Shown here: positions 1 through 64,000 of the stretch, piece by piece | How the letters are laid out: each line of letters starts with the position of its first letter | How positions within the stretch are numbered: the first letter of the stretch is position 1 | NCBI GenBank assembly: GCA_032718475.1 | Contig: JAUCBJ010005741.1 | Location: 62,001-126,000, forward strand | From: Nemertoderma westbladi | Lineage: Eukaryota > Animalia > Xenacoelomorpha | Direction of reading: 5' to 3' | Length of the DNA: 64,000 bases | Made by a program: the position numbers and the translations under genes | Notes under the pieces: generated by a model | Database searches by the model: none | What the model was told of the DNA's origin: nothing | Seen by the model: the letters and a program-made list of their open reading frames with translations, nothing else

Positions 1-180
1 TTCGAGCCATATTATTCACAATATAGCACCCAAACCTCAGAACATCAGTTGAGCCTAATATGAGTCATAACAACATCTTTGCGGTATAGCATGATGGATT
101 ATGCTATACATAGCACAATGTAGCTTATTGGCTATATACATACTAGTCTATCAACATCAGACCACTATAATTTCCGTTAA

Positions 181-1500
181 CCCTATTAAACCCGGGGGGG
201 TGGGGTCAATATGACCCCCCCCCCAGTGGTTTTTTTATTATAATTCTGAAACAAACGCAGTTGGGAATCTGAAATTTTATGACTTTTCCTAAAAATCTAT
301 TGTCTTCCTAGTAGTGAAAACCGTTTTCAAAAATATTGGGTAGTTTTCGAGTTATAGCACCATTTTTTAACCCTACTTTTGGCACTTTTTTTGAGACGTT
401 TTTTGAAAATTACAGTTCATTAAATATGATTTGTAACATCTCTATTTTTGATTTACACCGGTTTTTTGGTGTTAGCAATTGGATGGAATTCATATAAATT
501 GATTTAGAAATTTCAAACTTGTTTTTTTCAGCGGGTGCCAAATTTTGGTGCCAGCACCAAATTTTGAAATATGTCAATTTTGTAAATTGATTGTTTGAAA
601 CTTGTTTTTTACGCAATTGGGGTTTTTTGGGGTTCTGGTTTCGATGAAATATATACGAGTTGCACCAAGCGTATCAAACTTGTATTTTTCGTTGCTGTGT
701 GCAAATTTTGGTGCTAGCACGAAATTTTGAAAATCCATTCAATAGATAAAATTGCTTGTGACAATTTATTTCTTGCATTTTAGAGGTTTATGGGTGTTCT
801 GAATTCAATGGAATATATAATTATCGAACTAGACATCTCAAACTTGTATTTTTCGGAAGTGGGTGCAAAATCTGGTGCTAGCACCAAATTTTGAAAACCA
901 TCAAATATATCAATTGATTGTGTCATCTTGTTTCTTGCGTTATACGGGTTTGTTAAGGTTCTGAATTCAATGGAATCAGTAAAAATTTCATAAGAGTTTT
1001 CAAACTTGTATTTTTCGCCGGTGGGTGAAAATTGTTGTGCCAGCACCAAATTTTGGAAAATGAGTAAATTGATCAGTAGATAGTATCATTTTGTTTCTTG
1101 CGTAATACGGGTTTATGAGAGTCCTGAATCCGATGGAATCAATAAAAACAGCAATGGACATCGCAAACTTGTACTTTTTGGTGATGGGTACGAAATTTGG
1201 TGCTAGCACCAAAATTTGCCAAATTACGCCGAAAAATACACGTAGCAATGATCTGGCATATTTGAAATGTATTCCATTAGAATCAGCGCCCTAGAAAACC
1301 TGAAAATGCGAATTTATAGCATCGTATAAGTGAATTAAAAATTTTGTGTTCTAACTGAAAAGTGCTGGTTACTTGTTTTTTTCATTTTTTTCCTAAGCAT
1401 AGAGGTCTAAACAGCCATTTATGGTAATCATATCATTTTTAAATATTTTCCAATGTATTTTGCGCCCCAGAAAACCTGTATTGAAAAACAATTAGCCGAA
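181..1500. mobile_element. Probable non-autonomous DNA transposon end (piggyBac-like TTAA|CCC terminus); right end not found
   Basis: TTAA at 177-180 followed by CCCTATTAAACCCGGGGG and a GGGGTCA-ata-TGACCCC hairpin, then subterminal repeats. No matching opposite terminus located. Confidence 0.4.
510..1220. repeat. About 5 degenerate ~160-bp units, each containing the palindrome AAATTTTGGTGCTAGCACCAAAATTT
   Basis: The motif 'tcaaacttgtatttttc..gggtgc..aaattttggtgc(c/t)agcaccaaattttg' recurs near 512, 674, 838, 1000 and 1164. Confidence 0.75.
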
Positions 1501-1661
1501 AAATGTAACTTTCAAATTTTGTGAAAATTGTGCACTATTGGTGCTGCAATATTACCACCCCAGTACATTTTGTAATTGTACATTTTGTAATTTAATGATG
1601 TAATTTACATGTAATTACAATGTACAGTATAATCCAATGTAAATTAATGTATAAAAGCTTC

Positions 1662-1864
1662 AATATTATTGTATCTATACAAGTGTACCCTAAGCACTAA
1701 TGTGTCCGGGATCCGGGTTTTATAGGGCTATAAAGTACAGCAGTACATAGGAGACAAGCAAATATTATTGTATCTACACAAGTGTACCCTAAGCACTAAT
1801 GCGTCCGGGATCCGGGTTTTATAGGGCTATAAAGTACAGCAGTACAGAGGAGACAAGCAAATAT
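1662..1864. repeat. Tandem duplication, 2 x 99 bp
   Basis: 'aatattattgtatcta.acaagtgtaccctaagcactaatg.gtccgggatccggg...ggagacaagca' starts at 1662 and again at 1761. Confidence 0.9.
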
Positions 1865-2489
1865 GTATTTGAGGAACGTAAAAAAAGTTATACAAAAATG
1901 AATTTAGCTTTGGGGTATTTGTATTTTATACTAAAGGTGTACAGTAGGTCTGGTGGTCTTCGTCATATTTGAATATATTTTTATGATAAATTACTAGGGG
2001 AAACTAAATGTCAGTCCCGATAATTTACTTTGTGACTGTGCATACAGTACATGCATTGTACTACAACTTTTAAGAGCACAACAATCGTGTATGGTGGCAG
2101 TTTTGCATACGGCCGTACGCGTACAGAATGAGATCAGAAAAAGGACTGTATGCTATACTGTACAACTACGACCAGACACTATATGATCAGTACATATATA
2201 TCAGTTTCACAAACAACTACTGAACTTTTGAATTATGATACACCTTTAATCACCGGTACTCACCGCACAGTAAATGTATACTACTTCCACATTATAGAGT
2301 TAGGTACTGTAGGCCTACATACTTTCACTTTCTCAACAGTTACTGTACGCTATTTACCTTTAGTTCTGTAGGCCTACATAAAAGTTACTTTCTTTACCGT
2401 TTGTTATGTACATAATGTTACTATCTTTTCCTACCAAATATTCCCTGGGCGGTAGAGCAAGTTGCTTTTATTGATATTATTTGACCTAT

Positions 2490-3297
2490 GTGTCATTTTT
2501 GACACATCCGGCCTTTCGGATAGATCTTTTTACAGAACACAAGCGAACACAGTAGAACACAACCGAAGACACTCAAAAAACTGCCGAACACAATCGAACG
2601 CAGTCGAAAATTGAAAGAGCACAAAAAAATAACACTGGGTACCAAGTTTTAGATAAAGTTAGCCACGCGTTGCTTTCCTATAAAAAATTCCCGATATTAT
2701 TGATTAGAATTGTCGCGAAATTAAATACCGGTATTCATTTCGTATCAGATCAGGCCTAGCCTAAGCCGACCACTAATAATTTAACATAGTAGTAGGCTGA
2801 AGTTAAGTGTGGTTAGCACCGGGACAGAGATCCCTACCGGTACCGGTACCTGCCAGGGTAGGTACCTAACCGGGACCCAGCTCTTTATATTCCAGTACAG
2901 CAGTAGGCAGGTAGGTACCGGTACCTATGTTGTACCGTGTTGTACTGTACCGTACGTCATGTACAGTACGTACTGTAACGGGCCTAACTTCCTAATTCAT
3001 AACCTCAGCAATCAGTCCCAGACCAAGCTATTCCAGTACACATGCAAACAGGCCTATCAGTTAACCCGCTATTACTATATATGTGACAGGTACGGTACCC
3101 GGTAGGCTTCCTACATAGTTTGTTATACAGTACAGCAGTACACAACAAATGATAGGCCTACCTGATAAGAAATGAATATTTAATTTCGCGACAATTTTAT
3201 TTAATAATTTCGGGAATTTCCGAAAATATGGACCCTCATGATTACATTGTAGCTTGTGAGGTACGGTCAAAGTCTGATTTGTGTAAAAAATGACACA
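2490..3297. mobile_element. MITE-like element with nested inverted repeats
   Basis: tgtgtcattttttgacaca (~2490) is inverted at ~3280. ttcccgatattattgattagaattgtcgcgaaattaaata (~2688-2727) is inverted at ~3178-3217. Confidence 0.45.
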
Positions 3298-3599
3298 CTG
3301 GCCTTTCTAATGTTAACATTTCCCATTGACGCCGACTCAGAAAATTATACATCCCAGTATCAGAGGGAAAAATAATGTTTAGTTTTGGTGTAATATATCA
3401 TTACTAATAAATTTACCGCTGCTCTAAATAGCCGTGTGTATACTGGTATAGGTTAATGTTAACATTATTAAATATAATACATGTTCTACAGCTACACTAA
3501 TAACTCAATGCCCCTCCACCTTAAGTTTTTATTTTGAAGACACTTCATCAAATGCGGAAAATACCAATCAACTCACAACCGCATTGTTGGAGATGATAA

Positions 3600-3659
3600 T
3601 CAGCTATCCGGTGTTGGTGGCGTTGGCGGTGGTGGTGGCGGTGGTGGTGGCGGTTTGTC
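3600..3659 (-). CDS. Terminal exon of a putative small secreted proline-rich protein (DKPPPPPPPPPPTPPTPDS*)
   Basis: Minus-strand acceptor ttttgttttcag|GAC, in phase 0 with the exon at 4894-5058. TGA ends at 3600 and a minus-strand AATAAA lies at 3528-3533. Confidence 0.5.
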   Translation of the reverse strand, partial: DKPPPPPPPPPPTPPTPDS

Positions 3660-3710
3660 CTGAAAACAAAATGCATTGTATTGTAAATGTATTAATTAAT
3701 ACAGTTCCAC

Positions 3711-4835
3711 AACAGTGAGGTTCATAAGATACAGCATAGGAATTAGGCTCGTTTCAGTAACCTGGGTACAGGAAGATAAACAGTGAGGTTCATAGGATAC
3801 ATTGTAGGAATTAGGCCCGTTTTAGTAACCGGGGTACAGGAAGATAAACAGTGAGGTTCTTAGGATACATCATAGGAATTAGGCGCGTTTCAGTAACCGC
3901 GGTACAGGAAGATAAATAATGAGGTTCATAGGATACAGTATAGGAATTAGGCTCGTTTCAGTAACCGGGGTACAGGAAGATAAACAGTGAGGTTCATAGG
4001 ATACAGTGTAGGAATTAGGCTCGTTTCAGTAACCAGGGTACAGGAAGATAAACAGTGAGGTTCATAGGACACAGCATAGGAATTAGGCCTGTTTCAGTAA
4101 ACGCGGTACAGGAAGATAACAGTGAGGTTCATACGATACAGTGTAGGAATTAGGCTCGTTTCAGTAACCAGGATACAGGAAGATAGACAGTGAGGTTCAT
4201 AGGATACATCATAGGAATTAGGCTCGTTTCAGTTACCAGGGTACAGGAAGATAAACAGTGAGGTTCATAGGATACAGCGTAGGAATTAGGCTCGTTTCAG
4301 TAACCCGGGTACAGGAAGATAAACAGTGAGGTTCATAGGATACAGCATAGGATTTAGGCCCATTTCAGTAACCGCGGTACAGGAAGATAAACAGTGAGGT
4401 TCATAGGATACAGCATAGGAATTAGGCCCGTTTCAGTAACCGGGGTACAGGAAGATAAACAGCGAGGTTCATAGGATACAGCATATGAATTAGGCTCATT
4501 TCAGTAACCGGGGTACAGGAAGATAAACAGTGAGGTTCATAGGATACAGCATAGGAATTAGGCCCATTTCAGTAACCAGGGTACAGGAAGATAAACAGTG
4601 AGGTTCATAGGATACAGTGTAGGAATTACGCCCGTTTCAGTAACCGGGGTACAGGAAGATAAACAGTGAGGTTCATAGGATACATCATAGGAATTAGGCC
4701 CATTTCAGTAACCGGGGTACAGGAAGATAAACAGTGAGGTTCATAGGATACAGCATAGGAATTAGGCCCATTTCAGTAGCCACGGTACAGGAAGATAAAC
4801 TGTGAGGTTCATAGGATACAGCATAGGAATTAGGC
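3711..4835. repeat. 68-bp minisatellite, ~16.5 copies, filling the intron of the small minus-strand gene
   Basis: Unit aacagtgaggttcataggatacagcataggaattaggctcgtttcagtaaccggggtacaggaagata, starting at 3711, 3779 and so on. Confidence 0.95.
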
Positions 4836-4893
4836 ATGTAGTAATATTATGAGGCCTACTTAATGACTTTTGAAAAAAGGTGTTAATACTTAC

Positions 4894-5058
4894 ATTGACA
4901 GTGACAGACCACGATGTGGTAGAAGCCTGGGGGCCGGATAGGTTAGGATTAAAATACCTTCGTTCTATGTTGAGGTATTTGCTACGTATTGGTAGATTCT
5001 GGTCGCTATTGGCAGTAAGGGCCAGTGTAACTAACAACAATAGCATAAAACAATTCAT
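4894..5058 (-). CDS. First coding exon of a putative small secreted protein (signal-peptide-like MNCFMLLLLVTLALTANS)
   Basis: ATG at 5058, hydrophobic N-terminus, then donor AAT|GTAAGT at 4894/4893 after exactly 55 codons. Confidence 0.5.
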
Positions 5059-5744
5059 ATTAATTAATTTGTAGATTGAATTAAAGTACAGCTAATAAAG
5101 GGTTATACCCAGAATAATATTGTCAGTGTGTTAACGACTTACACGTTATCCCTATAATTTTACACGTTATCCCTATAATTAAGAAATATCGCAAATAATA
5201 CCACACATTAGATACAGTATGACAAGATATTTAGACACATAAAAAGTTTCATATGCAGTTTTTTTATCAGCAGTCGCTGCGGAATGTTGCCATTCTGAAT
5301 TATAATTACATTTTATGCGATTATTCAATTATTAATTATAACTCTCATTATTTCTCACAAGTTTATTAGAAAGTCAATAATTCTACTTTCCAAAAACTTA
5401 GCCGTTTATCAAAGAAACAAATTGGGCTTCACAATCCGTCAATCAAATATAATTAACCTTTGTAGTAGTTTTGAGTTTTAAGTAGCAAATTTAACAAAAT
5501 AATTATTTACATTACGTTCAAATCGGATTCATTAAAAACTAATGTAACTTGTAAAACTAATGATTTTCAGATAGGTCCAGTGTGAATTCAACATCCATAA
5601 TATAGTACCACAGCGCACAAAGTTCAAATAGAATACCTGTAATATAAATTACAGGTAGGCCCGACTGGTAACTGGTACTCTGAACACATAACCTTGGCAA
5701 CCAGTAAACCCTTCTACGAGACCACACCGAGTTGTAAACACTGT

Positions 5745-6210
5745 GGTAACCTGTGTGCTGACCGCTTCCATGGTAACCTATGTGCTGACCGCTACCATGG
5801 TAACCTGTGTGCTGACCGCTACCACGGTGACCTGTGTGCTGACCGCTACCATGGTAACCTGTGTGCTGACCGTTACCATAGTAACCTGTGTGCGACTGGT
5901 AACCCGTGTGCCGACCGCTACCACGGTAACCTGTGTACCGACCGCTACCACGGTAACCTGTGTGCCGACCCACGGTAACCTGTGTGCCGACCGCAACCAC
6001 GGTAACCTGAGTGCCAACCGCTACCATGATAACCCATGTGCCGACCCAGGGTAACCTGTGTGCCGACTGCTACCACGGTAACCCGTGTGTCGACCGGCGG
6101 TAACCTGTGTGCCAACCGCAACCACGGTAACCCGTGTACCGACCGCTACCACGGTAACCTGTGTGCCGACCCATGGTAACCTGTGTGCCGACCGCTACCA
6201 CGGTAACCTG
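5745..6210. repeat. 27-bp satellite, left part (split by the LTR element)
   Basis: Unit ctgtgtgccgaccgctaccacggtaac and shorter variants. Confidence 0.95.
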
Positions 6211-7351
6211 TGTAAAGGCTTTTGCGTAATTAGCCGGTTATTTTTCCCGTAAAGTACTCTGTAGTTGGTTTACCAGGCATAAAAGGCCGTGTCCTTACTG
6301 TATTGTTGTTTTAGAGGACATAAAAGTAATTTCTTCTGTATGTGTACTTTAGCGGACATAATCCGCAATTTTATGACGCAATAAGCCGGATCCTCTTGAA
6401 ACAGTGTAGATACCATGACGATGGCTAACAGCTGATATTGCCACGTAGAACATCTCTTTGTTCTTTGTTCTCTCTTTGTCCGGTCGACCAATCAGAGCGT
6501 TTTTTGCCTCTGTGTTGGAGATGGTATATAGAAACTAGGGAAGTGAGTCAGTATGTGATTTTTGTCCACAGCCTACAACACCGGCGTGGAACCTCCGTGT
6601 TTCAGTCTTTAGCATCAACATTAGTAGGCTTAATTATAGAACGTATATCCGTTATCTCAGTCACTCATAATTATTCATACCTTAACATTACTGCTTTTGC
6701 TGTCAGTTATTCATTATATTTGTTGATGGAATATTATATTCGGAATACTGATAAACAATCAGACACCCCAATCTTCTTGATATACTAAAGGTTAGATAGA
6801 CCGGATACATATAACGATTGCGACTTACATTAAGTGGTTTGAAGTGAATCTAATGCTATTTTATAGGCCCTACACGTATTGTCTGTTGTTCTCCTTATAT
6901 GTGACTAAAATTAGTGAAGGTCGGCAGATTAGTGTGCAGCATTGTGCAGTATTGTGTATGATTGTGATTGATAACGAAGCATCTCCTAAAGAATGCGCCA
7001 TATACGTGAATCTATAGCCATCCTGTTGTGTCTGGTTTAAGTCATAACTCTGTTTATATATTTAAAGCGCCACGTCCTAAAGGAACTGTTAATATTTCCC
7101 GAAAGTGAATAATATTTGTCAGAGATTATATATACTAAGATCAGTCGAATAATACAGTAGGCCTATCCCGCAATACGATTAGGCTTCCGAATCCAGTCTC
7201 CCGGGTATATCCAGCGGGTGAATGATCGCGCATAGACTGGTTTCGGCTAATGTAGTGTATCAAATATTTGTCGTAGGCTAAAGACTATCTATTATCTAGA
7301 AGACATCCTAATTTGGCAGGTTAAACTGCTAAAGGTCTGAAAGCGCGAACA
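6211..7351 (+). repeat. 5' LTR (1141 bp, TGT...ACA)
   Basis: Matches 23493-24633 apart from about 8 substitutions noticed by eye. Confidence 0.97.
6488..6553 (+). promoter_or_regulatory. Putative LTR core promoter (CCAAT, TATA, Inr)
   Basis: CCAATCAG at 6488, TATATAGAA at 6525 and TCAGT at 6548, in plausible order and spacing. Confidence 0.5.
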
Positions 7352-7366
7352 ATAACGGATATACGT
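7352..7366 (+). other. Primer-binding-site position: non-tRNA, complementary to LTR 6641-6655
   Basis: ATAACGGATATACGT directly abuts the LTR end. Its reverse complement ACGTATATCCGTTAT is at 6641-6655 and 23923-23937. No TGG-starting tRNA PBS is present here. Confidence 0.7.
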
Positions 7367-7694
7367 CTAATTGCAGGGTAGGCAATAAATACAGTTTAAT
7401 ATTGTTCTGGTAAGAACAATAACGGATACTGCTTCTGTATTGCAGTAGGCAATAAAGCTGAAGTACCGGCAACCGGTACCCAGTAGGCCTGACTACCTAA
7501 CCACCCGGACCGGTACCTACAGCAGTACAGGTACAGCAGTATTATTCGATTTTGATAATTATATACCAGTAGGCCTTAATAATTAATCGGGGACTGCAGC
7601 CCTGGTTTTTTATTGAGATTTTACTTATTTCTGTCAGTTTTATTTACTTGTAGGTTAATATTGAGCAGAAGGCGTGTAAGCCTGCTCAGATTGT

Positions 7695-8165
7695 ACAGAT
7701 AATTTGTAGGCTGGACTGTTGTCTGACTGTTGTTAAGTCTGAACGGATTGCAGTGTGTGTAGAGCATCTGTCCGATAAAGTGCTAGTTAGGAACGTAGGG
7801 GCTTCAAGTGCTGTGAGGTAAACCCCCTTTGAAAGAATAAGTCGTACTACTAGGTTAGAACGCATACTAACTAATCATTTCGGAGTCTGCATATACTGTA
7901 GTTTATTTAGGCTTGATAGTAGTCTGCCATCGTTTGGTCTGTACTTTGTTTGTGTAGTCTGTACAGGTAGCGTATAATTCTTATTTAGATAATTCGTAGG
8001 CTGGATAGTTGTCTGGCTGTTGTTAGGTCTGAGGAAATTTCGGTGTGTGTAGAGTGTATGTCCGATAAAGTGCCAGTTGGGAACGTAGTTTGTTTAGGCT
8101 TGATAGTAGTCTGTCAGTATTTGGTCTGGATTTTGTTTGAGTAGTCTGTACACGCGTAGCGTAAT
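7695..8165 (+). repeat. Imperfect direct duplication within the 5' leader of the LTR element
   Basis: 'agataatt.gtaggctgga..gttgtctg.ctgttgtta.gtctga...tccgataaagtgc.agtt.ggaacgtag' at ~7697 and ~7987; 'gtagttt.tttaggcttgatagtagtctg' at ~7898 and ~8085. Confidence 0.75.
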
Positions 8166-8808
8166 ATTTATTATTCAGAGTTTATGCGATTATTCGCAAC
8201 ATTCATTCCCCAAGTTTATTCCTGCAGTAATTGTGCTTGTTATACATACCGTTACAGTTAAACTAACCCCGGTACTACATCAGGGCTGCTCGGCGTAGGT
8301 AAAGACTGGAGATTTTGTGCTTTGGTCACTCCGGCAGATACCATGGTTCTTTTAGCTGTTCAAGTATTTCTAACTACTGATTATTTGTTATATAAGTACT
8401 TGTACCTAATTTAGGGTTTAGTGTACAGTGCTTTCCGAAGGTGATTAGTGTGTAGGCAGTATATTTGTGTTGTAAAGTGGTTAATAGGCACGTTGGTTCT
8501 GGTAGACCGCGGTAATTAACTTCTAGGTAGGAACACTCCGTGATACATAACGTAGTACTTATAGCGATACGGCTATAAGTCGTCAGACGGTGGTATTTTT
8601 CTATCTGGACAACGCAGTATATTTACTACTACTTATTATTTTCAAATACCGTAGTACCCTGTCCGTTGTAATAACCAGATATTCTAACCCTTTGTTAGGC
8701 TGGTTAGTAGACTTCTTGTAAAATTACCCTAAAAATTCGTATTATAAAATTCGTGCTGCCGCGGCAGCAGCAGCGGCAGAGGTAGAAGCGGAAAGAAAGG
8801 CGATAGAA

Positions 8809-11800
8809 GTGGAAAGAAAGGCGTTAGAAGTGGAAAGAAAGGCGGCAGTGGCAGTGGCCGAAGCGGAAAGAAAGGCTGTAGTGGCAGCGGCAGAGGCAGT
8901 GGCAGAAGCAGAACGGAGAGCGGCTGAAGAAACCACCCAATTAGAATTGGAAAACATTCAGGAGAATCAAGACTGCATAAATAAACAGTTAACAGCTAGT
9001 AATATGCAGATGATGAATCGATCTACTCCCAAAAGACAGGGATATACATCATCTGAGGAAGGCGATACCACCGATACTGAAGGCAAAGGAAATAGATCTC
9101 GTCTAAGCAGACGTAGAAGAACATCCCACCGTCAGAAATTGCCTGATTTGCCTCCAGCTGTTAGAAGGCAACTAAATAACACAAACTTAGGTAGTACAGA
9201 ACCCACAGACCAAATAATTAAAATAGAAAGACTCCCTACTATAGTAGATGAGCCTGAAATAATTAGGCCTGTTCCCGAAGCCACCCTTTCGGTGGTAGAG
9301 ACACCTGTACTCCCTGAACCTACCCCTAAATTCCCTCTGCACAGCACTAAGCTACCTGTGCCCAGCAGAACAGCCCATGAGACAATCCATGTTCTGGACT
9401 CCGAGCGAAATATTAATGATTTGTCGCCCGTTGTCCCTCGTCCGCCCGCTACAACGTTGGCGGCTCCCGCTTCGGCGGTCGAGTGGGTGGATGAGAAACG
9501 ACGGGGGATGGATCTCCTGCTCGGGCAGATGCAGGAGACCGTTCAGCAATTCAAGGGCACAGTAAGGGAAAGTAGGTTAGAGTTGCAAGAAGTGCAGCAA
9601 AGAATCGCGTTAGAACGCGATAAATTAGTAAATACACAAAAGGGTATACCACCACCCCCGGTAACAATGTGTCAACCTGTTAGGTCTGAAGTATTTCATG
9701 CGCAAGGTGTGGAGCCTACAAGCATATATACTGCTAGCGAAGTAGAAACTCCTATAGTGAACCCTATTAAGGGTAATTATAGACCTGTTGATAATGATAT
9801 TCCCTATAGACCTGATCATAATCCGAGAAATTTATATACCGATAACTCGATATTAAATAACACGATGGCCCAAGAAAGTTTTATGCGTCAAATGGCTAGA
9901 ACCGAAGCCCGGCAAGCGGTAAAGGTGGGAGAGATAGTCAACTTCAATGGAGATGAGATGAAATGGTTACCTTTTAATGAATATTACAAAGATAACATAC
10001 AGAACTCTGCGCTATCTAATGGAGAGAAACTTAGATTCCTCATCGAGTGCTTGGAACGATCTCCCAAGCTAATGGCGTTAAAGTTTATTGGACATCCAGA
10101 CGGATTAAGACAAGTTTGGGATACACTAAACATCAGGTATGGTAATAGGAATAACATAGCTGGGTATTTGTATGCAAAGTTGGTAGCGCCCCGAAAGTTT
10201 ATTAGCAGCGGGATTATAGAGTTTTCCGATGAGATTCAGGAGATCTGCAGACAATTAGATTGGCTAGGTAAGTCTCATGAGTATCAGAGTGCTATGGTTA
10301 TTAGAGCAGTGGCTTCTACTTTACCGAAGGGTGGAGTAGGTACACGCTGGGACAAGAAAGTGTTATATATGATGGAACAACAACAACGAGACCCTACCAT
10401 GGCTGATCTCATGTCATTCTTGGATGGCGAAGTGAAATTGCAGCTCATAAAGCAGTCCAGAGAGAAGACACCGGAAAACAAGGTAAGTGAGAAACCCGTC
10501 TCTAGGAGAAAGGTAACACCAGTGTGTTATACAGACGATGGCTAAAGCCAGACTTCTCAAGGAGAGGATAGCGGGAAAGACACTGAAAGATCTTATTATG
10601 TCAATAAAACGCCTAAAGACCAGGTAAGTAAATTCAAGTCTCGAACCAATGACAGGAGAGAACAGGTAAGAAAAACTCCTCCTACGTCTCCCAAGAGAAT
10701 TCAGGTGAGAAAGCCCGAAGAAAGAACGAGTGTGCACAATGTTACTCAAAATAAGGTAAGTAACATCAAACCGAAATGTGCGCTATGTGACGGGACCCAC
10801 CGTTTGAATACGTGTGATGAATTCCTGAAGAAATCATTAGCGGAGAGACGGGAAGTCATGTGGGATAAGCGGTTGTGTTATAATTGCCTCAGACAAGGAC
10901 ACCAACGGCGAACCTGTTACTCCGACACAAGGTGTGCAAAGTGCGGTGCGAAACATCATATCTTGTTGCACACTGAATTCGAGCGAAATAGTCCGAGTCA
11001 GGTAAGTGATTCCGAACTACATGTCCAATTCAGTGATGTGAACGACACTGATCAATCTGAGATGGAAGGATTCTATACGGACGAGTTCTCCGACGAAAAC
11101 GAATCCTGTTACATGATAAATACCGCAGTGTATCGAGCACTCACGTATGAAAAAGATACAGACAGCGACCTCACCCTAACTACTTCTGATCGACAACCAT
11201 CTTGGAAAGCACCATCTTCCAATGTAGGAATCCGAGAATTTCCTGTAGTACAGGTAAGGGTTCACGGACCTAAAAGGAGTTATGTAGTGAACGCCCTCCT
11301 TGACTCCGGTAGTACAGGAACATTCATCGACAAAGAACTAGCCGAAGACATTTTTGCTGGACAACCCAAGCTCCGAACTAAGCTAAACATGTCAGGAATT
11401 ATGCAGGTTTGGAAATCTACAGTAATCGCGGATTATTATGTAGGTGCGTTGTCCACCCCCCAGGATGAACTAGGAGAACATAGTATAAGGTCAGTAAAAA
11501 TGGTGGCGATAAAGAACTTCGCTACCACTCAAGTGGAACCTTATAACTGGGATGAGGACGATTTCACCCAGCAGCTGGAAATACCTAGACTCGACACCGA
11601 TTACCCTGGAGTGCAAATACTCATCGGTCAAAACGCGCATGAAGCGCTCGAGACATTGGAGAAACGGCCCGCTCAACCGCAACCACTACAAGCTTATGCG
11701 GGAAGAACTAGAGTGGGTTGGTACTTTACTGGCCCTTCCCGTAGAACTCTCATGGAAAGATTACCGAAAGACCAGGTATGTCAAGTGAGAGAATGGGAAG

Positions 11801-14267
11801 TCGAGAGCAGTGAGTTAGACGATCCAACTGAGGGAACACCATACTCCTCAGATAATGACGATGTCCACCAACTTTTCGATGAGGAGAATGCCATCGATCT
11901 CCTTAAGGAAAACGAGACTTGGCAAAACCAAGTGAATTTATGTCAACTCCTTCTTCCATCAGAGCGAGACGACTATAATGACGAGCTTAATGACGTCATT
12001 GAACGTTATAATGCCAAGACTCGGGACGAACACGCCGTACGATTCTTTACTCAAGAGGCTGTAGAGCCCAATTCCTATGATAAGGCCCTATCGGTAGAGG
12101 AAGAAAGAGCCAAGCAAATCCAAGAGACAACTACACGTTTTCTTAAAGATCAAGGTAGATATGAGATCGGTCTACCTTTCCGAAAGCGAGAACCAAAGTT
12201 CGTAAACAACAGACCCTTGGCGGAGAAAAGAATTGCTCAACTACATCGACGCCTTACGGCAAATTCTTCAGCTAAAGAAATGTATCAAACGCAGTTGAAG
12301 AAGTTTATTAGCAAGGGATATGCGGAGCTAGTACCGGAAGAAACACCTATAACTGAGAGAACGTATTATTTAACTCACCATTACGTTCCCAAACCCGGTA
12401 AACCACATGAGGTACGAGTGGTGTTTGACGGCTCCGCCCTCTATATGGGCCAATCCCTTAATTCTGAATTGCTACCCGGACCCAACTTACTCCAATCATT
12501 GTTGGGAATACTTTTAAGATTAAGACAATATTCCATTGCTTTCGCCTCAGATATAGAAGGCATGTTCTTACAAGTCAAAGCGCTGGATAGGGATCGAGAT
12601 AGCCTACGATTTCTGTGGTGGCCTGAAGGAGACCTCAACCAGAAACCGGTGGAGTACTGGATGACCATCCAAGCTTTTGGGATAATCTCGAGCCCTTCAA
12701 ACGCCTGTTCCGTGGTGCGCACCACTGCGGATGACAACCGAGACGCCTTCTCTAAAGAGGTGATTGACAACATTAAGCGGGATATATACATGGACGACAA
12801 TCTAAAGTCCCTTCCATCAGTCGAAGAAGCCATCGATGTCGCTAAAGGAACGGTAGAGTGCTTAAAAAGAGGTGGATTTCGATTAACTAAATTCACCAGC
12901 AACTCCCGTGAGTTTCTGGAGTCGATCCCGGTAGAAGATCGAGGAGCAAAAGACCTGGATCTAATAAAAGATGATCTCCCAGAAACTAAGACCCTTGGTT
13001 TGAAATGGGACACCGAAAGAGATATCCTGTTTTTCCAACTAAAACAGCGAGATAATCCAGTTCGGACTAAACGGATTTGTTTAAGTATCCTGAGCACTTA
13101 TTTCGATCCATTGGGATTTATTAGCCCAGTTATATTGATTGCTCGGAGTTTAGTACAACAAATGTGGCTTGAAAACCACTCATGGGACGATCCACTTAAG
13201 GGGGAGTTGTTAAAGAAGTGGATGAAATGGGAAGATTCTCTACCAGCCATCGAGAACTTTATAATTTCCCGTTCATATTTTGGTCATGTTCTCCCTACGT
13301 ATTCCTATCAACTCCATGTGTTTGGAGACGCCAGCGATATGGGAATAGGTATAGTAGCCTACCTAAGGGTGGAAACTCCGGACGGAATCAAAGTCGCCTT
13401 GGTTACTTCTAAGGCATTGATAAACAATAAGTTGAAAGTTCCTCGAGCGGAGTTAAAAGCGGCTCTATACGCTACAGCCATCGGCCGGAATGTAACAGAA
13501 CAGATCGACTATCCACTGGAGAAAACTGTCTATTGGACCGACGCTTTACTCGTGTTGGAGTATATAACCAATGAAGTCTGTCAGTTCAGCGTCTTCGTTA
13601 CCAACAGAGTAGCCATTATACTCAGTCGCACAACAATGGATCAATGGAGACATTGCCCCGGAACGATTAATCCAGCAGACATCGCCTCCAGGGGAGCAAC
13701 TCCACAAGAACTGGTAGACACTCCAGACTGGTTAGGTGGACCCGACTTCCTATACAAAGAAGAAGAAGAATGGCCTCCTCATCTTACTACAGCGGAGATT
13801 AGACAGGCCAAGGAAGCGGAGAAAGTCAAACCTAAAACTCGGGCGAGTAAATCGAAGTTATTCAAACCCATGGTAGATCTGTCTGTACTACATATTTCCG
13901 GAGACGACGCTTTGGATCAGAAACCCACAGCCACAAATAAACTTGTTGTGGAAATCCGTGAGAAGGATTGGAAATCTGGAATACCAGACGTCTCGCAAGG
14001 ACTCTCACCTCTTCTGCAGAGAGCGATACATCACTACAGTTCCTGGAATCGGCTCTGTAAGGCCGTTACATATTTAAAGAGATGTTTTCACCATCACTAC
14101 TCCGGGATGAAGGCCAAAGGTGATACCGCTCCAATAACATCAGTGCAGGTCCATGTTATTAAAGATCTTCCCAAATATAAGATATCCGACAGGTTTCTGA
14201 AGGAGAAGATCAGTTATCAGGAACATGACGAAACCAACAAGCAGATGCTGAGACTCCTGCAATGCTA
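8809..14267 (+). pseudogene. BEL/Pao gag-pol, 5' part (Gag, 3 Zn knuckles, aspartic protease, RT, RNase H), with one in-frame TAA at 10543-10545
   Basis: ORFs 8809-10545 and 10705-14295 share a frame and are separated only by that TAA. Motifs: FNGDEMKW/LSNGEKLRFL/LNIRYG (Pao Gag), CALC/CYNC/CAKC knuckles, LLDSGS, RVVFDGS, YMDD, HVFGDAS, YWTD, NPADIASRG. Confidence 0.93.
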
Positions 14268-15799
14268 CCGCATCTTTAAGGCCAGTGTCCTTTAAGATGC
14301 GTCTCAAGAAAGTCATAGGCTGTCCACCATGCTTATTCACTCCATGAGGCTGCCAAAGTACAAGATTATGCACTGGCTGATCCTCACGGCGAAAGCAATG
14401 TCCTGCAAAGCGGAGGCGATTTTGTTCTAGTGTCAAGCTTGGGGGAACCAATGAGACACCTCCAATGTTATATAGTGTCTGGTTGGAGATGTGTGCATTG
14501 TACTTGACACAATGAACCCGGCGTAGCATTCTTGTGAATGTGCCATCCAGAGATTTGGTGTCCTCAGCAGTTAGAGCCCAGCATGGACTCCCGTAGAGGA
14601 GTACTGGAACTACTGCTGCTCTAAATAATCGGACCTTAAGTTTCCGATTAATTCTCGGTGACTTCCAAATCCTGGAAAGCCTATTCAAGGCTGCCCATGC
14701 CTTTCCCTTACGTATTCGAAGGTCCTCACCTGACTTCCGGATCCATGATCCCAGGTAACAGAAGTCGTCCACATGCTCAAGCATACCATCCTTTGAGCTT
14801 ATGCTCATCCGATCAGAGACTTGCTGAGGACTTTCAAAGTTAACTGTCAGAATTTTGGTCTTTCTGGAGTTAATAAAAAGACCAACACTAGAAGCAGCAT
14901 GTTCTAATGAGCTGAGGAGCCGTTGGGCTCCCTCTAATGATTCTGAGAGTACTCCTAAGTCATCAGCAAAGTCTAGATCAGTTAAGTACTTGGCAGGATT
15001 TCCTCGACTTCTGGAGCCAGTAGGTGGAGTTATCATCACCCCATCATCATTATAATGATCTAAGGACATGCGTAGAACATAGTCAACCACAATAATGAAC
15101 AAGAATGGTGCAAGTGTGTCTCCTTGGAGGACGCCCCATAACACTTCAAATGGTTCTGTGTCACCGTCAACAGTAGACACAAATGTTGTCGAACCATCGT
15201 ATACTGATCTGATTGCTGCAATAATTTCATCAGGAATCCCATATAATGAATGTATGCTGAACATACGTGAGCGAGAGACTGAATCAAAGGCCTTGAAGAA
15301 GTCAACAAAGATAACAGCCAGATGCCTGTCTTTCTTTTTTGATAACTCTTCAATTATCCTTCTAAGTGCCAAAATGGGCTCCATGGTCCCACGACCTTTA
15401 CGGAACCCATTCTGATTTCCACGGAGCAGTCTCTCAATGGGATCCCTGATGCGATTTAATAGAATCCTATTGTATAGCTTTGCAGCAATCGAGATCAATG
15501 AGATTCCCCGAAAAGAACCATAGAGTGTTAGGTTGCCCTTCTTGGGAACTGGCACAAACTTATTTGTTTTCATTTCTTGTGGGACTCTTGTTGTTCGGTA
15601 CATGTCTACTATGATGGGATAGATGAGCTTTAAACACTCAGGTATTTTAAAGACCTCAGGGGGAACACCATCTACTCCACTGGCACGATTGGTCTTAATG
15701 CTCTTTGCAGCAGCCTTCACTTCTGCAAAAGAGATATCGCCAATGGGAATATCTGGGAGTACAGACTCAGACACTTTTACTTCTATAAAGTTATGGAAA
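14268..15799 (-). mobile_element. RTE-clade non-LTR retrotransposon fragment (intact RT frame, truncated at both ends) inserted antisense into pol
   Basis: ORF 14140-15855(-) has NQNGFRKGR, FVDFFKAFDSV, GVLQGDTLAPFLF, LDFADD, FCYLGS and RLRFAGHC. It is flanked by a 325-bp duplication of pol (13943-14267 = 15800-16124). Confidence 0.92.
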
Positions 15800-17529
15800 T
15801 TGTTGTGGAAATCCGTGAGAAGGATTGGAAATCTGGAATACCAGACGTCTCGCAAGGACTCTCACCTCTTCTGCAGAGAGCGATACATCACTACAGTTCC
15901 TGGAATCGGCTCTGTAAGGCCGTTACATATTTAAAGAGATGTTTTCACCATCACTACTCCGGGATGAAGGCCAAAGGTGATACCGCTCCAATAACATCAG
16001 TGCAGGTCCATGTTATTAAAGATCTTCCCAAATATAAGATATCCGACAGGTTTCTGAAGGAGAAGATCAGTTATCAGGAACATGACGAAACCAACAAGCA
16101 GATGCTGAGACTCCTGCAATGCTATGAGGATTCCGATAAGTATTTCCTGTTGTTGAGAAATCCACAGATGCGCTTAAGGGATCGTTTCTCTAGCACAATG
16201 ATAGATGGGTTAATACGTGTTGGAGGAAGATTAACGAATGCTCCATTATCCTTTGACACTAAGTTCCCCATACTCATTAGAAATCTTGAAATACAAGTCA
16301 AGATGATTGTAGATGTTCACAGCAAACTTTATCATGCTGGTAGAGAACGAGTTCTTAGCGAAATTCGAACTCGCTATTATTTTTATAAACCCCGTAGAGC
16401 TCTGAACCAAGTTCTTAGGAACTGCATACCCTGTAGGAAAGCATTCAGTAGGCCTTTAACACAGCGAGAGGCAGAATTACCTAGGGAACGAATAAGCTTC
16501 TATGAACCACCCTTTACTAATACCGGTGTAGATTTATTTGGCCCTATTGAAGTATATCGTGCTAGGACTATAGTCAAGAGATGGTGTGTAATCTTTGTTT
16601 GTATGACTTGTAGAGCTATCCATCTCGATATGGTGAACGATTTATCTACCAACAGCTTTCTATTAAGCTTACGACGACAGATCGCTCGCTTTGGCACTAG
16701 TAACACGATGAGATCTGATAAGGGAACAAACTTCATTGGTGCCAACAATGAAATCAAAGCTTACGTCAAAGATTGGAACCAAAGACAGGTGGACGATCAG
16801 CTACGAGTAACAGCGTCTAGCTGGACCTTCAACGCCGCCGACGCCCCTTGGTGGGGATGAAGTTGGGAGAGATTAATAAGAAGTGTGAAGACCGCATTTC
16901 ACTTTATAGTGCCTTGCCGCGCGTATCTCACCGACGAACTTTTGCGGACGTTAATGGAGGAAATCGCCGCCTATCTCAACGAGAGACCGCTTATGCCAGT
17001 CTCATCGAGTCCCGATTCCCTGGAAGCGCTAACACCCGCGCATTTCCTACTGAAGAAACCTGTAGCCATGCTCCCACAATCGGAAATCACAGACGGAGAC
17101 GAATACTGCCGGCAAACTTGGCAACTCATGCAGTTGTTATCCCGTCGTTTCGCTGACCATTTCGAAAAACATTATCTGCCCACGCTACAACTTCGAACTA
17201 AGTGGTTTGCGCAGCAAGAAAACGTCAGCGCTGGAGACATGGTTCTTATTGTGGATGTAGATCTTCCACGTAAGCGGTGGCAGACAGGTCGTATCATCGA
17301 GACTCACATCTCGGATGACGGTTTGGTGCGATCGGTAGAACTCGTCGTCATGCGACGTAACTTCAAGAAACCGGGAATTGTCTTCGAGACGCAGCAGCTC
17401 AATCGCCCAGTTGGTTGCTTATGTTTACTGGAAAGAGACAGAGAACTCTCCGGAAACTATGGGAGGCAAGATACTCTTCCCACGACCACCTCCCTAATCC
17501 AACAAACATCTAGGGACTCCCCAACTTAA
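15800..17529 (+). pseudogene. BEL/Pao pol, 3' part (integrase and C-terminal domain), with an in-frame TGA at 16858-16860
   Basis: RVGGRL, H..H..CIPC zinc-binding region, GVDLFGP, SDKGTNF, APWWG*SWERLIRSVK (expected GG), LTPAHFL, and a RTKW...GDMVLI...W.TGRI...DGLVR tail. All in the same frame as upstream pol. Confidence 0.92.
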
Positions 17530-18077
17530 CAATGGCTGGAGTGGGTGTATGACTATATTTGTATTTGTTTTATTCTTTTATATTTATGTATATATTATTA
17601 TGTAATTTTATTATAATCGTTTTCTTTAATTTTACTTAGTAGAATGTTATTTTAGCGATTATTTAGTAGATTAGTGCAATATGTATTCGCGTTTATTACT
17701 TAATTACTTATATATTATATATTTAGTGCGACGGCGAGAAATAATTCTTTTTCTCTTTCCTTACTGTCCGTATTACATTACAAATACGTAACTACAGTAA
17801 GATGAAATATCCGTACTTATTAAAGTACAATAAAGCCACTACTATATTCAAGTATTATTGGTAGGCAGAGTATTAGGAATGCAAAGTTCAGATCCTCGTG
17901 TCTCGGCTAAACCAAGCTCTGGGTAGACCTTGGAAACGACTTGCCTCTTCACACTGACATTGCTTCGTGCGATATTGCTCTCATACCGTATATTAAATAA
18001 TACATATAGTAGCGTGATGTCCCTTTAACAGTAGCGTATAACGCAAAATAAATCTGTTAAACCCTTTGACCATCTGC

Positions 18078-18378
18078 AATTCTAGTCGATTAAGATATCG
18101 TGGCACCCACCGATATACTTGAAAGACAAAATTCTAGAATCAGTGGTTAACGTCCCCAGACAAGTTCTGGAATAAACTGGTGCCCATCCTAAATATTAAT
18201 TATTAATATTTACAAAATCTGTCAAATATCAGATCCTTTAAAATTCTAGTCGATTAAGATATCGTAGCACTTACCGATACTCTTAAAAGGACAAAATTCC
18301 TAGAATCAAGGATCCCAGTCCCCAGACACGTTCTGGAATAAAATTGTGTCTATTTTAATATTAAATAATAAAATTTAC
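18078..18378 (+). repeat. Two diverged copies (164-bp spacing) of a hairpin-forming unit in the pol-ORF2 spacer
   Basis: aattctagtcgattaagatatcgt.gcac..accgata..ctt.aa.gacaaaatt.ctagaatca...ccaga.a.gttctggaataaa at 18078 and 18242. Confidence 0.85.
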
Positions 18379-19120
18379 GGGAATAAATTTAAATTCATAT
18401 ATTTCAATGAATTTAATAAATTGTCATTTTATACAATTTATAACATTCCCAAAATTCCATTAATTAATAGATCATGGGAGCGGAGATTCACTCTATTAAG
18501 TGTATTTGTGTGCGAGAATCTCCAATATAGTCAATAGCCGATAAAATTTATAAAATCATATATAGAGAGGATATTGACAATTAAAGAATTACTATTAAAT
18601 AGCATCCCAGATCTGTATGCATGAGAATTACCCTAATTCTACCGCTAGCTTTCCATAATGTCACCATGGCAACAACCACGCTAGAATTAGAAGTGAGTTA
18701 AAGAACAATAGAAGGCTTGCCCCATTGAATAGCATAGGGAATAAATAGCGCACTGCTAGTATCCAAGGATACATAATAAATACAGTGACATTCTGGAAGG
18801 TACTGACTAACGGACAAATGGCCCGAATGTGTGCGGTTTATGGCAGTTGTGTTGAATTTGTGCGTTTGTAGGTGAATGTTACTACTAAGGTGTGTTTACA
18901 GTAGCGAGTCGCAATTGTGAAAGTAGCCCTAACTCTCCAGAAAGAACCTGTAGTACATCTAAGCCTTTGGGACGGACAGTGGAGTGACTTGTGCCGGTTA
19001 TTGTTGTCGTTGTGTAGCTACATCGTTGGCGAAAGCACAGCGACGACGGTACATCGGCGCTGAGGATCTTACACTGTCCGGGGGCAAAAGAGGGGTAGGC
19101 AGCGACGCCCGCTAGCCTAA

Positions 19121-19128
19121 TATATAAA
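19121..19128 (+). promoter_or_regulatory. TATA-like box upstream of ORF2 (possible internal promoter)
   Basis: TATATAAA 40 bp before the ATG at 19161, preceded by a GC-richer stretch (~18960-19115). Confidence 0.3.
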
Positions 19129-19160
19129 CTCATTATAATATTGATAAACTCATAGCAGAT

Positions 19161-22100
19161 ATGACTGAGTTGATAGAAGATGATCTCGGTATTAGGGAGC
19201 GATATACTCTACCTTTACAAGCGTTTGTCGATAGCTTGATACGCGGCGACGCTGATCCAACTACTACGGAGGATGATGGTCGTTATATCGAACCGCCAAT
19301 GTCCCAGGAGCAACTTACGCGTGAATTGGATTATAGAAAGTTCACCGCTCGCTATACGCATCGTAATGGTACGTATATGGACTTCTTAACTACTGGCCAT
19401 CCTATCGATTTACACGATACGGACGATGTAGACACCGAAAGGGAAATGGTTTTATTTAGATATCATACCCAGCGGAGTCGGAACGACAAACCGAGAATAG
19501 AACACGAGAACTCTATTCGAAACAAACTCGAAAGGGAAGACGTTGAAGAGCCGGATAAACGCAGCGACTTCAACGATTATCTGGAATTCCTGAGAGAGAC
19601 ATATCTCAATATTGCCAGTCAACAAAATCTCGAAACTCGATATCCCCAAGGTATACATCATGATCCTATGATAGAACTCAAACGACTCTATTTCACTATG
19701 ATGTATCTTACCGCCGATCGACCGCTACCTGTCGTCCCAGATAGCTTCGAACAGATGGAGGAATATTGTAAAACTGGAGAACAATCACCCGCGTTTCCCC
19801 TGCAGGACGTGCGTCTGTGGTATTACTGCGACGAATGCCCTAGACCCAATCAGCAAACGGAAAGACATAAACATCCGCAGAGACATTGCGCTAAACACAG
19901 TTTTACCCGATATACTTATGGGAGTTTCGAGCGAAACCTGTTCGACGTATCCCCCTCGAACGGCTCGACTCAAACGATCCTTGAACAAACCAATGATCAG
20001 AGTTCCGGAATACTCGGTCAGACCTCCTCATTCCTCAGTTAGACCTCAGACTCTTGATCCTAATAGTATCACGGATCCTCCCGAACTGTACTCACTGTTC
20101 AAAGATCTAGTGTTACCCGAACAGTTGATCGGTGGCACCCCGGTGGTAGGCTCACTAGATATTCGCCAACCCTACCTAGCTGGATTGGGACGCGGTCATC
20201 TAATATCGCCGTTTAACCCATACAACCGTCGCGGCTTCACCTCGATCCAACCCGTTACGGAAGTCGAAGAGAGCGTCATACGAAACGCGCTAGACGCTAT
20301 TCGGCAGAAAATCGGAAAGGGAACTTACGATTGTTTGGAGAAACGTAAATTACAACAACAAGTCCAAGCGGTGAAGGAATTAGCTTTACCCAGTTCGATA
20401 GAGAAACACAAAATCTCGAGGAGGACATCGAACGTGGACGAACCTACTCTTTACAAGAGTTCCTAGATGAGCGTCTACAACAACAAGCGGAGGAAAATCA
20501 GCTCGAGGAGAGACATATAGAACTGGATGAGAGAGAAGAAGCAGCTTTAGCTCAACCCGAAGCTCAAATCCTTATGACGGATCTCTACTCTAAAACCATC
20601 CTTCATCCCTCGATGGTTCCCCATTTCGGAGACAAACTCTTTGCGACGGCACAACCACAACCGGTTGATATCAACCTAAGATCTCGAGATCTTATCGCTG
20701 ACGCTCCCATGTTACAGCGTCCTCCCATCGAAGCCGCTCGTGTCGAGGGTATACTCGTTGAACCTCCGGACAATAGAGCGGATCTTGTCCGTCGCATGGT
20801 ACACGATGTTAACATATGCGCTAGACCTTTACCGGACTCGTTTTATGGGATCAAAGATCACCCTTATTACGTTAACCTAACACAATATTACATGGTAAAA
20901 CCGGAAGATCCTACACATAGTCTGAGGTTTTTGCCACTCATAAATCCTCTCGATCTTGTCGAACTCGAACAACTGCATAAACATCTGGATCAGTTAGTTA
21001 AAGTAAACTCATTTCGAAAACCATATAATGTTTCCAGAATAGAGAAAGAAACAATACCTCCGTATAATCTTGATGGATTCATCAAAACTCGTTTAGTACA
21101 CTGGAATCTTGACGTGTTATTCGAGGAGGAAAGAATACAACGATATGGAGATGTGGAAACATATACCACACAATATTTAAAGTATAGAGACCTACCTAAT
21201 GCTAGCGAATGAGCTACCTTGTGGCATCCTGTGGGAATGACTCTCGAAAACGCCACTAAAGAGTGGAATGAGACTCTTAACGTTATCGAGATGTATGGAG
21301 TTGTCACCTACGACAACGAAGGTAGCGTTCCGGTTGGAGAACTGGGAACTACGCGGATGATACACATACGAGGACTCGCTGGTTCTACCCACGTATTTAC
21401 TCGAGCGTGTTCCGATGTGATTGATTATTCTTTTGAAACTCTTACTGAGACCCAAAAGAAACTCCGACATGGACAATTCGAACTCGCGCAGCGTTATGTC
21501 ACCGACACCGAGCGCAAACCGGCCATGGGTATCGATGGATCGATGTTACCCCAACCCGTGCTCGAGATGTTGTTTAACGAAAGAATCCTTAAAATCGGCT
21601 CGGCTGTTTATGGAGATCTACAAAACGACTTTCGGAATATGGAAAACATTCCATACCCTTTCGTTGATACTCAGCTGATTGCTCCCTGGGCAGAAGGCCG
21701 AGGTTTCTTCCGCACTATGTATGCCAATACACCCAGCGGCATTACTAAAGTACAACGAACCTCCATTGGACATCTTGCCTTTCAAGAATACGGATGGAAT
21801 TTCAAGGTTGGAAATCCTATAAATTACCAACAAGTATATGGAGATCATTATTCTCGTTTATACTTTGATGGACCATTGACCGCACCTGGCGCCGTGTATA
21901 GCTTTATGAGTGTTCCACTTCGTCCCTCCTTAGCTATATACACGATATTTGAAAACGCAGCACTTGCCGGTTGGCTAGCCGATGTGTGCAGTCGTACCAT
22001 ACGCGCGCATCCATTAATACTTGGAACCAAACTCGCCAAGTTAGATGAACACAATAAATTCATCCGCTTCGAATGTTTCAGGCGCTTTCTGACTCCGTTC

Positions 22101-23414
22101 CGTAACGTTGATAGTCAGTTCAAGGACCGCGCTCTGACCAAACTCAGCCTAAGAGACTCAGCTGCGGAGAAGCTAAACAGCGCGGGATTTGCTCTCTTTC
22201 AGGACGTTTGTATACAGAACTTACATTCATCTGTTATACAAAGACCCCGAATACCCACAGGTTATTCTGTCGTGGAAGTTCAGACAGTGGGTCCGCTTGC
22301 GGAGACAGCCGCACCTACCTCAGCTATGCAATTGGAAGACGAACCAATATGCTTAGAATCTGAAGCGATCCAGCCTACAGCGCCCCGGAGCAGCGATAAC
22401 GACTACGTCTTAGAGTGGTATCAAGGTCCACAATGTCTCACCGCACACGATTATCGACACGCTAACTATGTTTCTCGAAAACGTTGTCGATTATGCGCAT
22501 CAAGAGACCATTTCACCCCTATGGACTCAGACGTACCCTGCTCCTATTTCCACGAACAACCGATGATGGAGATATATTGTGCGTATTGCAGACTTAATAA
22601 CTCTCATATTTTTGCAGTCTGCCCCCAATTTATGACTCAATGCCACCACTGTCAACTTAAAGGACATGCCAGTTATAATTGCCCCTTTAATCGCGATTTA
22701 GAGAGCGTAGATGAGATGATTACCCTGCGCTACATCCGAGCTTGGGAAGCGAACGCGGATTTACATTGTGAGTCCCGCCATCGCTACTACCCTGGACGCT
22801 CTTACGAGGGAGTTTACGCGTTTCATCCTTATTTATTCGCGTCTGTGGAACAAAAAACACGCACACCGAGTTACGAACTAATGAAGCGTGTTGGTGAGTG
22901 TATTTCCACCAAATTTGTTCGAAAATACCTTAGGAACGTCAATCCTAACGATATTACTTCATACCATTTGATCAATTACATCTGTCAAGACCCTGAGTAT
23001 GGCGATTTATTTATCAACTCGTACCCTGAGTTACAGGAAGTATCTCGACGGCCCTATGAATATCGAGCCCGAGAACGCGAGCTGGAAAGAACCATTAAAC
23101 CAAGGAAGTTTCTCACCACTCACGGTCCGCCTACCGCTGTTGTCCAGACGACCCGTCAAGGACCCATAGGAGCTGCTGTCCTAAGACGCGCCCTAAAGGC
23201 CGTTAGACCTCGCTCCACTGAAGTTGATATCGATCAACCAGGTACCTCAACCGGCGGATACACCGATCGTAATTCTACACCTTCTGATGCAATTGTATTG
23301 CACCCTTCACCCAGGAGTTACAGCCCTCCTAGTAAAGTGGCTCGCCCCAAAGAGAAAAGGACTCTTGCTAGCCTCAAAAAACTGCGTAAACGCCGTCCGC
23401 GTAAGAAAGACTAA
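19161..23414 (+). pseudogene. Accessory ORF2 of the LTR element: putative DEDDy 3'-5' exonuclease + CCHC zinc-knuckle protein (~1400 aa reconstructed)
   Basis: ORFs starting at 19161, 20574 and 21219 share one frame, bridged by 19918-20466 (frameshifts at ~19900-20040 and ~20388) and one TGA at 21210. Exo motifs: VVTYDNEG, LPQPVLEMLFNERILKIGSAVYGD, FVDTQ, SIGHLA, PLRPSLAIYTIFE. Knuckles: CRLC..H..C, CAYC..H..C, CHHCQLKGHASYNC. Confidence 0.75.
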
Positions 23415-23483
23415 CTGTTTAGAGTATTTTTATATTTTAGAAACTGTGATTTGTTATATTTTATAGACTAAAATCCCATTTTC

Positions 23484-23492
23484 TGGGAGCGG
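23484..23492 (+). other. Polypurine-tract-like plus-strand primer site
   Basis: tGGGAGCGG lies immediately before the TGT of the 3' LTR. Confidence 0.55.
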
Positions 23493-24633
23493 TGTAAAGG
23501 CTTTTGCGTAATTAGCCGGTTATTTTTCCCGTAAAGTACTCTGTAGTGGGTTTACCAGGCATAAAAGGCCGTGTCCTTACTGTATTGTTGTTTTAGAGGA
23601 CATAAAAGTAATTTCTTCTGTATGTGTACTTTAGCGGACATAATCCGCAATTTTATGACGCAATAAGCCGGATCCTCTGGAAACAGTGTAGATACCATGA
23701 CGACGGCTAACAGCTGATATTGCCACGTAGAACATCTCTTTGTTCTTTGTTCTCTCTTTGTCCGGTCGACCAATCAGAGCGTTTTTTGCCTCTGTGTTGG
23801 AGATGGTATATAGAAACTAGGGAAGTGAGTCAGTATGTGATTTTTGTCCACAGCCTACAACACCGGCGTGGAACCTCCGTGTTTCAGTCTTTAGCATCAA
23901 CATTAGTAGGCTTAATTATAGAACGTATATCCGTTATCTCAGTCACTCATAATTATTCATACCTTAACATTACTGCTTTTGCTGTCAGTTATTCATTATA
24001 TTTGTTGATGGAATATTATATTCGGAATACTGATAAACAATCAGACACCCCAATCTTCTTGATATACTAAAGGTTAGAGAGACCGGATACATATAACGAT
24101 TGCGACTTACATTAAGTGGTTTGAAGTGAATCTAATGCTATTTTATAGGCCCTACACATATTGTCTGTTGTTCTCCTTATATGTGACTAAAATTAGTGAA
24201 GGTCGGCAGATTAGTGTGCAGCATTGTGCAGTATTGTGTATGATTGTCATTGATAACGAAGCATCTCCTAAAGAATGCGCCATATACGTGAATCTATAGC
24301 CATCCCGTTGTGTCTGGTTTAAGTCATAACTCTGTTTATATATTTAAAGCGCCACGTCCTAAAGGAACTGTTAATATTTCCCGAAAGTGAATAATATTTG
24401 TCAGAGATTATATATACTAAGATCAGTCGAATAATACAGTAGGCCTATCCCGCAATACGATTAGGCTTCCGAATCCAGTCTCCCGGGTATATCCAGCGGG
24501 TGAATGATCGCGCATAGACTGGTTTCGGCTAATGTAGTGTATCAAATATTTGTCGTAGGCTAAAGACTATCTATTATCTAGAAGACATCCTAATTGGGCA
24601 GGTTAAACTGCTAAAGGTCTGAAAGCGCGAACA
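23493..24633 (+). repeat. 3' LTR (1141 bp)
   Basis: Direct repeat of 6211-7351, followed by the TSD ACCTG. Confidence 0.97.
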
Positions 24634-27600
24634 ACCTGTGTGCCGACCGCAACCACGATAACATGTGTGCGGACCGCTAGCTAAAATGGTATCCCGTGTG
24701 CCCAATGCTACTATGGTAACCCGTGTGCCCAATGCTACTACGGTAACCCGTGTGCCGACTGGTACCACGGTTACCTATGTGCCAACCGCTACCATGGTAA
24801 CCTATGTGCCGACTGCTACTGTGTGCCGACCGTTACCATGGTAACCTGTGTGCCAACCGCTAGTGTGTGCTGACTGCTACCACGGTAACCTATGTGCCGA
24901 CTGCTACTGTGTGCCGACGGCTATTAGGGTAACCTGTGTGCCGACCGCTACCATGGTAACTCGTGTGTCGACCGGCGGTAACCTGTGTGCCAACCGTTAC
25001 CACGGTGACCTGTGTGCCGAACGCTACCACAGTAACCTGTGTGCCGACCGCTACCATGATAACCCATGTGCCGACCCAGGGTAACCCATGTGCCGACTGC
25101 TACCACAGTAACCTATGTGCTGACCGCTACTGATGCCAACCGCTACCACGGTAACCTGTGTGCCGACCGCTACCACAGGAACCTATGTGTTGACTGCTAC
25201 TGTGTGCCGACCCCTACCACAGTAACTCGTGTGCCGACCCACCACGGTAACCTGTGTGCCGACCATAGTACCCTGTGTGCCGACCGCTACCATGATAACC
25301 CATGTGCCGACCCACGGTAACCTGTGTGCCGACTGCTACCACAGTAACCTATGTGTCGACCGCTACTGTGTGTCGACTGCTACCACAGTAACTCGTGTGC
25401 CGATCAACCATGGTAACCTGTGTGCCGACCATGGTACCCTGTGTGCCGACCGCTACCACGGCAACCTGTGTGCTGACTGCTACCACGGTAACCCATGTGC
25501 CAACCCACGGTAACCCATGTGCTGACCCACGGTAACCTGTGTGCCGACCGCTACTGATGCCAACCGCTACCATATGGTAACTCGTGTACCGACCGACGGT
25601 AACCTGTGTGCCGACTGCTACTGTGTGCTGACTGCTACCACGGTAACCTATGTGCCGACTGCTACTTTGTGCCGACTGCTACCATGGTAAACTGTGTGCC
25701 AACCGCTAGTGTGTGCCGACTGCTACCACGGTAACCTATGTGCCGACTGCTACTGTGTGCCGACCGTTACCAGGGTAACCTGTGTGCCGACCGCTACCAC
25801 GGTAACCCGTGTGTCGACTGGCGGTAACCTGTGTGCCAACCGCTACCACGGTAAACTGTGTGCCTACCACTACCACGGTAACCCGTGTGCCGACCGCTAC
25901 CACGGTAACCTATGTGCCGACCGCTACCACGGTAACCTGTGTGCCAACCGCAACCAAGGTAACATGTGTGCGGACCGCTACCACGGTAACCTGTGTGCCG
26001 ACCCACGGTAACCTGTGTGCCGACCGCAACCACGGTAAACTGTGTGCCTACCACTACCACGGTAACCCGTGTGCCGACCGCTACCATGGTAACCTATGTG
26101 CCGACCGCTACCACGGTAACCTGTGTGTACCGCAACCACAGTAACATGTGTGCGGACCGCTAGCTACAATGGTAACCCGTGTGCCGACCACCACGGTAAC
26201 CCGTGTGCCGAATGCTACCACGGTAACCCGTGTGCCGACTGGTACCACGGTTACCTATGTGCCAACCGCTACCATGGTAACCTGCGTTCCGACCGCTACT
26301 GTGTGCTGACTGCTACCACGGTAACCTATGTACTGACTGCTACTGTGTGCCGCTCGCTACCATGGTAACCTGTGTGCCAACCGCTAGTGTGTGCCGACTG
26401 CTACCACGGTAACCTATGTGCCGACTGCTACTGTGTGCCGACCGCTACCAGGGTAACCTGTGTGCCGACCGCTACCATTGTAACTCGTGTGTCGACCGGC
26501 GGTAACCTGTGTGCCAACCGCTACCACGGTAACCTCTGTGCCGAACGCTACCACAGTAACCTGTGTGCCGACCGCTACCATGATAACCCATGTGCCGACC
26601 CAGGGTAACCCATGTACGACCCACGGTAACCTGTGTGCCGACTGCTACCACAGTATCCTATGTGCTGACCGCTACTGATGCCAACCGCTACCACAGTAAC
26701 CTGTGTGCCGACTGCTACCACAGTAACCTATGTGTCGACTGCTACTGTGTGCCGACCGCTACCACAGTAACTCGTGTGCCGACCCACCACGGTAACCTGT
26801 GTGCCGACCATGGTACCCTGTGAGCAGACCCCTACCATGATACCCCATGTGCCGACCCTGGGTAACCCATGTGCCGACCCACGGTAACCTGTGTGCCGAC
26901 TGCTACCACAGTAACCTATGTGTCGACCGCTACTGTGTGTCGACTGCTACCACAGTAACTCGTGTGCCGACCCTGGGTAACCCTTGAGCCGACCACTGTA
27001 ACCTGTGTGCCGACCGCTACCACGGTAACCTGTGTGCCGACCGCAACCATGGTAACCTGTGTGCCAACCGCTAGTGCGTGCCGACTGCTACCACGGTAAC
27101 CTATATGCCGACTGCTACTGTGTGCCGACCGCTACCAGGGTAACCTGTGTGCCGACCGCTACCACGGTAACCCGTGTGTCGACCGGCGGTAACCTGTGTG
27201 CCAACCGCTACCACGGTAACCCGTGTACCGACCGCTACCACGGTAACCTGTGTGCCGACAAAAGGTAACCTGTGTGCCGACCGCTACCACGGTAACCTGT
27301 GTGCCGACCCACGGTAACCTGTGTGCCGACCGCAACCACGGTAAACTGTGTGCCTACCACTACCACGGTAACCCGTGTGCCGACCGCTACCACGGTAACC
27401 TATGTGCCGACCGCTACGACGGTAACCTGTGTGCGGACCGCTAGCTAAAATGGTATCCCGTGTGCCGACCGCTACGACGGTAACCTGTGTGCCAACCGCA
27501 ACGACGGTAACATGTGTGCGGACCGCTAGCTACATTGGTAACCCATGTGCCGACCACCACGGTAACCCGTGTGCCGAATGCTACCACGGTAACCCGTGTG

Positions 27601-30073
27601 CCGACTGGTAACACGGTTACCTATGTGCCAACCGCTACCATGGTAACCTGTGTGCCGACCGCTACTGTGTGATGACTGCTACCACGGTAACCTATGTGCC
27701 GACTGCTACTGTGTGCCGACCGCTACCAGGGTAACCTGTGTGCCAACCGCTAGTGTGTGACGACTGCTACTACGGTAACCTATGTGCCGACTGCTACTGT
27801 TTGCCGACCGAACCACGGTAACCCGTGTGCCGACCCACAACCCGTGTGCCGACCCACAGTAACCTGTGTGCCAACCGCAACCACGGTAACATGTGTGCGG
27901 ACCGCTAGCTACATTGGTAACCCGTGTGCCGACCACCACGGTAACCCGTGTGCCGAATGCTACCACGGTAACCCGTGTGCCGACTGGTAACACGGTTACC
28001 TATGTGCCAACCGCTACCATGGTAACCTGTGTGCCGACCGCTACTGTGTGCTGACTGCTACCACGGTAACCTATGTGCCGACTGCTACTGTGTGCCGACC
28101 GCTACCATGGTAACCTGTGTGCCAACCGCTAGTGTGTGCCGACTGCTACTACGGTAACCTATGTGCCGACCATTACTGTGTGCCAACCGCTACCATGGTA
28201 ACCTGTGTGCCGACCGCTACGGAGTGCCGACCGCTACCATGGTAACCTGTGTGTTGACCACTACTGTGTGTAGACCGCTCCCACGGTAACTTGTGTGCCG
28301 ACCGATGGTAAGCTGTGTGCCAACCGCTACCGCGTTAACCTGTGTGCTGACCGCTACCACAGTAACCCGTGTGCCGACCCACAGTAATCTGTGCGCCGAC
28401 TGCTACCATTGTAACCTATGTGCCGACCGCTACTGTGTGCCAACCACTACCACGGTAACCTGTCTGCCGACCACTCCTGAGTGCCGACCGCTACCATGGT
28501 AACCTGTGTGCCGACGACTATTGAGTGCCGACCGCTACCATGGTAACCTGTGTGTCGACCACTACTGTGTGCCGACTGCTACCACAGTAACCTGTGTGCC
28601 GATCGCTACTGTGTACGGACTGCTACCATGGTAACCTGTGTGCCGACCGCTACTGTGTGCCAACCACTACCACGGTAACCTGTGTGCCGACAACTACTGA
28701 GTGCCGACCGCTACCATGGTAACCTGTGTGTCGACCACTACTGGGTGCCGACTGCTACCACGGTAACATGTCTGCCGACCACCCCTGAGTGCCGACCGCT
28801 ACCATGGTAACCTGTGTGCCGACGACTATTGAGTGCCGACCGCTACCATGGTAACCTGTGTGTCGACCACTACTGTGTGCCGACTGCTACCACGGTAACC
28901 TGTGTGCCGATCGCTACTGTGTACGGACTGCTACCATGGTAACCTGTGTGCCGACCGCTACTGTGTGCCAACCACAACCACGGTAACCTGTGTGCCGACC
29001 ACTACTGAGTGCCGACCGCTACCATGGTAACCTGTGTGTCGACCACTACTGGGTGCCGACTGCTACCACGGTAACCTGTGTGCCGACCGCTACTGTGTGC
29101 TGACTGCTACCACGGTAACCTATGTGCCGACTGCTACTGTGTGCCGACCGCTACCATGGTAACCTGTGTGCCAACCGCTAGTGTGTGCCGACTGCTACTA
29201 CGGTAACCTATGTGCCGACCATTACTGTGTGCCAACCGCTACCATGGTAACCTGTGTGCCGACCGCTACGGAGTGCCGACCGCTCCATGGTAACCTGTGT
29301 GTTGACCACTACTGTGTGCAGACCGCTCCCACGGTAACTTGTGTGCCGACCGATGGTAAGCTGTGTGCCAACCGCTACCACGTTAACCTGTGTGCTGACC
29401 GCTACCACAGTAACCCGTGTGCCGACCCACAGTAATCTGTGTGCCGACTGCTACCATTGTAACCTATGTGCCGACCGCTACTGTGTGCCAACCACTACCA
29501 CGGTAACCTGTCTGCCGACCACTCCTGAGTGCCGACCGCTACCATGGTAACCTGTGTGCCGACGACTATTGAGTGCCGACCGCTACCATGGTAACCTGTG
29601 TGTCGACCACTACTGTGTGCCGACTGCTACCACGGTAACCTGTGTGCCGATCGCTACTGTGTACGGACTGCTACCATGGTAACCTGTGTGCCGACCGCTA
29701 CTGTGTGCCAACCACTACCACGGTAACCTGTGTGCCGACCACTACTGAGTGCCGACCGCTACCATGGTAACCTGTGTGTCGACCACTACTGGGTGCCGAC
29801 TGCTACCACGGTAACCTGTGTGCCGATCGCTACTGTGTACCGACTGCTACCATGGTAACCTGTGTGCCGACCGCTACTGTGTGCCAACCACTACCACGGT
29901 AACCTGTGTGCCGACCACTACTGAGTGCCGACCACTACCACGGTAACCTGTATGCCGACCGCAACTGTGTGCCGACCGCTACCACGGTAACCTATGTGCT
30001 GACCACTACCACAGTAACCTGTGTGCCGACCGCTACCATGGTAACCTATGTGCCGACTGCTACCACGGTAACC
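24634..30073. repeat. 27-bp satellite, main part (~5.4 kb), with length variants and higher-order duplications
   Basis: tgtgtgccgaccgctaccacggtaacc-type units. Variant blocks recur, e.g. at 28293 and 29341 (1048-bp spacing). Confidence 0.95.
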
Positions 30074-30324
30074 GTCAGCATGTTCTTATGTGTTATTTTG
30101 CCTGCTGCTTCTGTTATTTAATTCTGTGCTTTTATTTCTGTTTCACTTATGTCAGTTCGCTAATGTTAAATTAAATTAATTGTTAGCTTGATTGTTTATT
30201 CTTTGTGCTAACCACAAAATTTTACCCCGTTCGGGGTGTATATTATATAACATTATTATTATCTGAAAAGCGGGAAAGGATGAGTTTTTATTTAACCTTC
30301 TATTTCCAAACCCTCCTTAAATCT

Positions 30325-32567
30325 GGGCAGGTGTAAAACGCGGATCCGGATCCGGATTCCAAAATTATCAATTGGCTCATTCCATGAAAAGGTCAACCTC
30401 CCGACTAATTTCTAAAAATGAGATGTAGCTTTGAATTTATACTTATTTTAGGTCAAAATTTATCGTACTTCATGAATTCAGTGCTAAAAATTGTATCAAC
30501 ACAGGTGGTTTATCAAAAATAGTCGAATTACAAATTATGCACCTGCTCTGCACAAAATGTGAATAAAAGTGTGCAAAAGTTTCGTTTCCTGTAGGCACTT
30601 CCTATGACCAATAAATTAACATTTCTGAGCATGTACCAAATCAAAAACAAACCCATTTTCGAATTTTTTTGGTTTTATTTAATTTCACCAGTGTTTCGTT
30701 CCTCTGTAATGAAATCGATAAAGTTAATCTTGTGATGTCCCATACTTTACCTAAAATAGTGAAATTTTTAGTTTATTCACAGAGATGTAACTCAGCCTAA
30801 TCACCCAGTGGAATGCAAAGCACGTTTGTGTTGCGTCATCGTATAAAACAATTAGTTTCATCTTCACTCCCTCAGAAATATCATGGCGGCCAATTGAAAA
30901 TTGTCCCATACTTTACCATCAAAATGGCGATTATATTACTGCACTGTATTAATGTAATATGTGAAGCCATGAGTGTTATAATACTCTAAGGTCATAGTCG
31001 GCCGTAAGAATAGGAGTCTATATTTGAACTAAGAATCATTCCTCAGTCAAGAAATCCTTGGGTTTATGCATGTAAAGTCCCATACTTTACCAAAAATTAG
31101 TGAAATTTTTAATTTATACACAGAGAAGTAGTCTAACTCAGCCCAATCACCCAGTGGAATGCAAAGCACGTTTGTGTTGCGTCATCTTAAGAAACAATTA
31201 CCTGTAGTTTCATAATCTACTCCCTCAGAAACATCATAACGGCCAATGGAAAATTGTCCCATACTTTACCATTATAATGGCGATTACATTAGTGCACTGT
31301 ATTAATGTAATATGTATATGAAACCTGGAGGGCAGGAGTGTTATAATGCTTTAGGGTGATACTGTAGTAGGGGGAAGCATAGAAGTATGTATTTGAACTA
31401 AGAATCATTCCTCAATTAACTAATCTTTGAGTTTATGCATGTAAAGTCCCGTACTTTACAACAAATTTCAAAGAATTTAGTTTTTTAGCAGATAAGAAGA
31501 TCTGTAATGTACAGTAATTGATACATTTTCAGAAAAATGGAAAGAAATTCTAAACTTTTTACAGACTACATACCAAGTTTGGTTATATTTCATCAATGAT
31601 TGGCGGACTTATTTCGGTTTTTATCAAAATTTTGAAACTATCGGTACCAACAGACAGACTGTCTGATATGTGACCTTTGATTCCTTAAACTTCAGATTCT
31701 TTCCAAACTTTTGACAGACTTCATACGTACCAGGTTTGGTTTAATTTCATCTAAAAATGACCGAGATATACAGTATTAGAGATCAAAAATTAGACAGATG
31801 ACATACAACTCCTCAAGGGCACCCATATGCTAAGACTTCGGGTCAATTTGTGGGCCGCCCCACATTTTGTATCCATATCTTGGTTGGAAATACTTAGTTG
31901 CACTTTATTATCACTAATTATCCAGAAATTACTGTTAGGTTTAGTGTAAGAGACCATTTTGACCACAAAATTCGTACAGGTCCCGTACTTTACTTCGCAA
32001 TGTCCCATACTTTACCACACAAACCACACTGTAAAAAATTAGCAATGCAGCAATTCGTCTTATATTTATATTTTTATTTAAGCTTAATAATACAGCTTTA
32101 TCCTAAACATCAACTCAACACCGTACCTGCGCACAATTCGCTAAATTTTAGAATTGAAATCATAAATTAAAAAATACAATTTCGTACGAATCCGTACTTT
32201 ACCTTAATTGGACAAGCTGGCGTTTTCTCAAAAGTGACTAAGTCCCGCCATAAGCTTCGCGAAATCAAAGCTGATATTCGAAAGTTTTATCCAAGCACAA
32301 TTTTGAGCACATATGTGCTGTGGATAACATTGTACAGGCAATCAAAGTTCAAAATTGTGTACGAATGTCCCGTACTTTACTTTGGAATGAGCCAATTAAG
32401 GGAAAGGAGCAGGTTACAGTGGCACGTTATTTTAATCAAAACAATAAACTAAAGTCAATAGAACAGGTTATAGTTTCATTTTTGGGAGTTATAAAAATGT
32501 AAAAAAAAACGACTTCCATAGGGACAATGTTAAATGTAGAATCCGGATCCGCGTTTTACTCTGACCC
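30325..32567. mobile_element. Non-autonomous TIR DNA transposon, Mutator-like (9-bp TSD)
   Basis: TIRs GGGCAGGTGTAAAACGCGGATCCGGAT / ATCCGGATCCGCGTTTTACTCTGACCC. TSD CTTAAATCT at 30316-30324 and 32568-32576. Internal ~340-bp duplication and a repeated GTCCC(A/G)TACTTTAC motif; no transposase. Confidence 0.8.
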
Positions 32568-33931
32568 CTTAAATCTGAGCCAATTTGTATTGCAAATTTG
32601 TCGAGTCAACCTAAACTTTGTAAAAATAATTTTCTCAATGCGCCTGTTAGTTCTCAAAAAAAGACCTGTTCTCATTTGGCATAACAGCAAATCCAATATA
32701 TTTTTATAGAATAGCAAAAATAATAATTAAGTAGTGTCTCAAAACATTAAAAACCATTAAAGACTATAATTTTATACATTTTTATACAATTTTATTGTTC
32801 AAGAGGCCGTCTTTAATGTCCCATTTGGGAACACCGGTACTGAAAGAAATATTTTTATTGACGGATCTTATTATTTTGATTTCAACCATAACCAACGTAG
32901 GGAGATACTTTGGTCGAAATTATATTTACTAATAGGCTTAATCATCAAGTCCGCGCAGCCAACACGCTCTAATACGTTCCATTATATCTATTATCACGTC
33001 CCGAGCCGAGTGAACAAACCTTAATGCGCTCCACTAATACGTTCCCATATAAGAATGTTCCCAAATGAGACAACAGCTGGTCGTTTTTAATGCAACAGGA
33101 CACAAATATATATTAGTTATGTGATTTTAAACACTTTTTAGAGTAATACATTGAGTCAAAACTCAATGTAATATTTTACAATTTTCTCACCAGTGTTTCC
33201 AAATAGGAACATTAATTTTTAAAGGGGGTAATTTGGCACAAATGGTCATTTTTCAGAATTTTTTTCAAATAATAATGTCATATTATTTAAAATCTAATTT
33301 AAATGCCGCCACTGGTTAGGTATATCAAATTTGTAAAGTTTTTCATCACTATTGTCTGCAAGTCTCAAAATTAAAAAAAATTAAATTTGACATAATTTGG
33401 CATGCCAAAAGGGCAACTTAAAAACTTAAAGTTTTTAAAAACGTGAAGTTGAAAATATAAATTAATATTCCACTCTTCGTAAACATATTAACATAGAAAA
33501 AAAACAATATATATAATACTCACAGAAAAAATTGTTACGGACTCACACTTGAAATCGTTATGCACCCGTTATTTTGTTGAGAAAAAAAAGAGCAACGACC
33601 ATTGAATGTTTATTGTATTTATTCAATAAATATATTTATTGCTTATATACCTTTCGCTTTCACAATGTACCTTAAGTATCACTATTAGATATATCTTTAG
33701 TAGTGTTCATATTTTGAGTAGGCATATTTGGTGTGTGTATAGTAGTGTATATTTAATATCCTATAAGTTCATATGACCATAATTTGTTAAAATGACCAAT
33801 TTCTAATTCTTTAACAACATAAATACCACGTTCACGGAAAATTTTTTATACTGGAAAATAGATTTTGAACAGTATTTCGTTGTATTTATGTTTTACGATC
33901 ACTACTACGGTATCACAGTACTTAAGTTATT

Positions 33932-34210
33932 CCACCTTGGCGTAGTTGGTTAAATCGGTGGCATTTAAATCACATCTCTCCTTGGGTCGTGGGTTCGATC
34001 CCATCATGAGGGCTAGGGTAGTTTTCGTTTCGGCACGAATACTTTAAAGACCATAAAGGGACTTATTAGCCAGGGCGCATCTCTTCCTTCCGTAAATGGT
34101 AGCTAAATGAGAACTGGAGTTTCCTCTGGGGAATATAGGAGGGGACCGCACTGGAAATATACACTTTATTATTGAGACTTTGTGCGTAATCCCAGGCCTA
34201 ACTGACGATA
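33932..34210 (+). mobile_element. tRNA-derived SINE (Pol III head) or tRNA pseudogene
   Basis: A box TGGCGTAGTTGG at 33938-33949 and B box GGTTCGATCCC at 33992-34002. No clean cloverleaf; the 3' boundary is approximate. Confidence 0.6.
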
Positions 34211-34615
34211 TGTTTTGTATCTCAATCCATCATTCGCTCATTCGTTTCATGAAATCTTGGCGAACTTCGAGTGTATCATACTATACCATCTTGGTCAGTA
34301 ACTTCTGTCATCCGTGATATATGCCGTTTGGCCCTTTCGGCCCAGAAATGTGAGTATTAGACGTAAGAGACAGGATTAAACGGGCGCAATGAGGAATGTC
34401 GTACATTAGGATGATGTATGAATGAATACGTTCGAATGTACTGTCGATGGACAATTGTCAGACTAAAAGGAGCTGAATACTTTCAGTTTACATAGTGAAT
34501 AATGGATACAAAGCAGAATGATTCTTACCTAACCTACCGCGTGGTGAGTCCGTAACGAAATATTTGTGAGTCCGTAACGCTGTTCTTAAACGTTTCAGCT
34601 GCAATACAGACCATA

Positions 34616-34661
34616 CTACTAGGATCGGCATGCTGCATTGCAGCTGCATTTTTAAGAATGC
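34616..34661 (-). mobile_element. Ultra-short insertion of the RTE 3' tail
   Basis: Reverse complement of the tail at ~44862-44897, flanked by the 12-bp direct repeat ATACAGACCATA (34604-34615, 34662-34673). Confidence 0.6.
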
Positions 34662-35778
34662 ATACAGACCATAGAGACCTAATGGATGGTTTTGATTGGT
34701 TGTAAACCCAAAGGAAAATGATTGTCAGTGCAATACACATGCGGGGTGTACTCCAAATTAAAACTTTAAGTACTTTTCGTTACGGACTCACATAATTATG
34801 TAGGCCAAATCTAAAATTTTTGAAACATTGAATACACAATGCTATTCTGTCAATATTCAAATTTTTATCATCAATAAGCTTCTAATAAATGTTGAATTTT
34901 CGGTTGGTGTAATTACCTGTCTTAATCAGACAATTTCAATGGTACAGTAGTAAGATTATGTCAAAAATGACATGTAATAATTTCTGCAAATTTGAAAATA
35001 CGTAAAAATATTTTCTCATATTCAATAATGAAAAATCATTTGTTACCCTCAAATAAATTAAGAATCCGTCACTTTTATTAAAAATTTATACCAAAATTAT
35101 GGTGATTAGATGACTTTTTATTTTCGACATAAGTGTTACATAAATGGTGGAATTGCCCTAAACCGATTCACCAAAATTGAACTCGGCCATTTCTATTCAG
35201 ACCAGGAAATTAAATTTTTACTCAATTTTAGGAGGGAGGCGGGGAGGGGGGGGGGGTTATTATGCGTCGACTCGACCCCGGTAGCCAATTTAAAGTTTAA
35301 TGTTATTAAATGTAAAATTAAATCAATCCATTATTTAACTATTTGGCAATACGAATGTGTTGAGATACTGTATGTACGGATACAGAGACACGCGGTTATA
35401 AATCATTCCACTAAAATGAATATTGTAAGTCAGGAAATTTAAGGAAATTTCCGAGATATTTTTCCGGAAATTTCCTATTTTATTAATTTAGTATACAAAG
35501 TTTACTTTTACAAAGGCTTAAATACAAAGGATACTGTACATGGCACAGTGTCGTGGTAAGACCACATCGTTTCTACCGCCGACTTTCATACCTCTATTAG
35601 TAATATTACTGTCCTACGGGATCTTGTTTATGATGAACATTCATGAGTTTAATTCAGACAATAAAAATAATTATAAAATGCACGTTATACACATAAACGA
35701 ATTCGCACGAATTACGACGGATCTAGGACACCTCCCCCCCCCCCCCGGGACACTTCCCACCCACATTTACCCGTCTCA

Positions 35779-37853
35779 GTGACTGTATCTTTGCTGTTTA
35801 GTGCGTCTACACCAGGCAGTAGTAATAAGGTCACTTTTACCAATAACGCAAATTGGGATAAAGCCAGTGGTGAAAATATTTCAAAATATTCTCAAACTGT
35901 TGATGAACAACTACGTTTATTACAGTTACCCCTTACTGCTTTAACGTGTTGTGATATTCATTGTAAGAATATTAACCATAAAATGTCACTAAATTCGTGT
36001 TATACTGATACTATTAATATTCTACATAGCTGTACGGCTAAATTTATTCCTCAAAAAAGGGGTAATTCGGTCTCCAATTGCGTTCCTGGTTGGAATGAGT
36101 TTGTAAAAGAAAAGCGGGCTGCAGCGCAGGAGGCATTTCATATTTGGTGCGAACAAGGGCGGCCTAGATTTGGGCTTGTTTGGGAGGTAAAGAAAAAAAC
36201 GGCCGCGCAATTTAAATTGGCTCTCCGAAATTGCAAACAGGAGGAAGGTGCTTTGCGAGCAGATCACCTAGCCGCTCCCGGCTATTAATTCAAGAAATGA
36301 TTTTTGGAGTTCAATTAAAAAAAGCAACAACTACTAAAATTGGTTTAGCAACCTCTGTCGGTTCCGCCCACACTGAGGAAGAAATCGCCGATTTGTTCAA
36401 GTCTAATTATTATGATATTTTTAATTCTGTCCCTGTATCTGAAATTCACTCTACATTTGTGAAGTGTAAGTTTTCTGAATGGGACGGCTCCAATAATGTC
36501 CACATCAATTCTTTTATAACTCATGGGTTTTTGCCTCAAACGTTAATTAATTCTAGTTTGTTGCCATTATTAAAGATAAAAACGCTAGTATAAGCGAACG
36601 TTCGAATTACCGACCCATAGCCAAAGATACAGCTGGCTCAAAGGTATTGGAAACGTGTTTGCAAGGGCTCATTGTCATGCATTCCAATATATCTGACAAC
36701 CAGTTCGGTTTTGCAGAGGGCCTAGGTACAGAAGTGTGTATTTTTGCCTTAAAACAAACAGTTTACTTATACATTAGTAAAGACTCACCTGTGTATACTG
36801 CTTTCTTAGACGCCTCGAAAGCGTTTGACCGCGTTAATAATAGTAAACTTTTTCGAAAGCTAATTGAACTAGGTGTATCTATTGGTATTGTAAGACTCCT
36901 CGCCTTTTGGTATTCTCACCAACTAATTTGTATTAGCTGGGGTTCTGCTAATTCCGGTGCATTTTTGGTTTCAAATGGAGTCCGTCAAGGAAGTGTTGCA
37001 TGTAAAGTTGGAAAGAGTCTTTTAAATCACATATTTTTACTCAGATGACCTTTGTTTACTGTCGCTGAGTATCTTTGGGTTACGAGCACTAGTCAAGATA
37101 TGTGAGCGTTACGGCGCTACATTTGATATTTTGTTCAATCCACTCAAATCACACTGTTTGTATTTTTTACCTTATCGTTTTCACCGTGCAGGCGACATCT
37201 ATCTCAATGGAAAAAAACCGTTAGACTGTGTTAAGCAGGTATCATTCTTGGGACACATTATAAGCTGTGACCTTTCTGATGAAGCAGACATGAATAAAGT
37301 TAAATCTTTATTTTGTCGAGGTAATTTGTTAGTTAGAAATTTCTCTCGGTGTTCTCTTGGTGTTAAATTATGTTTGTTCAAAACTTATTGCTACAGTTTA
37401 TATTGCTGCTCTTTGTGGTCTATTTTCCGTGTACAAACTTTGCGACAAGTGAAAGTAGCCTATAACATGTGTTTTCGTCTGTTGTTTAAATACTCCCGTA
37501 GTGACGATGCAGACACAATTTTTGTTAATAATAGAGTAAATAACTTTAAGGCCATTATGCGCAGTTATATTTTCCTTGTTAAACAGAGTAAATACTTCAG
37601 GTAATACGCTAATTGGTTTATAACAAATTTTTCAGTGAACTCTGTTCAAATTGATCGGTGGCACAAGGTGCTTGATCCAAGTTAAACGTAATTATTGTAT
37701 TCGAAATACATTGTTGAATTTCCTTTATTTCTTATTTTGTGTAATTCTACTTTAATGTGCTGTATTTCTCTAATTTAGTTTAGTTTAGTACAGTCTTGTA
37801 TGTACAATGGATCGTTTGTGTCCGAGATTATAAATAAAATAAAATAAATAAAA
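35779..37853 (+). mobile_element. Degenerate 5'-truncated LINE (RTE-X-like) with RT remnants and A-rich tail
   Basis: VPGWNEFVK...W..GRPRFG, NYRPI, QFGF, FLDASKAFDRVN, GVRQG, YSDD and FLGH motifs spread over frameshifted ORFs; (TAAAA)n tail at ~37830-37853. Confidence 0.8.
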
Positions 37854-38189
37854 CTTTTAATAGTAAATATTTACAGAAGTATCCCCCCATAAGGGGGATA
37901 CCCCCCAGGAGAGTGTTTTTTAAACAGCTCCAACTTCGTGTTGTAGGTGAATAAAGCTGTTCTGTGGTGTTCAGCCAACAACGTGGGGAAGGCCAAAGAG
38001 CAACAAAAATGGATATTTTTACATTTATTATATCCCTCTAGCGGCGAGTGGCGGAATTAAATATTTCACTAAAAACACTAACGTGTCCCTTAATATTTAC
38101 CCAATTTTTTTGAAACTAACTTTTTTGGACTCAGCAGCTTCATTTCTACAAAAATTATCCAGCCGATTTTTTAAATTATTAATTTTTAA

Positions 38190-38365
38190 GTAAATTAATT
38201 AAATTATTTAATTAAAGTTAATTAAATTATTTAATTAAAATTAATTAAATTATTTAATTAAAATTAATTAAATTATTTAATTAAAATTAATTAAATTATT
38301 TAATTAAAATTAATTAAATTATTTAATTAAAATTAATTAAATTATTTAATTAAAATTAATTAAAT
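38190..38365. repeat. AT-only 23-bp tandem repeat, ~7 copies
   Basis: aattaattaaattatttaattaa units. Confidence 0.9.
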
Positions 38366-39902
38366 TTATAAAAATTTTCAATAATATTAAATAAAAAATT
38401 TTTATTTCAAAAAAGTGCTAGATAATTTGTCAAGATGTTCAAAAAAACTTTGAAACGAGCCATAAATTATAGAATTTGGGTGAAAAACGGCAGAATAGTA
38501 TTTTGAAAAATGGAAATATCGTGAAATGTAATTCCGAGATAATTTGCTTTAAAATTTGAACCTTCCCGCTCAAACTTTGTAGACTGTTAATCGGTCAGTA
38601 ATGCTTGACACTATGGCAACATACCAATTTACTAAAATTATCAATATGTGGGGGTTTTTATGTTTTAATTTCAGTTTTCAGTTTTAATGTTTGGTGGTAT
38701 CGAATATGTCTGTCTGACAGTTTGTCTATCTGTCTGCCTTCTAAATTTTGACGGACAAACTGATAGACGGAGAGACAGCGATAACTAGAGAACTAAGAAG
38801 GATCTCGCCAAACCGTTTTACGATTTGAACTCACCAATAAATTCTGCATCAGATGAAATAGAAAACCAAAAATGTGAACATTTTACACAAGGAGTAGTAC
38901 ACACCTTCCTTAATTGCATAAAATAGTAAATAATATGATTTAAACTACAATTGTGATTGTGACTTTGTGTTTTGTCAATTTAATTATAACTAGATGTTTT
39001 ATATTGAAATCAATTTCGGAAATTAATACATTTTAAATTTTAACTATTTCACAATTTAATAGCTCCTGCTATTAATAAATAAGAAAACACAAGTAGAGTA
39101 AACAGTATAAACATGTGATTCCTGATTAGTCATGTTGAGGTGGTTCATTGTCCTGGCTCCTGTTGACGTAACTACGGGTGAAGTATACTTTTCCAAAATT
39201 TCCTTGAAAAACGTCAAATTTCCGGAAAACTCACATACCTAATTCCAACTGATCCACAGGATTATAAAAACAAAAACAATTTCTTTATATCACTCGGTAT
39301 TTATTAAATTTTAAAGAACAATAAGCCGCCAACCTTAATATTACCAATAAAGAAGAGTCAACACGTTGCGTGTTTAATACGAGAACAACAAACTAATCTA
39401 CTAATATTATATTCTACTAAATTCTACCTAAACAACTACACCGCAATATTATCCCATAAGGAGACCTTACATCTTGCGTTCATCCAATATCTTATTCCAA
39501 AAACAATTTCTTTACGACACGACAAATAGTACCCCACTACCAATATTGATTCTTTCTACATTATTATGCGACACTTACCTGACCTATAATATATCGTGAG
39601 TGGAGCTACGCGTAGCAGCAATATATATAATGTATAATAAACGGGCTAATTAAACCATAGAGGAGGGACTACACCGAAAAAAGGTAAGGGATCAGCACCA
39701 TAAGGCTGGGGGGGTCGCCATATTCCGAGGCGATGTGGGGTGTTCTCGAATTCGGTAATAATTCACCTATAAATACTGTTACTAACAGTGTTAGTGGATG
39801 GAGAATAGAAAGAAAACAAACCTCAACACAAATCATCCAATACAATTAGGGTTATATAATATATATTAGTAATCCTGTTAGTGTCCGAGCCCAATAAATA
39901 GT

Positions 39903-42900
39903 TTACATGGCATGGCTCCAAAGGGTTGTGGGGGGTTTCTCGTCTGGGGGTTGGTTGACCCACTGACCAGGAGGCAGCCCCCCAGGGGCGCGGTTGTGCG
40001 AGGCACCCCCGGCACCCAGGTGAGCGGGCGAGGGCGAGCTGAACAACAGGGCCGGGACCCCCACCATCTTCTGGCCCATGGCCGCCGGTGGGAACTGCCC
40101 CATGGGGATGGCGTCGCGTCCCCCCGCACCCAGGATGAAGGCGGGCAGCCCCCCGATATCCGGGCTCCCCCCCATCGAGGGGTCCACGCCCCAGTCGCCC
40201 CACAACGAGGGCGGCCGTTGCTGCTCGTTCCGGTTCCGTTGGGCGCGTTCCGTCCCGATCGGACGCGGCAACCCGGAGGTGTCGAGGAACACCGAGGTCG
40301 ACGGTTCCGGGGTTGGGGGCCCGAAGTATCCGCCGTCGGCTCCGCAGTCCGCCGGTAACTCCGACGGAATGTCCGACGGATTCGCGTAGAAACTCCGATG
40401 GCCTCGGTACTTGGAGTACTCTGGGGACATTCCGCCGGCCGAGTAGCCGCTGGTCTGCGGTGTGTAGTCCGAGTACTGGGTCCCGTTGGTAGGGGGTGCC
40501 CCGTAGCCCGGGAAGGTGTCCGCGAAGCCGCGTGGCTGAGGTGACGAGAACATATCTCCGGAGATGATGCCGCCGCAGTAGTTGCTGGCGGCGCCAGGAG
40601 TCGAGGAGGGTTGGGGCAGACCCGAGGCGCCGAGTCGCCAGGCGCGCGGTTCACCGATCTGGTCGAGGAAGGAGCTGAACGTGTCGACGGAATGGCCGTC
40701 CCCGAGGCCAGGGGGCATCCGGGGGTAGGAGACCGAGGTAGAGTGCAGCGACGTCACGGTAGCCGGTGACACTAAGGTCTGGGCCGTTACGATGCCGGAG
40801 TGGACCGAGGTAAAGATGACTGAACGCTGATCCACGGGAGATCCGAGAGTGTAGCAGGAGGAGGGAGCGGGTACGGACGCGATCACGGTCCCGGCGACGG
40901 TGGCCGTGGGGCGACTGGAGGTGGCGGGTCGACTGGGGGGCAGCCCCCACGCGAGCCCTGCCGGGGACCCTCCCGGGTGCCCGGTGACCACCCCTGGGGG
41001 CCGCATCGTCGCTGTAGACGCCGCCCCACCAGACTCGGTGCGTCGGTGACTGATCCGTGGCGGAATCACCGCGATCTTGGCGCCGCTCGTCGGCTGAGGC
41101 GACGCAACAGTGGCGGCACTCACCGACGATATCCCCCCGTTCTCAACGGCGTTGTGGTGATGATAAACCCCGTGTTTACCCACCTTGGCGTCCGCAATGA
41201 TCTCCTTGATCTCCTTATCGGGATTCTGCATCAAGGCCTCGATGAGTTTGTCCGCGATCCGTGTGGGTTCAGTTCCCCCCTTTATCGTTATGCTCCTCTC
41301 GGTTTGGTCGGTTCTCTGTTTCTCCACCTCGATGTGGGCCCCGGAGTACTCCCGAATCGCGTTGATGTTGCAGCCCGCGCGGCCGATCACCCGGGAGATG
41401 GCCCCGCACGGTACGATGATCATCTTGGAGGACCGCGACACCCCGGTGGCACGACTCCGAACTACCGGCGTCCACTTATCGTCCTCTTCCGGTTTCTTGG
41501 GCGTTGAGACCGCGGATGAGGGTTTCTTGGGGCTTTGGGCGCCGCTGTTGGGCGTTGTCGGGGCGCTGGGCCACCCGCCACGACCACCCCTCCCCTCGCG
41601 GTAATGGGACGAGGTAGACACTTTAATCGGCTTCATCGCGTTGCCGAAACCAGACGTTGGATGGCGCTGCTCCATCGACGAAGATGCGATTGGCCCGTTC
41701 GAGGTGGCCATGGTAACCGAGGTGTTATCGGAGCCGTTTGACAACTTCGAGTGTTTCTTACTCCGTTTTGGGTCTTTACGATCCAGTTGCGACTGAATAC
41801 CGCCGTCCTGACCTCGGGGTGCAGCGATTGGCAAAGCGTTGCCATGGGGATGCGAGGTAGCCACCGTGTACGATGACTGCGTCGTAACCATGGTAACTAT
41901 GCTGGTGGCGGTGGTAGCCGTGGTGATGACGGTGGCGACCAGCGGTCGGGGGAGTGGTGGACGCTGCGATATAGATGGCTCCAGACTGGTTAGCGGTTCC
42001 GGGACACGGATGTTGGGCAGCCGGTCCGGCGGTTCTGCGTCGATGACGTCATCCTCTATGACGTCATCCTCGTCAAGATCGTCATCAACGTGCTTCTGGT
42101 GTTTCTTCCGACGCGCTTTTTTCTTCTCGCGCTTCTTCGCAGCCGCCGCTTTCCGTGTTTCCTCCAGTTTCCGCTCTGCGTCCAGCTGTTGCAACAGGAT
42201 CGAGGCCATCTTATTAGCCTCGGCGGCCTGCCTATCTTTGGCCGAGACGATCATCTCCATGCACTGATGGCATCTCTTCACCAGATCCTTGTCGGAGGTT
42301 AACGTCTGTATGTATCTGACGCACTCGGTGTCCGACGGGAACTGGGTGACGTGCTTCACGAGGTAACGCACCACCTTGGTGTGTCCCTTCCGGAATGCCG
42401 ACATGAGACAGCTGACCCGACGGTTGTCCTGCGTATCCGCGTCCGCTTTGGCGCAGACCAACAGCTGAACGACATCAACGTGACCCCCGTTGGCGGCCAA
42501 CCACAGCGGACTGCAACCTTTCTTGTTTTTCACGTCGATGTTTGCCCCGTGGGAGACGACCAGATCACAGAACTTTAAATGCCCCTTATCTGCGGCGATG
42601 GTGAGCGCGGTGTCCTTGCTGGAGGGCACGGGCGAGGCGTTCACGTCAGCGCCCTTGGCTAGAAGAACCTTTCCGACCTCGGCGTAGCCTCCGCTAGCCG
42701 CTTCCATCAGCGGAGTCAACCCGGTCTTCGCGCGATGCTCAACGTTCGCCCTCTTGTCGACCAACAGACTGACAACCTCGTGTCGACCCTGGAAGCAAGC
42801 CAACGTCAACGCAGTGTTCTTGTTGGTCTCGATTTGCGCGTTGATATCGCTTCCCTGTTCCAGAAGTAACTTCACCGCGTTCGTGTGCCCGTTCATAGCG

Positions 42901-43652
42901 GCCAACATCAACGGAGAGATTCCCAGCTTACTGTTGGTCCGAGAGTTAATCTCTGCGGTGTGGGCCAAGAGGAGCTTTATGATTCCGTAATAGCCGCCGC
43001 TAGCTGCCAGACTCAGTGGGGTGTAGTCGGACACATTGCGATGTTCCTTGTTGCCGCCCCGCTGTAGCAGAAGGTCTACCACATCTTCACGACCTCCGGA
43101 ACATGCCAGCGACAACGCGGTATCCTTGGTCCGTTCTGATTGGGCCTCCACGTTAGCTCCGGCGTCCAATAGGATCTCTACGATCCGTGCGTGACCAGCC
43201 GTCGCCGCCAACATCAGCGAGGTGAAGCCCTTCTTGTCGCGGTGTTCCATATCGGCGCCGCGCGCCAGCAGCTCCGTTACCAACGATTCGTGACCCCCGG
43301 CGCAGGCCAGCGTCAGCGCGGTGTCATGGTTACTCTCGGTCTGAGCGTCGATCTCTATGGGTTTCTTGTCTCCGGCCACAGCGGGGTTGACGGCGGTGGT
43401 GACCACGTTGGTGGTGAAGGTTAGGGGTTGGGTCTGGGAGGCCGCCTGTTGGCTGGCCGGCGTCTGAACCAGCCCGCTGGTAACGATTGTGGGTGGAGAA
43501 GACGCGCTCATTAGTAGGGCCGCGTTCTCATTATGTTGCATCTGGGCGTAGGATCGACTAGCCAGTTGGAGTTGGTAGTAGTAACTGGTCTGCTCCATTA
43601 GTTGGGTCAGTTGGAGTAGTTTGGCCTGCTCTGATGGAGGTAGTTGGTCAAC
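39903..43652 (-). CDS. ANKHD1: Mask/ANKHD1/ANKRD17 homologue, terminal exon (second ankyrin cluster, basic stretch, KH domain, low-complexity tail)
   Basis: Acceptor ccacag|GTT at 43652, in frame with ORF 39903-43598. DAQTESNHDTALTLACAGGH ankyrin repeats, AAAKKREKKK, and KH motif ISRVIGRAGCNINAIREYSGAHIEVE. Confidence 0.93.
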   Translation of the reverse strand, partial: VDQLPPSEQAKLLQLTQLMEQTSYYYQLQLASRSYAQMQHNENAALLMSASSPPTIVTSGLVQTPASQQAASQTQPLTFTTNVVTTAVNPAVAGDKKPIEIDAQTESNHDTALTLACAGGHESLVTELLARGADMEHRDKKGFTSLMLAATAGHARIVEILLDAGANVEAQSERTKDTALSLACSGGREDVVDLLLQRGGNKEHRNVSDYTPLSLAASGGYYGIIKLLLAHTAEINSRTNSKLGISPLMLAAMNGHTNAVKLLLEQGSDINAQIETNKNTALTLACFQGRHEVVSLLVDKRANVEHRAKTGLTPLMEAASGGYAEVGKVLLAKGADVNASPVPSSKDTALTIAADKGHLKFCDLVVSHGANIDVKNKKGCSPLWLAANGGHVDVVQLLVCAKADADTQDNRRVSCLMSAFRKGHTKVVRYLVKHVTQFPSDTECVRYIQTLTSDKDLVKRCHQCMEMIVSAKDRQAAEANKMASILLQQLDAERKLEETRKAAAAKKREKKKARRKKHQKHVDDDLDEDDVIEDDVIDAEPPDRLPNIRVPEPLTSLEPSISQRPPLPRPLVATVITTATTATSIVTMVTTQSSYTVATSHPHGNALPIAAPRGQDGGIQSQLDRKDPKRSKKHSKLSNGSDNTSVTMATSNGPIASSSMEQRHPTSGFGNAMKPIKVSTSSHYREGRGGRGGWPSAPTTPNSGAQSPKKPSSAVSTPKKPEEDDKWTPVVRSRATGVSRSSKMIIVPCGAISRVIGRAGCNINAIREYSGAHIEVEKQRTDQTERSITIKGGTEPTRIADKLIEALMQNPDKEIKEIIADAKVGKHGVYHHHNAVENGGISSVSAATVASPQPTSGAKIAVIPPRISHRRTESGGAASTATMRPPGVVTGHPGGSPAGLAWGLPPSRPATSSRPTATVAGTVIASVPAPSSCYTLGSPVDQRSVIFTSVHSGIVTAQTLVSPATVTSLHSTSVSYPRMPPGLGDGHSVDTFSSFLDQIGEPRAWRLGASGLPQPSSTPGAASNYCGGIISGDMFSSPQPRGFADTFPGYGAPPTNGTQYSDYTPQTSGYSAGGMSPEYSKYRGHRSFYANPSDIPSELPADCGADGGYFGPPTPEPSTSVFLDTSGLPRPIGTERAQRNRNEQQRPPSLWGDWGVDPSMGGSPDIGGLPAFILGAGGRDAIPMGQFPPAAMGQKMVGVPALLFSSPSPAHLGAGGASHNRAPGGLPPGQWVNQPPDEKPPTTLWSHAM

Positions 43653-43889
43653 CTGTGGCGTGGGGATAGTATAAACGAGATATAGAAATACAGACCTAAA
43701 ATTGTATATAATTGAATAAAGAATTAATTATATTTATATTTTTGCTATATTATATCTTACTGTATGTACGTGATACCGGATCTCGGTGTAATAAAATTAA
43801 TATATATTATATAATAATAAATTAATATAACTGATGAGATTAAAAATAATGTAAATAAGAATGATTTGTTTTCGAAACTAAGTTAAGAC

Positions 43890-45470
43890 TTTACTATACT
43901 ACTACTCGGTCGACCAAACTCGGAAAAGTGGAAATGAGATCCTCCAAGGCTTCCCGATTTTCCATAGTTGTCGCAATTTCGTTTCACCCACGTCTAATAT
44001 CCCTTTCAAGCTGGTCTATATAAGTTATATGTCCGTCGTCCACGGCTACGCTTTCCTTGTGTTGGTTGCCAAAAAATATGACCTTGTCTTTACTTCTTCA
44101 GCAGTGCCGACTGAATCTTAATCTGCGTTCACGGATGATAGTTGATACAGGCGATACTGTACCATAAAGCTCCGCGTTTGTCATACATGTGTTGTCTCCA
44201 GCTGATATTTAGGGCTGCCCTTACTAGTCTTGTGTAGCAACCATGAGTAGCACGTGGATGACTTCATGTACTTGGGATCATGAATCAGAAAGTCAGGTGA
44301 AGACCGTCGGATACGTAAGGGGAAGGTATGGGCAGCGTTAAAAAGTCTGTTCAGGATTTGGAAGTCCCATAGAAAAACGGAACCTTAAGGTTCGATTATT
44401 TATGGCTGTAGTGGTACCACCGGTACTCTTATATGGAAGTCCATGCCAGGCTCTAACTGCAGAAGATACCAAATCTCTGGATGGCACTTTCACAAGAATG
44501 CTGCGCCGGGTTCATTGTGTCAAGTACAATGAACACATCTCCAATCAGACTCTATACCACAATGGAGGTGTTCAATTAGTCTCCCCTAGCTTGACACTTG
44601 AACGACACCGCCTCAAATTAGCAGGACATTGCTTTCGCCGCGAAGACCAGCCAGTGCATAATCTTGTGCTTTGGCGACATCATGGAGCGAATAAGCATGG
44701 TGGACGACAGCCCATGACTTCCTTGAAACGCATCTTAAAGGACACTGGCCTTGAAAATGGGGATGATCTAGCAAATGTCATGGGTGATAGGGAGTTGTGG
44801 CGGCGCAATTGTGTCGACAAGCCGGCACAGCATTCTTAATATATAATATGTAATATATATATAATGCAGCTGCAACGCAGCATGCCGATAGTAGTAGTAT
44901 TAGCAACCATGAATTCGTTGTTCAAGTGATTTCGTCAGTGTCCAGGCCTCATCCCCGTATAAAAGTACACTTTCCACTGTGACTCGTAAGAACTTAGTCT
45001 TCAATTGCCTGGAGTGGTCTGATACCCAGATGGTATCCATTTTTTATAGAACTACTCATGCTTTGCTTTCCTAAATTATTTTGCTCACTCTATCCATGGC
45101 CTAAGGTACTGGAAGTGGTCAACTGTAGAAGATGCGCATCTGCTAGCGTATTAGAGAGCAGGGCGATGTCATCCGCAAAGTCGGTGTTTGTGACTGTAGT
45201 TGCCGGATGTCTACTACTTCTGCGTTCTCGAAGTGTGAATCCCAGATCTTCACCCTTTGTGGCCGTCCTCATTGCGTAATCTAGCACAATTACAAATAGT
45301 AATGGTGCTAATGTGTCACCTTGCAGTATGCCAGCCAGGATTGAGAAGAATTCAGTTTCACATCTGGTGAGAGTACCTGCGCTTCTGTGTCACAATATAA
45401 TAATCCAATGCCAGCGACAATTACTTCTGGTATTCCATAAACTTTCAGGATTTCCAGCATTTTACCTCTA
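43890..45470 (-). mobile_element. Degenerate RTE element (second family), interrupted by a nested insertion
   Basis: GILQGDTLAPFLFVIVLDY and DFADDIALLS on the minus strand at ~45150-45340; TAG-repeat-like tail at ~43892-43905. Confidence 0.75.
44247..44900 (+). mobile_element. 5'-truncated RTE (same family as the insert in pol) with intact 3' end, nested in the other RTE
   Basis: ORF 44402-44839 closely resembles the C-terminus of ORF 14140-15855. Ends in a TA-rich stretch, a hairpin motif and (TAG)n. TSD TAGCAACCATGA at 44235-44246 and 44901-44912. Confidence 0.85.
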
Positions 45471-45582
45471 AGACTTTAACTCTTTACTTATCTTTGAAAG
45501 ACATACTTTAGAGTACATGCCACCAAATATTTATCTCTAAGTTAACAGAAACAAAAGGTCAGAAAGTCTTCTGGAGTGTTAA

Positions 45583-48500
45583 GGTAGTGGCTACCTCATC
45601 CCCTTCCGGACTGTTACGGTAGTGGCTACCTCACCCACTTCCGGACTGTTACGGTAGTGGCTACCTCATCCCCCTTCCGGACTGTTACGGTAGTGGCTAC
45701 CTCATCCCCCTTCCAGACTGTTACGGTCGTGGCTACCTCATCCCCCTTCCGGACTGTTACGGTAGTGGCTACCTCATCCCCCTTCCGGACTGTTACGGTA
45801 GTGGCTACCTCACCCCCCTTCCGGACTGTTACGGTAGTGGCTACCTCACCCCCCTTCCGGACTGTTACGGTAGTGGCTACCTCACTCCCCTTCAGGACTG
45901 TTACGGTAGTGGGTACCTCATCCCCCTTCCAGACTGTTACGGTAGTGGCTACCTCACCCCCCTTCCGGACTGTTACGGTAGTGGCTACCTCATCCCCCTT
46001 CCGGACTGTTACGGTAGTGGCTACCTCACTCCCCTTCAGGACTGTTACGGTAGTGGGTACCTCACCCCCCTTCCGGACTGTTACGGTAGTGGCTACCTCA
46101 CCCCCCTTCCGGACTGTTACGGTAGTGGCTACCTCATCCCCCTTCCGGACTGTTACGGTAGTGGCTACCTCACTCCCCTTCAGGACTGTTACGGTAGTGG
46201 GTACCTCACCCCCCTTCCGGACTGTTACGGTAGTGGCTACCTCACCCCCCTTCCGGACTGTTACGGTAGTGGGTACCTCATCCCCCTTCAGGACTGTTAC
46301 GGTAGTGGGTACCTCACCCCCCTTCCGGACTGTTACGGTAGTGGCTACCTCACCCCCCTTCCGGACTGTTACGGTAGTGGGTACCTCATCCCCCTTCAGG
46401 ACTGTTACGGTAGTGGGTACCTCATCCCCCTTCCGGACTGATACGGTAGTGGCTACCTCACTCCCCTTCAGGACTGTTACGGTAGTGGGTACCTCATCCC
46501 CCTTCCGGACTGTTACGGTAGTGGCTACCTCATCCCCCTTCAGGACTGTTACGGTAGTGGCTACCTCATCCCCCTTCAGGACTGTTACGGTAGTAGCTAC
46601 CTCATCCCCCTTCAGGACTGTTACGGTAGTGGCTACCTCATCCCCCTTCAGGACTGTTACGGTAGTGGCTACCTCATCCCCCTTCAGGACTGTTACGGTA
46701 GTGGCTACCTCATCCCCCTTCAGGACTGTTACGGTAGTAGCTACCTCATCCCCCTTCAGGACTGTTACGGTAGTGGCTACCTCATCCCCCTTCCGGACTG
46801 TTACGGTAGTGGCTACCTCATCCCCCTTCCGGACTGTTACGGTAGTGGGTACCTCATCCCCCTTCCGGACTGTTACGGTAGTGGCTACCTCATCCCCCTT
46901 CCGGACTGTTACGGTAGTGGCTACCTCATCCCCCTTCCGGACTGTTACGGTAGTGGCTACCTCACTCCCCTTCAGGACTGTTACGGTAGTGGGTACCTCA
47001 CCCCCCTTCCGGACTGTTACGGTAGTGGCTACCTCACCCCCCTTCCGGACTGTTACGGTAGTGGGTACCTCATCCCCCTTCAGGACTGTTACGGTAGTGG
47101 GTACCTCACCCCCCTTCCGGACTGTTACGGTAGTGGCTACCTCACCCCCCTTCCGGACTGTTACGGTAGTGGGTACCTCATCCCCCTTCAGGACTGTTAC
47201 GGTAGTGGGTACCTCATCCCCCTTCCGGACTGATACGGTAGTGGCTACCTCACTCCCCTTCAGGACTGTTACGGTAGTGGGTACCTCATCCCCCTTCCGG
47301 ACTGTTACGGTAGTGGCTACCTCATCCCCCTTCAGGACTGTTACGGTAGTGGCTACCTCATCCCCCTTCAGGACTGTTACGGTAGTAGCTACCTCATCCC
47401 CCTTCAGGACTGTTACGGTAGTGGCTACCTCATCCCCCTTCCGGACTGTTACGGTAGTGGCTACCTCATCCCCCTTCCGGACTGTTACGGTAGTGGGTAC
47501 CTCATCCCCCTTCCGGACTGTTACGGTAGTGGCTACCTCATCCCCCTTCCGGACTGTTACGGTAGTGGCTACCTCATCCCCCTTCCAGACTGTTACGGTC
47601 GTGGCTACCTCATCCCCCTTCCGGACTGTTACGGTAGTGGCTACCTCATCCCCCTTCCGGACTGTTACGGTAGTGGCTACCTCATCCCCCTTCCAGACTG
47701 TTACGGTCGTGGCTACCTCATCCCCCTTCCGGACTGTTACCGTGGTAGTGGCTACCTCATCCCCCTTCCGGACTGTTACGGTAGTGGCTACCTCACTCCC
47801 CTTCAGGACTGTTACGGTAGTGGGTACCTCATCCCCCTTCCGGACTGTTACGGTAGTGGCTACCTCATCCCCCTTCCGGACTGTTACGGTAGTGGCTACC
47901 TCATCCCCCTTCCGGACTGTTACGGTAGTGGCTAACTCATCCCCCTTCCGGACTGTTACGGTAGTGGCTACCTCACCCCCCTTCCGGACTGTTACGGTAG
48001 TGGCTACCTCACCTCCCTTCCGGACTGTTACGGTAGTGGCTACCTCACCCCCCTTCCGGACTGTTACGGTAGTGGCTACCTCACCCCCCTTCCGGACTGT
48101 TACGGTAGTGGCTACCTCACCCCCCTTCCGGACTGATACGGTAGTGGCTACCTCACCCACTTCCGGACTGTTACGGTAGTGGCTACCTCATCCCCCTTCC
48201 GGACTGTTACGGTAGTGGCTACCTCATCCCCCTTCCGGACTGTTACGGTAGTGGCTACCTCATCCCCCTTCCGGACTGTTACGGTAGTGGCTACCTCATC
48301 CCCCTTCCGGACTGTTACCGTAGTGGCTACCTCACTCCCCTTCAGGACTGTTACGGTAGTGGCTACCTCATCGCCCTTCCGGACTGTTACGGTAGTGGCT
48401 ACCTCACCCACTTCCGGACTGTTACGGTAGTGGCTACCTCATCCCCCTTACGGACTGTTACGGTAGTGGCTACCTCATCCCCCTTCCGGACTGTTACCGT

Positions 48501-48958
48501 GGTAGTGGCTACCTCATCCCCCTTCCGGACTGTTACGGTAGTGGGTACCTCATCCCCCTTCCGGACTGTTACGGTAGTGGCTACCTCATCCCCCTTCCGG
48601 ACTGTTACCGTGGTAGTGGCTACCTCACTCCCCTTCAGGACTGTTACGGTAGTGGGTACCTCATCCCCCTTCCGGACTGTTACGGTAGTGGCTACCTCAT
48701 CCCCCTTCCGGACTGTTACGGTAGTGGCTACCTCATCACCCTTCCGGACTGTTACGGTAGTGGCTACCTCACTCCCCTTCAGGACTGTTACGGTAGTGGC
48801 TACCTCATCCCCCTTCCGGACTGTTACGGTAGTGGCTACCTCATCCCCCTTCCGGACTGTTACGGTAGTGGCTACCTCATCCCCCTTCCGGATTGTTACG
48901 GTAGTGGCTACCTCATCCCCCTTCCGGACTGTTACGGTAGTGGCTACCTCACTCCCCT
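45583..48958. repeat. 36-bp minisatellite, ~94 copies, intronic
   Basis: Unit ggtagtggctacctcatcccccttccggactgttac. Confidence 0.97.
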
Positions 48959-48970
48959 CACTCTGCTTAC

Positions 48971-49981
48971 CTGCTTCTGTAGAATCGCAGTGAGTTCGTT
49001 GTGTGGTAGATTGCGGATTGTTTGTAGGGTTGCTTCGGAAACAACATCGGCGCTTAGTTCGGGGGCCGGCTGCTGGTTGTTGTGCAGCATGGCGCAGAGC
49101 TCTGATTGGCTGAGGTTGTTGAGCGTCTGTAGAGTAGCTTCGGTGAGGATCTGCGCTGCTTCCGGACTCAGAGGAATATTCGCGGTCATCGCCATGTGCT
49201 GCTGCTGTTGTTGCTGCTGCAGCAACTCGGCCGCCGCCAAAGCCTGCAGATTACCGCCGTTTCGTCCGGCATCCCACCCCGTCTGCACTTTGCTGCCGCC
49301 GACCTGCACTTTGCCAACATCAGTATTAATTTTTCCGCCACCGGCCGCCAGTTTGCCGCCTTCGGCCAGCACTTTTCCGCCATCGGCCTGAACAATGCCG
49401 CCATCGGCCTGCACTTTGCCGCCATCGGCCGCCACTTTGCCGCCATCGGCATGCACATAGGCCTGCGCATACGAATGGTTCCGCTCTTGCAACTCCTTCT
49501 CAACCCGCTGCAATTCGTCCAGGATTTCCTGCTTTCGCTGCAACTTATCCTCCTTATTGCTCTTTACTTTCTCCTTATTGGCTGATTTCCCGTCACTTTC
49601 TTCGCACTCTGATTGGCTGGAAGGGCGCGGCGGGGCGCGGGGTGCCGCAATGTTAATTAACTCTTGGTATTTTTGGTTCATGATGGCTGTGTGGCTGAAC
49701 GCTGAGTATTGGTTGGCTGCATAATGCTGCTGGGTCTGGTCTGGCAGCAGATTGGGGGCGTATAGCTGCTGGGACTGGTCTGGTAGCAGGTTGGCGGCGA
49801 GATGGAGAGGGTATATGAGCGAGCCCCCCGTCGACCCTGGGGGTAGAGAACCAGGCGGGTTGGTGTAGAGAGGAAGTTGTGTCGCGTCGTACATGGACTC
49901 TGGCGGGACCGAGCCTGGGGTTGCCATTCGCGTGTCGCAGCGCTCGCACTTGTGCTCGGACGTTACTGACTGGGCGTCAAC
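48971..49981 (-). CDS. ANKHD1: Mask/ANKHD1 internal exon (Gln/Gly-rich linker; KKQxILxEL-type coiled coil)
   Basis: Acceptor ttttctcag|GTT at 49981 and donor CAG|GTAAG at 48971, both phase 0. LQRKQEILDELQRVEKELQ resembles the conserved Mask linker. Confidence 0.85.
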
Positions 49982-50258
49982 CTGAGAAAAATATAAATGT
50001 TGATGAAAGATAGTGAGTAGATTCTGAGATGCGGATATAATTATTATTCAAAGTAAAACGTTAATAAATAATAAACATTACCCTTTCTAACTGCGTTTTG
50101 TATTGAACCGAATTGAGTTCCACGGCAGGCTTTTCTAACCAAAACAATAAACTAAATTTAGGAACATAGTTTACAGTAAATGTTTTACTTCTATGCACCA
50201 ATTTTTCAATATTAATTTAATAAAGGAAGACTGAAACGATACCGTAATTGCAATGTAT

Positions 50259-50400
50259 GGCCCCCCTCACACGGAGCAACTTGTTTCTGCAACTTGTTTC
50301 CGAAACTTGTTCTGTGTGTGAGGACTCCAGCAACAAGTTTCTGCAACTTGTTTCCGCAACTTATTTCTCAGTGTGAGGGAGTCCAGCAACAAGTTGCTGG
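50259..50400. mobile_element. Possible PIF/Harbinger-like MITE end with (CAACTTGTTTC) subterminal repeats
   Basis: GGCCCCCCTCACACG start, then direct and inverted gcaacttgtttc / gcaacaagtt motifs. Partner terminus not found. Confidence 0.35.
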
Positions 50401-51252
50401 AAGTCTAGTATTTGCTATTTCATTTTATGAAAATGTTCTAGAACATGTTAGCTATCCATAAATATATATATATATGTTCTAGAAAAAATAGTTTTTGTTC
50501 TAGAACAATTTAAAAAAAAATTAAAAAAATTAATGTACTATTTTTATTTTTTAATAATGTTCTAGAACGTGTTAGCTATTCAGAACTAGAAAAAAAAAGT
50601 TCTAGAACAAATAGTTTTTGTTCTAGAACAGTTCAAAAATAATTTTTTTTAAATTTTATTTAGAATTTGTTTCATATAATTTTTAATCGTTGCTGGCAAG
50701 ATGGGTTTGGGGGGGGGGGGGGGGGTTAGCTAGTACTTTTTTAATTAAAATCTTAATTAAAATTAACAAAATTCACTGTATTGAAGGCATTACTGTATAT
50801 ACAGAAATTAATGATAGGCCTATGCTTAGAATACTTAGGCCTATACTGTATAATATTTATTATTTAGAGGACAGCGGGTAATATTTTCTGATCAAATCCA
50901 ACAGAGCAGAAAATGGGAATTCTTTGTGTAGAAGCTTTCCAACGAAACTCAGCTAGTTGTTGGGCGAAAGTCAAATCTTAGCTATAGAAATTCGATTATT
51001 CTAGAAAATTCAATTTCCTTGACATCAAATAAAACATAACTAACAAAAAATAAAATTTGTAAGCTTTTTTTAAAATTTGTTCTAGAACAAAAAATATTTT
51101 TTCTAGAACATTTTATTATTTTTTTTCAAATGTATCTCATGTTCTAGAACATTTCATAAAAATAAATAGCAAAAACTAGCTAGTAAAAAAAATTTGAGGG
51201 GGATGTACCTATAACACACTAGACTAAAATGGGCGGAACTATAGTATAAGTA

Positions 51253-51556
51253 CAAAATGTAGCCACGGGTGGAACTATAAGAACAAAATGTAGCCACGGG
51301 CGGAACTATGAGAACAAAATGTAGCCACGGGCGCAACTATGAGAACAAAATGTAGCCACTGGCTGAACTATAACAACAAAATGTAGCCACGGGCGGAACT
51401 ATACGAACAAAATGTAGCCACGGGCGGAACTATAAGAATAAAATGTAGCCACGGGCGGAACTATAAGAACAAAATGTAGCCACGTGCGGAACTATAAGAA
51501 TAAAATGTAGCCACGGGCGGAACTATAAGAACAAAATGTAGCCACGTGCGGAACTC
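51253..51556. repeat. 31-bp tandem repeat, ~10 copies
   Basis: caaaatgtagccacgggcggaactataagaa units. Confidence 0.92.
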
Positions 51557-51713
51557 CAATCATTTAATTTAAGTACAATTTTTTTACTAGCTAATTAAAT
51601 CTACTAGCTAACAAAAACACTAGTAAACTAAAATTACTCAGATTGAACTAAGGTAAGTATTAGATAGTATTCAACTTCAAAAATTATTTAAAAAATCATA
51701 GTAAAACAATTGG

Positions 51714-51766
51714 TACCACAGAGTAGTTTGCCATGTCGACTCGACATGGCGAACTACTCTGTGGTA
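51714..51766. repeat. Near-perfect palindrome (26-bp arms, 1-nt spacer)
   Basis: taccacagagtagtttgccatgtcga-c-tcgacatggcgaactactctgtggta; the single mismatch is G:T. Confidence 0.9.
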
Positions 51767-51943
51767 TCCCTCTGTAAAAAGAACAAAGTTGCTTCAGCTT
51801 TGCTTGCTTGTCTGTCTAACTAGTTTACCAGAACAGTAATTTGTGCCTGTTGCGTTAAATACTGGTGTATCGTATGGTAGATACCGCATTCCGCCGTCTG
51901 CACCATACCGAAAATGCATTTAAATACAAGTTAGAACAGCTAG

Positions 51944-54808
51944 CGGCATGTACCGGTGCTGCAAGCAACTGCTAATGCTACAAAAATTGGGCACCAAGGC
52001 CGGCCAAACGTACTGAAACAACGACGTATAATTATGGCACTTATTGTTCTAGTGGCAGTGGCGACGGCAGCAGGTGTGATCGGGTTGATTCTTTAGCTGG
52101 TAAATCAAGCCAATGTGAATGATTTGGGGATATCTACATCAACACCCCCAAATACCACTGGCACCGCTATTGGTGATGAGTCTATCACAGACAGTACCAC
52201 TATACTGAGTTATTCAGCACCAACAGTACCAGTACTGGAGAGGTATCAGCTACCGAGACCGAGAGGACCAGTACTGGAGAGGTATCAGCTACCGAGACCG
52301 AGAGGACCAGTACTAGTGAGGTACCAGCTACCGAGACCGAGAGGACCAGTACTAGTGAGGTATCAGCTACCGAGAGGACCAGTACTAGATAGGTACCAGC
52401 TACCGAGACAGAGAGGACCAGTACTAGTGAGGTATCAGCTACCGAGACCGAGAGGACCACTACTAGTGAGGTACCAGCTACCGAGAGGACCAGCACTAGT
52501 GAGGTATCAGCTACCGAGAGGACCAGTACTAGTGAGGTACCAACTACCGAGACCGAGAGGACCAGTACTAGTGAGGTATCAGCTACCGAGACCGAGAGGA
52601 CCACTACTAGTGAGGTACCAGCTACCGAGAGGACCAGCACTAGTGAGGTATCAGCTACCGAGAGGACCAGTACTAGTGAGGTACCAACTACCGAGACCGA
52701 GAGGACCAGTACTAGTGAGGTATCAGCTACCGAGACCGAGAGGACCACTACTAGTGAGGTATCAGCTACCGAGAGGACCACTACTAGTGAGGTATCAGCT
52801 ACCGAGAGGACCAGTACTAGTGAGGTATCAGCTACCGAGACCGAGAGGACCAGTACTAGTGAGGTATCAGCTACCGAGAGGACCAGTACTAGTGAGGTAT
52901 CAGCTACCGAGACCGAGAGGACCAGTACTAGTGAGGTATCAGCTACCGAGAGGACCAGTACTAGTGAGGTATCAGCTACCGAGACCGAGAGGACCAGTAC
53001 TAGTGAGGTATCAGCTACCGAGACCGAGAGGAACACTACTAGTGAGGTACCAGCTACCGAGAGGACCAGCACTAGTGAGGTATCAGCTACCGAGAGGACC
53101 AGTACTAGTGAGGTATCAGCTACCGAGACCGAGAGGACCAGTACTAGTGAGGTATCAGCTACCGAGAGGACCAGTACTAGTGAGGTATCAGCTACCGAGA
53201 GGACCAGTACTAGTGAGGTACCAGCTACCGAGAGGACCACTACTAGTGAGGTATCAGCTACCGAGAGGACCAGTACTAGTGAGGTACCAGCTACCGAGAC
53301 CGAGAGGACCAGTACTAGTGAGGTATCAGCTACCGAGAGGACCAGTACTAGTGAGGTATCAGCTACCGAGACCGAGAGGACCAGTACTAGTGAGGTATCA
53401 GCTACCGAGACCGAGAGGAACACTACTAGTGAGGTACCAGCTACCGAGAGGACCAGCACTAGTGAGGTATCAGCTACCGAGAGGACCAGTACTAGTGAGG
53501 TACCAACTACCGAGACCGAGAGGACCAGTACTAGTGAGGTATCAGCTACCGAGACCGAGAAGACCACTACTAGTGAGGTATCAGCTACCGAGAGGACCAC
53601 TACTAGTGAGGTATCAGCTACCGAGAGGACCAGTACTAGTGAGGTACCAGCTACCGAGAGGACCAGTACTAGTGAGGTACCAGCTACCGAGAGGACCACT
53701 ACTAGTGAGGTATCAGCTACCGAGAGGACCACTACTAGTGAGGTATCAGCTACCGAGAGGACCACTACTAGTGAGGTATCAGCTACCGAGAGGACCAGTA
53801 CTAGTGAGGTACCAGCTACCGAGAGGACCAGTACTAGTGAGGTACCAACTACCGAGACCGAGATGACCAGTACTAGTGAGGTACCAGCTACCGAGAGGAC
53901 CACTACTAGTGAGGTATCAGCTACCGAGAGGACCAGTACTAGTGAGGTACCAGCTACCGAGAGGACCAGTACTAGTGAGGTACCAACTACCGAGACCGAG
54001 ATGACCAGTACTAGTGAGGTATCAGCTACCGAGAGGACCAGTACTAGTGAGGTACCAGCTACCGAGACCGAGAGGACCAGTACTAGTGAGGTATCAGCTA
54101 CCGAGACCGAGAGGACCAGTACTAGTGAGGTATCCGCTACCGAGACCGTGAGGTATCAGCCACAACGAGTACGGCTTGTACAGCAATGTTAATCTCCAAG
54201 GAGGATGTCTTTTATCGGTCGTTTATCGAATGCGATATAAATGAACCAACAACATGTGCACCCTATGATGTTATAGAACCCTAAGCGATCAGCTGACAGA
54301 ATCCGAGCAATATACCGTCGATATCGGAAATGATCTCTTTTTTGGAGAAATTAACCTCGAGAAACTGAGATGCGATCGTGAATGGATTATAGTTTATAGA
54401 CGAATCGCCAACACCCGCAGAAACTTTTGGGATAAAGGTAATTATTACTACAATGGATTCGGAGATTCCAATAGAAGTTACTTCCTGGGCCTGGGCAATA
54501 TCTATCCACTGACAGAGAATAGAGATTGTATTATAAAGACCAACTTTGGTATATCGATGGGACTATACAGAAACTTTACTCTGGGGCGGTTTACAATTGA
54601 TTATCTTCTATCGATCACAAGTTATAACGAGGAGTCCAATACCGGCGGGGTATCTGATACAGAAAGAGACTACGATCTCTCTGTTCGCAACAAGACGCTG
54701 AATGAAACGAAAGGATGGTGGAATGGCGACGCACCTCCCCCAAGTGAATGGGAACCGAAAAATGAAACTATTGAGATGAAGCTGAAATGCCTGAAAAGGA
54801 AAACCTAG
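51944..54808 (+). pseudogene. Intronless membrane-anchor / mucin-stalk / fibrinogen-related-domain (FReD) gene, disrupted, antisense within a Mask intron
   Basis: KQRRIIMALIVLVAVATAAGVIGLIL* hydrophobic segment (~52016-52100), then (RTSTSEVSATE)n. Frame 54284-54808 reads RCDREWIIVYRR..FW..YYNGFGD..YFLGLGNIYPLT..Y.NF.LG..YLL..GWW..W..EMK. Confidence 0.7.
52225..54150 (+). repeat. 33/39-bp tandem repeat encoding Ser/Thr-rich mucin-like units in one frame
   Basis: gaggaccagtactagtgaggtatcagctaccga with an optional extra gaccga; unit lengths are multiples of 3. Confidence 0.95.
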
Positions 54809-55193
54809 AAAACATTCGATATTAAACTGAAACACATAAAGTAACAAACTGTACAGTAGCAGTAGGTAACGTAACTAACATTATAATATTCAACAAAGAT
54901 TAATAAGAACAATAACAGAACAGAAATAGTTCGACCAACATGTTTTAATAATATCCTCTGTGTTACAATAAATATATGAACGGCACTGCCGTAGGTCGTG
55001 TGACCTCTGTTGGGAAAGCCGGTTCCAGGAACTGAGGTAGGAATCCCATAAAGGATAGATGGAACCTGTAGACCCAATGGGTAGGCCTAACCCATGGGTT
55101 CCTTCCAACACATATACCCAACGGGTAACCCATGGGTTACATCCAACCCATAGACCCAAGGGGTAACCCATGGGTTACATCCAACCCGTCACA

Positions 55194-55250
55194 ACTACTA
55201 CGATCGGCATACTGCATTGCAGCTGCATTATATATATAGTACATATATAC
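55194..55250 (-). mobile_element. RTE 3' tail copy (probably belongs with the fragment at 58317-58513)
   Basis: actactacgatcggcatactgcattgcagctgcattatatata is close to the reverse complement of ~44855-44897. Confidence 0.55.
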
Positions 55251-55556
55251 TAGAAAGCCAGCAAGCTGGCTGGAAGGAGCCCGGGGGAAAAATCCTAGCT
55301 AATTACAGATAACTATGTCAGTCAGCAGTAAGTAAACTAAAATTGTCTAAACTGCAAGGCATGAGGCTAGCTGACTTTGTGGCTCGCCCCACATAATAAA
55401 AAATGCAACTTAGCTACCACTAACAAAAATATAATATGAAGCAAATAATTTCATTATCAAGCATGTTTACAAGATATAAGATACGATTACCGAATATTTA
55501 TAAAAAATGCCCTTGATGCACAACCAGATAAATAACAACGAATAGAGCCAAATAAC

Positions 55557-57365
55557 ATAATTTATTACCAGGTTATTTAGTTATTTTACGAGTTATTTAC
55601 CCGAGGGACATGTTATAGACCCGAGGCGAAGCCGAGGGTTTATAACTGGCCCGAGGGTAAATAATGAGGAAAATAACTAAATAACCTGGTAATAAGTGAG
55701 TTATTAACCAATTTTACCAGGTTTCCCACATTTCTAAAAGGGCTTTAGTTTGGGGGCAGAAGTATTAAAATGGGGCTTGGATATTTTGGGGGTACAAATA
55801 TAATATATTTTCAATTTTGTAATTCTTTATGTGTATTATATTTTATTTCAAGACGGTTATTATTCCCTGGGGAGAAATATCTGAATTGGTGATGAATATC
55901 ACCGACATTCATGTCCCGCATTTCCTGTCCAGTTCGACAACTAAAGTACATGCATAATAAGCAATAAAGAGTATTGATAACATAAGTGGTGTACACATCC
56001 AATTAGCCCCTTCTCCTTCAAAATTTTAAAATCGTCCACATCTAAGGCCTCACTTGTAGAATCTCATTATCAGCTTCATCCATCAGTGTCAACTGATCCC
56101 TATCCAATTGAATCTCTAATACATCTAAACATCCCGCCACCATATATCCACCCCCACCCAGTCCATCCCGCCACCGCCACCATCTTGTCAAGAAAGAATT
56201 CGCTTGCGGGGCGAGCCACGAAGTGAGCGAAGCCTTAGCATATATATGGGTGTCATTAACGAGTTGCCTGTCGTCGTCGTCTGTCGTCGTCGTAAATTTT
56301 TGATCGCTAATAACTCGGTCATTCCTTGTTTAAATTAAACGAAACTTGGTACGTATATACGTACAGTAGTCCGGCAAAAGTTTAGAAAGAATCGGAATTT
56401 TGTTAGAAAACGAACGAACGTAACGAGGCAAATTACCGACAGACAACTCGTTAATGGGCCCCCTATATGCTAAGGCTTTGCTCACGTCGTGTTGCGCGAA
56501 CACCCCACGAACGTTTAAGTTCAACTTAGATTATATACTGTAGTATATATATTTTATAGAGTTTAACTAAGTTAAACTATATCTACGGTAGGCACTAGTG
56601 TAGCCTGTGTGACCATATTTGAACTTTAAAAAATACTGTATTTTTTTGTCTTTTGTTATTGTTTTCTAAAACATTAGTATAGGCCTATATGTTTTTTATG
56701 GTAGCTCTGTAATGTTTTTTTACTAGTGTATGTATTTTTAAATTATTATAAAAAATATGTGATAACATTGGTATTTCAGGTTTAAACAGTTATTGCTGAC
56801 CAAAAAATATGACCAAAAATATTAATGATATTTATTGTAATAGGGTTACATTTTTTTATTTTCAAAAAATACTAGCTAGTAATCTACTAGCTACCATTGA
56901 AAATATCTGCTAAGGTTCTAGAACATTCACCAATATTAAAAAACACCAAAAAAACAATATTACTTTTTTTTCAAGATATACTAGCTAGTAAAAAAAACAC
57001 TAGCTAACATAAAAAATATCGGCACTACTGAACTTAAGGGCCCCAAAATTGACTGGAACCAAACAAATAATATTGCAAAGGAGATTCAGGTGATGGTATA
57101 TTTTTTAGCATCATTTACGTTTTTAAATATTTAACTGCAATTGTAACAATACATATTCTAGAATGTCTATTTTACTACAATTAAACTAAACAAATTAGTA
57201 CCGCTAGTAAGCTTACTGCATGTACTGATCTGACAGTGATACAGAATGGTTACTCAGCAGTTATTATTCCCCGGGAAAGAATAACTCAGCAATAGAACTC
57301 TATGTTAATCTAGTTATTTTTAATAAGTAATAATATCGGAAAAACCCGATTAATTGGTTAATAAC
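55557..57365. mobile_element. Non-autonomous element with a ~140-bp terminal palindrome centred on GCGAAGC and an internal inverted-repeat pair
   Basis: ttattaccaggttatttagttatttt..ttatttaccc..cccgaggcgaagccgaggg..gggtaaataa..aaaataactaaataacctggtaataa; gttattaaccaatt (55700) is inverted as aattggttaataac (57352). Confidence 0.55.
56195..56510 (+). mobile_element. Helentron-associated (DINE-1/HINE-like) non-autonomous element
   Basis: gagcgaagccttagcatat (~56224) is inverted as atatgctaaggctttgctc (~56465); (GTC)n microsatellite at ~56270-56293; 3' hairpin gtgtt-gcgcg-aacac. Confidence 0.55.
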
Positions 57366-58316
57366 AAATTTAGTTTCCTTCTATAGGTATTACCCCGTCG
57401 TCATGCGGAATATCTCTTCCCAGTGAATCCTATGTGAATATGTAATATAGGTATTCCTGCTAAGTTAGGCAGTAGGCCAGAGCGGGCTCCTTAAATACAT
57501 GCAACTACTGTATCATAGTGTAGCCTGAACCTGAATAATTATCAGTCAGACAGTCAGTGTTATATATCCTGAGATTTTTACAGATATTACAGAAAGTATC
57601 CCTGAGATTCTTACAGTAAGTATCCCGCAGTCAAGCGGGCTCCTAACTAGTGACGGGCCTAGCGGCCCGATAAGAAACCGACTTTTTATTTAAAATAAAA
57701 GAGACAATGAGAAATAGTATAGAACTACATAATTATGTAAAATTACAATTATATGTCATACAATAAGACTAAGAAACCCGATTAATTACTAGTTGCTTAA
57801 TTCTGGAACAAAATCAACCTGCAAATAGTGAAGACCTTGTTTTGGAATTTTGAAACCATGCTGGTCCGATGCGCGACAACGAGTTTGGTTAATAAATTGA
57901 AAACTCCATTAATTCATATACACCCAGTAATAAGAAATCCTTAAAAATGTAATTAAATACAAATTATTCTAGAAAAATTTCCTCAAAAAGTATGAAGTCT
58001 TGGCATTGGTGACTTGAAACTAGGCTAGTGAGATTCAGGATATTGCGTTTAATATAAAAATCGAAAACCCCATCGAATTCCGTAAAGGCGTTGATAAAAT
58101 ATTGCAACTTTTTTGAAATTAGTAAAATTCTAGAACTAAAAAAAATAATTTTTGAACGGCGCTGTTTGGGGTTTCGAAACATGGATAGGCTGAAAGGGGA
58201 CATCGAATTAAGTTGAAAACTAAAAACCCCATCGAATTTGGACCAAGCGTTCCGGAGTTATAGCGGATCGAAAAAATTTACCCCCCCCCCCCCCCCCCTC
58301 TGTTGCATCCCTACTA

Positions 58317-58513
58317 TCCACCATGATTATTCGCTCCATGAGACCGCCAGAGCACAAGATTATGCACTGCCTGGTCCTCAAGGCGAAAACAATGTCCTGC
58401 AAAGCGGAAGCGATTCCGTTCAAGTGTCAAGCTAGGGGAGACTAATGTAACACCTTAAATGTTGTATAGAGTTTGATTGGAGATGTGTTCATTGTACTTG
58501 ACACAATGAACCC
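58317..58513 (-). mobile_element. RTE fragment (same family as the insert in pol and 44247-44900)
   Basis: Matches ~14325-14518 on the plus strand (cacaagattatgcactg..gtcctgcaaagcgga..tgtacttgacacaatgaaccc). Confidence 0.8.
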
Positions 58514-58706
58514 CACAAAACACAATGAATGTATTCTGTCCACTGTCTTATTTTTGTTGTCGTTGTTGTTAAAAGGGTTTAAACAAAGTGGGGCAGGGTA
58601 TTCGTATCATCGTATGTAATATAAATTTCATAAATAAGCAAGTTGTAGTTCAGAGGACATTACGAGTCAATTTTAAAACAAAATGTTTATCAGTTAGGCA
58701 ATTATG

Positions 58707-59716
58707 ATCAAGGTCAGTAGGCCACCAGAGAAGGCTCAAGGTCAGTAGGCCACCGGAGTAGGCTCAAGGTCAGTAGGCCACCTGAGTAGGCTCAAGGTCA
58801 GTAGGCCACCGGAGTAGGCTCAAGGTCAGTAGGCCACCGGAGTAGGCTCATGGTCAGTAGGCAACCGGAGTAGGCTCAAGGTCAGTATGCCACCGGAGTA
58901 GGATCAAGGTCAGTAGGCCACCGGAGTAGGCTCATGGTCAGTATGCCACCGGAGTAGGCTCAAGGTCAGTAGGACACCAGAGAAGGCTCATGGTCAGTAT
59001 GCCACCGGAGTAGGCTCAAGGTCAGTATGCCACCGGAGTAGGCTCAAGGTCAGTAGGCCACCGGAGTAGGCTCATGGTCAGTAGGCCACCGGAGTAGGCT
59101 CATGGTCAGTATGCCACCGGAGTAGGCTCCAGGTCAGTAGGTCACCGGAGTAGGCTCAAGGTCAGTAGGCCACCAGAGAAGGTTCATGGTCAGTAGGCAA
59201 CCGGAGTAGGCTCAAGGTCAGTATGCCACCGGAGTAGGCTCATGGTCAGTAGGCACTTGGAGTAGGATCAAGGTCAGTAGGCCACCAGAGAAGGCTCATG
59301 GTCAGTATGCCATCGGAGTAGGCTCAAGGTCAGTCAGTAGGCCACCAGAGAAGGCTCATGGTCAGTAGGCAACCGGAGTAGGCTCAAGGTCAGTATGCCA
59401 CCGGAGTAGGCTCAAGGTCAGTAGGCCACCAGAGAAGGCTCATGGTCAGCATGCCACCGGAGTAGGCTCAAGGTCAGTATGCCACCGGAGTAGGATCAAG
59501 GTCAGTAGGCCACCGGAGTTGGCTCATGGTCAGTAGGCCACCAGAGAAGGCTTATGGTCAGCAGGCCACTGGAGTAGGCTCAAGGTCAGCAGGCCACTGG
59601 AGTAGGCTCAAGGTCAGTAGGCCACCGGAGTAGGCTCATGGTCATTATGCCACCGGAGTAGGCTCAAGGTCAGTAGGCCACTGGAGTAGGCTCAAGGTCA
59701 GTATGCCACCGGAGAA
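58707..59716. repeat. 28-bp minisatellite, ~36 copies, intronic
   Basis: Unit caaggtcagtaggccaccggagtaggct. Confidence 0.95.
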
Positions 59717-60475
59717 GTGATGATGTGGTTGGAGTGGAGTGAATGGATGAATCCCCACATCAGACCAATGACTATAAATTTGCCCAGAGAAATAGAACCT
59801 TGCGATTGTCAAATAACACAAATATTGTTGTTACGATTTTGACATGTCAATAACTTTGTCGGATTTAAATCTGTGGAGTTGAAATTTTGTAGGCATCAAT
59901 AGGACCAAAAGTGGAAACCTTCTACCATCCCCGAAATTGTATCTGTTTTTTTAAGCTGAATCTTGGCATATATGTAGTAAACCGACATATGTACTGTACT
60001 AGACCACATGTTGCACTAGATACTACACCACATGTTGCTCTTTGTAATCCTTTTCCCATTTCATTATTTAAATCTGAAATAAAAATCTTCAGCCATTTCG
60101 TATTATTGTTTATAATCCTTTCTTCCTGATTGCTACCTGGGCCAAGCAAGACCTCCGCCTGCCCAGTTACCCAGTCTGCCGCTGGGGGAAAAAGAGATTA
60201 CGGGACATCTGCTTCTACTTTCTTAGAATTTTTTCGAGTTGACATTTAACATAAGTTTATGTCACATGCTGCGCGAAGGCCCTGCTTCGTGTTTATTACA
60301 AACAAGATAAACCCAGCTTTATTAATAAATCTAAACAGATCCAATGCCAAAATGACATCTGAAATGAAATAGTCAACAAACATATACCCAAGGGCGACAT
60401 GGAGGAGAGAGCTATGCTAAATATACCATAAATGGAAAATAAATTTAATCGTAAATTAATATATAACAAAGTTAC

Positions 60476-61684
60476 CTGTGCCTGGGGGTAATTAAACATC
60501 ATGTCTCTTTCATTAACAGAACTGATCGGGACTTTATTTCCCGTCCCAGAATCGCTTTCAACCCCGACTGCGATGTTGGAAGCCAAATTCAACTGACTTA
60601 ACAGAAATATGGGTTCTTCTTCCTCGGTATCTCCACCCTTTACCGTCCTGGGGGCGGGGGATCGAGGAGGGGGCGGGACCCCCAACGGAGGGGGCGGGGC
60701 AGCCAACGCGAACGGACTGAGAGGGGCATCTGGGGGCGGGGGGGCGTGGTACATGCCGAGCATGGTCTGCTGCTCTTGGAGAAAGGCCTGCGAGTCGAGG
60801 GACACGGGCAGATGGGCTCCGCCCGTCTGGTTGAACTGCTGGGTAACCTGGTTCGCGTAGGAGGCGGCCAGACTCAGCTGCTGCTGATACGCCGCCACGT
60901 AGTTCTGGTGCACGATGTTGGCCATTGTCTCGGGGTCGAGGTTAGCGGCGGGTATCTTTACGGTGACGCTGGTGCTGGTTATGGTGGCGGTGGTCGCGTT
61001 AGCCGGCGGTAGGGGAGGGGGTGGGGGCTGGGCGGCGGTGGGCACAGGTGGCAACGGTACCGCTAGATCCTTCCCCACCGACTGACAGCATGTGTAGTCC
61101 AACAAGGAGCGCGCCACCAGCGTGTGGCCCCCCTTAGCCGCCTCTATGAGGGCGGTAGACCCGTCCTTCAGTTTGAGTAATGGGTCCGCGCCGTGCCCAA
61201 TAAGCAGCTGGACTACAGTAACATGACCACCGGCGCAGGCCAACGACAGCACGGCGTGGTCCCCGCTCTGTGTGCTGCGGTTAACGTCCGCCCCTTTACT
61301 AATCAGGTACTGCACGGTGCACAGATGCCCAGCGCGCGCCGCCTTCATCAACGGGGTGCGCCCTCCCTCACTTTCGTGCTCTAACTTCGCGCCCGCACTT
61401 ATCAACGTCTCCGCTACGTCTGTGTGTCCGTTCTCGCACGCAAACGTCAACGCGGTATCGTTGGTTGCTGTCGTCGCGTCCACATTAGCACCCTGCAGCA
61501 GAAGGAAGCGAACCAACTCTACGTGGCCCTGGTGGGAGGCCTCCATTAGCGCCGTGGAGCAGCCCTGCTCGATGTTGGCCCCCGATGATAGGAGAACGTT
61601 GGAAACCTCCAGGAACCCCCCGTAACACGCGAGTGTCAGGGCCGTCTCCTGGGTAACTTCCGTCTGTGCGTTTACTTTGGCTCC
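60476..61684 (-). CDS. ANKHD1: Mask/ANKHD1 exon (end of first ankyrin cluster + Pro/Gln-rich linker)
   Basis: Acceptor ttgcag|GGA at 61684 and donor CAG|GTAAC at 60476. Motifs NAQTEVTQETALTLAC, EHESEGGRTPLMKAARAGH and EAAKGGH. Confidence 0.9.
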
Positions 61685-62981
61685 CTGCAACGAAAACAAA
61701 CTTAGTTTATTTATTACAACTCACGTGATTTATTACATGAGATTATTAGCCATTAAGATAATTTAGTACATAAGGATTAGGAGTATACTTTAATTATATT
61801 CGAACACCAAGATGACACACCGCACATGTTCATGTTTGACGCGTAAAATTAATTGGTTCCTATAGAATTACCCGTACAAAAGTTGTATTGTTTCCCATAC
61901 CGTTATGGATTCCAAAACACAACGTTTGTCTTTTAGAAATAACAGCATAGGAAATTGTGTGAATAAAAATTTTCTTATCGTGAAAGAGTTACATATTAAG
62001 GATGAAAGCCAGGGTTGAGCTAGGCTGCAGCCTTTAAAGCACTATGCCCAAACAGTGCTGCCCCACCCTGTGCCCCCTAATTGGAAGCCGAGGAATGTCA
62101 CTATCAATAAACAGTGGGTACTGTGAGTGGTGAGATATTTATCAAAAACCGGTTAATAATTACAAAAAATAGAGCTGAAATTTGTAATTAATATGAAAAT
62201 ATAATTACCGGTATTACCTATGTACCGTATATTGTATTAATTTGAAATGTTTAACATAATATTTTTTATGTTATTATTATTATGTTTACCGGTAATCGAA
62301 CACTGAACAATAGTTTGGCTCAGGAGTTCATAATATACGATTTTAAAAATCAGTACAGAGTTTAAATGTTATGTTAAGTTCCATGTCATCCTTATAGTTG
62401 ATCCTGGCTCCTGGCATTAATAATTAATATGACCGGAAGTTGTCCAAAAACCAAACTAAATAATGTTGTATATATCTACTGGGTACTTATATAAATATTT
62501 ATTTAAATTATATTTTTTCAATAAATAAATATATATATATTATATATATATACCACTTAGTTACTTAAAAATAGCTAATATTTTCAGATTTTAAGGTTTA
62601 ACGTAACCCTTTTCAAGCATTCTAGAATTTAAATATAGCTCAAGGTGTATTCAAACTTTTTGCACAAATATTGGATTTAAATCTTTAAAAATCTACTATC
62701 AAAATTTAATTTTATAATTAATTTAATTTTAATAAAAATAATTTATCGAAACCTTTTGTAATAATATATTCTATATATATTTTGATTATTAAAACATTGT
62801 TGTCAATCTCGGTTTTATTAAATTTTTTAACGACTCTTCATACCCCGTTATATTATATATAAAGTATATATTTAAGTAAATATATTTATATAAACAATAT
62901 TTTAGAAAAGGCAACAAAACCTATTAATTCGATGAACTAATAATGTATAAAACCAAATCTCCAATATCGTCCATATCTTAC

Positions 62982-64000
62982 CTGGGCTAATAACACAGTG
63001 ACCATATCCTCGTGGCCTTCCCTGGCCGCCTCCATCAGGGGGCTGTAACCTTCATCGTTAACCTCCTCCAGCAGAGCGCCGTGATTAATTAGCAACAACG
63101 CCAACTCAACGTGGCCCCCGCACGCGGCCAGCGTTAAGGGAGACTCGAAACTATCCGCAGGCATGTTCACCTCGGCTCCCTTATCCAGGAGGAGTTTGGC
63201 CACGTCCACGTGTCCGTCCATGCACGCCTCCATGAGGGCGGTGTGCATCTCGTCAGTCTTGTGCTCGTGGTCCGCCCCCCTGCCCAATAGGTACTGCACC
63301 ATCTCGAGATGCCCCTTGTAGCAGGCCAACGTCAGCGCGGACTCCTTGAACTCGCTGCTGTGCGAGTTGATCCCGGCGCCGCGGTCCAGCAGTACGCCGG
63401 CCACGTCTACGTGTCCGGAACTCGCCGCCTCCATCAGCGGGGTATGGCCGTTCTCGTTCTGATCCTCTAACGAGGTGCCTCGATCCAACAGGAGCCCCGC
63501 GATCTCGTGGAACCCGTTGGTGGCCGCGTAATGCAACGCCGTGTTCGCCGCTAACGACTGCATCGATACGTCGGCTTTGTTATCGAGAAGGAGCTGAACG
63601 ACATCGTTGTTCCCGTTCCCCGAGGCTTCCATCAACGGCGTTAGATCCCCCTTGGAGCCCCGATCGTCCACATTGACACCCGCACGCAGTAAATACTTGA
63701 CGATATCGAGGTAACCTGCGTTCGCAGCTATAGACAGCACGGAATCACCCTCGTCCGTTGTCTCATCGATGCTACAACCTTCTTCCAGTAGTTTTTTAAC
63801 GGTTTTCAAATCTCCCTCCGAAACGGCTTCAGCGAGAGTTATCTTAGCGACGGAACTCTCCGCGTTCTGACTCGTCCCGCTGTCGGTACGCATTCGCGTC
63901 AACGCAGCGGCCGCCTCGTCCAACGCTGAACTCACGCTACTCGTCAGCTGTTTGAGCACCTCGGGATCGGCAAGTAATTTGCCGTCGGCCGTGGCCAGCC
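62982..64000 (-). CDS. ANKHD1: Mask/ANKHD1 exon (start of first ankyrin cluster); runs off the window end
   Basis: LTSSVSSALDEAAAALTRMR (conserved Mask N-terminal motif), HSSEFKESALTLACYKGH and KTDEMHTALMEACMDGH; donor CAG|GTAAG at 62982. Confidence 0.93.

Follow-up and report, generated by a model that had tools for sequence, protein, structure and literature searches.

Self-priming of reverse transcription has been described for the Tf1/sushi elements and predicted for the plant element Tcn1 and the copia lineage TAR, as far as the available portions of the two sources reach (PMC6317226, PMC4600332). Proof exists for Tf1 only, the mechanism being a prediction for its relatives and for one plant copia lineage. 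The C. elegans element Cer7 reportedly encodes a tRNA-like primer of its own. In Tf1, according to the accessible part of one account, the first 11 bases pair with the primer-binding site (PBS), the cleavage by RNase H falling between bases 11 and 12 (PMC7175516); the Tf1 "pretzel", again as given in part of its source, includes a side duplex formed by the PBS-adjacent leader and U5 (PMC10085805). BEL/Pao elements, which make up one of the three principal LTR superfamilies in animals, are placed by the ICTV in the Belpaoviridae, which are described with a size of 4.2-10 kb and a PBS of 18 nt for tRNA-Arg or tRNA-Gly, and their replication, called "poorly understood", is taken to be tRNA-primed (PMC8742986). 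The statement in an earlier note on this DNA that BEL/Pao elements normally use tRNA agrees with that description. No report of self-priming in BEL/Pao was found in the literature searched, a scope that ends short of subscription journals, Repbase/GyDB and supplements. The terms PBS, tRNA and priming are absent from the accessible main text of four BEL/Pao surveys (PMC554778, PMC3118150, PMC6238403, PMC8556966), and the available parts of six further papers contain nothing on BEL/Pao priming (PMC3601003, PMC6934838, PMC8220671, PMC10886601, PMC3286476, PMC5408684).

The window analysed here, a stretch of 64,000 nt from Nemertoderma westbladi, contains an LTR element at 6211-24633 whose two LTRs differ at 8 positions in a self-comparison of the window (Table 1). 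It combines TG...CA LTRs, a target duplication and a polypurine tract with Pao-type gag-pol domains in the order gag, PR, RT, RH, IN (DUF1759, Peptidase_A17, Integrase_H2C2 and DUF5641), PF05380 is present in all 120 homologues among the matches listed, and the polyprotein is 40-44% identical to those of BEL/Pao elements from bivalves, sea urchins and corals; a brittle star is a further source of named homologues, at about 40% identity. Judged by these features, the element is a young BEL/Pao copy. The copy is broken by the in-frame stops at 10543 and 16858 and by the nested antisense RT fragment, so that its own activity is uninformative. With the Belpaoviridae it shares LTRs, polypurine tract and a gag-pol with DUF1759, Peptidase_A17, H2C2 and DUF5641, whereas it differs from them in its span of 18.4 kb, of which about 16.6 kb remain if the nested insertion is subtracted, in its extra ORFs and in having no PBS of the kind described (PMC8742986). 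An 18-nt site for tRNA-Arg or tRNA-Gly is absent; membership in BEL/Pao itself rests on Pol.

Table 1. Coordinates of the element and its putative priming signals within the window.
Feature	Position	Strand	Remarks
Target-site duplication ACCTG, 5' side	6206..6210	+	element inserted into tandem satellite
5' LTR	6211..7351	+	1141 bp, TGT...ACA
Predicted promoter	6488..6553	+	CCAAT 6488, TATATA 6525, initiator-like TCAGTA 6548
Candidate self-primer (3' end of predicted primer)	6641..6655	+	
U5 arm of U5-leader stem	7161..7174	+	13/14 pairs with 7370-7383
Primer-binding site	7352..7366	+	flush with LTR end, without TGG
Leader arm of U5-leader stem	7370..7383	+	
Second copy of LTR end and primer site	7414..7456	+	67-nt tandem unit
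gag-pol, single frame	8722..14295	+	DUF1759, Pao Peptidase_A17; in-frame stop 10543-10545
Antisense non-LTR-type RT fragment, nested	14268..15796	-	between copies of a 328-bp stretch
Integrase region	15797..17529	+	H2C2, DUF5641; in-frame stop 16858-16860
Extra ORFs, no known family	19128..23414	+	about 4.3 kb in length, following pol
Polypurine tract GGGAGCGG	23485..23492	+	
3' LTR	23493..24633	+	contains second primer-segment copy, 23923-23937
Target-site duplication ACCTG, 3' side	24634..24638	+	

The 15 nt that follow the 5' LTR, ATAACGGATATACGT, match, as the earlier note had observed, the reverse complement of 6641-6655 exactly, and likewise that of the corresponding segment in the 3' LTR. 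The pairing is indeed flush with the LTR boundary: the LTR ends are fixed by TGT...ACA and the ACCTG duplication, so that the match begins at the first post-LTR base, and a match started at 7351 reaches merely 6 nt. Duplex computation also recovers the outward extension with bulges that had been noticed. A TGG-type site is missing, as had been claimed, the first TGG lying at 7408, 56 nt past the LTR, with none within 55 nt, and neither a tRNA nor an Rfam family was found in the window with ARAGORN and Rfam. When the LTR was dinucleotide-shuffled 5000 times, matches from 7352 reached at most 12 nt (13 or more in 0/5000), and the element's 16,080 internal start positions gave at most 11 nt against the LTR. 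A PBS complementary to the element's own LTR and flush with the LTR end is the Tf1-type arrangement; according to the accessible parts of the sources, an LTR-complementary PBS beside the 5' LTR and the lack of a tRNA site are what Tf1 and Tf2 of S. pombe, Tj1 and Tosmo, Tf1/sushi members of the Ty3/gypsy chromoviruses, have in common with this locus (PMC10085805, PMC4600332, PMC7175516).

The LTR end together with the primer site is duplicated. The second copy, 67 nt downstream and 84% alike, also pairs with the LTR, at 6634-6655 and partly by G-U, with a duplex energy of -20.0 kcal/mol as against -23.0 kcal/mol for the first site, and the top three of 3226 windows scanned for pairing with the LTR segment are accounted for by the two copies. 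A consensus splice donor at 7410 lies within a 9-bp hairpin that separates them. AATAAA occurs twice in the leader (7384 and 7451), neither AATAAA nor ATTAAA occurs in the LTR, and gag has no ATG nearby.

Next to the primer site, the leader forms a stem with U5 (-21.1 kcal/mol) that was equalled in 0/100 shuffles. The copy in the window has a C7167-G7377 pair in this stem, while across the family A makes up 85-93% of the depth at 7167 and T 92-98% at 7377, which pair as well; these alleles are unphased and 210 nt apart, and depth does not equal copy number. At the neighbouring position 7166, C accounts for 96-99% of the summed depth, which turns a G-U into a G-C pair. The leader-U5 side duplex resembles that of the Tf1 pretzel as it appears in part of the literature on Tf1, although only one side stem is significant here, the stem at the LTR end being matched by 13/100 shuffles. 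A post-PBS side stem is not general among related elements, reaching 5/100 shuffles or fewer in only 3 of 19. The central helix between LTR segment and primer site did not form in ViennaRNA folds of 760-930 nt (pair probability at most 0.01 in those of 850-930 nt), and forcing it costs 3.2 to 8.2 kcal/mol.

The RNA start is predicted from promoter motifs to lie near 6550. The earlier note had placed it about 90 nt upstream of the paired segment; the motifs predict the same site, and that relatives may share the offset is at present a lead only. As raw counts, uncorrected for background, 6 of 19 elements have a TATA-like word 116-135 nt ahead of the paired segment and 5 of 19 an initiator-like word 86-94 nt ahead of it, the others having such words at 16-52 nt or none. 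Donor-like words at 6543 and 6551 and acceptor-like words at 6605 and 6612 lie upstream of the segment, and splicing between them would leave it unchanged. Their spacing of 55-70 nt equals that of the short LTR introns of relatives, and the acceptor-like words are kept in loose ends of the family and in a second organism.

Variation among family copies was assessed in contigs from three DNA runs on two samples of one organism, one of which may be the source of the window. The family is high-copy in these runs, the region 6575-6715 being covered by 233, 93 and 48 contigs, which drop rare variants and leave out copies less than 80% alike. Within this region, substitutions at 2% or more occur only at 6613, 6660, 6662, 6666 and 6676, so that 6614-6659 is free of them and carries only small indels at 6614-6617, 6632, 6637 and 6659; for comparison, 208 places vary at 3% or more over the 1601 nt of 6100-7700 in run X1. 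Loose ends and indels of the family contigs start at 6656-6657. Taken together, the substitution-free stretch and the loose ends from 6656 onwards place the end of constraint at the predicted primer end. Pieces covering 6487-6594 show no other letters at high depth. Among the best-supported 40 of 272 variants, none falls in 7352-7366 and nothing points to other copies having a tRNA-type site, which by the earlier note would have counted against its reading. Low-depth joints show copies with one or three of the 67-nt units. One low-depth contig has different letters past the LTR end. No splice joint or loose end inside the element's own 15-mer appears among the variants listed.

Scans of metagenome and genome contigs for relatives gave at least 95 loci (the first scan being limited to its 80 best out of 532). 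Of the 95, 42 have the RT match enclosed by a direct repeat; 16 loci were excluded as contig-end overlaps, duplicates, degenerate or not clearly LTR, and 26 were tested. In 12 of these the LTR end is fixed by the direct repeat (set A), and in 14 it was picked from ACA candidates with a shuffle control (set B). A 4-nt terminal inverted repeat had been tried as criterion for the LTR end and was given up in favour of the ACA candidates, as it missed true ends. Matches were sought with a splice-aware search restricted to strict sites, a version accepting any GT donor having given cross-matches of 10 nt. Several of the loci (L081-L095) are animal BEL/Pao elements in prokaryote genome records, namely MAGs and a Wolbachia record, which probably reflects contamination with host DNA. 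No relative was found in viral contigs.

A site of 10-15 nt matching the own LTR is present in 21 of the 26 relatives, corresponding to about 17 distinct families, and in 18 of them the match crosses a GT-AG splice junction. Set A contributes 11 of 12, with matches of 10-15 nt located 0-4 nt from the LTR end, two of them contiguous and nine spanning a GT-AG junction whose sites are consensus-like. Without splicing, the nine fall to 6-9 nt; matches between families stay at or below 9 nt in 152 pairs of a 13-element matrix, and 30-mers farther down the leader reach 10 nt at no more than 1% of positions. In set B, 10 of 14 match over 10-12 nt (nine spliced, one contiguous), a score reached by 0-4 of 40 shuffles. 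Five relatives have no match to their own LTR, four of set B and L091 of set A, which has a TGG 4 nt past the LTR and stands separate in the tree. Of 19 elements, 16 have AC or AT at the end of the paired segment, the window element among them; the introns sit just upstream of the primer's 3' end, and several relatives have an AATAAA within 100 nt past that end. Between the sister elements L082 and L083, two of the three terminal exon bases are different, as are both of the bases with which these pair in the site. Hence the compensatory changes that the earlier note had proposed to look for do occur, and complementarity is kept rather than lost in diverged relatives.

In the relative L057, the two LTRs (1-340 and 6694-7103) appear in different states, one with an intron-like sequence and acceptor and the other with a contiguous match. 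This pair possibly records intron loss via spliced RNA, though the donor lies off the contig, the LTRs are 88% alike and a chimeric assembly could also account for it. In the RT-RNase H tree, which is built without the named references Sinbad, Suzu, Tas, Flow and Sparrow, the window element falls outside the main group of relatives, on a long branch, so that the trait spans a deep divergence. Judged from these matches, it is not peculiar to the window element and extends to BEL/Pao relatives at about 40% RT identity, mostly across a splice junction.

The element likely works like Tf1 while being a member of BEL/Pao and not of Tf1/sushi, whose Pol is that of Ty3/gypsy chromoviruses, whereas the domains and homologues of the window element are those of BEL/Pao. 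The pairing of Tf1, in the available account, covers 11 nt at the very 5' end of the RNA, in contrast to 15 nt here, at a distance of 696 nt from the LTR end and, by prediction, about 90 nt into the RNA. The window element further differs from Tf1 by its doubled primer site and its relatives by building the match through splicing, and cleavage of the primer is proven for Tf1 and putative here. TAR (Houba, Osr-1) of Ty1/copia and plant Tcn1 are comparable in that their self-priming is predicted from sequence, yet they belong to other superfamilies, and neither splicing nor a long primer is mentioned in the accessible part of the source (PMC6317226).

We estimate the probability that these elements prime themselves, all variants taken together, at about 0.8. 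The reading of the earlier note stands as far as conservation, own-LTR matches and compensatory changes carry it, whereas the priming event, the cut and the RNA start are what we infer. The form we hold to be slightly favoured is one in cis, in which a 5' piece of the element's own RNA would prime after a cut behind base 6655. The RNA would start near 6550, 6641-6655 would fold onto 7352-7366 with the aid of the U5-leader stem and a Gag chaperone, and the element's RNase H would cut at the duplex end as in Tf1, so that a primer some 105 nt long would be left with a free 3'-OH. Reverse transcriptase would then copy from 7351 back to 6656 and jump to the 3' LTR copy, from which the part consumed as primer could be recovered. 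In most relatives, the duplex would form only once an intron in the consumed part of the LTR has been spliced out. Against the cis form stand the free folds, which lack the central helix, and the location predicted for the segment, about 90 nt from the RNA 5' end.

Another copy of the segment might prime instead, either a short capped LTR-only transcript acting in trans or the 3' LTR copy at 23923-23937. We regard this as unlikely, at odds well short of even, although several observations fit it: cis folding across 700 nt is unfavoured, the window element offers two primer-site copies, several relatives carry an AATAAA no more than 100 nt past the primer end, and 18 relatives need splicing while young, near-identical LTRs retain the intron in DNA. 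Such retention would be explained simply if a spliced short RNA primed an unspliced genome, and the LTR pair of L057 suggests that the spliced form can enter DNA. The U5-leader stem with its paired, unphased allele swap is on the other hand a feature of the cis pretzel of Tf1, and the match of the window element requires no splice. If on the contrary a tRNA were the primer, strong-stop DNA would copy R from the RNA 5' end and a spliced intron would be lost from the LTR. The introns of the relatives lie in the part that a self-primer would consume and recover, which favours self-priming over a purely structural role of the pairing. Such a role, in circularisation, dimer formation or a switch of splicing or translation, with some other host RNA as primer, is improbable in our judgement. 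LTR elements commonly have long-range pairings close to the primer site, and priming alone leaves unexplained why conservation extends about 25 nt farther upstream than the paired segment; however, here the duplex reaches exactly to the LTR edge and in relatives to within 0-4 nt of it, conservation goes no further than the duplex end, and the sites differ between elements, so that no single host RNA fits.

That differing sites in about 17 distinct families each fit their own LTR also makes it very improbable that a host tRNA fragment is what the site pairs with and that the LTR match is secondary. The usual anticodon-loop pattern of tRNAs is pyrimidine-U-anticodon-purine, and by inspection the 15-mer does not conform to it in a plausible register. 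Half-molecule primers do exist and give sites without TGG, though the available parts of the sources report them for copia-type elements only (PMC6317226, PMC10886601). The idea that a single copy underwent a local inverted duplication or a template switch, to which the 67-nt tandem duplication of variable unit number at the junction and the one low-depth contig with other letters past the LTR end might point, is largely refuted by the canonical LTR ends with target duplication, the LTR segment invariant across the family, the absence of variants in 7352-7366 among the best-supported 40 of 272 and the shared design of distant relatives.

Beyond self-priming as such, we tentatively propose, at somewhat less than even odds, that a large and ancient share of the BEL/Pao superfamily in marine invertebrates does entirely without tRNA and would use a long primer from its own LTR RNA, in most families joined from two halves by the host spliceosome, with splicing licensing replication and spliced RNA priming the unspliced genome. 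The 18-kb lineage would then be an intron-free variant that has a pretzel like that of Tf1, two primer sites and perhaps a 3'-5' exonuclease of its own that trims the primer. If self-priming holds, a third superfamily would prime itself, with a long primer and an often splice-built junction, which would revise the view of primer evolution. It would also explain the persistence of introns inside LTRs, and such elements might escape silencing by tRNA fragments. Annotation tools that require a tRNA site would miss or misjudge them.

A lead towards such an exonuclease comes from the last of the extra ORFs (21213-23414, 733 aa), which gave weak hits to EXD/DEDD-type 3'-5' exonucleases and zinc knuckles (atlas 0.88). 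It has a single homologue of the same layout (E 4e-5), on which the exonuclease Pfam family scores E 0.2; another homologue search found none, a search for a solved structural relative found none, and a single-sequence structure model with pLDDT 30 is too poor for use. That its product could trim the primer end is speculation. The bdelloid elements Juno and Vesta likewise have an extra 3' ORF, ORF3, described in the accessible part of the source as a DEDDy exonuclease, in contrast to the weak lead in the window element (PMC5408684).

The two copies of the 328-bp stretch that flank the nested RT fragment of about 1.5 kb (13940-14267 and 15797-16124) have 1 mismatch and by far exceed a usual target duplication in length; fragments related to the nested one recur at 44249-44762 and 58314-58513. 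The satellite into which the element inserted is GC-rich with units of about 22-44 nt (5745-6210 and 24634-30070), and the window holds further tandem arrays at 3711-4835 (68 nt) and 45500-48900 (36 nt). Exons of an ankyrin-repeat and KH-domain gene lie on the minus strand at 39903-43727 and 60296-61720, which we take to be ANKHD1/Mask-like.

Follow-up and report, generated by a model that had tools for sequence, protein, structure and literature searches.

A young but broken BEL/Pao LTR retrotransposon occupies positions 6211-24633 of the window (the whole 64,000-nt stretch of Nemertoderma westbladi DNA analyzed here), and it probably starts reverse transcription in the manner of Tf1, from its own RNA, with an accessory exonuclease-like ORF (ORF2) acting independently of priming. 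The reference description of BEL/Pao elements has them primed by host tRNA; this element and 18 distant families show a self-priming signature instead, so that a third LTR superfamily is likely to include elements that prime without a tRNA. In the mechanism that we favor, transcription would start at or shortly before 6641 and the 5′ end of the transcript would fold onto the primer-binding site (PBS); the element's RNase H would likely cut the RNA after 6655, and the freed RNA end would prime minus-strand DNA synthesis, as in Tf1, whose primer is described as the RNA's first 11 bases, cut by RNase H (PMC7175516).

The element is 18.4 kb long, or ~16.6 kb without an inserted LINE piece. The limits proposed from the sequence alone were correct: they coincide with a pair of LTRs that begin with TG, end with CA, differ at 8 positions over 1141 nt, and are flanked by a target site duplication, ACCTG. 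Its class follows from these features together with Pao-type Gag and Pol domains in the order PR-RT-RH-IN: Peptidase_A17 matches with an E-value of 3e-36, DUF1759, H2C2 and DUF5641 are also matched, and PF05380 is present in all 120 RT-RH matches listed. Pol is of the BEL/Pao type rather than the Ty3/gypsy chromovirus type, which places the element outside the Tf1/sushi clade. The parts of the element are:

6206-6210, + strand: 5′ copy of the target site duplication (ACCTG, 5 nt), within a 27-nt tandem array split by the insertion
6211-7351, + strand: 5′ LTR, 1141 nt, TG..CA
8722-10545, + strand: N-terminal part of gag (DUF1759), terminated by an in-frame stop
10546-14295, + strand: gag knuckles, protease, RT (YMDD at 12787) and the Pao RNase H region (Peptidase_A17)
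14268-15796, − strand: inserted LINE-type RT fragment
15797-17529, + strand: integrase (H2C2 finger, core, DUF5641), interrupted by an in-frame stop at 16858
19128-21212, + strand: upstream accessory coding region, disrupted by frame changes and stops
23485-23492, + strand: short purine-rich tract preceding the 3′ LTR, a candidate PPT
23493-24633, + strand: 3′ LTR, 1141 nt, with the second primer copy at 23923-23937
24634-24638, + strand: 3′ copy of the target site duplication

The LINE-type fragment is flanked by a 328-nt direct duplication (13940-14267 and 15797-16124), and profile searches gave no significant family match for the coding region at 19128-21212. Contigs of one sequencing run aligned to the element as 189 and 46 pieces of mixed identity in two alignments, which shows that diverged copies exist; these contigs revealed neither end of the transcript and no splice site, and none of the differences listed falls within the primer or PBS, where coverage is thin. 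A joint at 6641-6984 was rejected as an intron: unknown letters lie between its sides, and GT..AG ends are absent.

The region that would set the start of reverse transcription contains the following features:

6641-6655, + strand: predicted self-primer, exact PBS complement, at what comparison with relatives suggests is the U3/R border
6971-7017, + strand: stretch within the LTR, a rival partner of the primer in predicted folds
7347-7456, + strand: short unit, present twice, comprising the end of the LTR, the start of the PBS and AATAAA
7352-7366, + strand: PBS, ATAACGGATATACGT, starting at the first base after the 5′ LTR, with no TGG

The PBS had been called self-complementary, and it is: read as the reverse complement, all 15 nt match 6641-6655 and 23923-23937 exactly, forming a duplex of -20.1 kcal/mol, and a match of 15 nt at offsets 0-5 did not arise in any of 3000 dinucleotide-shuffled versions of the LTR (the best was 14, once). 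By the measure used for Tf1-type sites, at least 10 nt complementary to the LTR starting 0-5 nt past its end, as given in PMC6317226, the element has 15 nt at offset 0. The 18-nt PBS expected of BEL/Pao elements, one complementary to the tRNA-Arg or tRNA-Gly 3′ end, is absent, as no TGG follows the LTR; because BEL/Pao membership rests on Pol, this absence marks the element as a variant. A splice-built alternative for the element's own primer was rejected: it matches over 14 nt, shorter than the contiguous 15, and uses a non-canonical donor. Also as the sequence-only reading had it, the LTR contains neither AATAAA nor ATTAAA, and AATAAA lies at 7384 and 7451; since both end copies of one duplicated unit (7347-7389 and 7414-7456, 84% alike), they are one motif seen twice. 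The second unit also yields a 10-nt partial PBS at 7419-7428.

Pairing of this kind was also found in relatives: in 22 of 78 distant BEL/Pao loci scanned, the PBS is complementary to an exon-exon (GT..AG) junction inside the LTR, as compared with 17 of 780 in the null, and the match reaches at least 11 nt in 21 of these 22 loci, as compared with 3 of the 17 (counts that retain one doubtful junction match, that of L073). The 22 loci form 18 families from marine metagenome contigs, in which the letters differ from family to family and the pairing is kept. They are spread across the RT tree, which is a quick search that leaves out L056 for short cover and holds no references for named clades such as Suzu, Sinbad and Sailor. 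They count as distant because the element's RT sits on a long branch (1.78) and is at most 45% identical to theirs. Primer matches in relatives are mostly 11-12 nt, like the 11-base primer of Tf1, and primers end in AC or AT in 17/18 families; the element's ends in AT. Contiguous 10-11-nt complements in relatives were, as a class, not above null; a 33-nt contiguous match in L068 was set aside because it resembles a contig-end fold-back, and a 15-nt contiguous row is probably a palindrome of L041. A priming system is likely shared across the group; most relatives assemble the primer at a splice junction, and the contiguous primer of the element is likely the version without an intron. Pairing that depends on removal of an LTR intron would make the onset of reverse transcription depend on splicing by the host, and the element offers a natural intron-less comparison to these splice-built primers.

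The relatives also bear on where transcription starts. Their pairing reaches no more than 4-9 nt into the upstream exon, consistent with a transcript start at the primer, and a poly(A) hexamer lies within 100 nt downstream of the primer in 10/18 families (upstream in 1/18), which would place the primer at the start of R, the geometry of the 5′ primer of Tf1. Other observations count against this reading. The element has no TATA box ~30 nt before 6641, only TATA-like words at 6525 and 6634; in relatives, the rise in A/T at -35 to -29 is slight (0.68 vs 0.44-0.65) and loose TATA-like words at -31 to -34 occur in just 7/22 loci. Other starts would be possible at the TCAGT words at 6548, 6602 and 6657, the last of which lies downstream of the primer. 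At equilibrium, predicted folds preferably pair the primer with the internal LTR site, and the probability of primer:PBS pairing is at most 0.01; forcing this pairing is predicted to cost 3-4 kcal/mol if the RNA starts at 6636-6641 and ends no later than 7480, and 19 kcal/mol in the one fold lengthened to 7700.

If the element can supply its own primer, what does its exonuclease-like ORF do? The ORF is stop-free over 21213-23414 and was annotated as follows:

21237-23414, + strand: accessory ORF, 725 aa from the first ATG (21237), with an RNase D/WRN-like 3′-5′ exonuclease domain, three zinc knuckles and a basic tail
21312 and 21318, + strand: ExoI D and E
21615, + strand: ExoII D
21939 and 21951, + strand: likely ExoIII Y and E
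22485, 22578 and 22641, + strand: three Cys/His zinc knuckles, C-terminal to the exonuclease domain

The three knuckles are present, and several weak tests concur in giving the domain moderate support as RNase D/WRN-like: the best NCBIfam matches are RNase D (E 0.0034 and 0.021); hhalign gives 76%, E 2e-5, over 48 columns; our own HMM gives ORF2 7.6 bits, as compared with a best of 1.6 among 300 shuffles, and its relative P0121 22.1 bits; and Atlas scores are 0.89 for ORF2 and 0.94 for P0121. The ExoI D-x-E and ExoII D align with RNase D columns D28/E30 and D85. Pfam has no exonuclease match for ORF2 itself, PHROGs gives a single weak exonuclease row (E 0.35), and PDB sequence searches returned no exonuclease, only nucleocapsid knuckles, for P0121. 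Both AlphaFold predictions were unusable (pLDDT 34 and 33), so the proposed fold rests on sequence. A full HMMER search of 1.84 billion proteins found two relatives, P0121 and P0122, both nameless singletons; word-index searches with ORF2 found nothing, no relative emerged when viral contigs were scanned with ORF2 and Pol or prokaryote genomes with ORF2, and the P0121 domain gave nothing useful against plasmids. ExoIII, the third catalytic motif, is ambiguous, reading Y-x3-E when ORF2 is aligned pairwise with P0121 and Y-x3-S in MAFFT. The MAFFT placement (Y 229/S 233 in frame numbering, where a serine replaces the aspartate) would suit a catalytically dead RNA-binding derivative, as would P0122, which retains only the first acidic residue of ExoI, and the existence of dead DEDD derivatives such as Maelstrom and EXD1. 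We regard loss of activity as a serious possibility, albeit not the favored one: the pairwise alignment shifts ExoIII one repeat later, to Y 243/E 247, which matches Y..EN of P0121 and is spaced from the PL motif just as in RNase D, and the ExoI D/E and ExoII D align. An active accessory protein would most likely bind RNA and trim RNA 3′ ends in some other step; as a first guess, its targets might be host small RNAs or the element's own RNA.

That other step is likely not the making of the primer. The sequence-only reading had joined the two features into an exonuclease-matured self-primer: the 15-mer in the 3′ LTR, or else a short RNA from the LTR, would anneal to the PBS, and the encoded exonuclease would trim the overhang to a 3′-OH. 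Self-priming in place of a tRNA finds support in sequence comparisons; maturation by the exonuclease from either of these RNAs does not, and we consider it highly improbable. A variant in which the element's own RNA is cut in the 700-nt loop (or a 3′ LTR copy is used) and then trimmed to the duplex by the knuckle-bearing exonuclease would be the first retroelement-encoded primer-maturation enzyme, atop group-wide BEL/Pao self-priming; it, too, is very unlikely. Maturation of this kind draws on the presence of the PBS complement and the exonuclease-like ORF in one element, on four acidic residues, D, E, D and E in one possible alignment, common to ORF2 and P0121, on the TCAGT at 6657, which permits a start just past the primer, on the lack of a canonical poly(A) signal in the LTR, and on 3′-end processing of element RNA having been raised as a possibility for rotifer ORF3 (PMC5408684). 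Yet ORF2 pieces, P0121 and P0122 matched none of 79 loci in tblastn, and 18 of the 22 self-complementary loci (14 families) have no room for ORF2 because only 121-535 nt, with stop-free frames of at most 72 aa, separate integrase from LTR; across 36/36 measurable loci, the distance from integrase to the 3′ repeat is at most 1652 nt, as compared with 5964 nt in the element. Self-complementary relatives lacking ORF2 were among the observations named in advance as refuting the linked system, and dependence of the self-complementary PBS on ORF2 falls in these distant relatives. They could borrow an exonuclease in trans, a possibility that we counted against our preferred explanation. Besides, relatives have the primer upstream of the poly(A) signal, and the post-PBS AATAAA is duplicated and not conserved (AATAAA/ATTAAA follows the PBS in only 1/18 families); trimming to 23937 would destroy the R on which the first strand transfer depends, and an RNA ending at 7384 or 7451 would contain the PBS, so that its 3′ end would be trimmed only as far as the PBS strand and not to 6655. 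What would have been the greatest surprise, a coupling of the exonuclease ORF to the self-complementary PBS, is not supported.

We also weighed two other readings of the primer. The RNA may start well upstream, at ~6550 or 6604, leaving a 50-105-nt fragment, possibly spliced shorter, as the primer; the TATA-like word at 6525, the TCAGT words at 6548 and 6602, two donor-like words (6543 and 6551) and the AG at 6638-6639 would all serve such a start, which nonetheless seems unlikely: primer-PBS pairing breaks off abruptly at 15 nt, relatives pair with so little of the upstream exon, and forced pairing is costlier, at 7-9 kcal/mol. Alternatively, the complement may not be a working primer at all, with a cut tRNA or other host RNA priming instead, or with the pairing serving to fold or dimerize the RNA. 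Copia lineages with half-tRNA primers are known, the predicted folds disfavor the primer:PBS duplex, and ICTV gives the family as tRNA-primed (PMC8742986). We give this reading very little weight: there is no TGG, the complement is flush with the LTR end, 18 families keep the pairing with differing letters, and a TGG-type site is found in only 1 of the 14 loci with a paired LTR end, being absent from the other 13. Tf1-like self-priming by a broken BEL/Pao element that also carries an independent exonuclease gene remains the explanation that we prefer.

How does such an element compare with known systems? Like members of the Belpaoviridae (PMC8742986), it has the gag-PR-RT-RH-IN order, DUF1759, Peptidase_A17 and DUF5641, an animal host, and an LTR length within 0.2-1.2 kb. 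Unlike the family profile, which specifies an 18-nt PBS for tRNA-Arg or tRNA-Gly, a genome of 4.2-10 kb and an optional env, it lacks a tRNA-type PBS, spans 18.4 kb and carries an exonuclease-knuckle ORF in the place of env. In the kind and position of this ORF, it resembles the DEDDy ORF3s of the bdelloid rotifer elements Juno, Vesta and Athena/Terminon, RNase D-like ORFs after pol in which one acidic motif residue is changed to Glu, as may also be the case in ORF2; these are described as family-specific, late-acquired accessories of rotifer LTR elements, and the paper that describes them makes no mention of PBS or tRNA (PMC5408684). Exonuclease accessory ORFs, in the literature that we found described for rotifer elements, would extend to an unusually large BEL/Pao element, a different retrotransposon lineage, which adds three knuckles and a further upstream coding region. 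In priming, the closest parallels are Tf1/Tf2/Tj1 and the Tf1/sushi group of Ty3/gypsy, plant Tcn1, and TAR/Houba, for which PMC7175516, PMC4600332 and PMC6317226 describe a PBS directly after the LTR that complements a short LTR stretch of 11-15 nt, with no tRNA site. The element differs from the Tf1 group in being BEL/Pao, in its 15-nt match, in the ~700 nt between primer and PBS, and in a start and RNase H cut that are predicted; and, unlike the Tf1 group, most of its BEL/Pao relatives assemble the primer across an intron.

The first 15 bases past the 5' LTR (the primer-binding site, PBS, 7352-7366) are the exact reverse complement of LTR positions 6641-6655, the predicted self-primer, and no TGG is present at this PBS. 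None of 3000 dinucleotide-shuffled LTRs reached a 15-nt complement at offsets 0-5, and the primer:PBS duplex comes to -20.1 kcal/mol. The sequence-only reading, which had reported a self-complementary PBS and AATAAA at about 7384 and 7451, is confirmed on these points, and the exact 15-nt complement, in place of a TGG, supports self-priming at the level of sequence. The two hexamers occupy an identical position within two copies of one duplicated unit; 7414-7456 is a partial second copy of the LTR end and PBS, with a 10-nt complement, 67 nt past the first. Predicted folds of the whole region weigh against self-priming: the primer favors an internal LTR site near 6971-7017 over the PBS, with which it pairs at a probability of 0.01 or less and at a cost of 3-4 kcal/mol (RNA starts 6636-6641). 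Long-range equilibrium RNA folds are unreliable. The internal stretch (6971-7017) that pairs with the primer region in these folds could hide the primer copy in the 3' LTR or act as a switch.

The element (6211-24633) is flanked by the target duplication ACCTG and sits in a 27-nt tandem array; its LTRs (1141 nt each, ends TG..CA) differ from each other at eight positions. Pfam assigns the coding region to BEL/Pao (DUF1759, Peptidase_A17, H2C2 finger, DUF5641), with a weak match to an aspartyl protease. Among the matches listed, relatives of its RT-RH are 36-44% identical, carry PF05380 in 120 of 120 cases, and have as named hosts cnidarians, molluscs, echinoderms, a hemichordate, a barnacle and fish. 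This copy is broken, and other features lie within it and beyond:

10543, 16858, 21210: in-frame stops in the element
13940-16124: direct 328-nt duplication, 99.7% identical, around a LINE fragment; much longer than a usual target duplication, and either templated repair or an assembly artefact
14268-15796: LINE-type RT fragment inside that duplication
17530-19127: long A/T-rich spacer separating integrase from the accessory region, with a 164-nt tandem duplication at 18078-18378
19128-21212: broken coding sequence of ~690 codons ahead of the exonuclease ORF; Pfam, PHROGs and NCBIfam give it no significant family
19702-20466: frame changes in the element
39903-43727, 60296-61720, 62937-63998 (minus strand): long ankyrin-repeat open frames, one of them also bearing a KH domain in an ANKHD1/Mask-like layout; no relation to the element
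44249-44762, 58314-58513: further related LINE pieces
45568-48957, 52206-54153: large tandem arrays (36-nt units, 94 copies; 33/72/144-nt units) with long open frames on both strands
54269-54808: fibrinogen-domain frame after the arrays

Relatives of the element were sought by scanning metagenome contigs against a Pol alignment, and the best 79 of at least 547 confirmed BEL/Pao relatives were retained. Among the 78 with enough upstream sequence for a junction search, 22 have a 10-15-nt stretch, 0-3 nt past a CA, complementary to a GT..AG intron junction, so that their PBS finds its complement only where two exons of the LTR are joined; the null gave 17/780 (for complements of at least 11 nt, 21/78 observed vs 3/780). 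The 22 loci form 18 families with differing letters, scattered over the RT-RH tree, and their LTR introns span 72-488 nt, mostly with GTAAGT donors:

L001, L010, L017, L023, L029, L031, L032, L040, L044, L065, L066 and others: LTR regions of junction type

The other 56 loci, many of them contigs with little LTR sequence, yielded no junction-type complement. Fourteen loci have a paired LTR end, three of which may not be true LTR ends: nine are junction-type in the main scan, one (L013) in the first search, and one is TGG-type. Contiguous complements as a class show no excess over the null in relatives; in one clade, three loci (L049, L063, L078) show contiguous 10-11-nt complements beside sisters of junction type, a pattern consistent with intron-less forms such as the window's element.

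Which RNA end, then, would supply the primer? In 10/18 families an AATAAA/ATTAAA follows the primer within 100 nt, in 1/18 one lies upstream of it, and in 1/18 one occurs within 110 nt past the PBS; the upstream exon contributes only 4-9 nt of the pairing, which begins at A in 12/18 families; loose TATA-like words occur at -31 to -34 from the primer in 7/22 loci, where the average A/T rise is slight. Taken together, hexamer positions, short upstream-exon pairing, A start and TATA-like words would place the primer of the relatives at the start of R. We infer the same for the window element, in which the poly(A)-like word nearest to the primer is GATAAA at 6750; a TATA 30 nt before 6641 is absent, and other RNA starts are possible. 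The sequence-only reading had instead proposed that the encoded exonuclease trims the 3' LTR copy, or a short LTR RNA, to make the primer. This route is not supported, and it would face two further difficulties: were the genomic RNA trimmed back at its 3' terminus to 23937, R sequence used in strand transfer would be lost, and an RNA whose end lies past the PBS would fold on itself, so that trimming would stop on the PBS strand.

The accessory frame itself (21213-23414, ATG at 21237, 725 aa) is open and gives only a weak knuckle in Pfam. Among 1.84 billion representatives it has two relatives, P0121 (E 3e-7) and P0122 (E 3e-4), and all three share a layout of N-terminal domain and knuckles; in P0122 the exonuclease-like N-terminus is degenerate and the triple-knuckle module occurs in two tandem copies. 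The domain has two NCBIfam hits, each to RNase D (E 0.0034, 0.021); hhalign of the ORF-P0121 pair with E. coli RNase D gives 76% in the ExoII region; with an HMM built on 14 bacterial 3'-5' exonuclease domains, the ORF reaches 7.6 and P0121 22.1 bits (maximum of 300 shuffles, 1.6); and Atlas comparison with PF01612 clusters gives 0.89 for the ORF (rank 5, a lead only) and 0.94 for the P0121 domain. From these matches, and from the aligned ExoI D/E and ExoII D, an RNase D/WRN-like domain is likely. ExoIII reads Y-x3-E in the pairwise alignment with P0121 or Y-x3-S in the multiple alignment; the former is favored because Y..EN is common to both proteins.

Exonuclease maturation also finds no support in co-occurrence: distant BEL/Pao relatives have the PBS pairing without the ORF. 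Four pieces of the ORF region, P0121 and P0122 have no match among the best 79 of at least 547 relatives. The gap from integrase to terminal repeat is at most 1652 nt in the 36 loci having both ends, vs 5964 nt in the window. In 18 of the 22 junction-type loci (14 families; the other four are cut by contig ends) integrase lies 121-535 nt from the LTR or primer, with no stop-free frame above 72 aa between them. With the element's RT on a long branch of the RT-RH tree and the relatives compared being distant, the exonuclease might have a role peculiar to this lineage; relatives might also receive exonuclease help in trans.

BEL/Pao elements are described as 4.2-10 kb long with a PBS for tRNA-Arg/Gly (PMC8742986). 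By title and start of abstract, outside subscription journals and Repbase notes, no report of self-priming or of an exonuclease ORF in BEL/Pao was found; the passages covered of PMC3118150, whose element set could bear on the question, mention neither primer, PBS nor exonuclease. The rotifer elements Juno and Vesta carry a DEDDy ORF3, its function given as unknown in their description (PMC5408684). The start-of-R position suggested for the relatives would be like that of Tf1 and Tf2, whose primer lies at the start of R (PMC7175516, PMC5341516).

Follow-up and report, generated by a model that had tools for sequence, protein, structure and literature searches.

The initial annotation of the stretch of DNA analysed here (64,000 nucleotides, hereafter the window) placed a gene for an exonuclease with zinc knuckles, instead of env, between pol and the 3′ LTR of a BEL/Pao retrotransposon. 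The locus raises the question of whether such a gene is present, whether the element maintains it, and what it may do there.

The host element and its third gene

The BEL/Pao element covers 18.4 kb (6211-24633, Table 1) and its LTR pair differs at only 8 of 1141 bases (99.3% identical); it is a recent insertion in an animal genome. Its class is given by the Pfam matches (DUF1759 in gag, Peptidase_A17, Integrase_H2C2 and DUF5641) and by the domain order PR-RT-RH-IN, and the TG...CA LTR pair, the polypurine tract (PPT) and the 5-bp ACCTG flanks on both sides are present as structural features of BEL/Pao. It should be kept in mind that the ACCTG target duplication alone is weak evidence, because ACCTG belongs to a 27-bp satellite unit. 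Directly after the 5′ LTR the sequence is ATAACGG and not the TGG of a tRNA primer-binding site. The LINE-type RT fragment found inside pol is bordered by a 328-bp duplication (13940-14267 is repeated as 15797-16124, with 1 mismatch in 328), and it is an insertion in pol that is foreign to the BEL/Pao element proper.

The third gene was indeed found after pol, since the integrase ends at 17529 and the 3′ LTR starts at 23493 on the same strand. In the spacer before it we observed a duplication with a 164-bp period (18078-18378) and, immediately after the integrase stop, a PPT-like stretch of purines with TG after it (17538-17547). A branch-point-like CTAAT with AG dinucleotides lies just 5′ of the ATG at 19161 and could be a candidate splice acceptor; scans for Rfam families, tRNAs and bacterial promoters found nothing of relevance. 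The annotation had joined four ORF pieces into one frame of ~1400 residues, which does not hold for the present copy as it has three breaks, namely a frame switch within 19702-20042, another within 20349-20466 and a stop at 21210-21212. The last frame is unbroken (21213-23414) and has an ORF of 725 codons. Position 21219, from which the annotation counted the translation, is a TTG, and the first in-frame ATG of this piece is at 21237. The ~680 codons further 5′ would form one product with the exonuclease; for this upstream region Pfam gave nothing below E=0.5 and BLASTP against the related ORFs gave no match. Averaged over 19 residues, the Kyte-Doolittle hydropathy of the four pieces reaches 1.19 at most, and therefore there is no membrane-like stretch, in agreement with the earlier statement that a TM segment is missing. 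With no env Pfam match and no stretch hydrophobic enough for a fusion peptide or TM anchor, the gene does not look like env, as had also been proposed. The GC3 values of the third-gene ORF (0.435) and of pol (0.437) match, which fits a long residence of the gene in the element as far as base composition can tell.

Table 1. Features of the BEL/Pao element and its third gene, in window coordinates
Feature	Position	Strand	Remarks
5′ LTR	6211-7351	+	1141 bp, TG...CA; ACCTG at 6206-6210 just before
gag N-terminal frame, DUF1759	8722-10545	+	PF03564 E=3e-10; in-frame stop at end, then next frame
gag knuckles, aspartic protease, RT region and Pao-type RNase H region	10546-14267	+	PF05380 E=2.9e-36, PF13650 E=0.0022
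non-LTR (LINE-type) RT fragment inside pol	14268-15796	-	RVT_1 E=4.8e-28, DUF6451
integrase (H2C2 finger, core, DUF5641)	16125-17529	+	interrupted by stop at 16858-16860
AT-rich spacer, 1.6 kb	17530-19160	.	GC 0.35; from integrase to third gene
upstream coding region, no known family match	19161-21212	+	pieces 19161-20042, 19702-20466, 20349-21212; terminal stop
RNase D-like DEDDy 3′-5′ exonuclease domain (predicted)	21261-21990	+	motifs and profile likeness
conserved tail of knuckle module	22683-22880	+	invariant E96, A99, R108, G117 (alignment A4 numbering)
basic C-terminal tail, putatively NLS-like	23330-23414	+	relative P0001 ends likewise in a basic run
short polypurine tract GGGAGCGG	23485-23492	+	directly 5′ of 3′ LTR
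3′ LTR	23493-24633	+	ACCTG at 24634-24638 just after

A probable RNase D-like domain with an altered residue at its putative site

All the motifs quoted in the annotation were present in the 21213-23414 frame, with D at 21312, E at 21318, D at 21615, DTQ at 21660 and Y-x3-E at 21939/21951. Counted from 21219, the putative site consists of D32, E34, D133, Y241 and E245. The canonical combination of ExoI D-x-E, ExoII D and ExoIII Y-x3-D was not found, the last Asp being Glu245, and on these residues the exonuclease is a D-E-D-E variant and not a canonical DEDDy member. This Glu in Y-x3-E had been recognized earlier, and it is also Glu in the relative P0001 (see below). For ExoI the residues are there as claimed, but their register alone is not significant (p=0.27) and depends on the aligner (E-INS-i recovers it, L-INS-i does not); HHalign independently places ExoI on the ExoI of RNase D.

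The profile evidence for a DEDDy-type exonuclease with zinc knuckles is weak but above the controls, and to this extent the proposal was borne out. NCBIfam matched RNase D (TIGR01388, E=0.0031; PRK10829, E=0.02), a likeness that falls below all curated cut-offs. On an independent 20-sequence RNase D profile the ORF scored 16.5 bits, a value reached by 0 of 2000 shuffles (shuffle maximum 3.1), and ranked first of the 249 window ORFs (E=2.7e-4, next 1.8). HHalign to RNase D gave a local E of 3.5e-6 and a global score of 22.6, where 60 column shuffles reached 8.6 at most; ExoI, ExoII, DTQ and Y-x3-E were all in register, the significant match spanned mainly ~47 columns around ExoII, and the global HHalign probability was 19%. 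When 151 bacterial genomes were searched blind with a three-row profile, there were 25 matches at E<=0.5, of which 21, including the best 15, were RNase D. An RNase D set that includes these 21 is circular, and the conclusions rest on the independent 20-sequence set. Atlas features pointed to PF01612 for the window domain (0.92, 25/30 matches). Pfam returned no exonuclease match for the window ORF or for the domain alone, PDB sequence searches gave no nuclease match, and a PHROGs search gave nothing useful; the AlphaFold pLDDT was too low to use (31.7 for the single ORF, 34.1 for the P0001 domain with three rows).

The domain had been assigned to the WRN-exo/EXD1/EXD2/Mut-7/Egalitarian family, of which the DEDDy part stands, but the nearest family tested is RNase D rather than the WRN type. 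A 15-sequence bacterial WRN-like profile gave 3.2 bits (reached by 2 of 1000 shuffles) and left the ORF outside the top four window ORFs, in a comparison made between the RNase D profiles and this bacterial WRN-like set. Atlas gave an EXD1-like cluster at 0.77 for P0001, and the subfamily within DEDDy can be named only provisionally. That the domain is of the RNase D/DEDDy type is nonetheless highly probable from its motifs and profiles. The fourth acidic residue is Glu in the window protein as well as in a relative that is 30% identical to it, and we would give an active enzyme an even chance; the literature yielded nothing usable on enzymes that work with Glu at this position.

Knuckle module, relatives and variation among copies

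The three Cys/His clusters that had been reported after the exonuclease (22485-22682, forward strand) were confirmed, as was the basic tail. The clusters are C-x2-C-x4-H-x9-C (22485-22541), C-x2-C-x5-H-x4-C (22578-22622) and the canonical CX2CX4HX4C (22641-22682), and Pfam zf-CCHC_3 matched the knuckle region at E=0.028. Together with the conserved tail they form a module common to five other proteins (alignment A4, 7 rows from 6 proteins). Profile A4 matched HIV NC at E=4.9e-5; the matches of the knuckle profile to TbRND structures were weak (7c45, E=0.054), and the module likewise scored low (7.8 bits) on the gag knuckles of the element itself.

Only two matches, P0001 (E=3.3e-7) and P0002 (E=2.6e-4), were found among 1.84 billion proteins, and in both an exonuclease-like N-terminal part is followed by the knuckle module. 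P0001 is 30% identical to the window protein, the four acidic residues and the Tyr being kept in both; its nearest Atlas cluster is euglenozoan PF01612+zf-CCHC (0.86), which is a lead only. In P0002 the Glu of ExoI is gone, apparently together with ExoIII, and the protein does not score on the RNase D profile, its value there being reached by 69 of 2000 shuffles. As P0002 is degenerate in this way and L003 and L004 carry the knuckle module without detectable exonuclease, the nuclease is dispensable in relatives. In L003 the related ORF adjoins another BEL/Pao pol, with a GC3 of 0.86 against 0.46 for that pol, and to judge from composition this neighbourhood may be accidental. Because of this mismatch, and because its contig ends 18 bases past the ORF before any LTR, L003 counts for less as evidence that another BEL/Pao element carries the gene. 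A metagenome scan with the single-ORF query confirmed 0 of 47 candidates and a viral-contig scan 0 of 38. Word-indexed protein searches gave nothing new, and because one of them missed even P0001 and P0002, their blanks say little.

Among the copies, 19 of the 28 listed variants are silent (p=2e-4, expected 0.33), these 28 being the best-supported among about 2100 over the whole stretch compared. By region, silent changes make up 9 of the 13 variants listed for the last ORF, where a fraction of 0.33 is expected, and 10 of the 15 in the main frame of the upstream region (p=0.009); the listed contigs each cover a part only and none spans the whole stretch. Contigs also join across deletions of the gene, at 20522-23252 in 3 of 4 runs and at 19528-22334 in 3 of 4, and such deletion copies fit a protein that acts in trans. 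From the pattern of variants, the third gene is likely to be under purifying selection across copies and to be a maintained accessory gene.

Possible role of the third gene

Our preferred reading, held tentatively and at somewhat less than an even chance, is that of a selected third gene with an RNase D-like domain and three knuckles, the product of which would be an RNA-binding 3′-5′ trimmer that blunts host silencing or surveillance in trans. The gene would be expressed from a spliced or internal transcript, as is usual for ORFs in the env position, and the basic tail would direct the protein to the nucleus. There it might work in trans as an RNA-binding trimming enzyme of 3′-5′ polarity, with knuckles that hold single-stranded RNA and pass its 3′ end on to the nuclease by analogy with TbRND, and with Glu at the fourth acidic position supporting catalysis. 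Its targets would be host small RNAs or their precursors. A bolder version, which we consider unlikely, is a new accessory family (triple knuckle and tail with an optional D-E-D-E RNase D domain) in BEL/Pao and other invertebrate retroelements that destroys or mis-trims piRNAs and would thereby suppress RNA silencing by enzymatic means.

An active enzyme might instead serve the element's own replication by trimming the 3′ end of genomic RNA, primer or cDNA inside the particle. To our knowledge BEL/Pao elements generally replicate without such a gene, which counts against this rather improbable reading, as do the weak score of the knuckle module on the gag knuckles (7.8 bits) and the NLS-like basic tail of the window protein and P0001, which would suit work in the nucleus better than work in the particle. 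The missing TGG after the 5′ LTR could however mean an unusual primer, the match of profile A4 to HIV NC (E=4.9e-5) likens the knuckles to the fingers of retroviral nucleocapsid proteins, RNase D enzymes process the 3′ ends of structured RNAs (PMC5408684), and 3′-end processing was proposed for the rotifer ORF3s by Rodriguez et al. (PMC5408684). Whether the gene counters silencing rather than processing the element's own nucleic acids is in our judgement evenly poised. It is also conceivable, with a probability that we again put as low, that a weakened or dead nuclease is kept as an RNA-binding scaffold or decoy like EXD1 and Maelstrom, the knuckle module being the working part. This would agree with the Asp to Glu change at the fourth position in the window protein and P0001, with the further degeneration of P0002, with the knuckles kept without exonuclease in L003 and L004, and with the inactive DEDD derivatives that function in piRNA biogenesis (PMC5408684). 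Yet four acidic residues and the Tyr are kept in two proteins that are only 30% identical, an acidic substitute at the fourth position suggests that metal binding is kept, and the rotifer ORF3s, also a D-to-E variant (DEED), are regarded as possibly active (PMC5408684).

The gene could finally be passive cargo, or a second element lodged within the BEL/Pao, that brings no benefit to its host element. Deletion derivatives without the gene exist, the PPT-like run and TG at 17538-17547 look as if an older LTR began there, and the GC3 of the L003 ORF (0.86 against 0.46 for pol) leaves its neighbourhood possibly accidental. Against this, the ORF lies within a 99.3% identical LTR pair, before the PPT and on the same strand, without terminal repeats of its own, its GC3 equals that of pol, and the excess of silent variants (p=2e-4) argues for selection, so that we regard passive carriage as very improbable.

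Comparison with known systems

Juno and Vesta are gypsy-like elements. Third-ORF DEDDy exonucleases have been published for these rotifer LTR retrotransposons (Rodriguez, Kenefick, Arkhipova 2017, PMC5408684), and a DEDDy exonuclease ORF3 is also present in the bdelloid rotifer Athena/Terminon elements (PMC5408684). The initial annotation therefore overrated the novelty; for BEL/Pao, no DEDDy third ORF was found in print. Compared by published description, the Juno/Vesta ORF3 is likewise a third ORF after pol replacing env, with an RNase D-like DEDDy domain, no TM and one catalytic Asp changed to Glu, and in both cases the function is putative. The motif differs, being DEED there and D-E-D-E (fourth residue changed) here; moreover, the window element is BEL/Pao, and PMC5408684 never mentions BEL or Pao. 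Further features set the window protein apart from the rotifer ORF3, namely the three CCHC-type knuckles with their conserved tail, the basic C-terminus and perhaps ~680 additional residues at the N-terminus. No clear link was seen between DEDDy ORF3 and copy number (Rodriguez et al., PMC5408684). The present case adds BEL/Pao to the groups with exonuclease cargo, until now the LTR elements and Terminons of rotifers, and supports the idea that unrelated retroelements draw on a common pool of accessory genes. It is also testable, with an unbroken 725-codon ORF, a multi-copy family having natural deletion variants, and a module that recurs in five further proteins. Should the protein turn out to act on small RNAs of the host, an animal retrotransposon would have a rare enzymatic anti-silencing factor; a dead or self-processing nuclease would add modestly to a known theme.

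Atlas virus of Ancylostoma is an env-carrying BEL/Pao element. Elements of this kind have their extra ORF at the same place in the LTR element, but the window ORF has neither the hydrophobic membrane segment nor the glycoprotein likeness. The trypanosome RNase D (TbRND) resembles the window protein in having an RNase D-type domain and then several C-terminal CCHC fingers, which bind RNA beside the RNase D domain (Gao et al. 2021, PMC7797062). It is however a mitochondrial enzyme of the cell, in which a linker of 28 residues precedes the four fingers, whereas in the window protein about 160 residues precede three clusters and the conserved tail is added. The TbRND exonuclease domain gave no significant sequence match in the PDB searches, and the likeness in architecture may be convergent. 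With bacterial RNase D (TIGR01388), the window domain shares ExoI, ExoII, DTQ and the P-L-x6-Y-x3-acid ExoIII in register; it differs in having no detected HRDC, ~30 extra residues after the third strand and Glu for the last Asp. The ExoI, ExoII, DTQ and ExoIII motif set is also shared with RNase D by the eukaryotic Rrp6/EXOSC10.

Exonuclease assignment

We regard the feature in the env position of this young BEL/Pao element as real, and from its sequence it is predicted to consist of an RNase D-like D-E-D-E domain followed by a triple-knuckle module. The domain very probably belongs to the DEDDy exonucleases, because several weak signals, with controls, concur. The exonuclease identity proposed in the initial annotation was borne out in its likeness to RNase D profiles, for which the controls were passed, and not in the direct searches, where Pfam gave no exonuclease match for the window ORF and the PDB sequence searches no nuclease match. 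AlphaFold models were unusable, with a pLDDT of 31.7 for the single ORF and 34.1 for the domain of P0001 (a related database protein) from a three-row alignment, and support for the fold comes from profiles. The NCBIfam RNase D model TIGR01388 matches the residues around ExoII (E=0.0031). On an independent RNase D profile of 20 sequences, picked by PF01612 alone, the domain scores 16.5 bits (maximum of 3.1 in 2000 shuffles) and the last ORF comes top of 249 window ORFs. HHalign of window plus P0001 against the RNase D profile gave E=3.5e-6 across 47 columns in local mode. In global mode the probability was 19% and the score 22.6, where the highest of 60 column shuffles reached 8.6. The global register, with residues counted from 21219, puts D32-x-E34 on ExoI, D133 on ExoII, DTQ on DTQ and Y241-x3-E245 on Y-x3-D. 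When 151 bacterial genomes were searched blind using the three-row profile, 25 matches came up at E<=0.5, of which 21, including the best 15, were RNase D. Atlas placed PF01612 at 0.92 for the window domain (164 shared features), the three higher-ranked rows being unnamed fungal clusters, and for P0001 it gave as a lead a euglenozoan PF01612+zf-CCHC cluster (0.86). Against this, the ExoI match alone has p=0.27, L-INS-i puts ExoI in the wrong register, and P0002 (the second related protein) is matched or beaten on the RNase D profile by 69 of 2000 shuffles. A bacterial WRN-like profile did far more poorly (3.2 bits), with eukaryotic WRN, EXD, Mut-7 and Rrp6 outside the comparison.

Relatives and the knuckle module

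A phmmer search of 1.84 billion proteins found two matches, P0001 and P0002, both of which also have the knuckle module (three Cys/His clusters and a conserved tail). In the exonuclease region P0001 shares 30% identity with the window ORF; its D-x-E is canonical and its Y-x3-E is the same. In a metagenome scan 4 of 141 candidate stretches were confirmed, one being the P0002 contig. Alignment of seven module copies from six proteins left 13 invariant columns: nine Cys, His or Gly of the knuckles and an E, A, R and G of the tail. The module profile matches the knuckles of retroviral nucleocapsid, Air2 and Lin28, and weakly TbRND. The extra protein is placed by sequence in a small, previously undescribed protein family. 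In contig L003 a same-strand ORF starting 1.7 kb downstream of a BEL/Pao pol contains the module; this pol shares 29% identity with the window pol, and the arrangement repeats that of the window. This is no more than suggestive, because no exonuclease was detected in that ORF, its GC3 is 0.86 as against 0.46 for the adjoining pol, and no LTR is reached before the contig stops. In contig L002 (198-868, 1747-2241) gypsy-type RNase H remnants (RT_RNaseH_2 E=7.2e-6) are followed by a decayed module, which hints that the module occurs near non-BEL elements too. In P0002 (L001, 124-2025) a degenerate exonuclease-like part is followed by two copies of the knuckle-and-tail module, with 585 bp between them. 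The ORFs of about 900 residues in L003 (5423-8212) and L004 (615-3329), both with the module, are 25% identical across 778 columns; they have high GC3, and their other flanking domains are without Pfam match.

Reading frames

All the motifs quoted in the initial annotation are in place in the unbroken frame 21213-23414, and no membrane-like stretch was found (top KD19 of 1.19 across all pieces), as had been claimed. The single joined frame of 1400 residues is absent from the present copy, where the reading frame shifts twice and is then closed by a stop at 21210. Three contigs of other copies crossing ~20320-20510 have one gap each relative to the window, as expected if this break is private to the present copy. 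Three contigs of other copies cross the stop at 21210 without gaps, which concerns the gap state only and not base identity. As P0001 and P0002 start just ~60 residues ahead of ExoI, a separate exonuclease ORF beginning at ATG 21237 is also possible.

Selection and possible role

Judged by gene position, the transcript that encodes the protein would be either a spliced or an internal one; on reading the sequence, a branch-point-like CTAAT and AG pairs lie just upstream of ATG 19161. In TbRND, CCHC fingers bind RNA adjacent to the RNase D domain (PMC7797062, in part), and by this analogy the knuckles would grip single-stranded RNA while the nuclease trims its 3′ end. The basic tail common to the window protein and P0001 suggests a nuclear location. 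The reading we favour, tentatively and with somewhat less than even confidence, is that the protein would act in trans to counter silencing or surveillance by the host.

Four sequencing runs gave many short contigs of 80-100% identity over the entire region, and the counts here rest on the best-supported 40 listed variants, beyond which 2064 further differences exist. Among the 40, 28 lie inside the extra coding region and 19 of these are silent (0.33 expected for transitions, p=2e-4), with 9 of 13 silent in the last ORF (p=0.009) and 10 of 15 in the upstream pieces (p=0.009), which look coding. The exonuclease domain itself holds just 1 of the 28 variants, so the silent excess bears on the coding region rather than on this domain taken separately. 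Also, GC3 of the last ORF equals that of pol, which fits a presumably long residence in the element. Deletions of 2.5-2.8 kb removing the exonuclease have joining contigs in all four runs, so the gene is dispensable in cis. Of the other readings, we hold two to be unlikely, namely that the protein processes RNA, primer or cDNA of the element itself and that it is a dead RNA-binding decoy; that the gene is passive cargo seems very improbable.

Relation to known elements

DEDDy ORF3s are described in rotifer Juno, Vesta and Terminons (Rodriguez et al. 2017, PMC5408684), where they are DEED, lack a TM segment and have putative activity; BEL and Pao are absent from the main text of that paper. Passages of two reviews restate these ORF3s (PMC5718144, PMC6431247), and part of another lists a DnaQ-like exonuclease as one known accessory domain of LTR elements (PMC6338049). 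In the literature, mainly open papers with Repbase and GyDB outside the search, no BEL/Pao or Belpaoviridae element with a DEDDy exonuclease was reported; the sole match for this pairing, PMC5603734, is unrelated as far as its excerpt goes. DEDDy third ORFs are therefore already known in LTR elements, and the BEL/Pao carrier with a triple-knuckle module appears to be new.

Host element and other features of the window

Pfam gives the BEL/Pao domain order DUF1759, aspartic protease, Peptidase_A17, Integrase_H2C2, DUF5641. The present copy is dead: gag-pol is interrupted by in-frame stops at 10543 and 16858, and pol also contains a LINE-type insertion of 1.5 kb, accompanied by a 328-bp duplication, unusually long for an insertion site. 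ACCTG flanks the element on both sides and is also part of the 27-bp satellite hosting the insertion. No TGG primer-binding site was seen after the 5′ LTR (7352-7456). The purine run and the extra PPT octamer in the spacer may be what is left of a former 3′ end.

Features of the window
Feature	Position	Strand	Details
BEL/Pao LTR element	6211-24633		18,423 bp; contains extra coding region
LTR pair	6211-7351 and 23493-24633		1141 bp each, TG...CA, 8 mismatches between them
Order of 3′ half			integrase stop (17529), 1.6-kb AT-rich spacer, extra coding region (19161-23414), short PPT, 3′ LTR
GC-rich 27-bp satellite array	5745-6210 and 24634-30073		insertion target, on both sides
43-bp stretch and repeat	7347-7389 and 7414-7456		starts within LTR end; TGG precedes second copy
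More short duplications	7697-8179
LINE-type RT fragment	14268-15796	minus	inside pol, between two 328-bp copies (13940-16124 overall), differing at 1 base
Purine run then TG	17538-17547		right behind integrase stop
PPT octamer GGGAGCGG, second copy	18476-18483		in spacer
Ankyrin-KH host gene	39906-63998	minus	two ankyrin blocks and KH domain, large exons
LINE-type RT relatives	near 44249-44762 and 58314-58513		~83-87%
36-bp repeat	45568-48957		94 copies, 94% match; several frames open 200-860 codons
Thr/Ser/Glu-rich coding-like long tandem repeat, then fibrinogen C-terminal fragment	52097-54805	plus	PF00147 E=2.4e-6

The ankyrin-KH gene we take to be Mask/ANKHD1-like, and together with the fibrinogen fragment it points to an animal host; the Thr/Ser/Glu repeat with its fibrinogen fragment lies within the span of this gene on the opposite strand.
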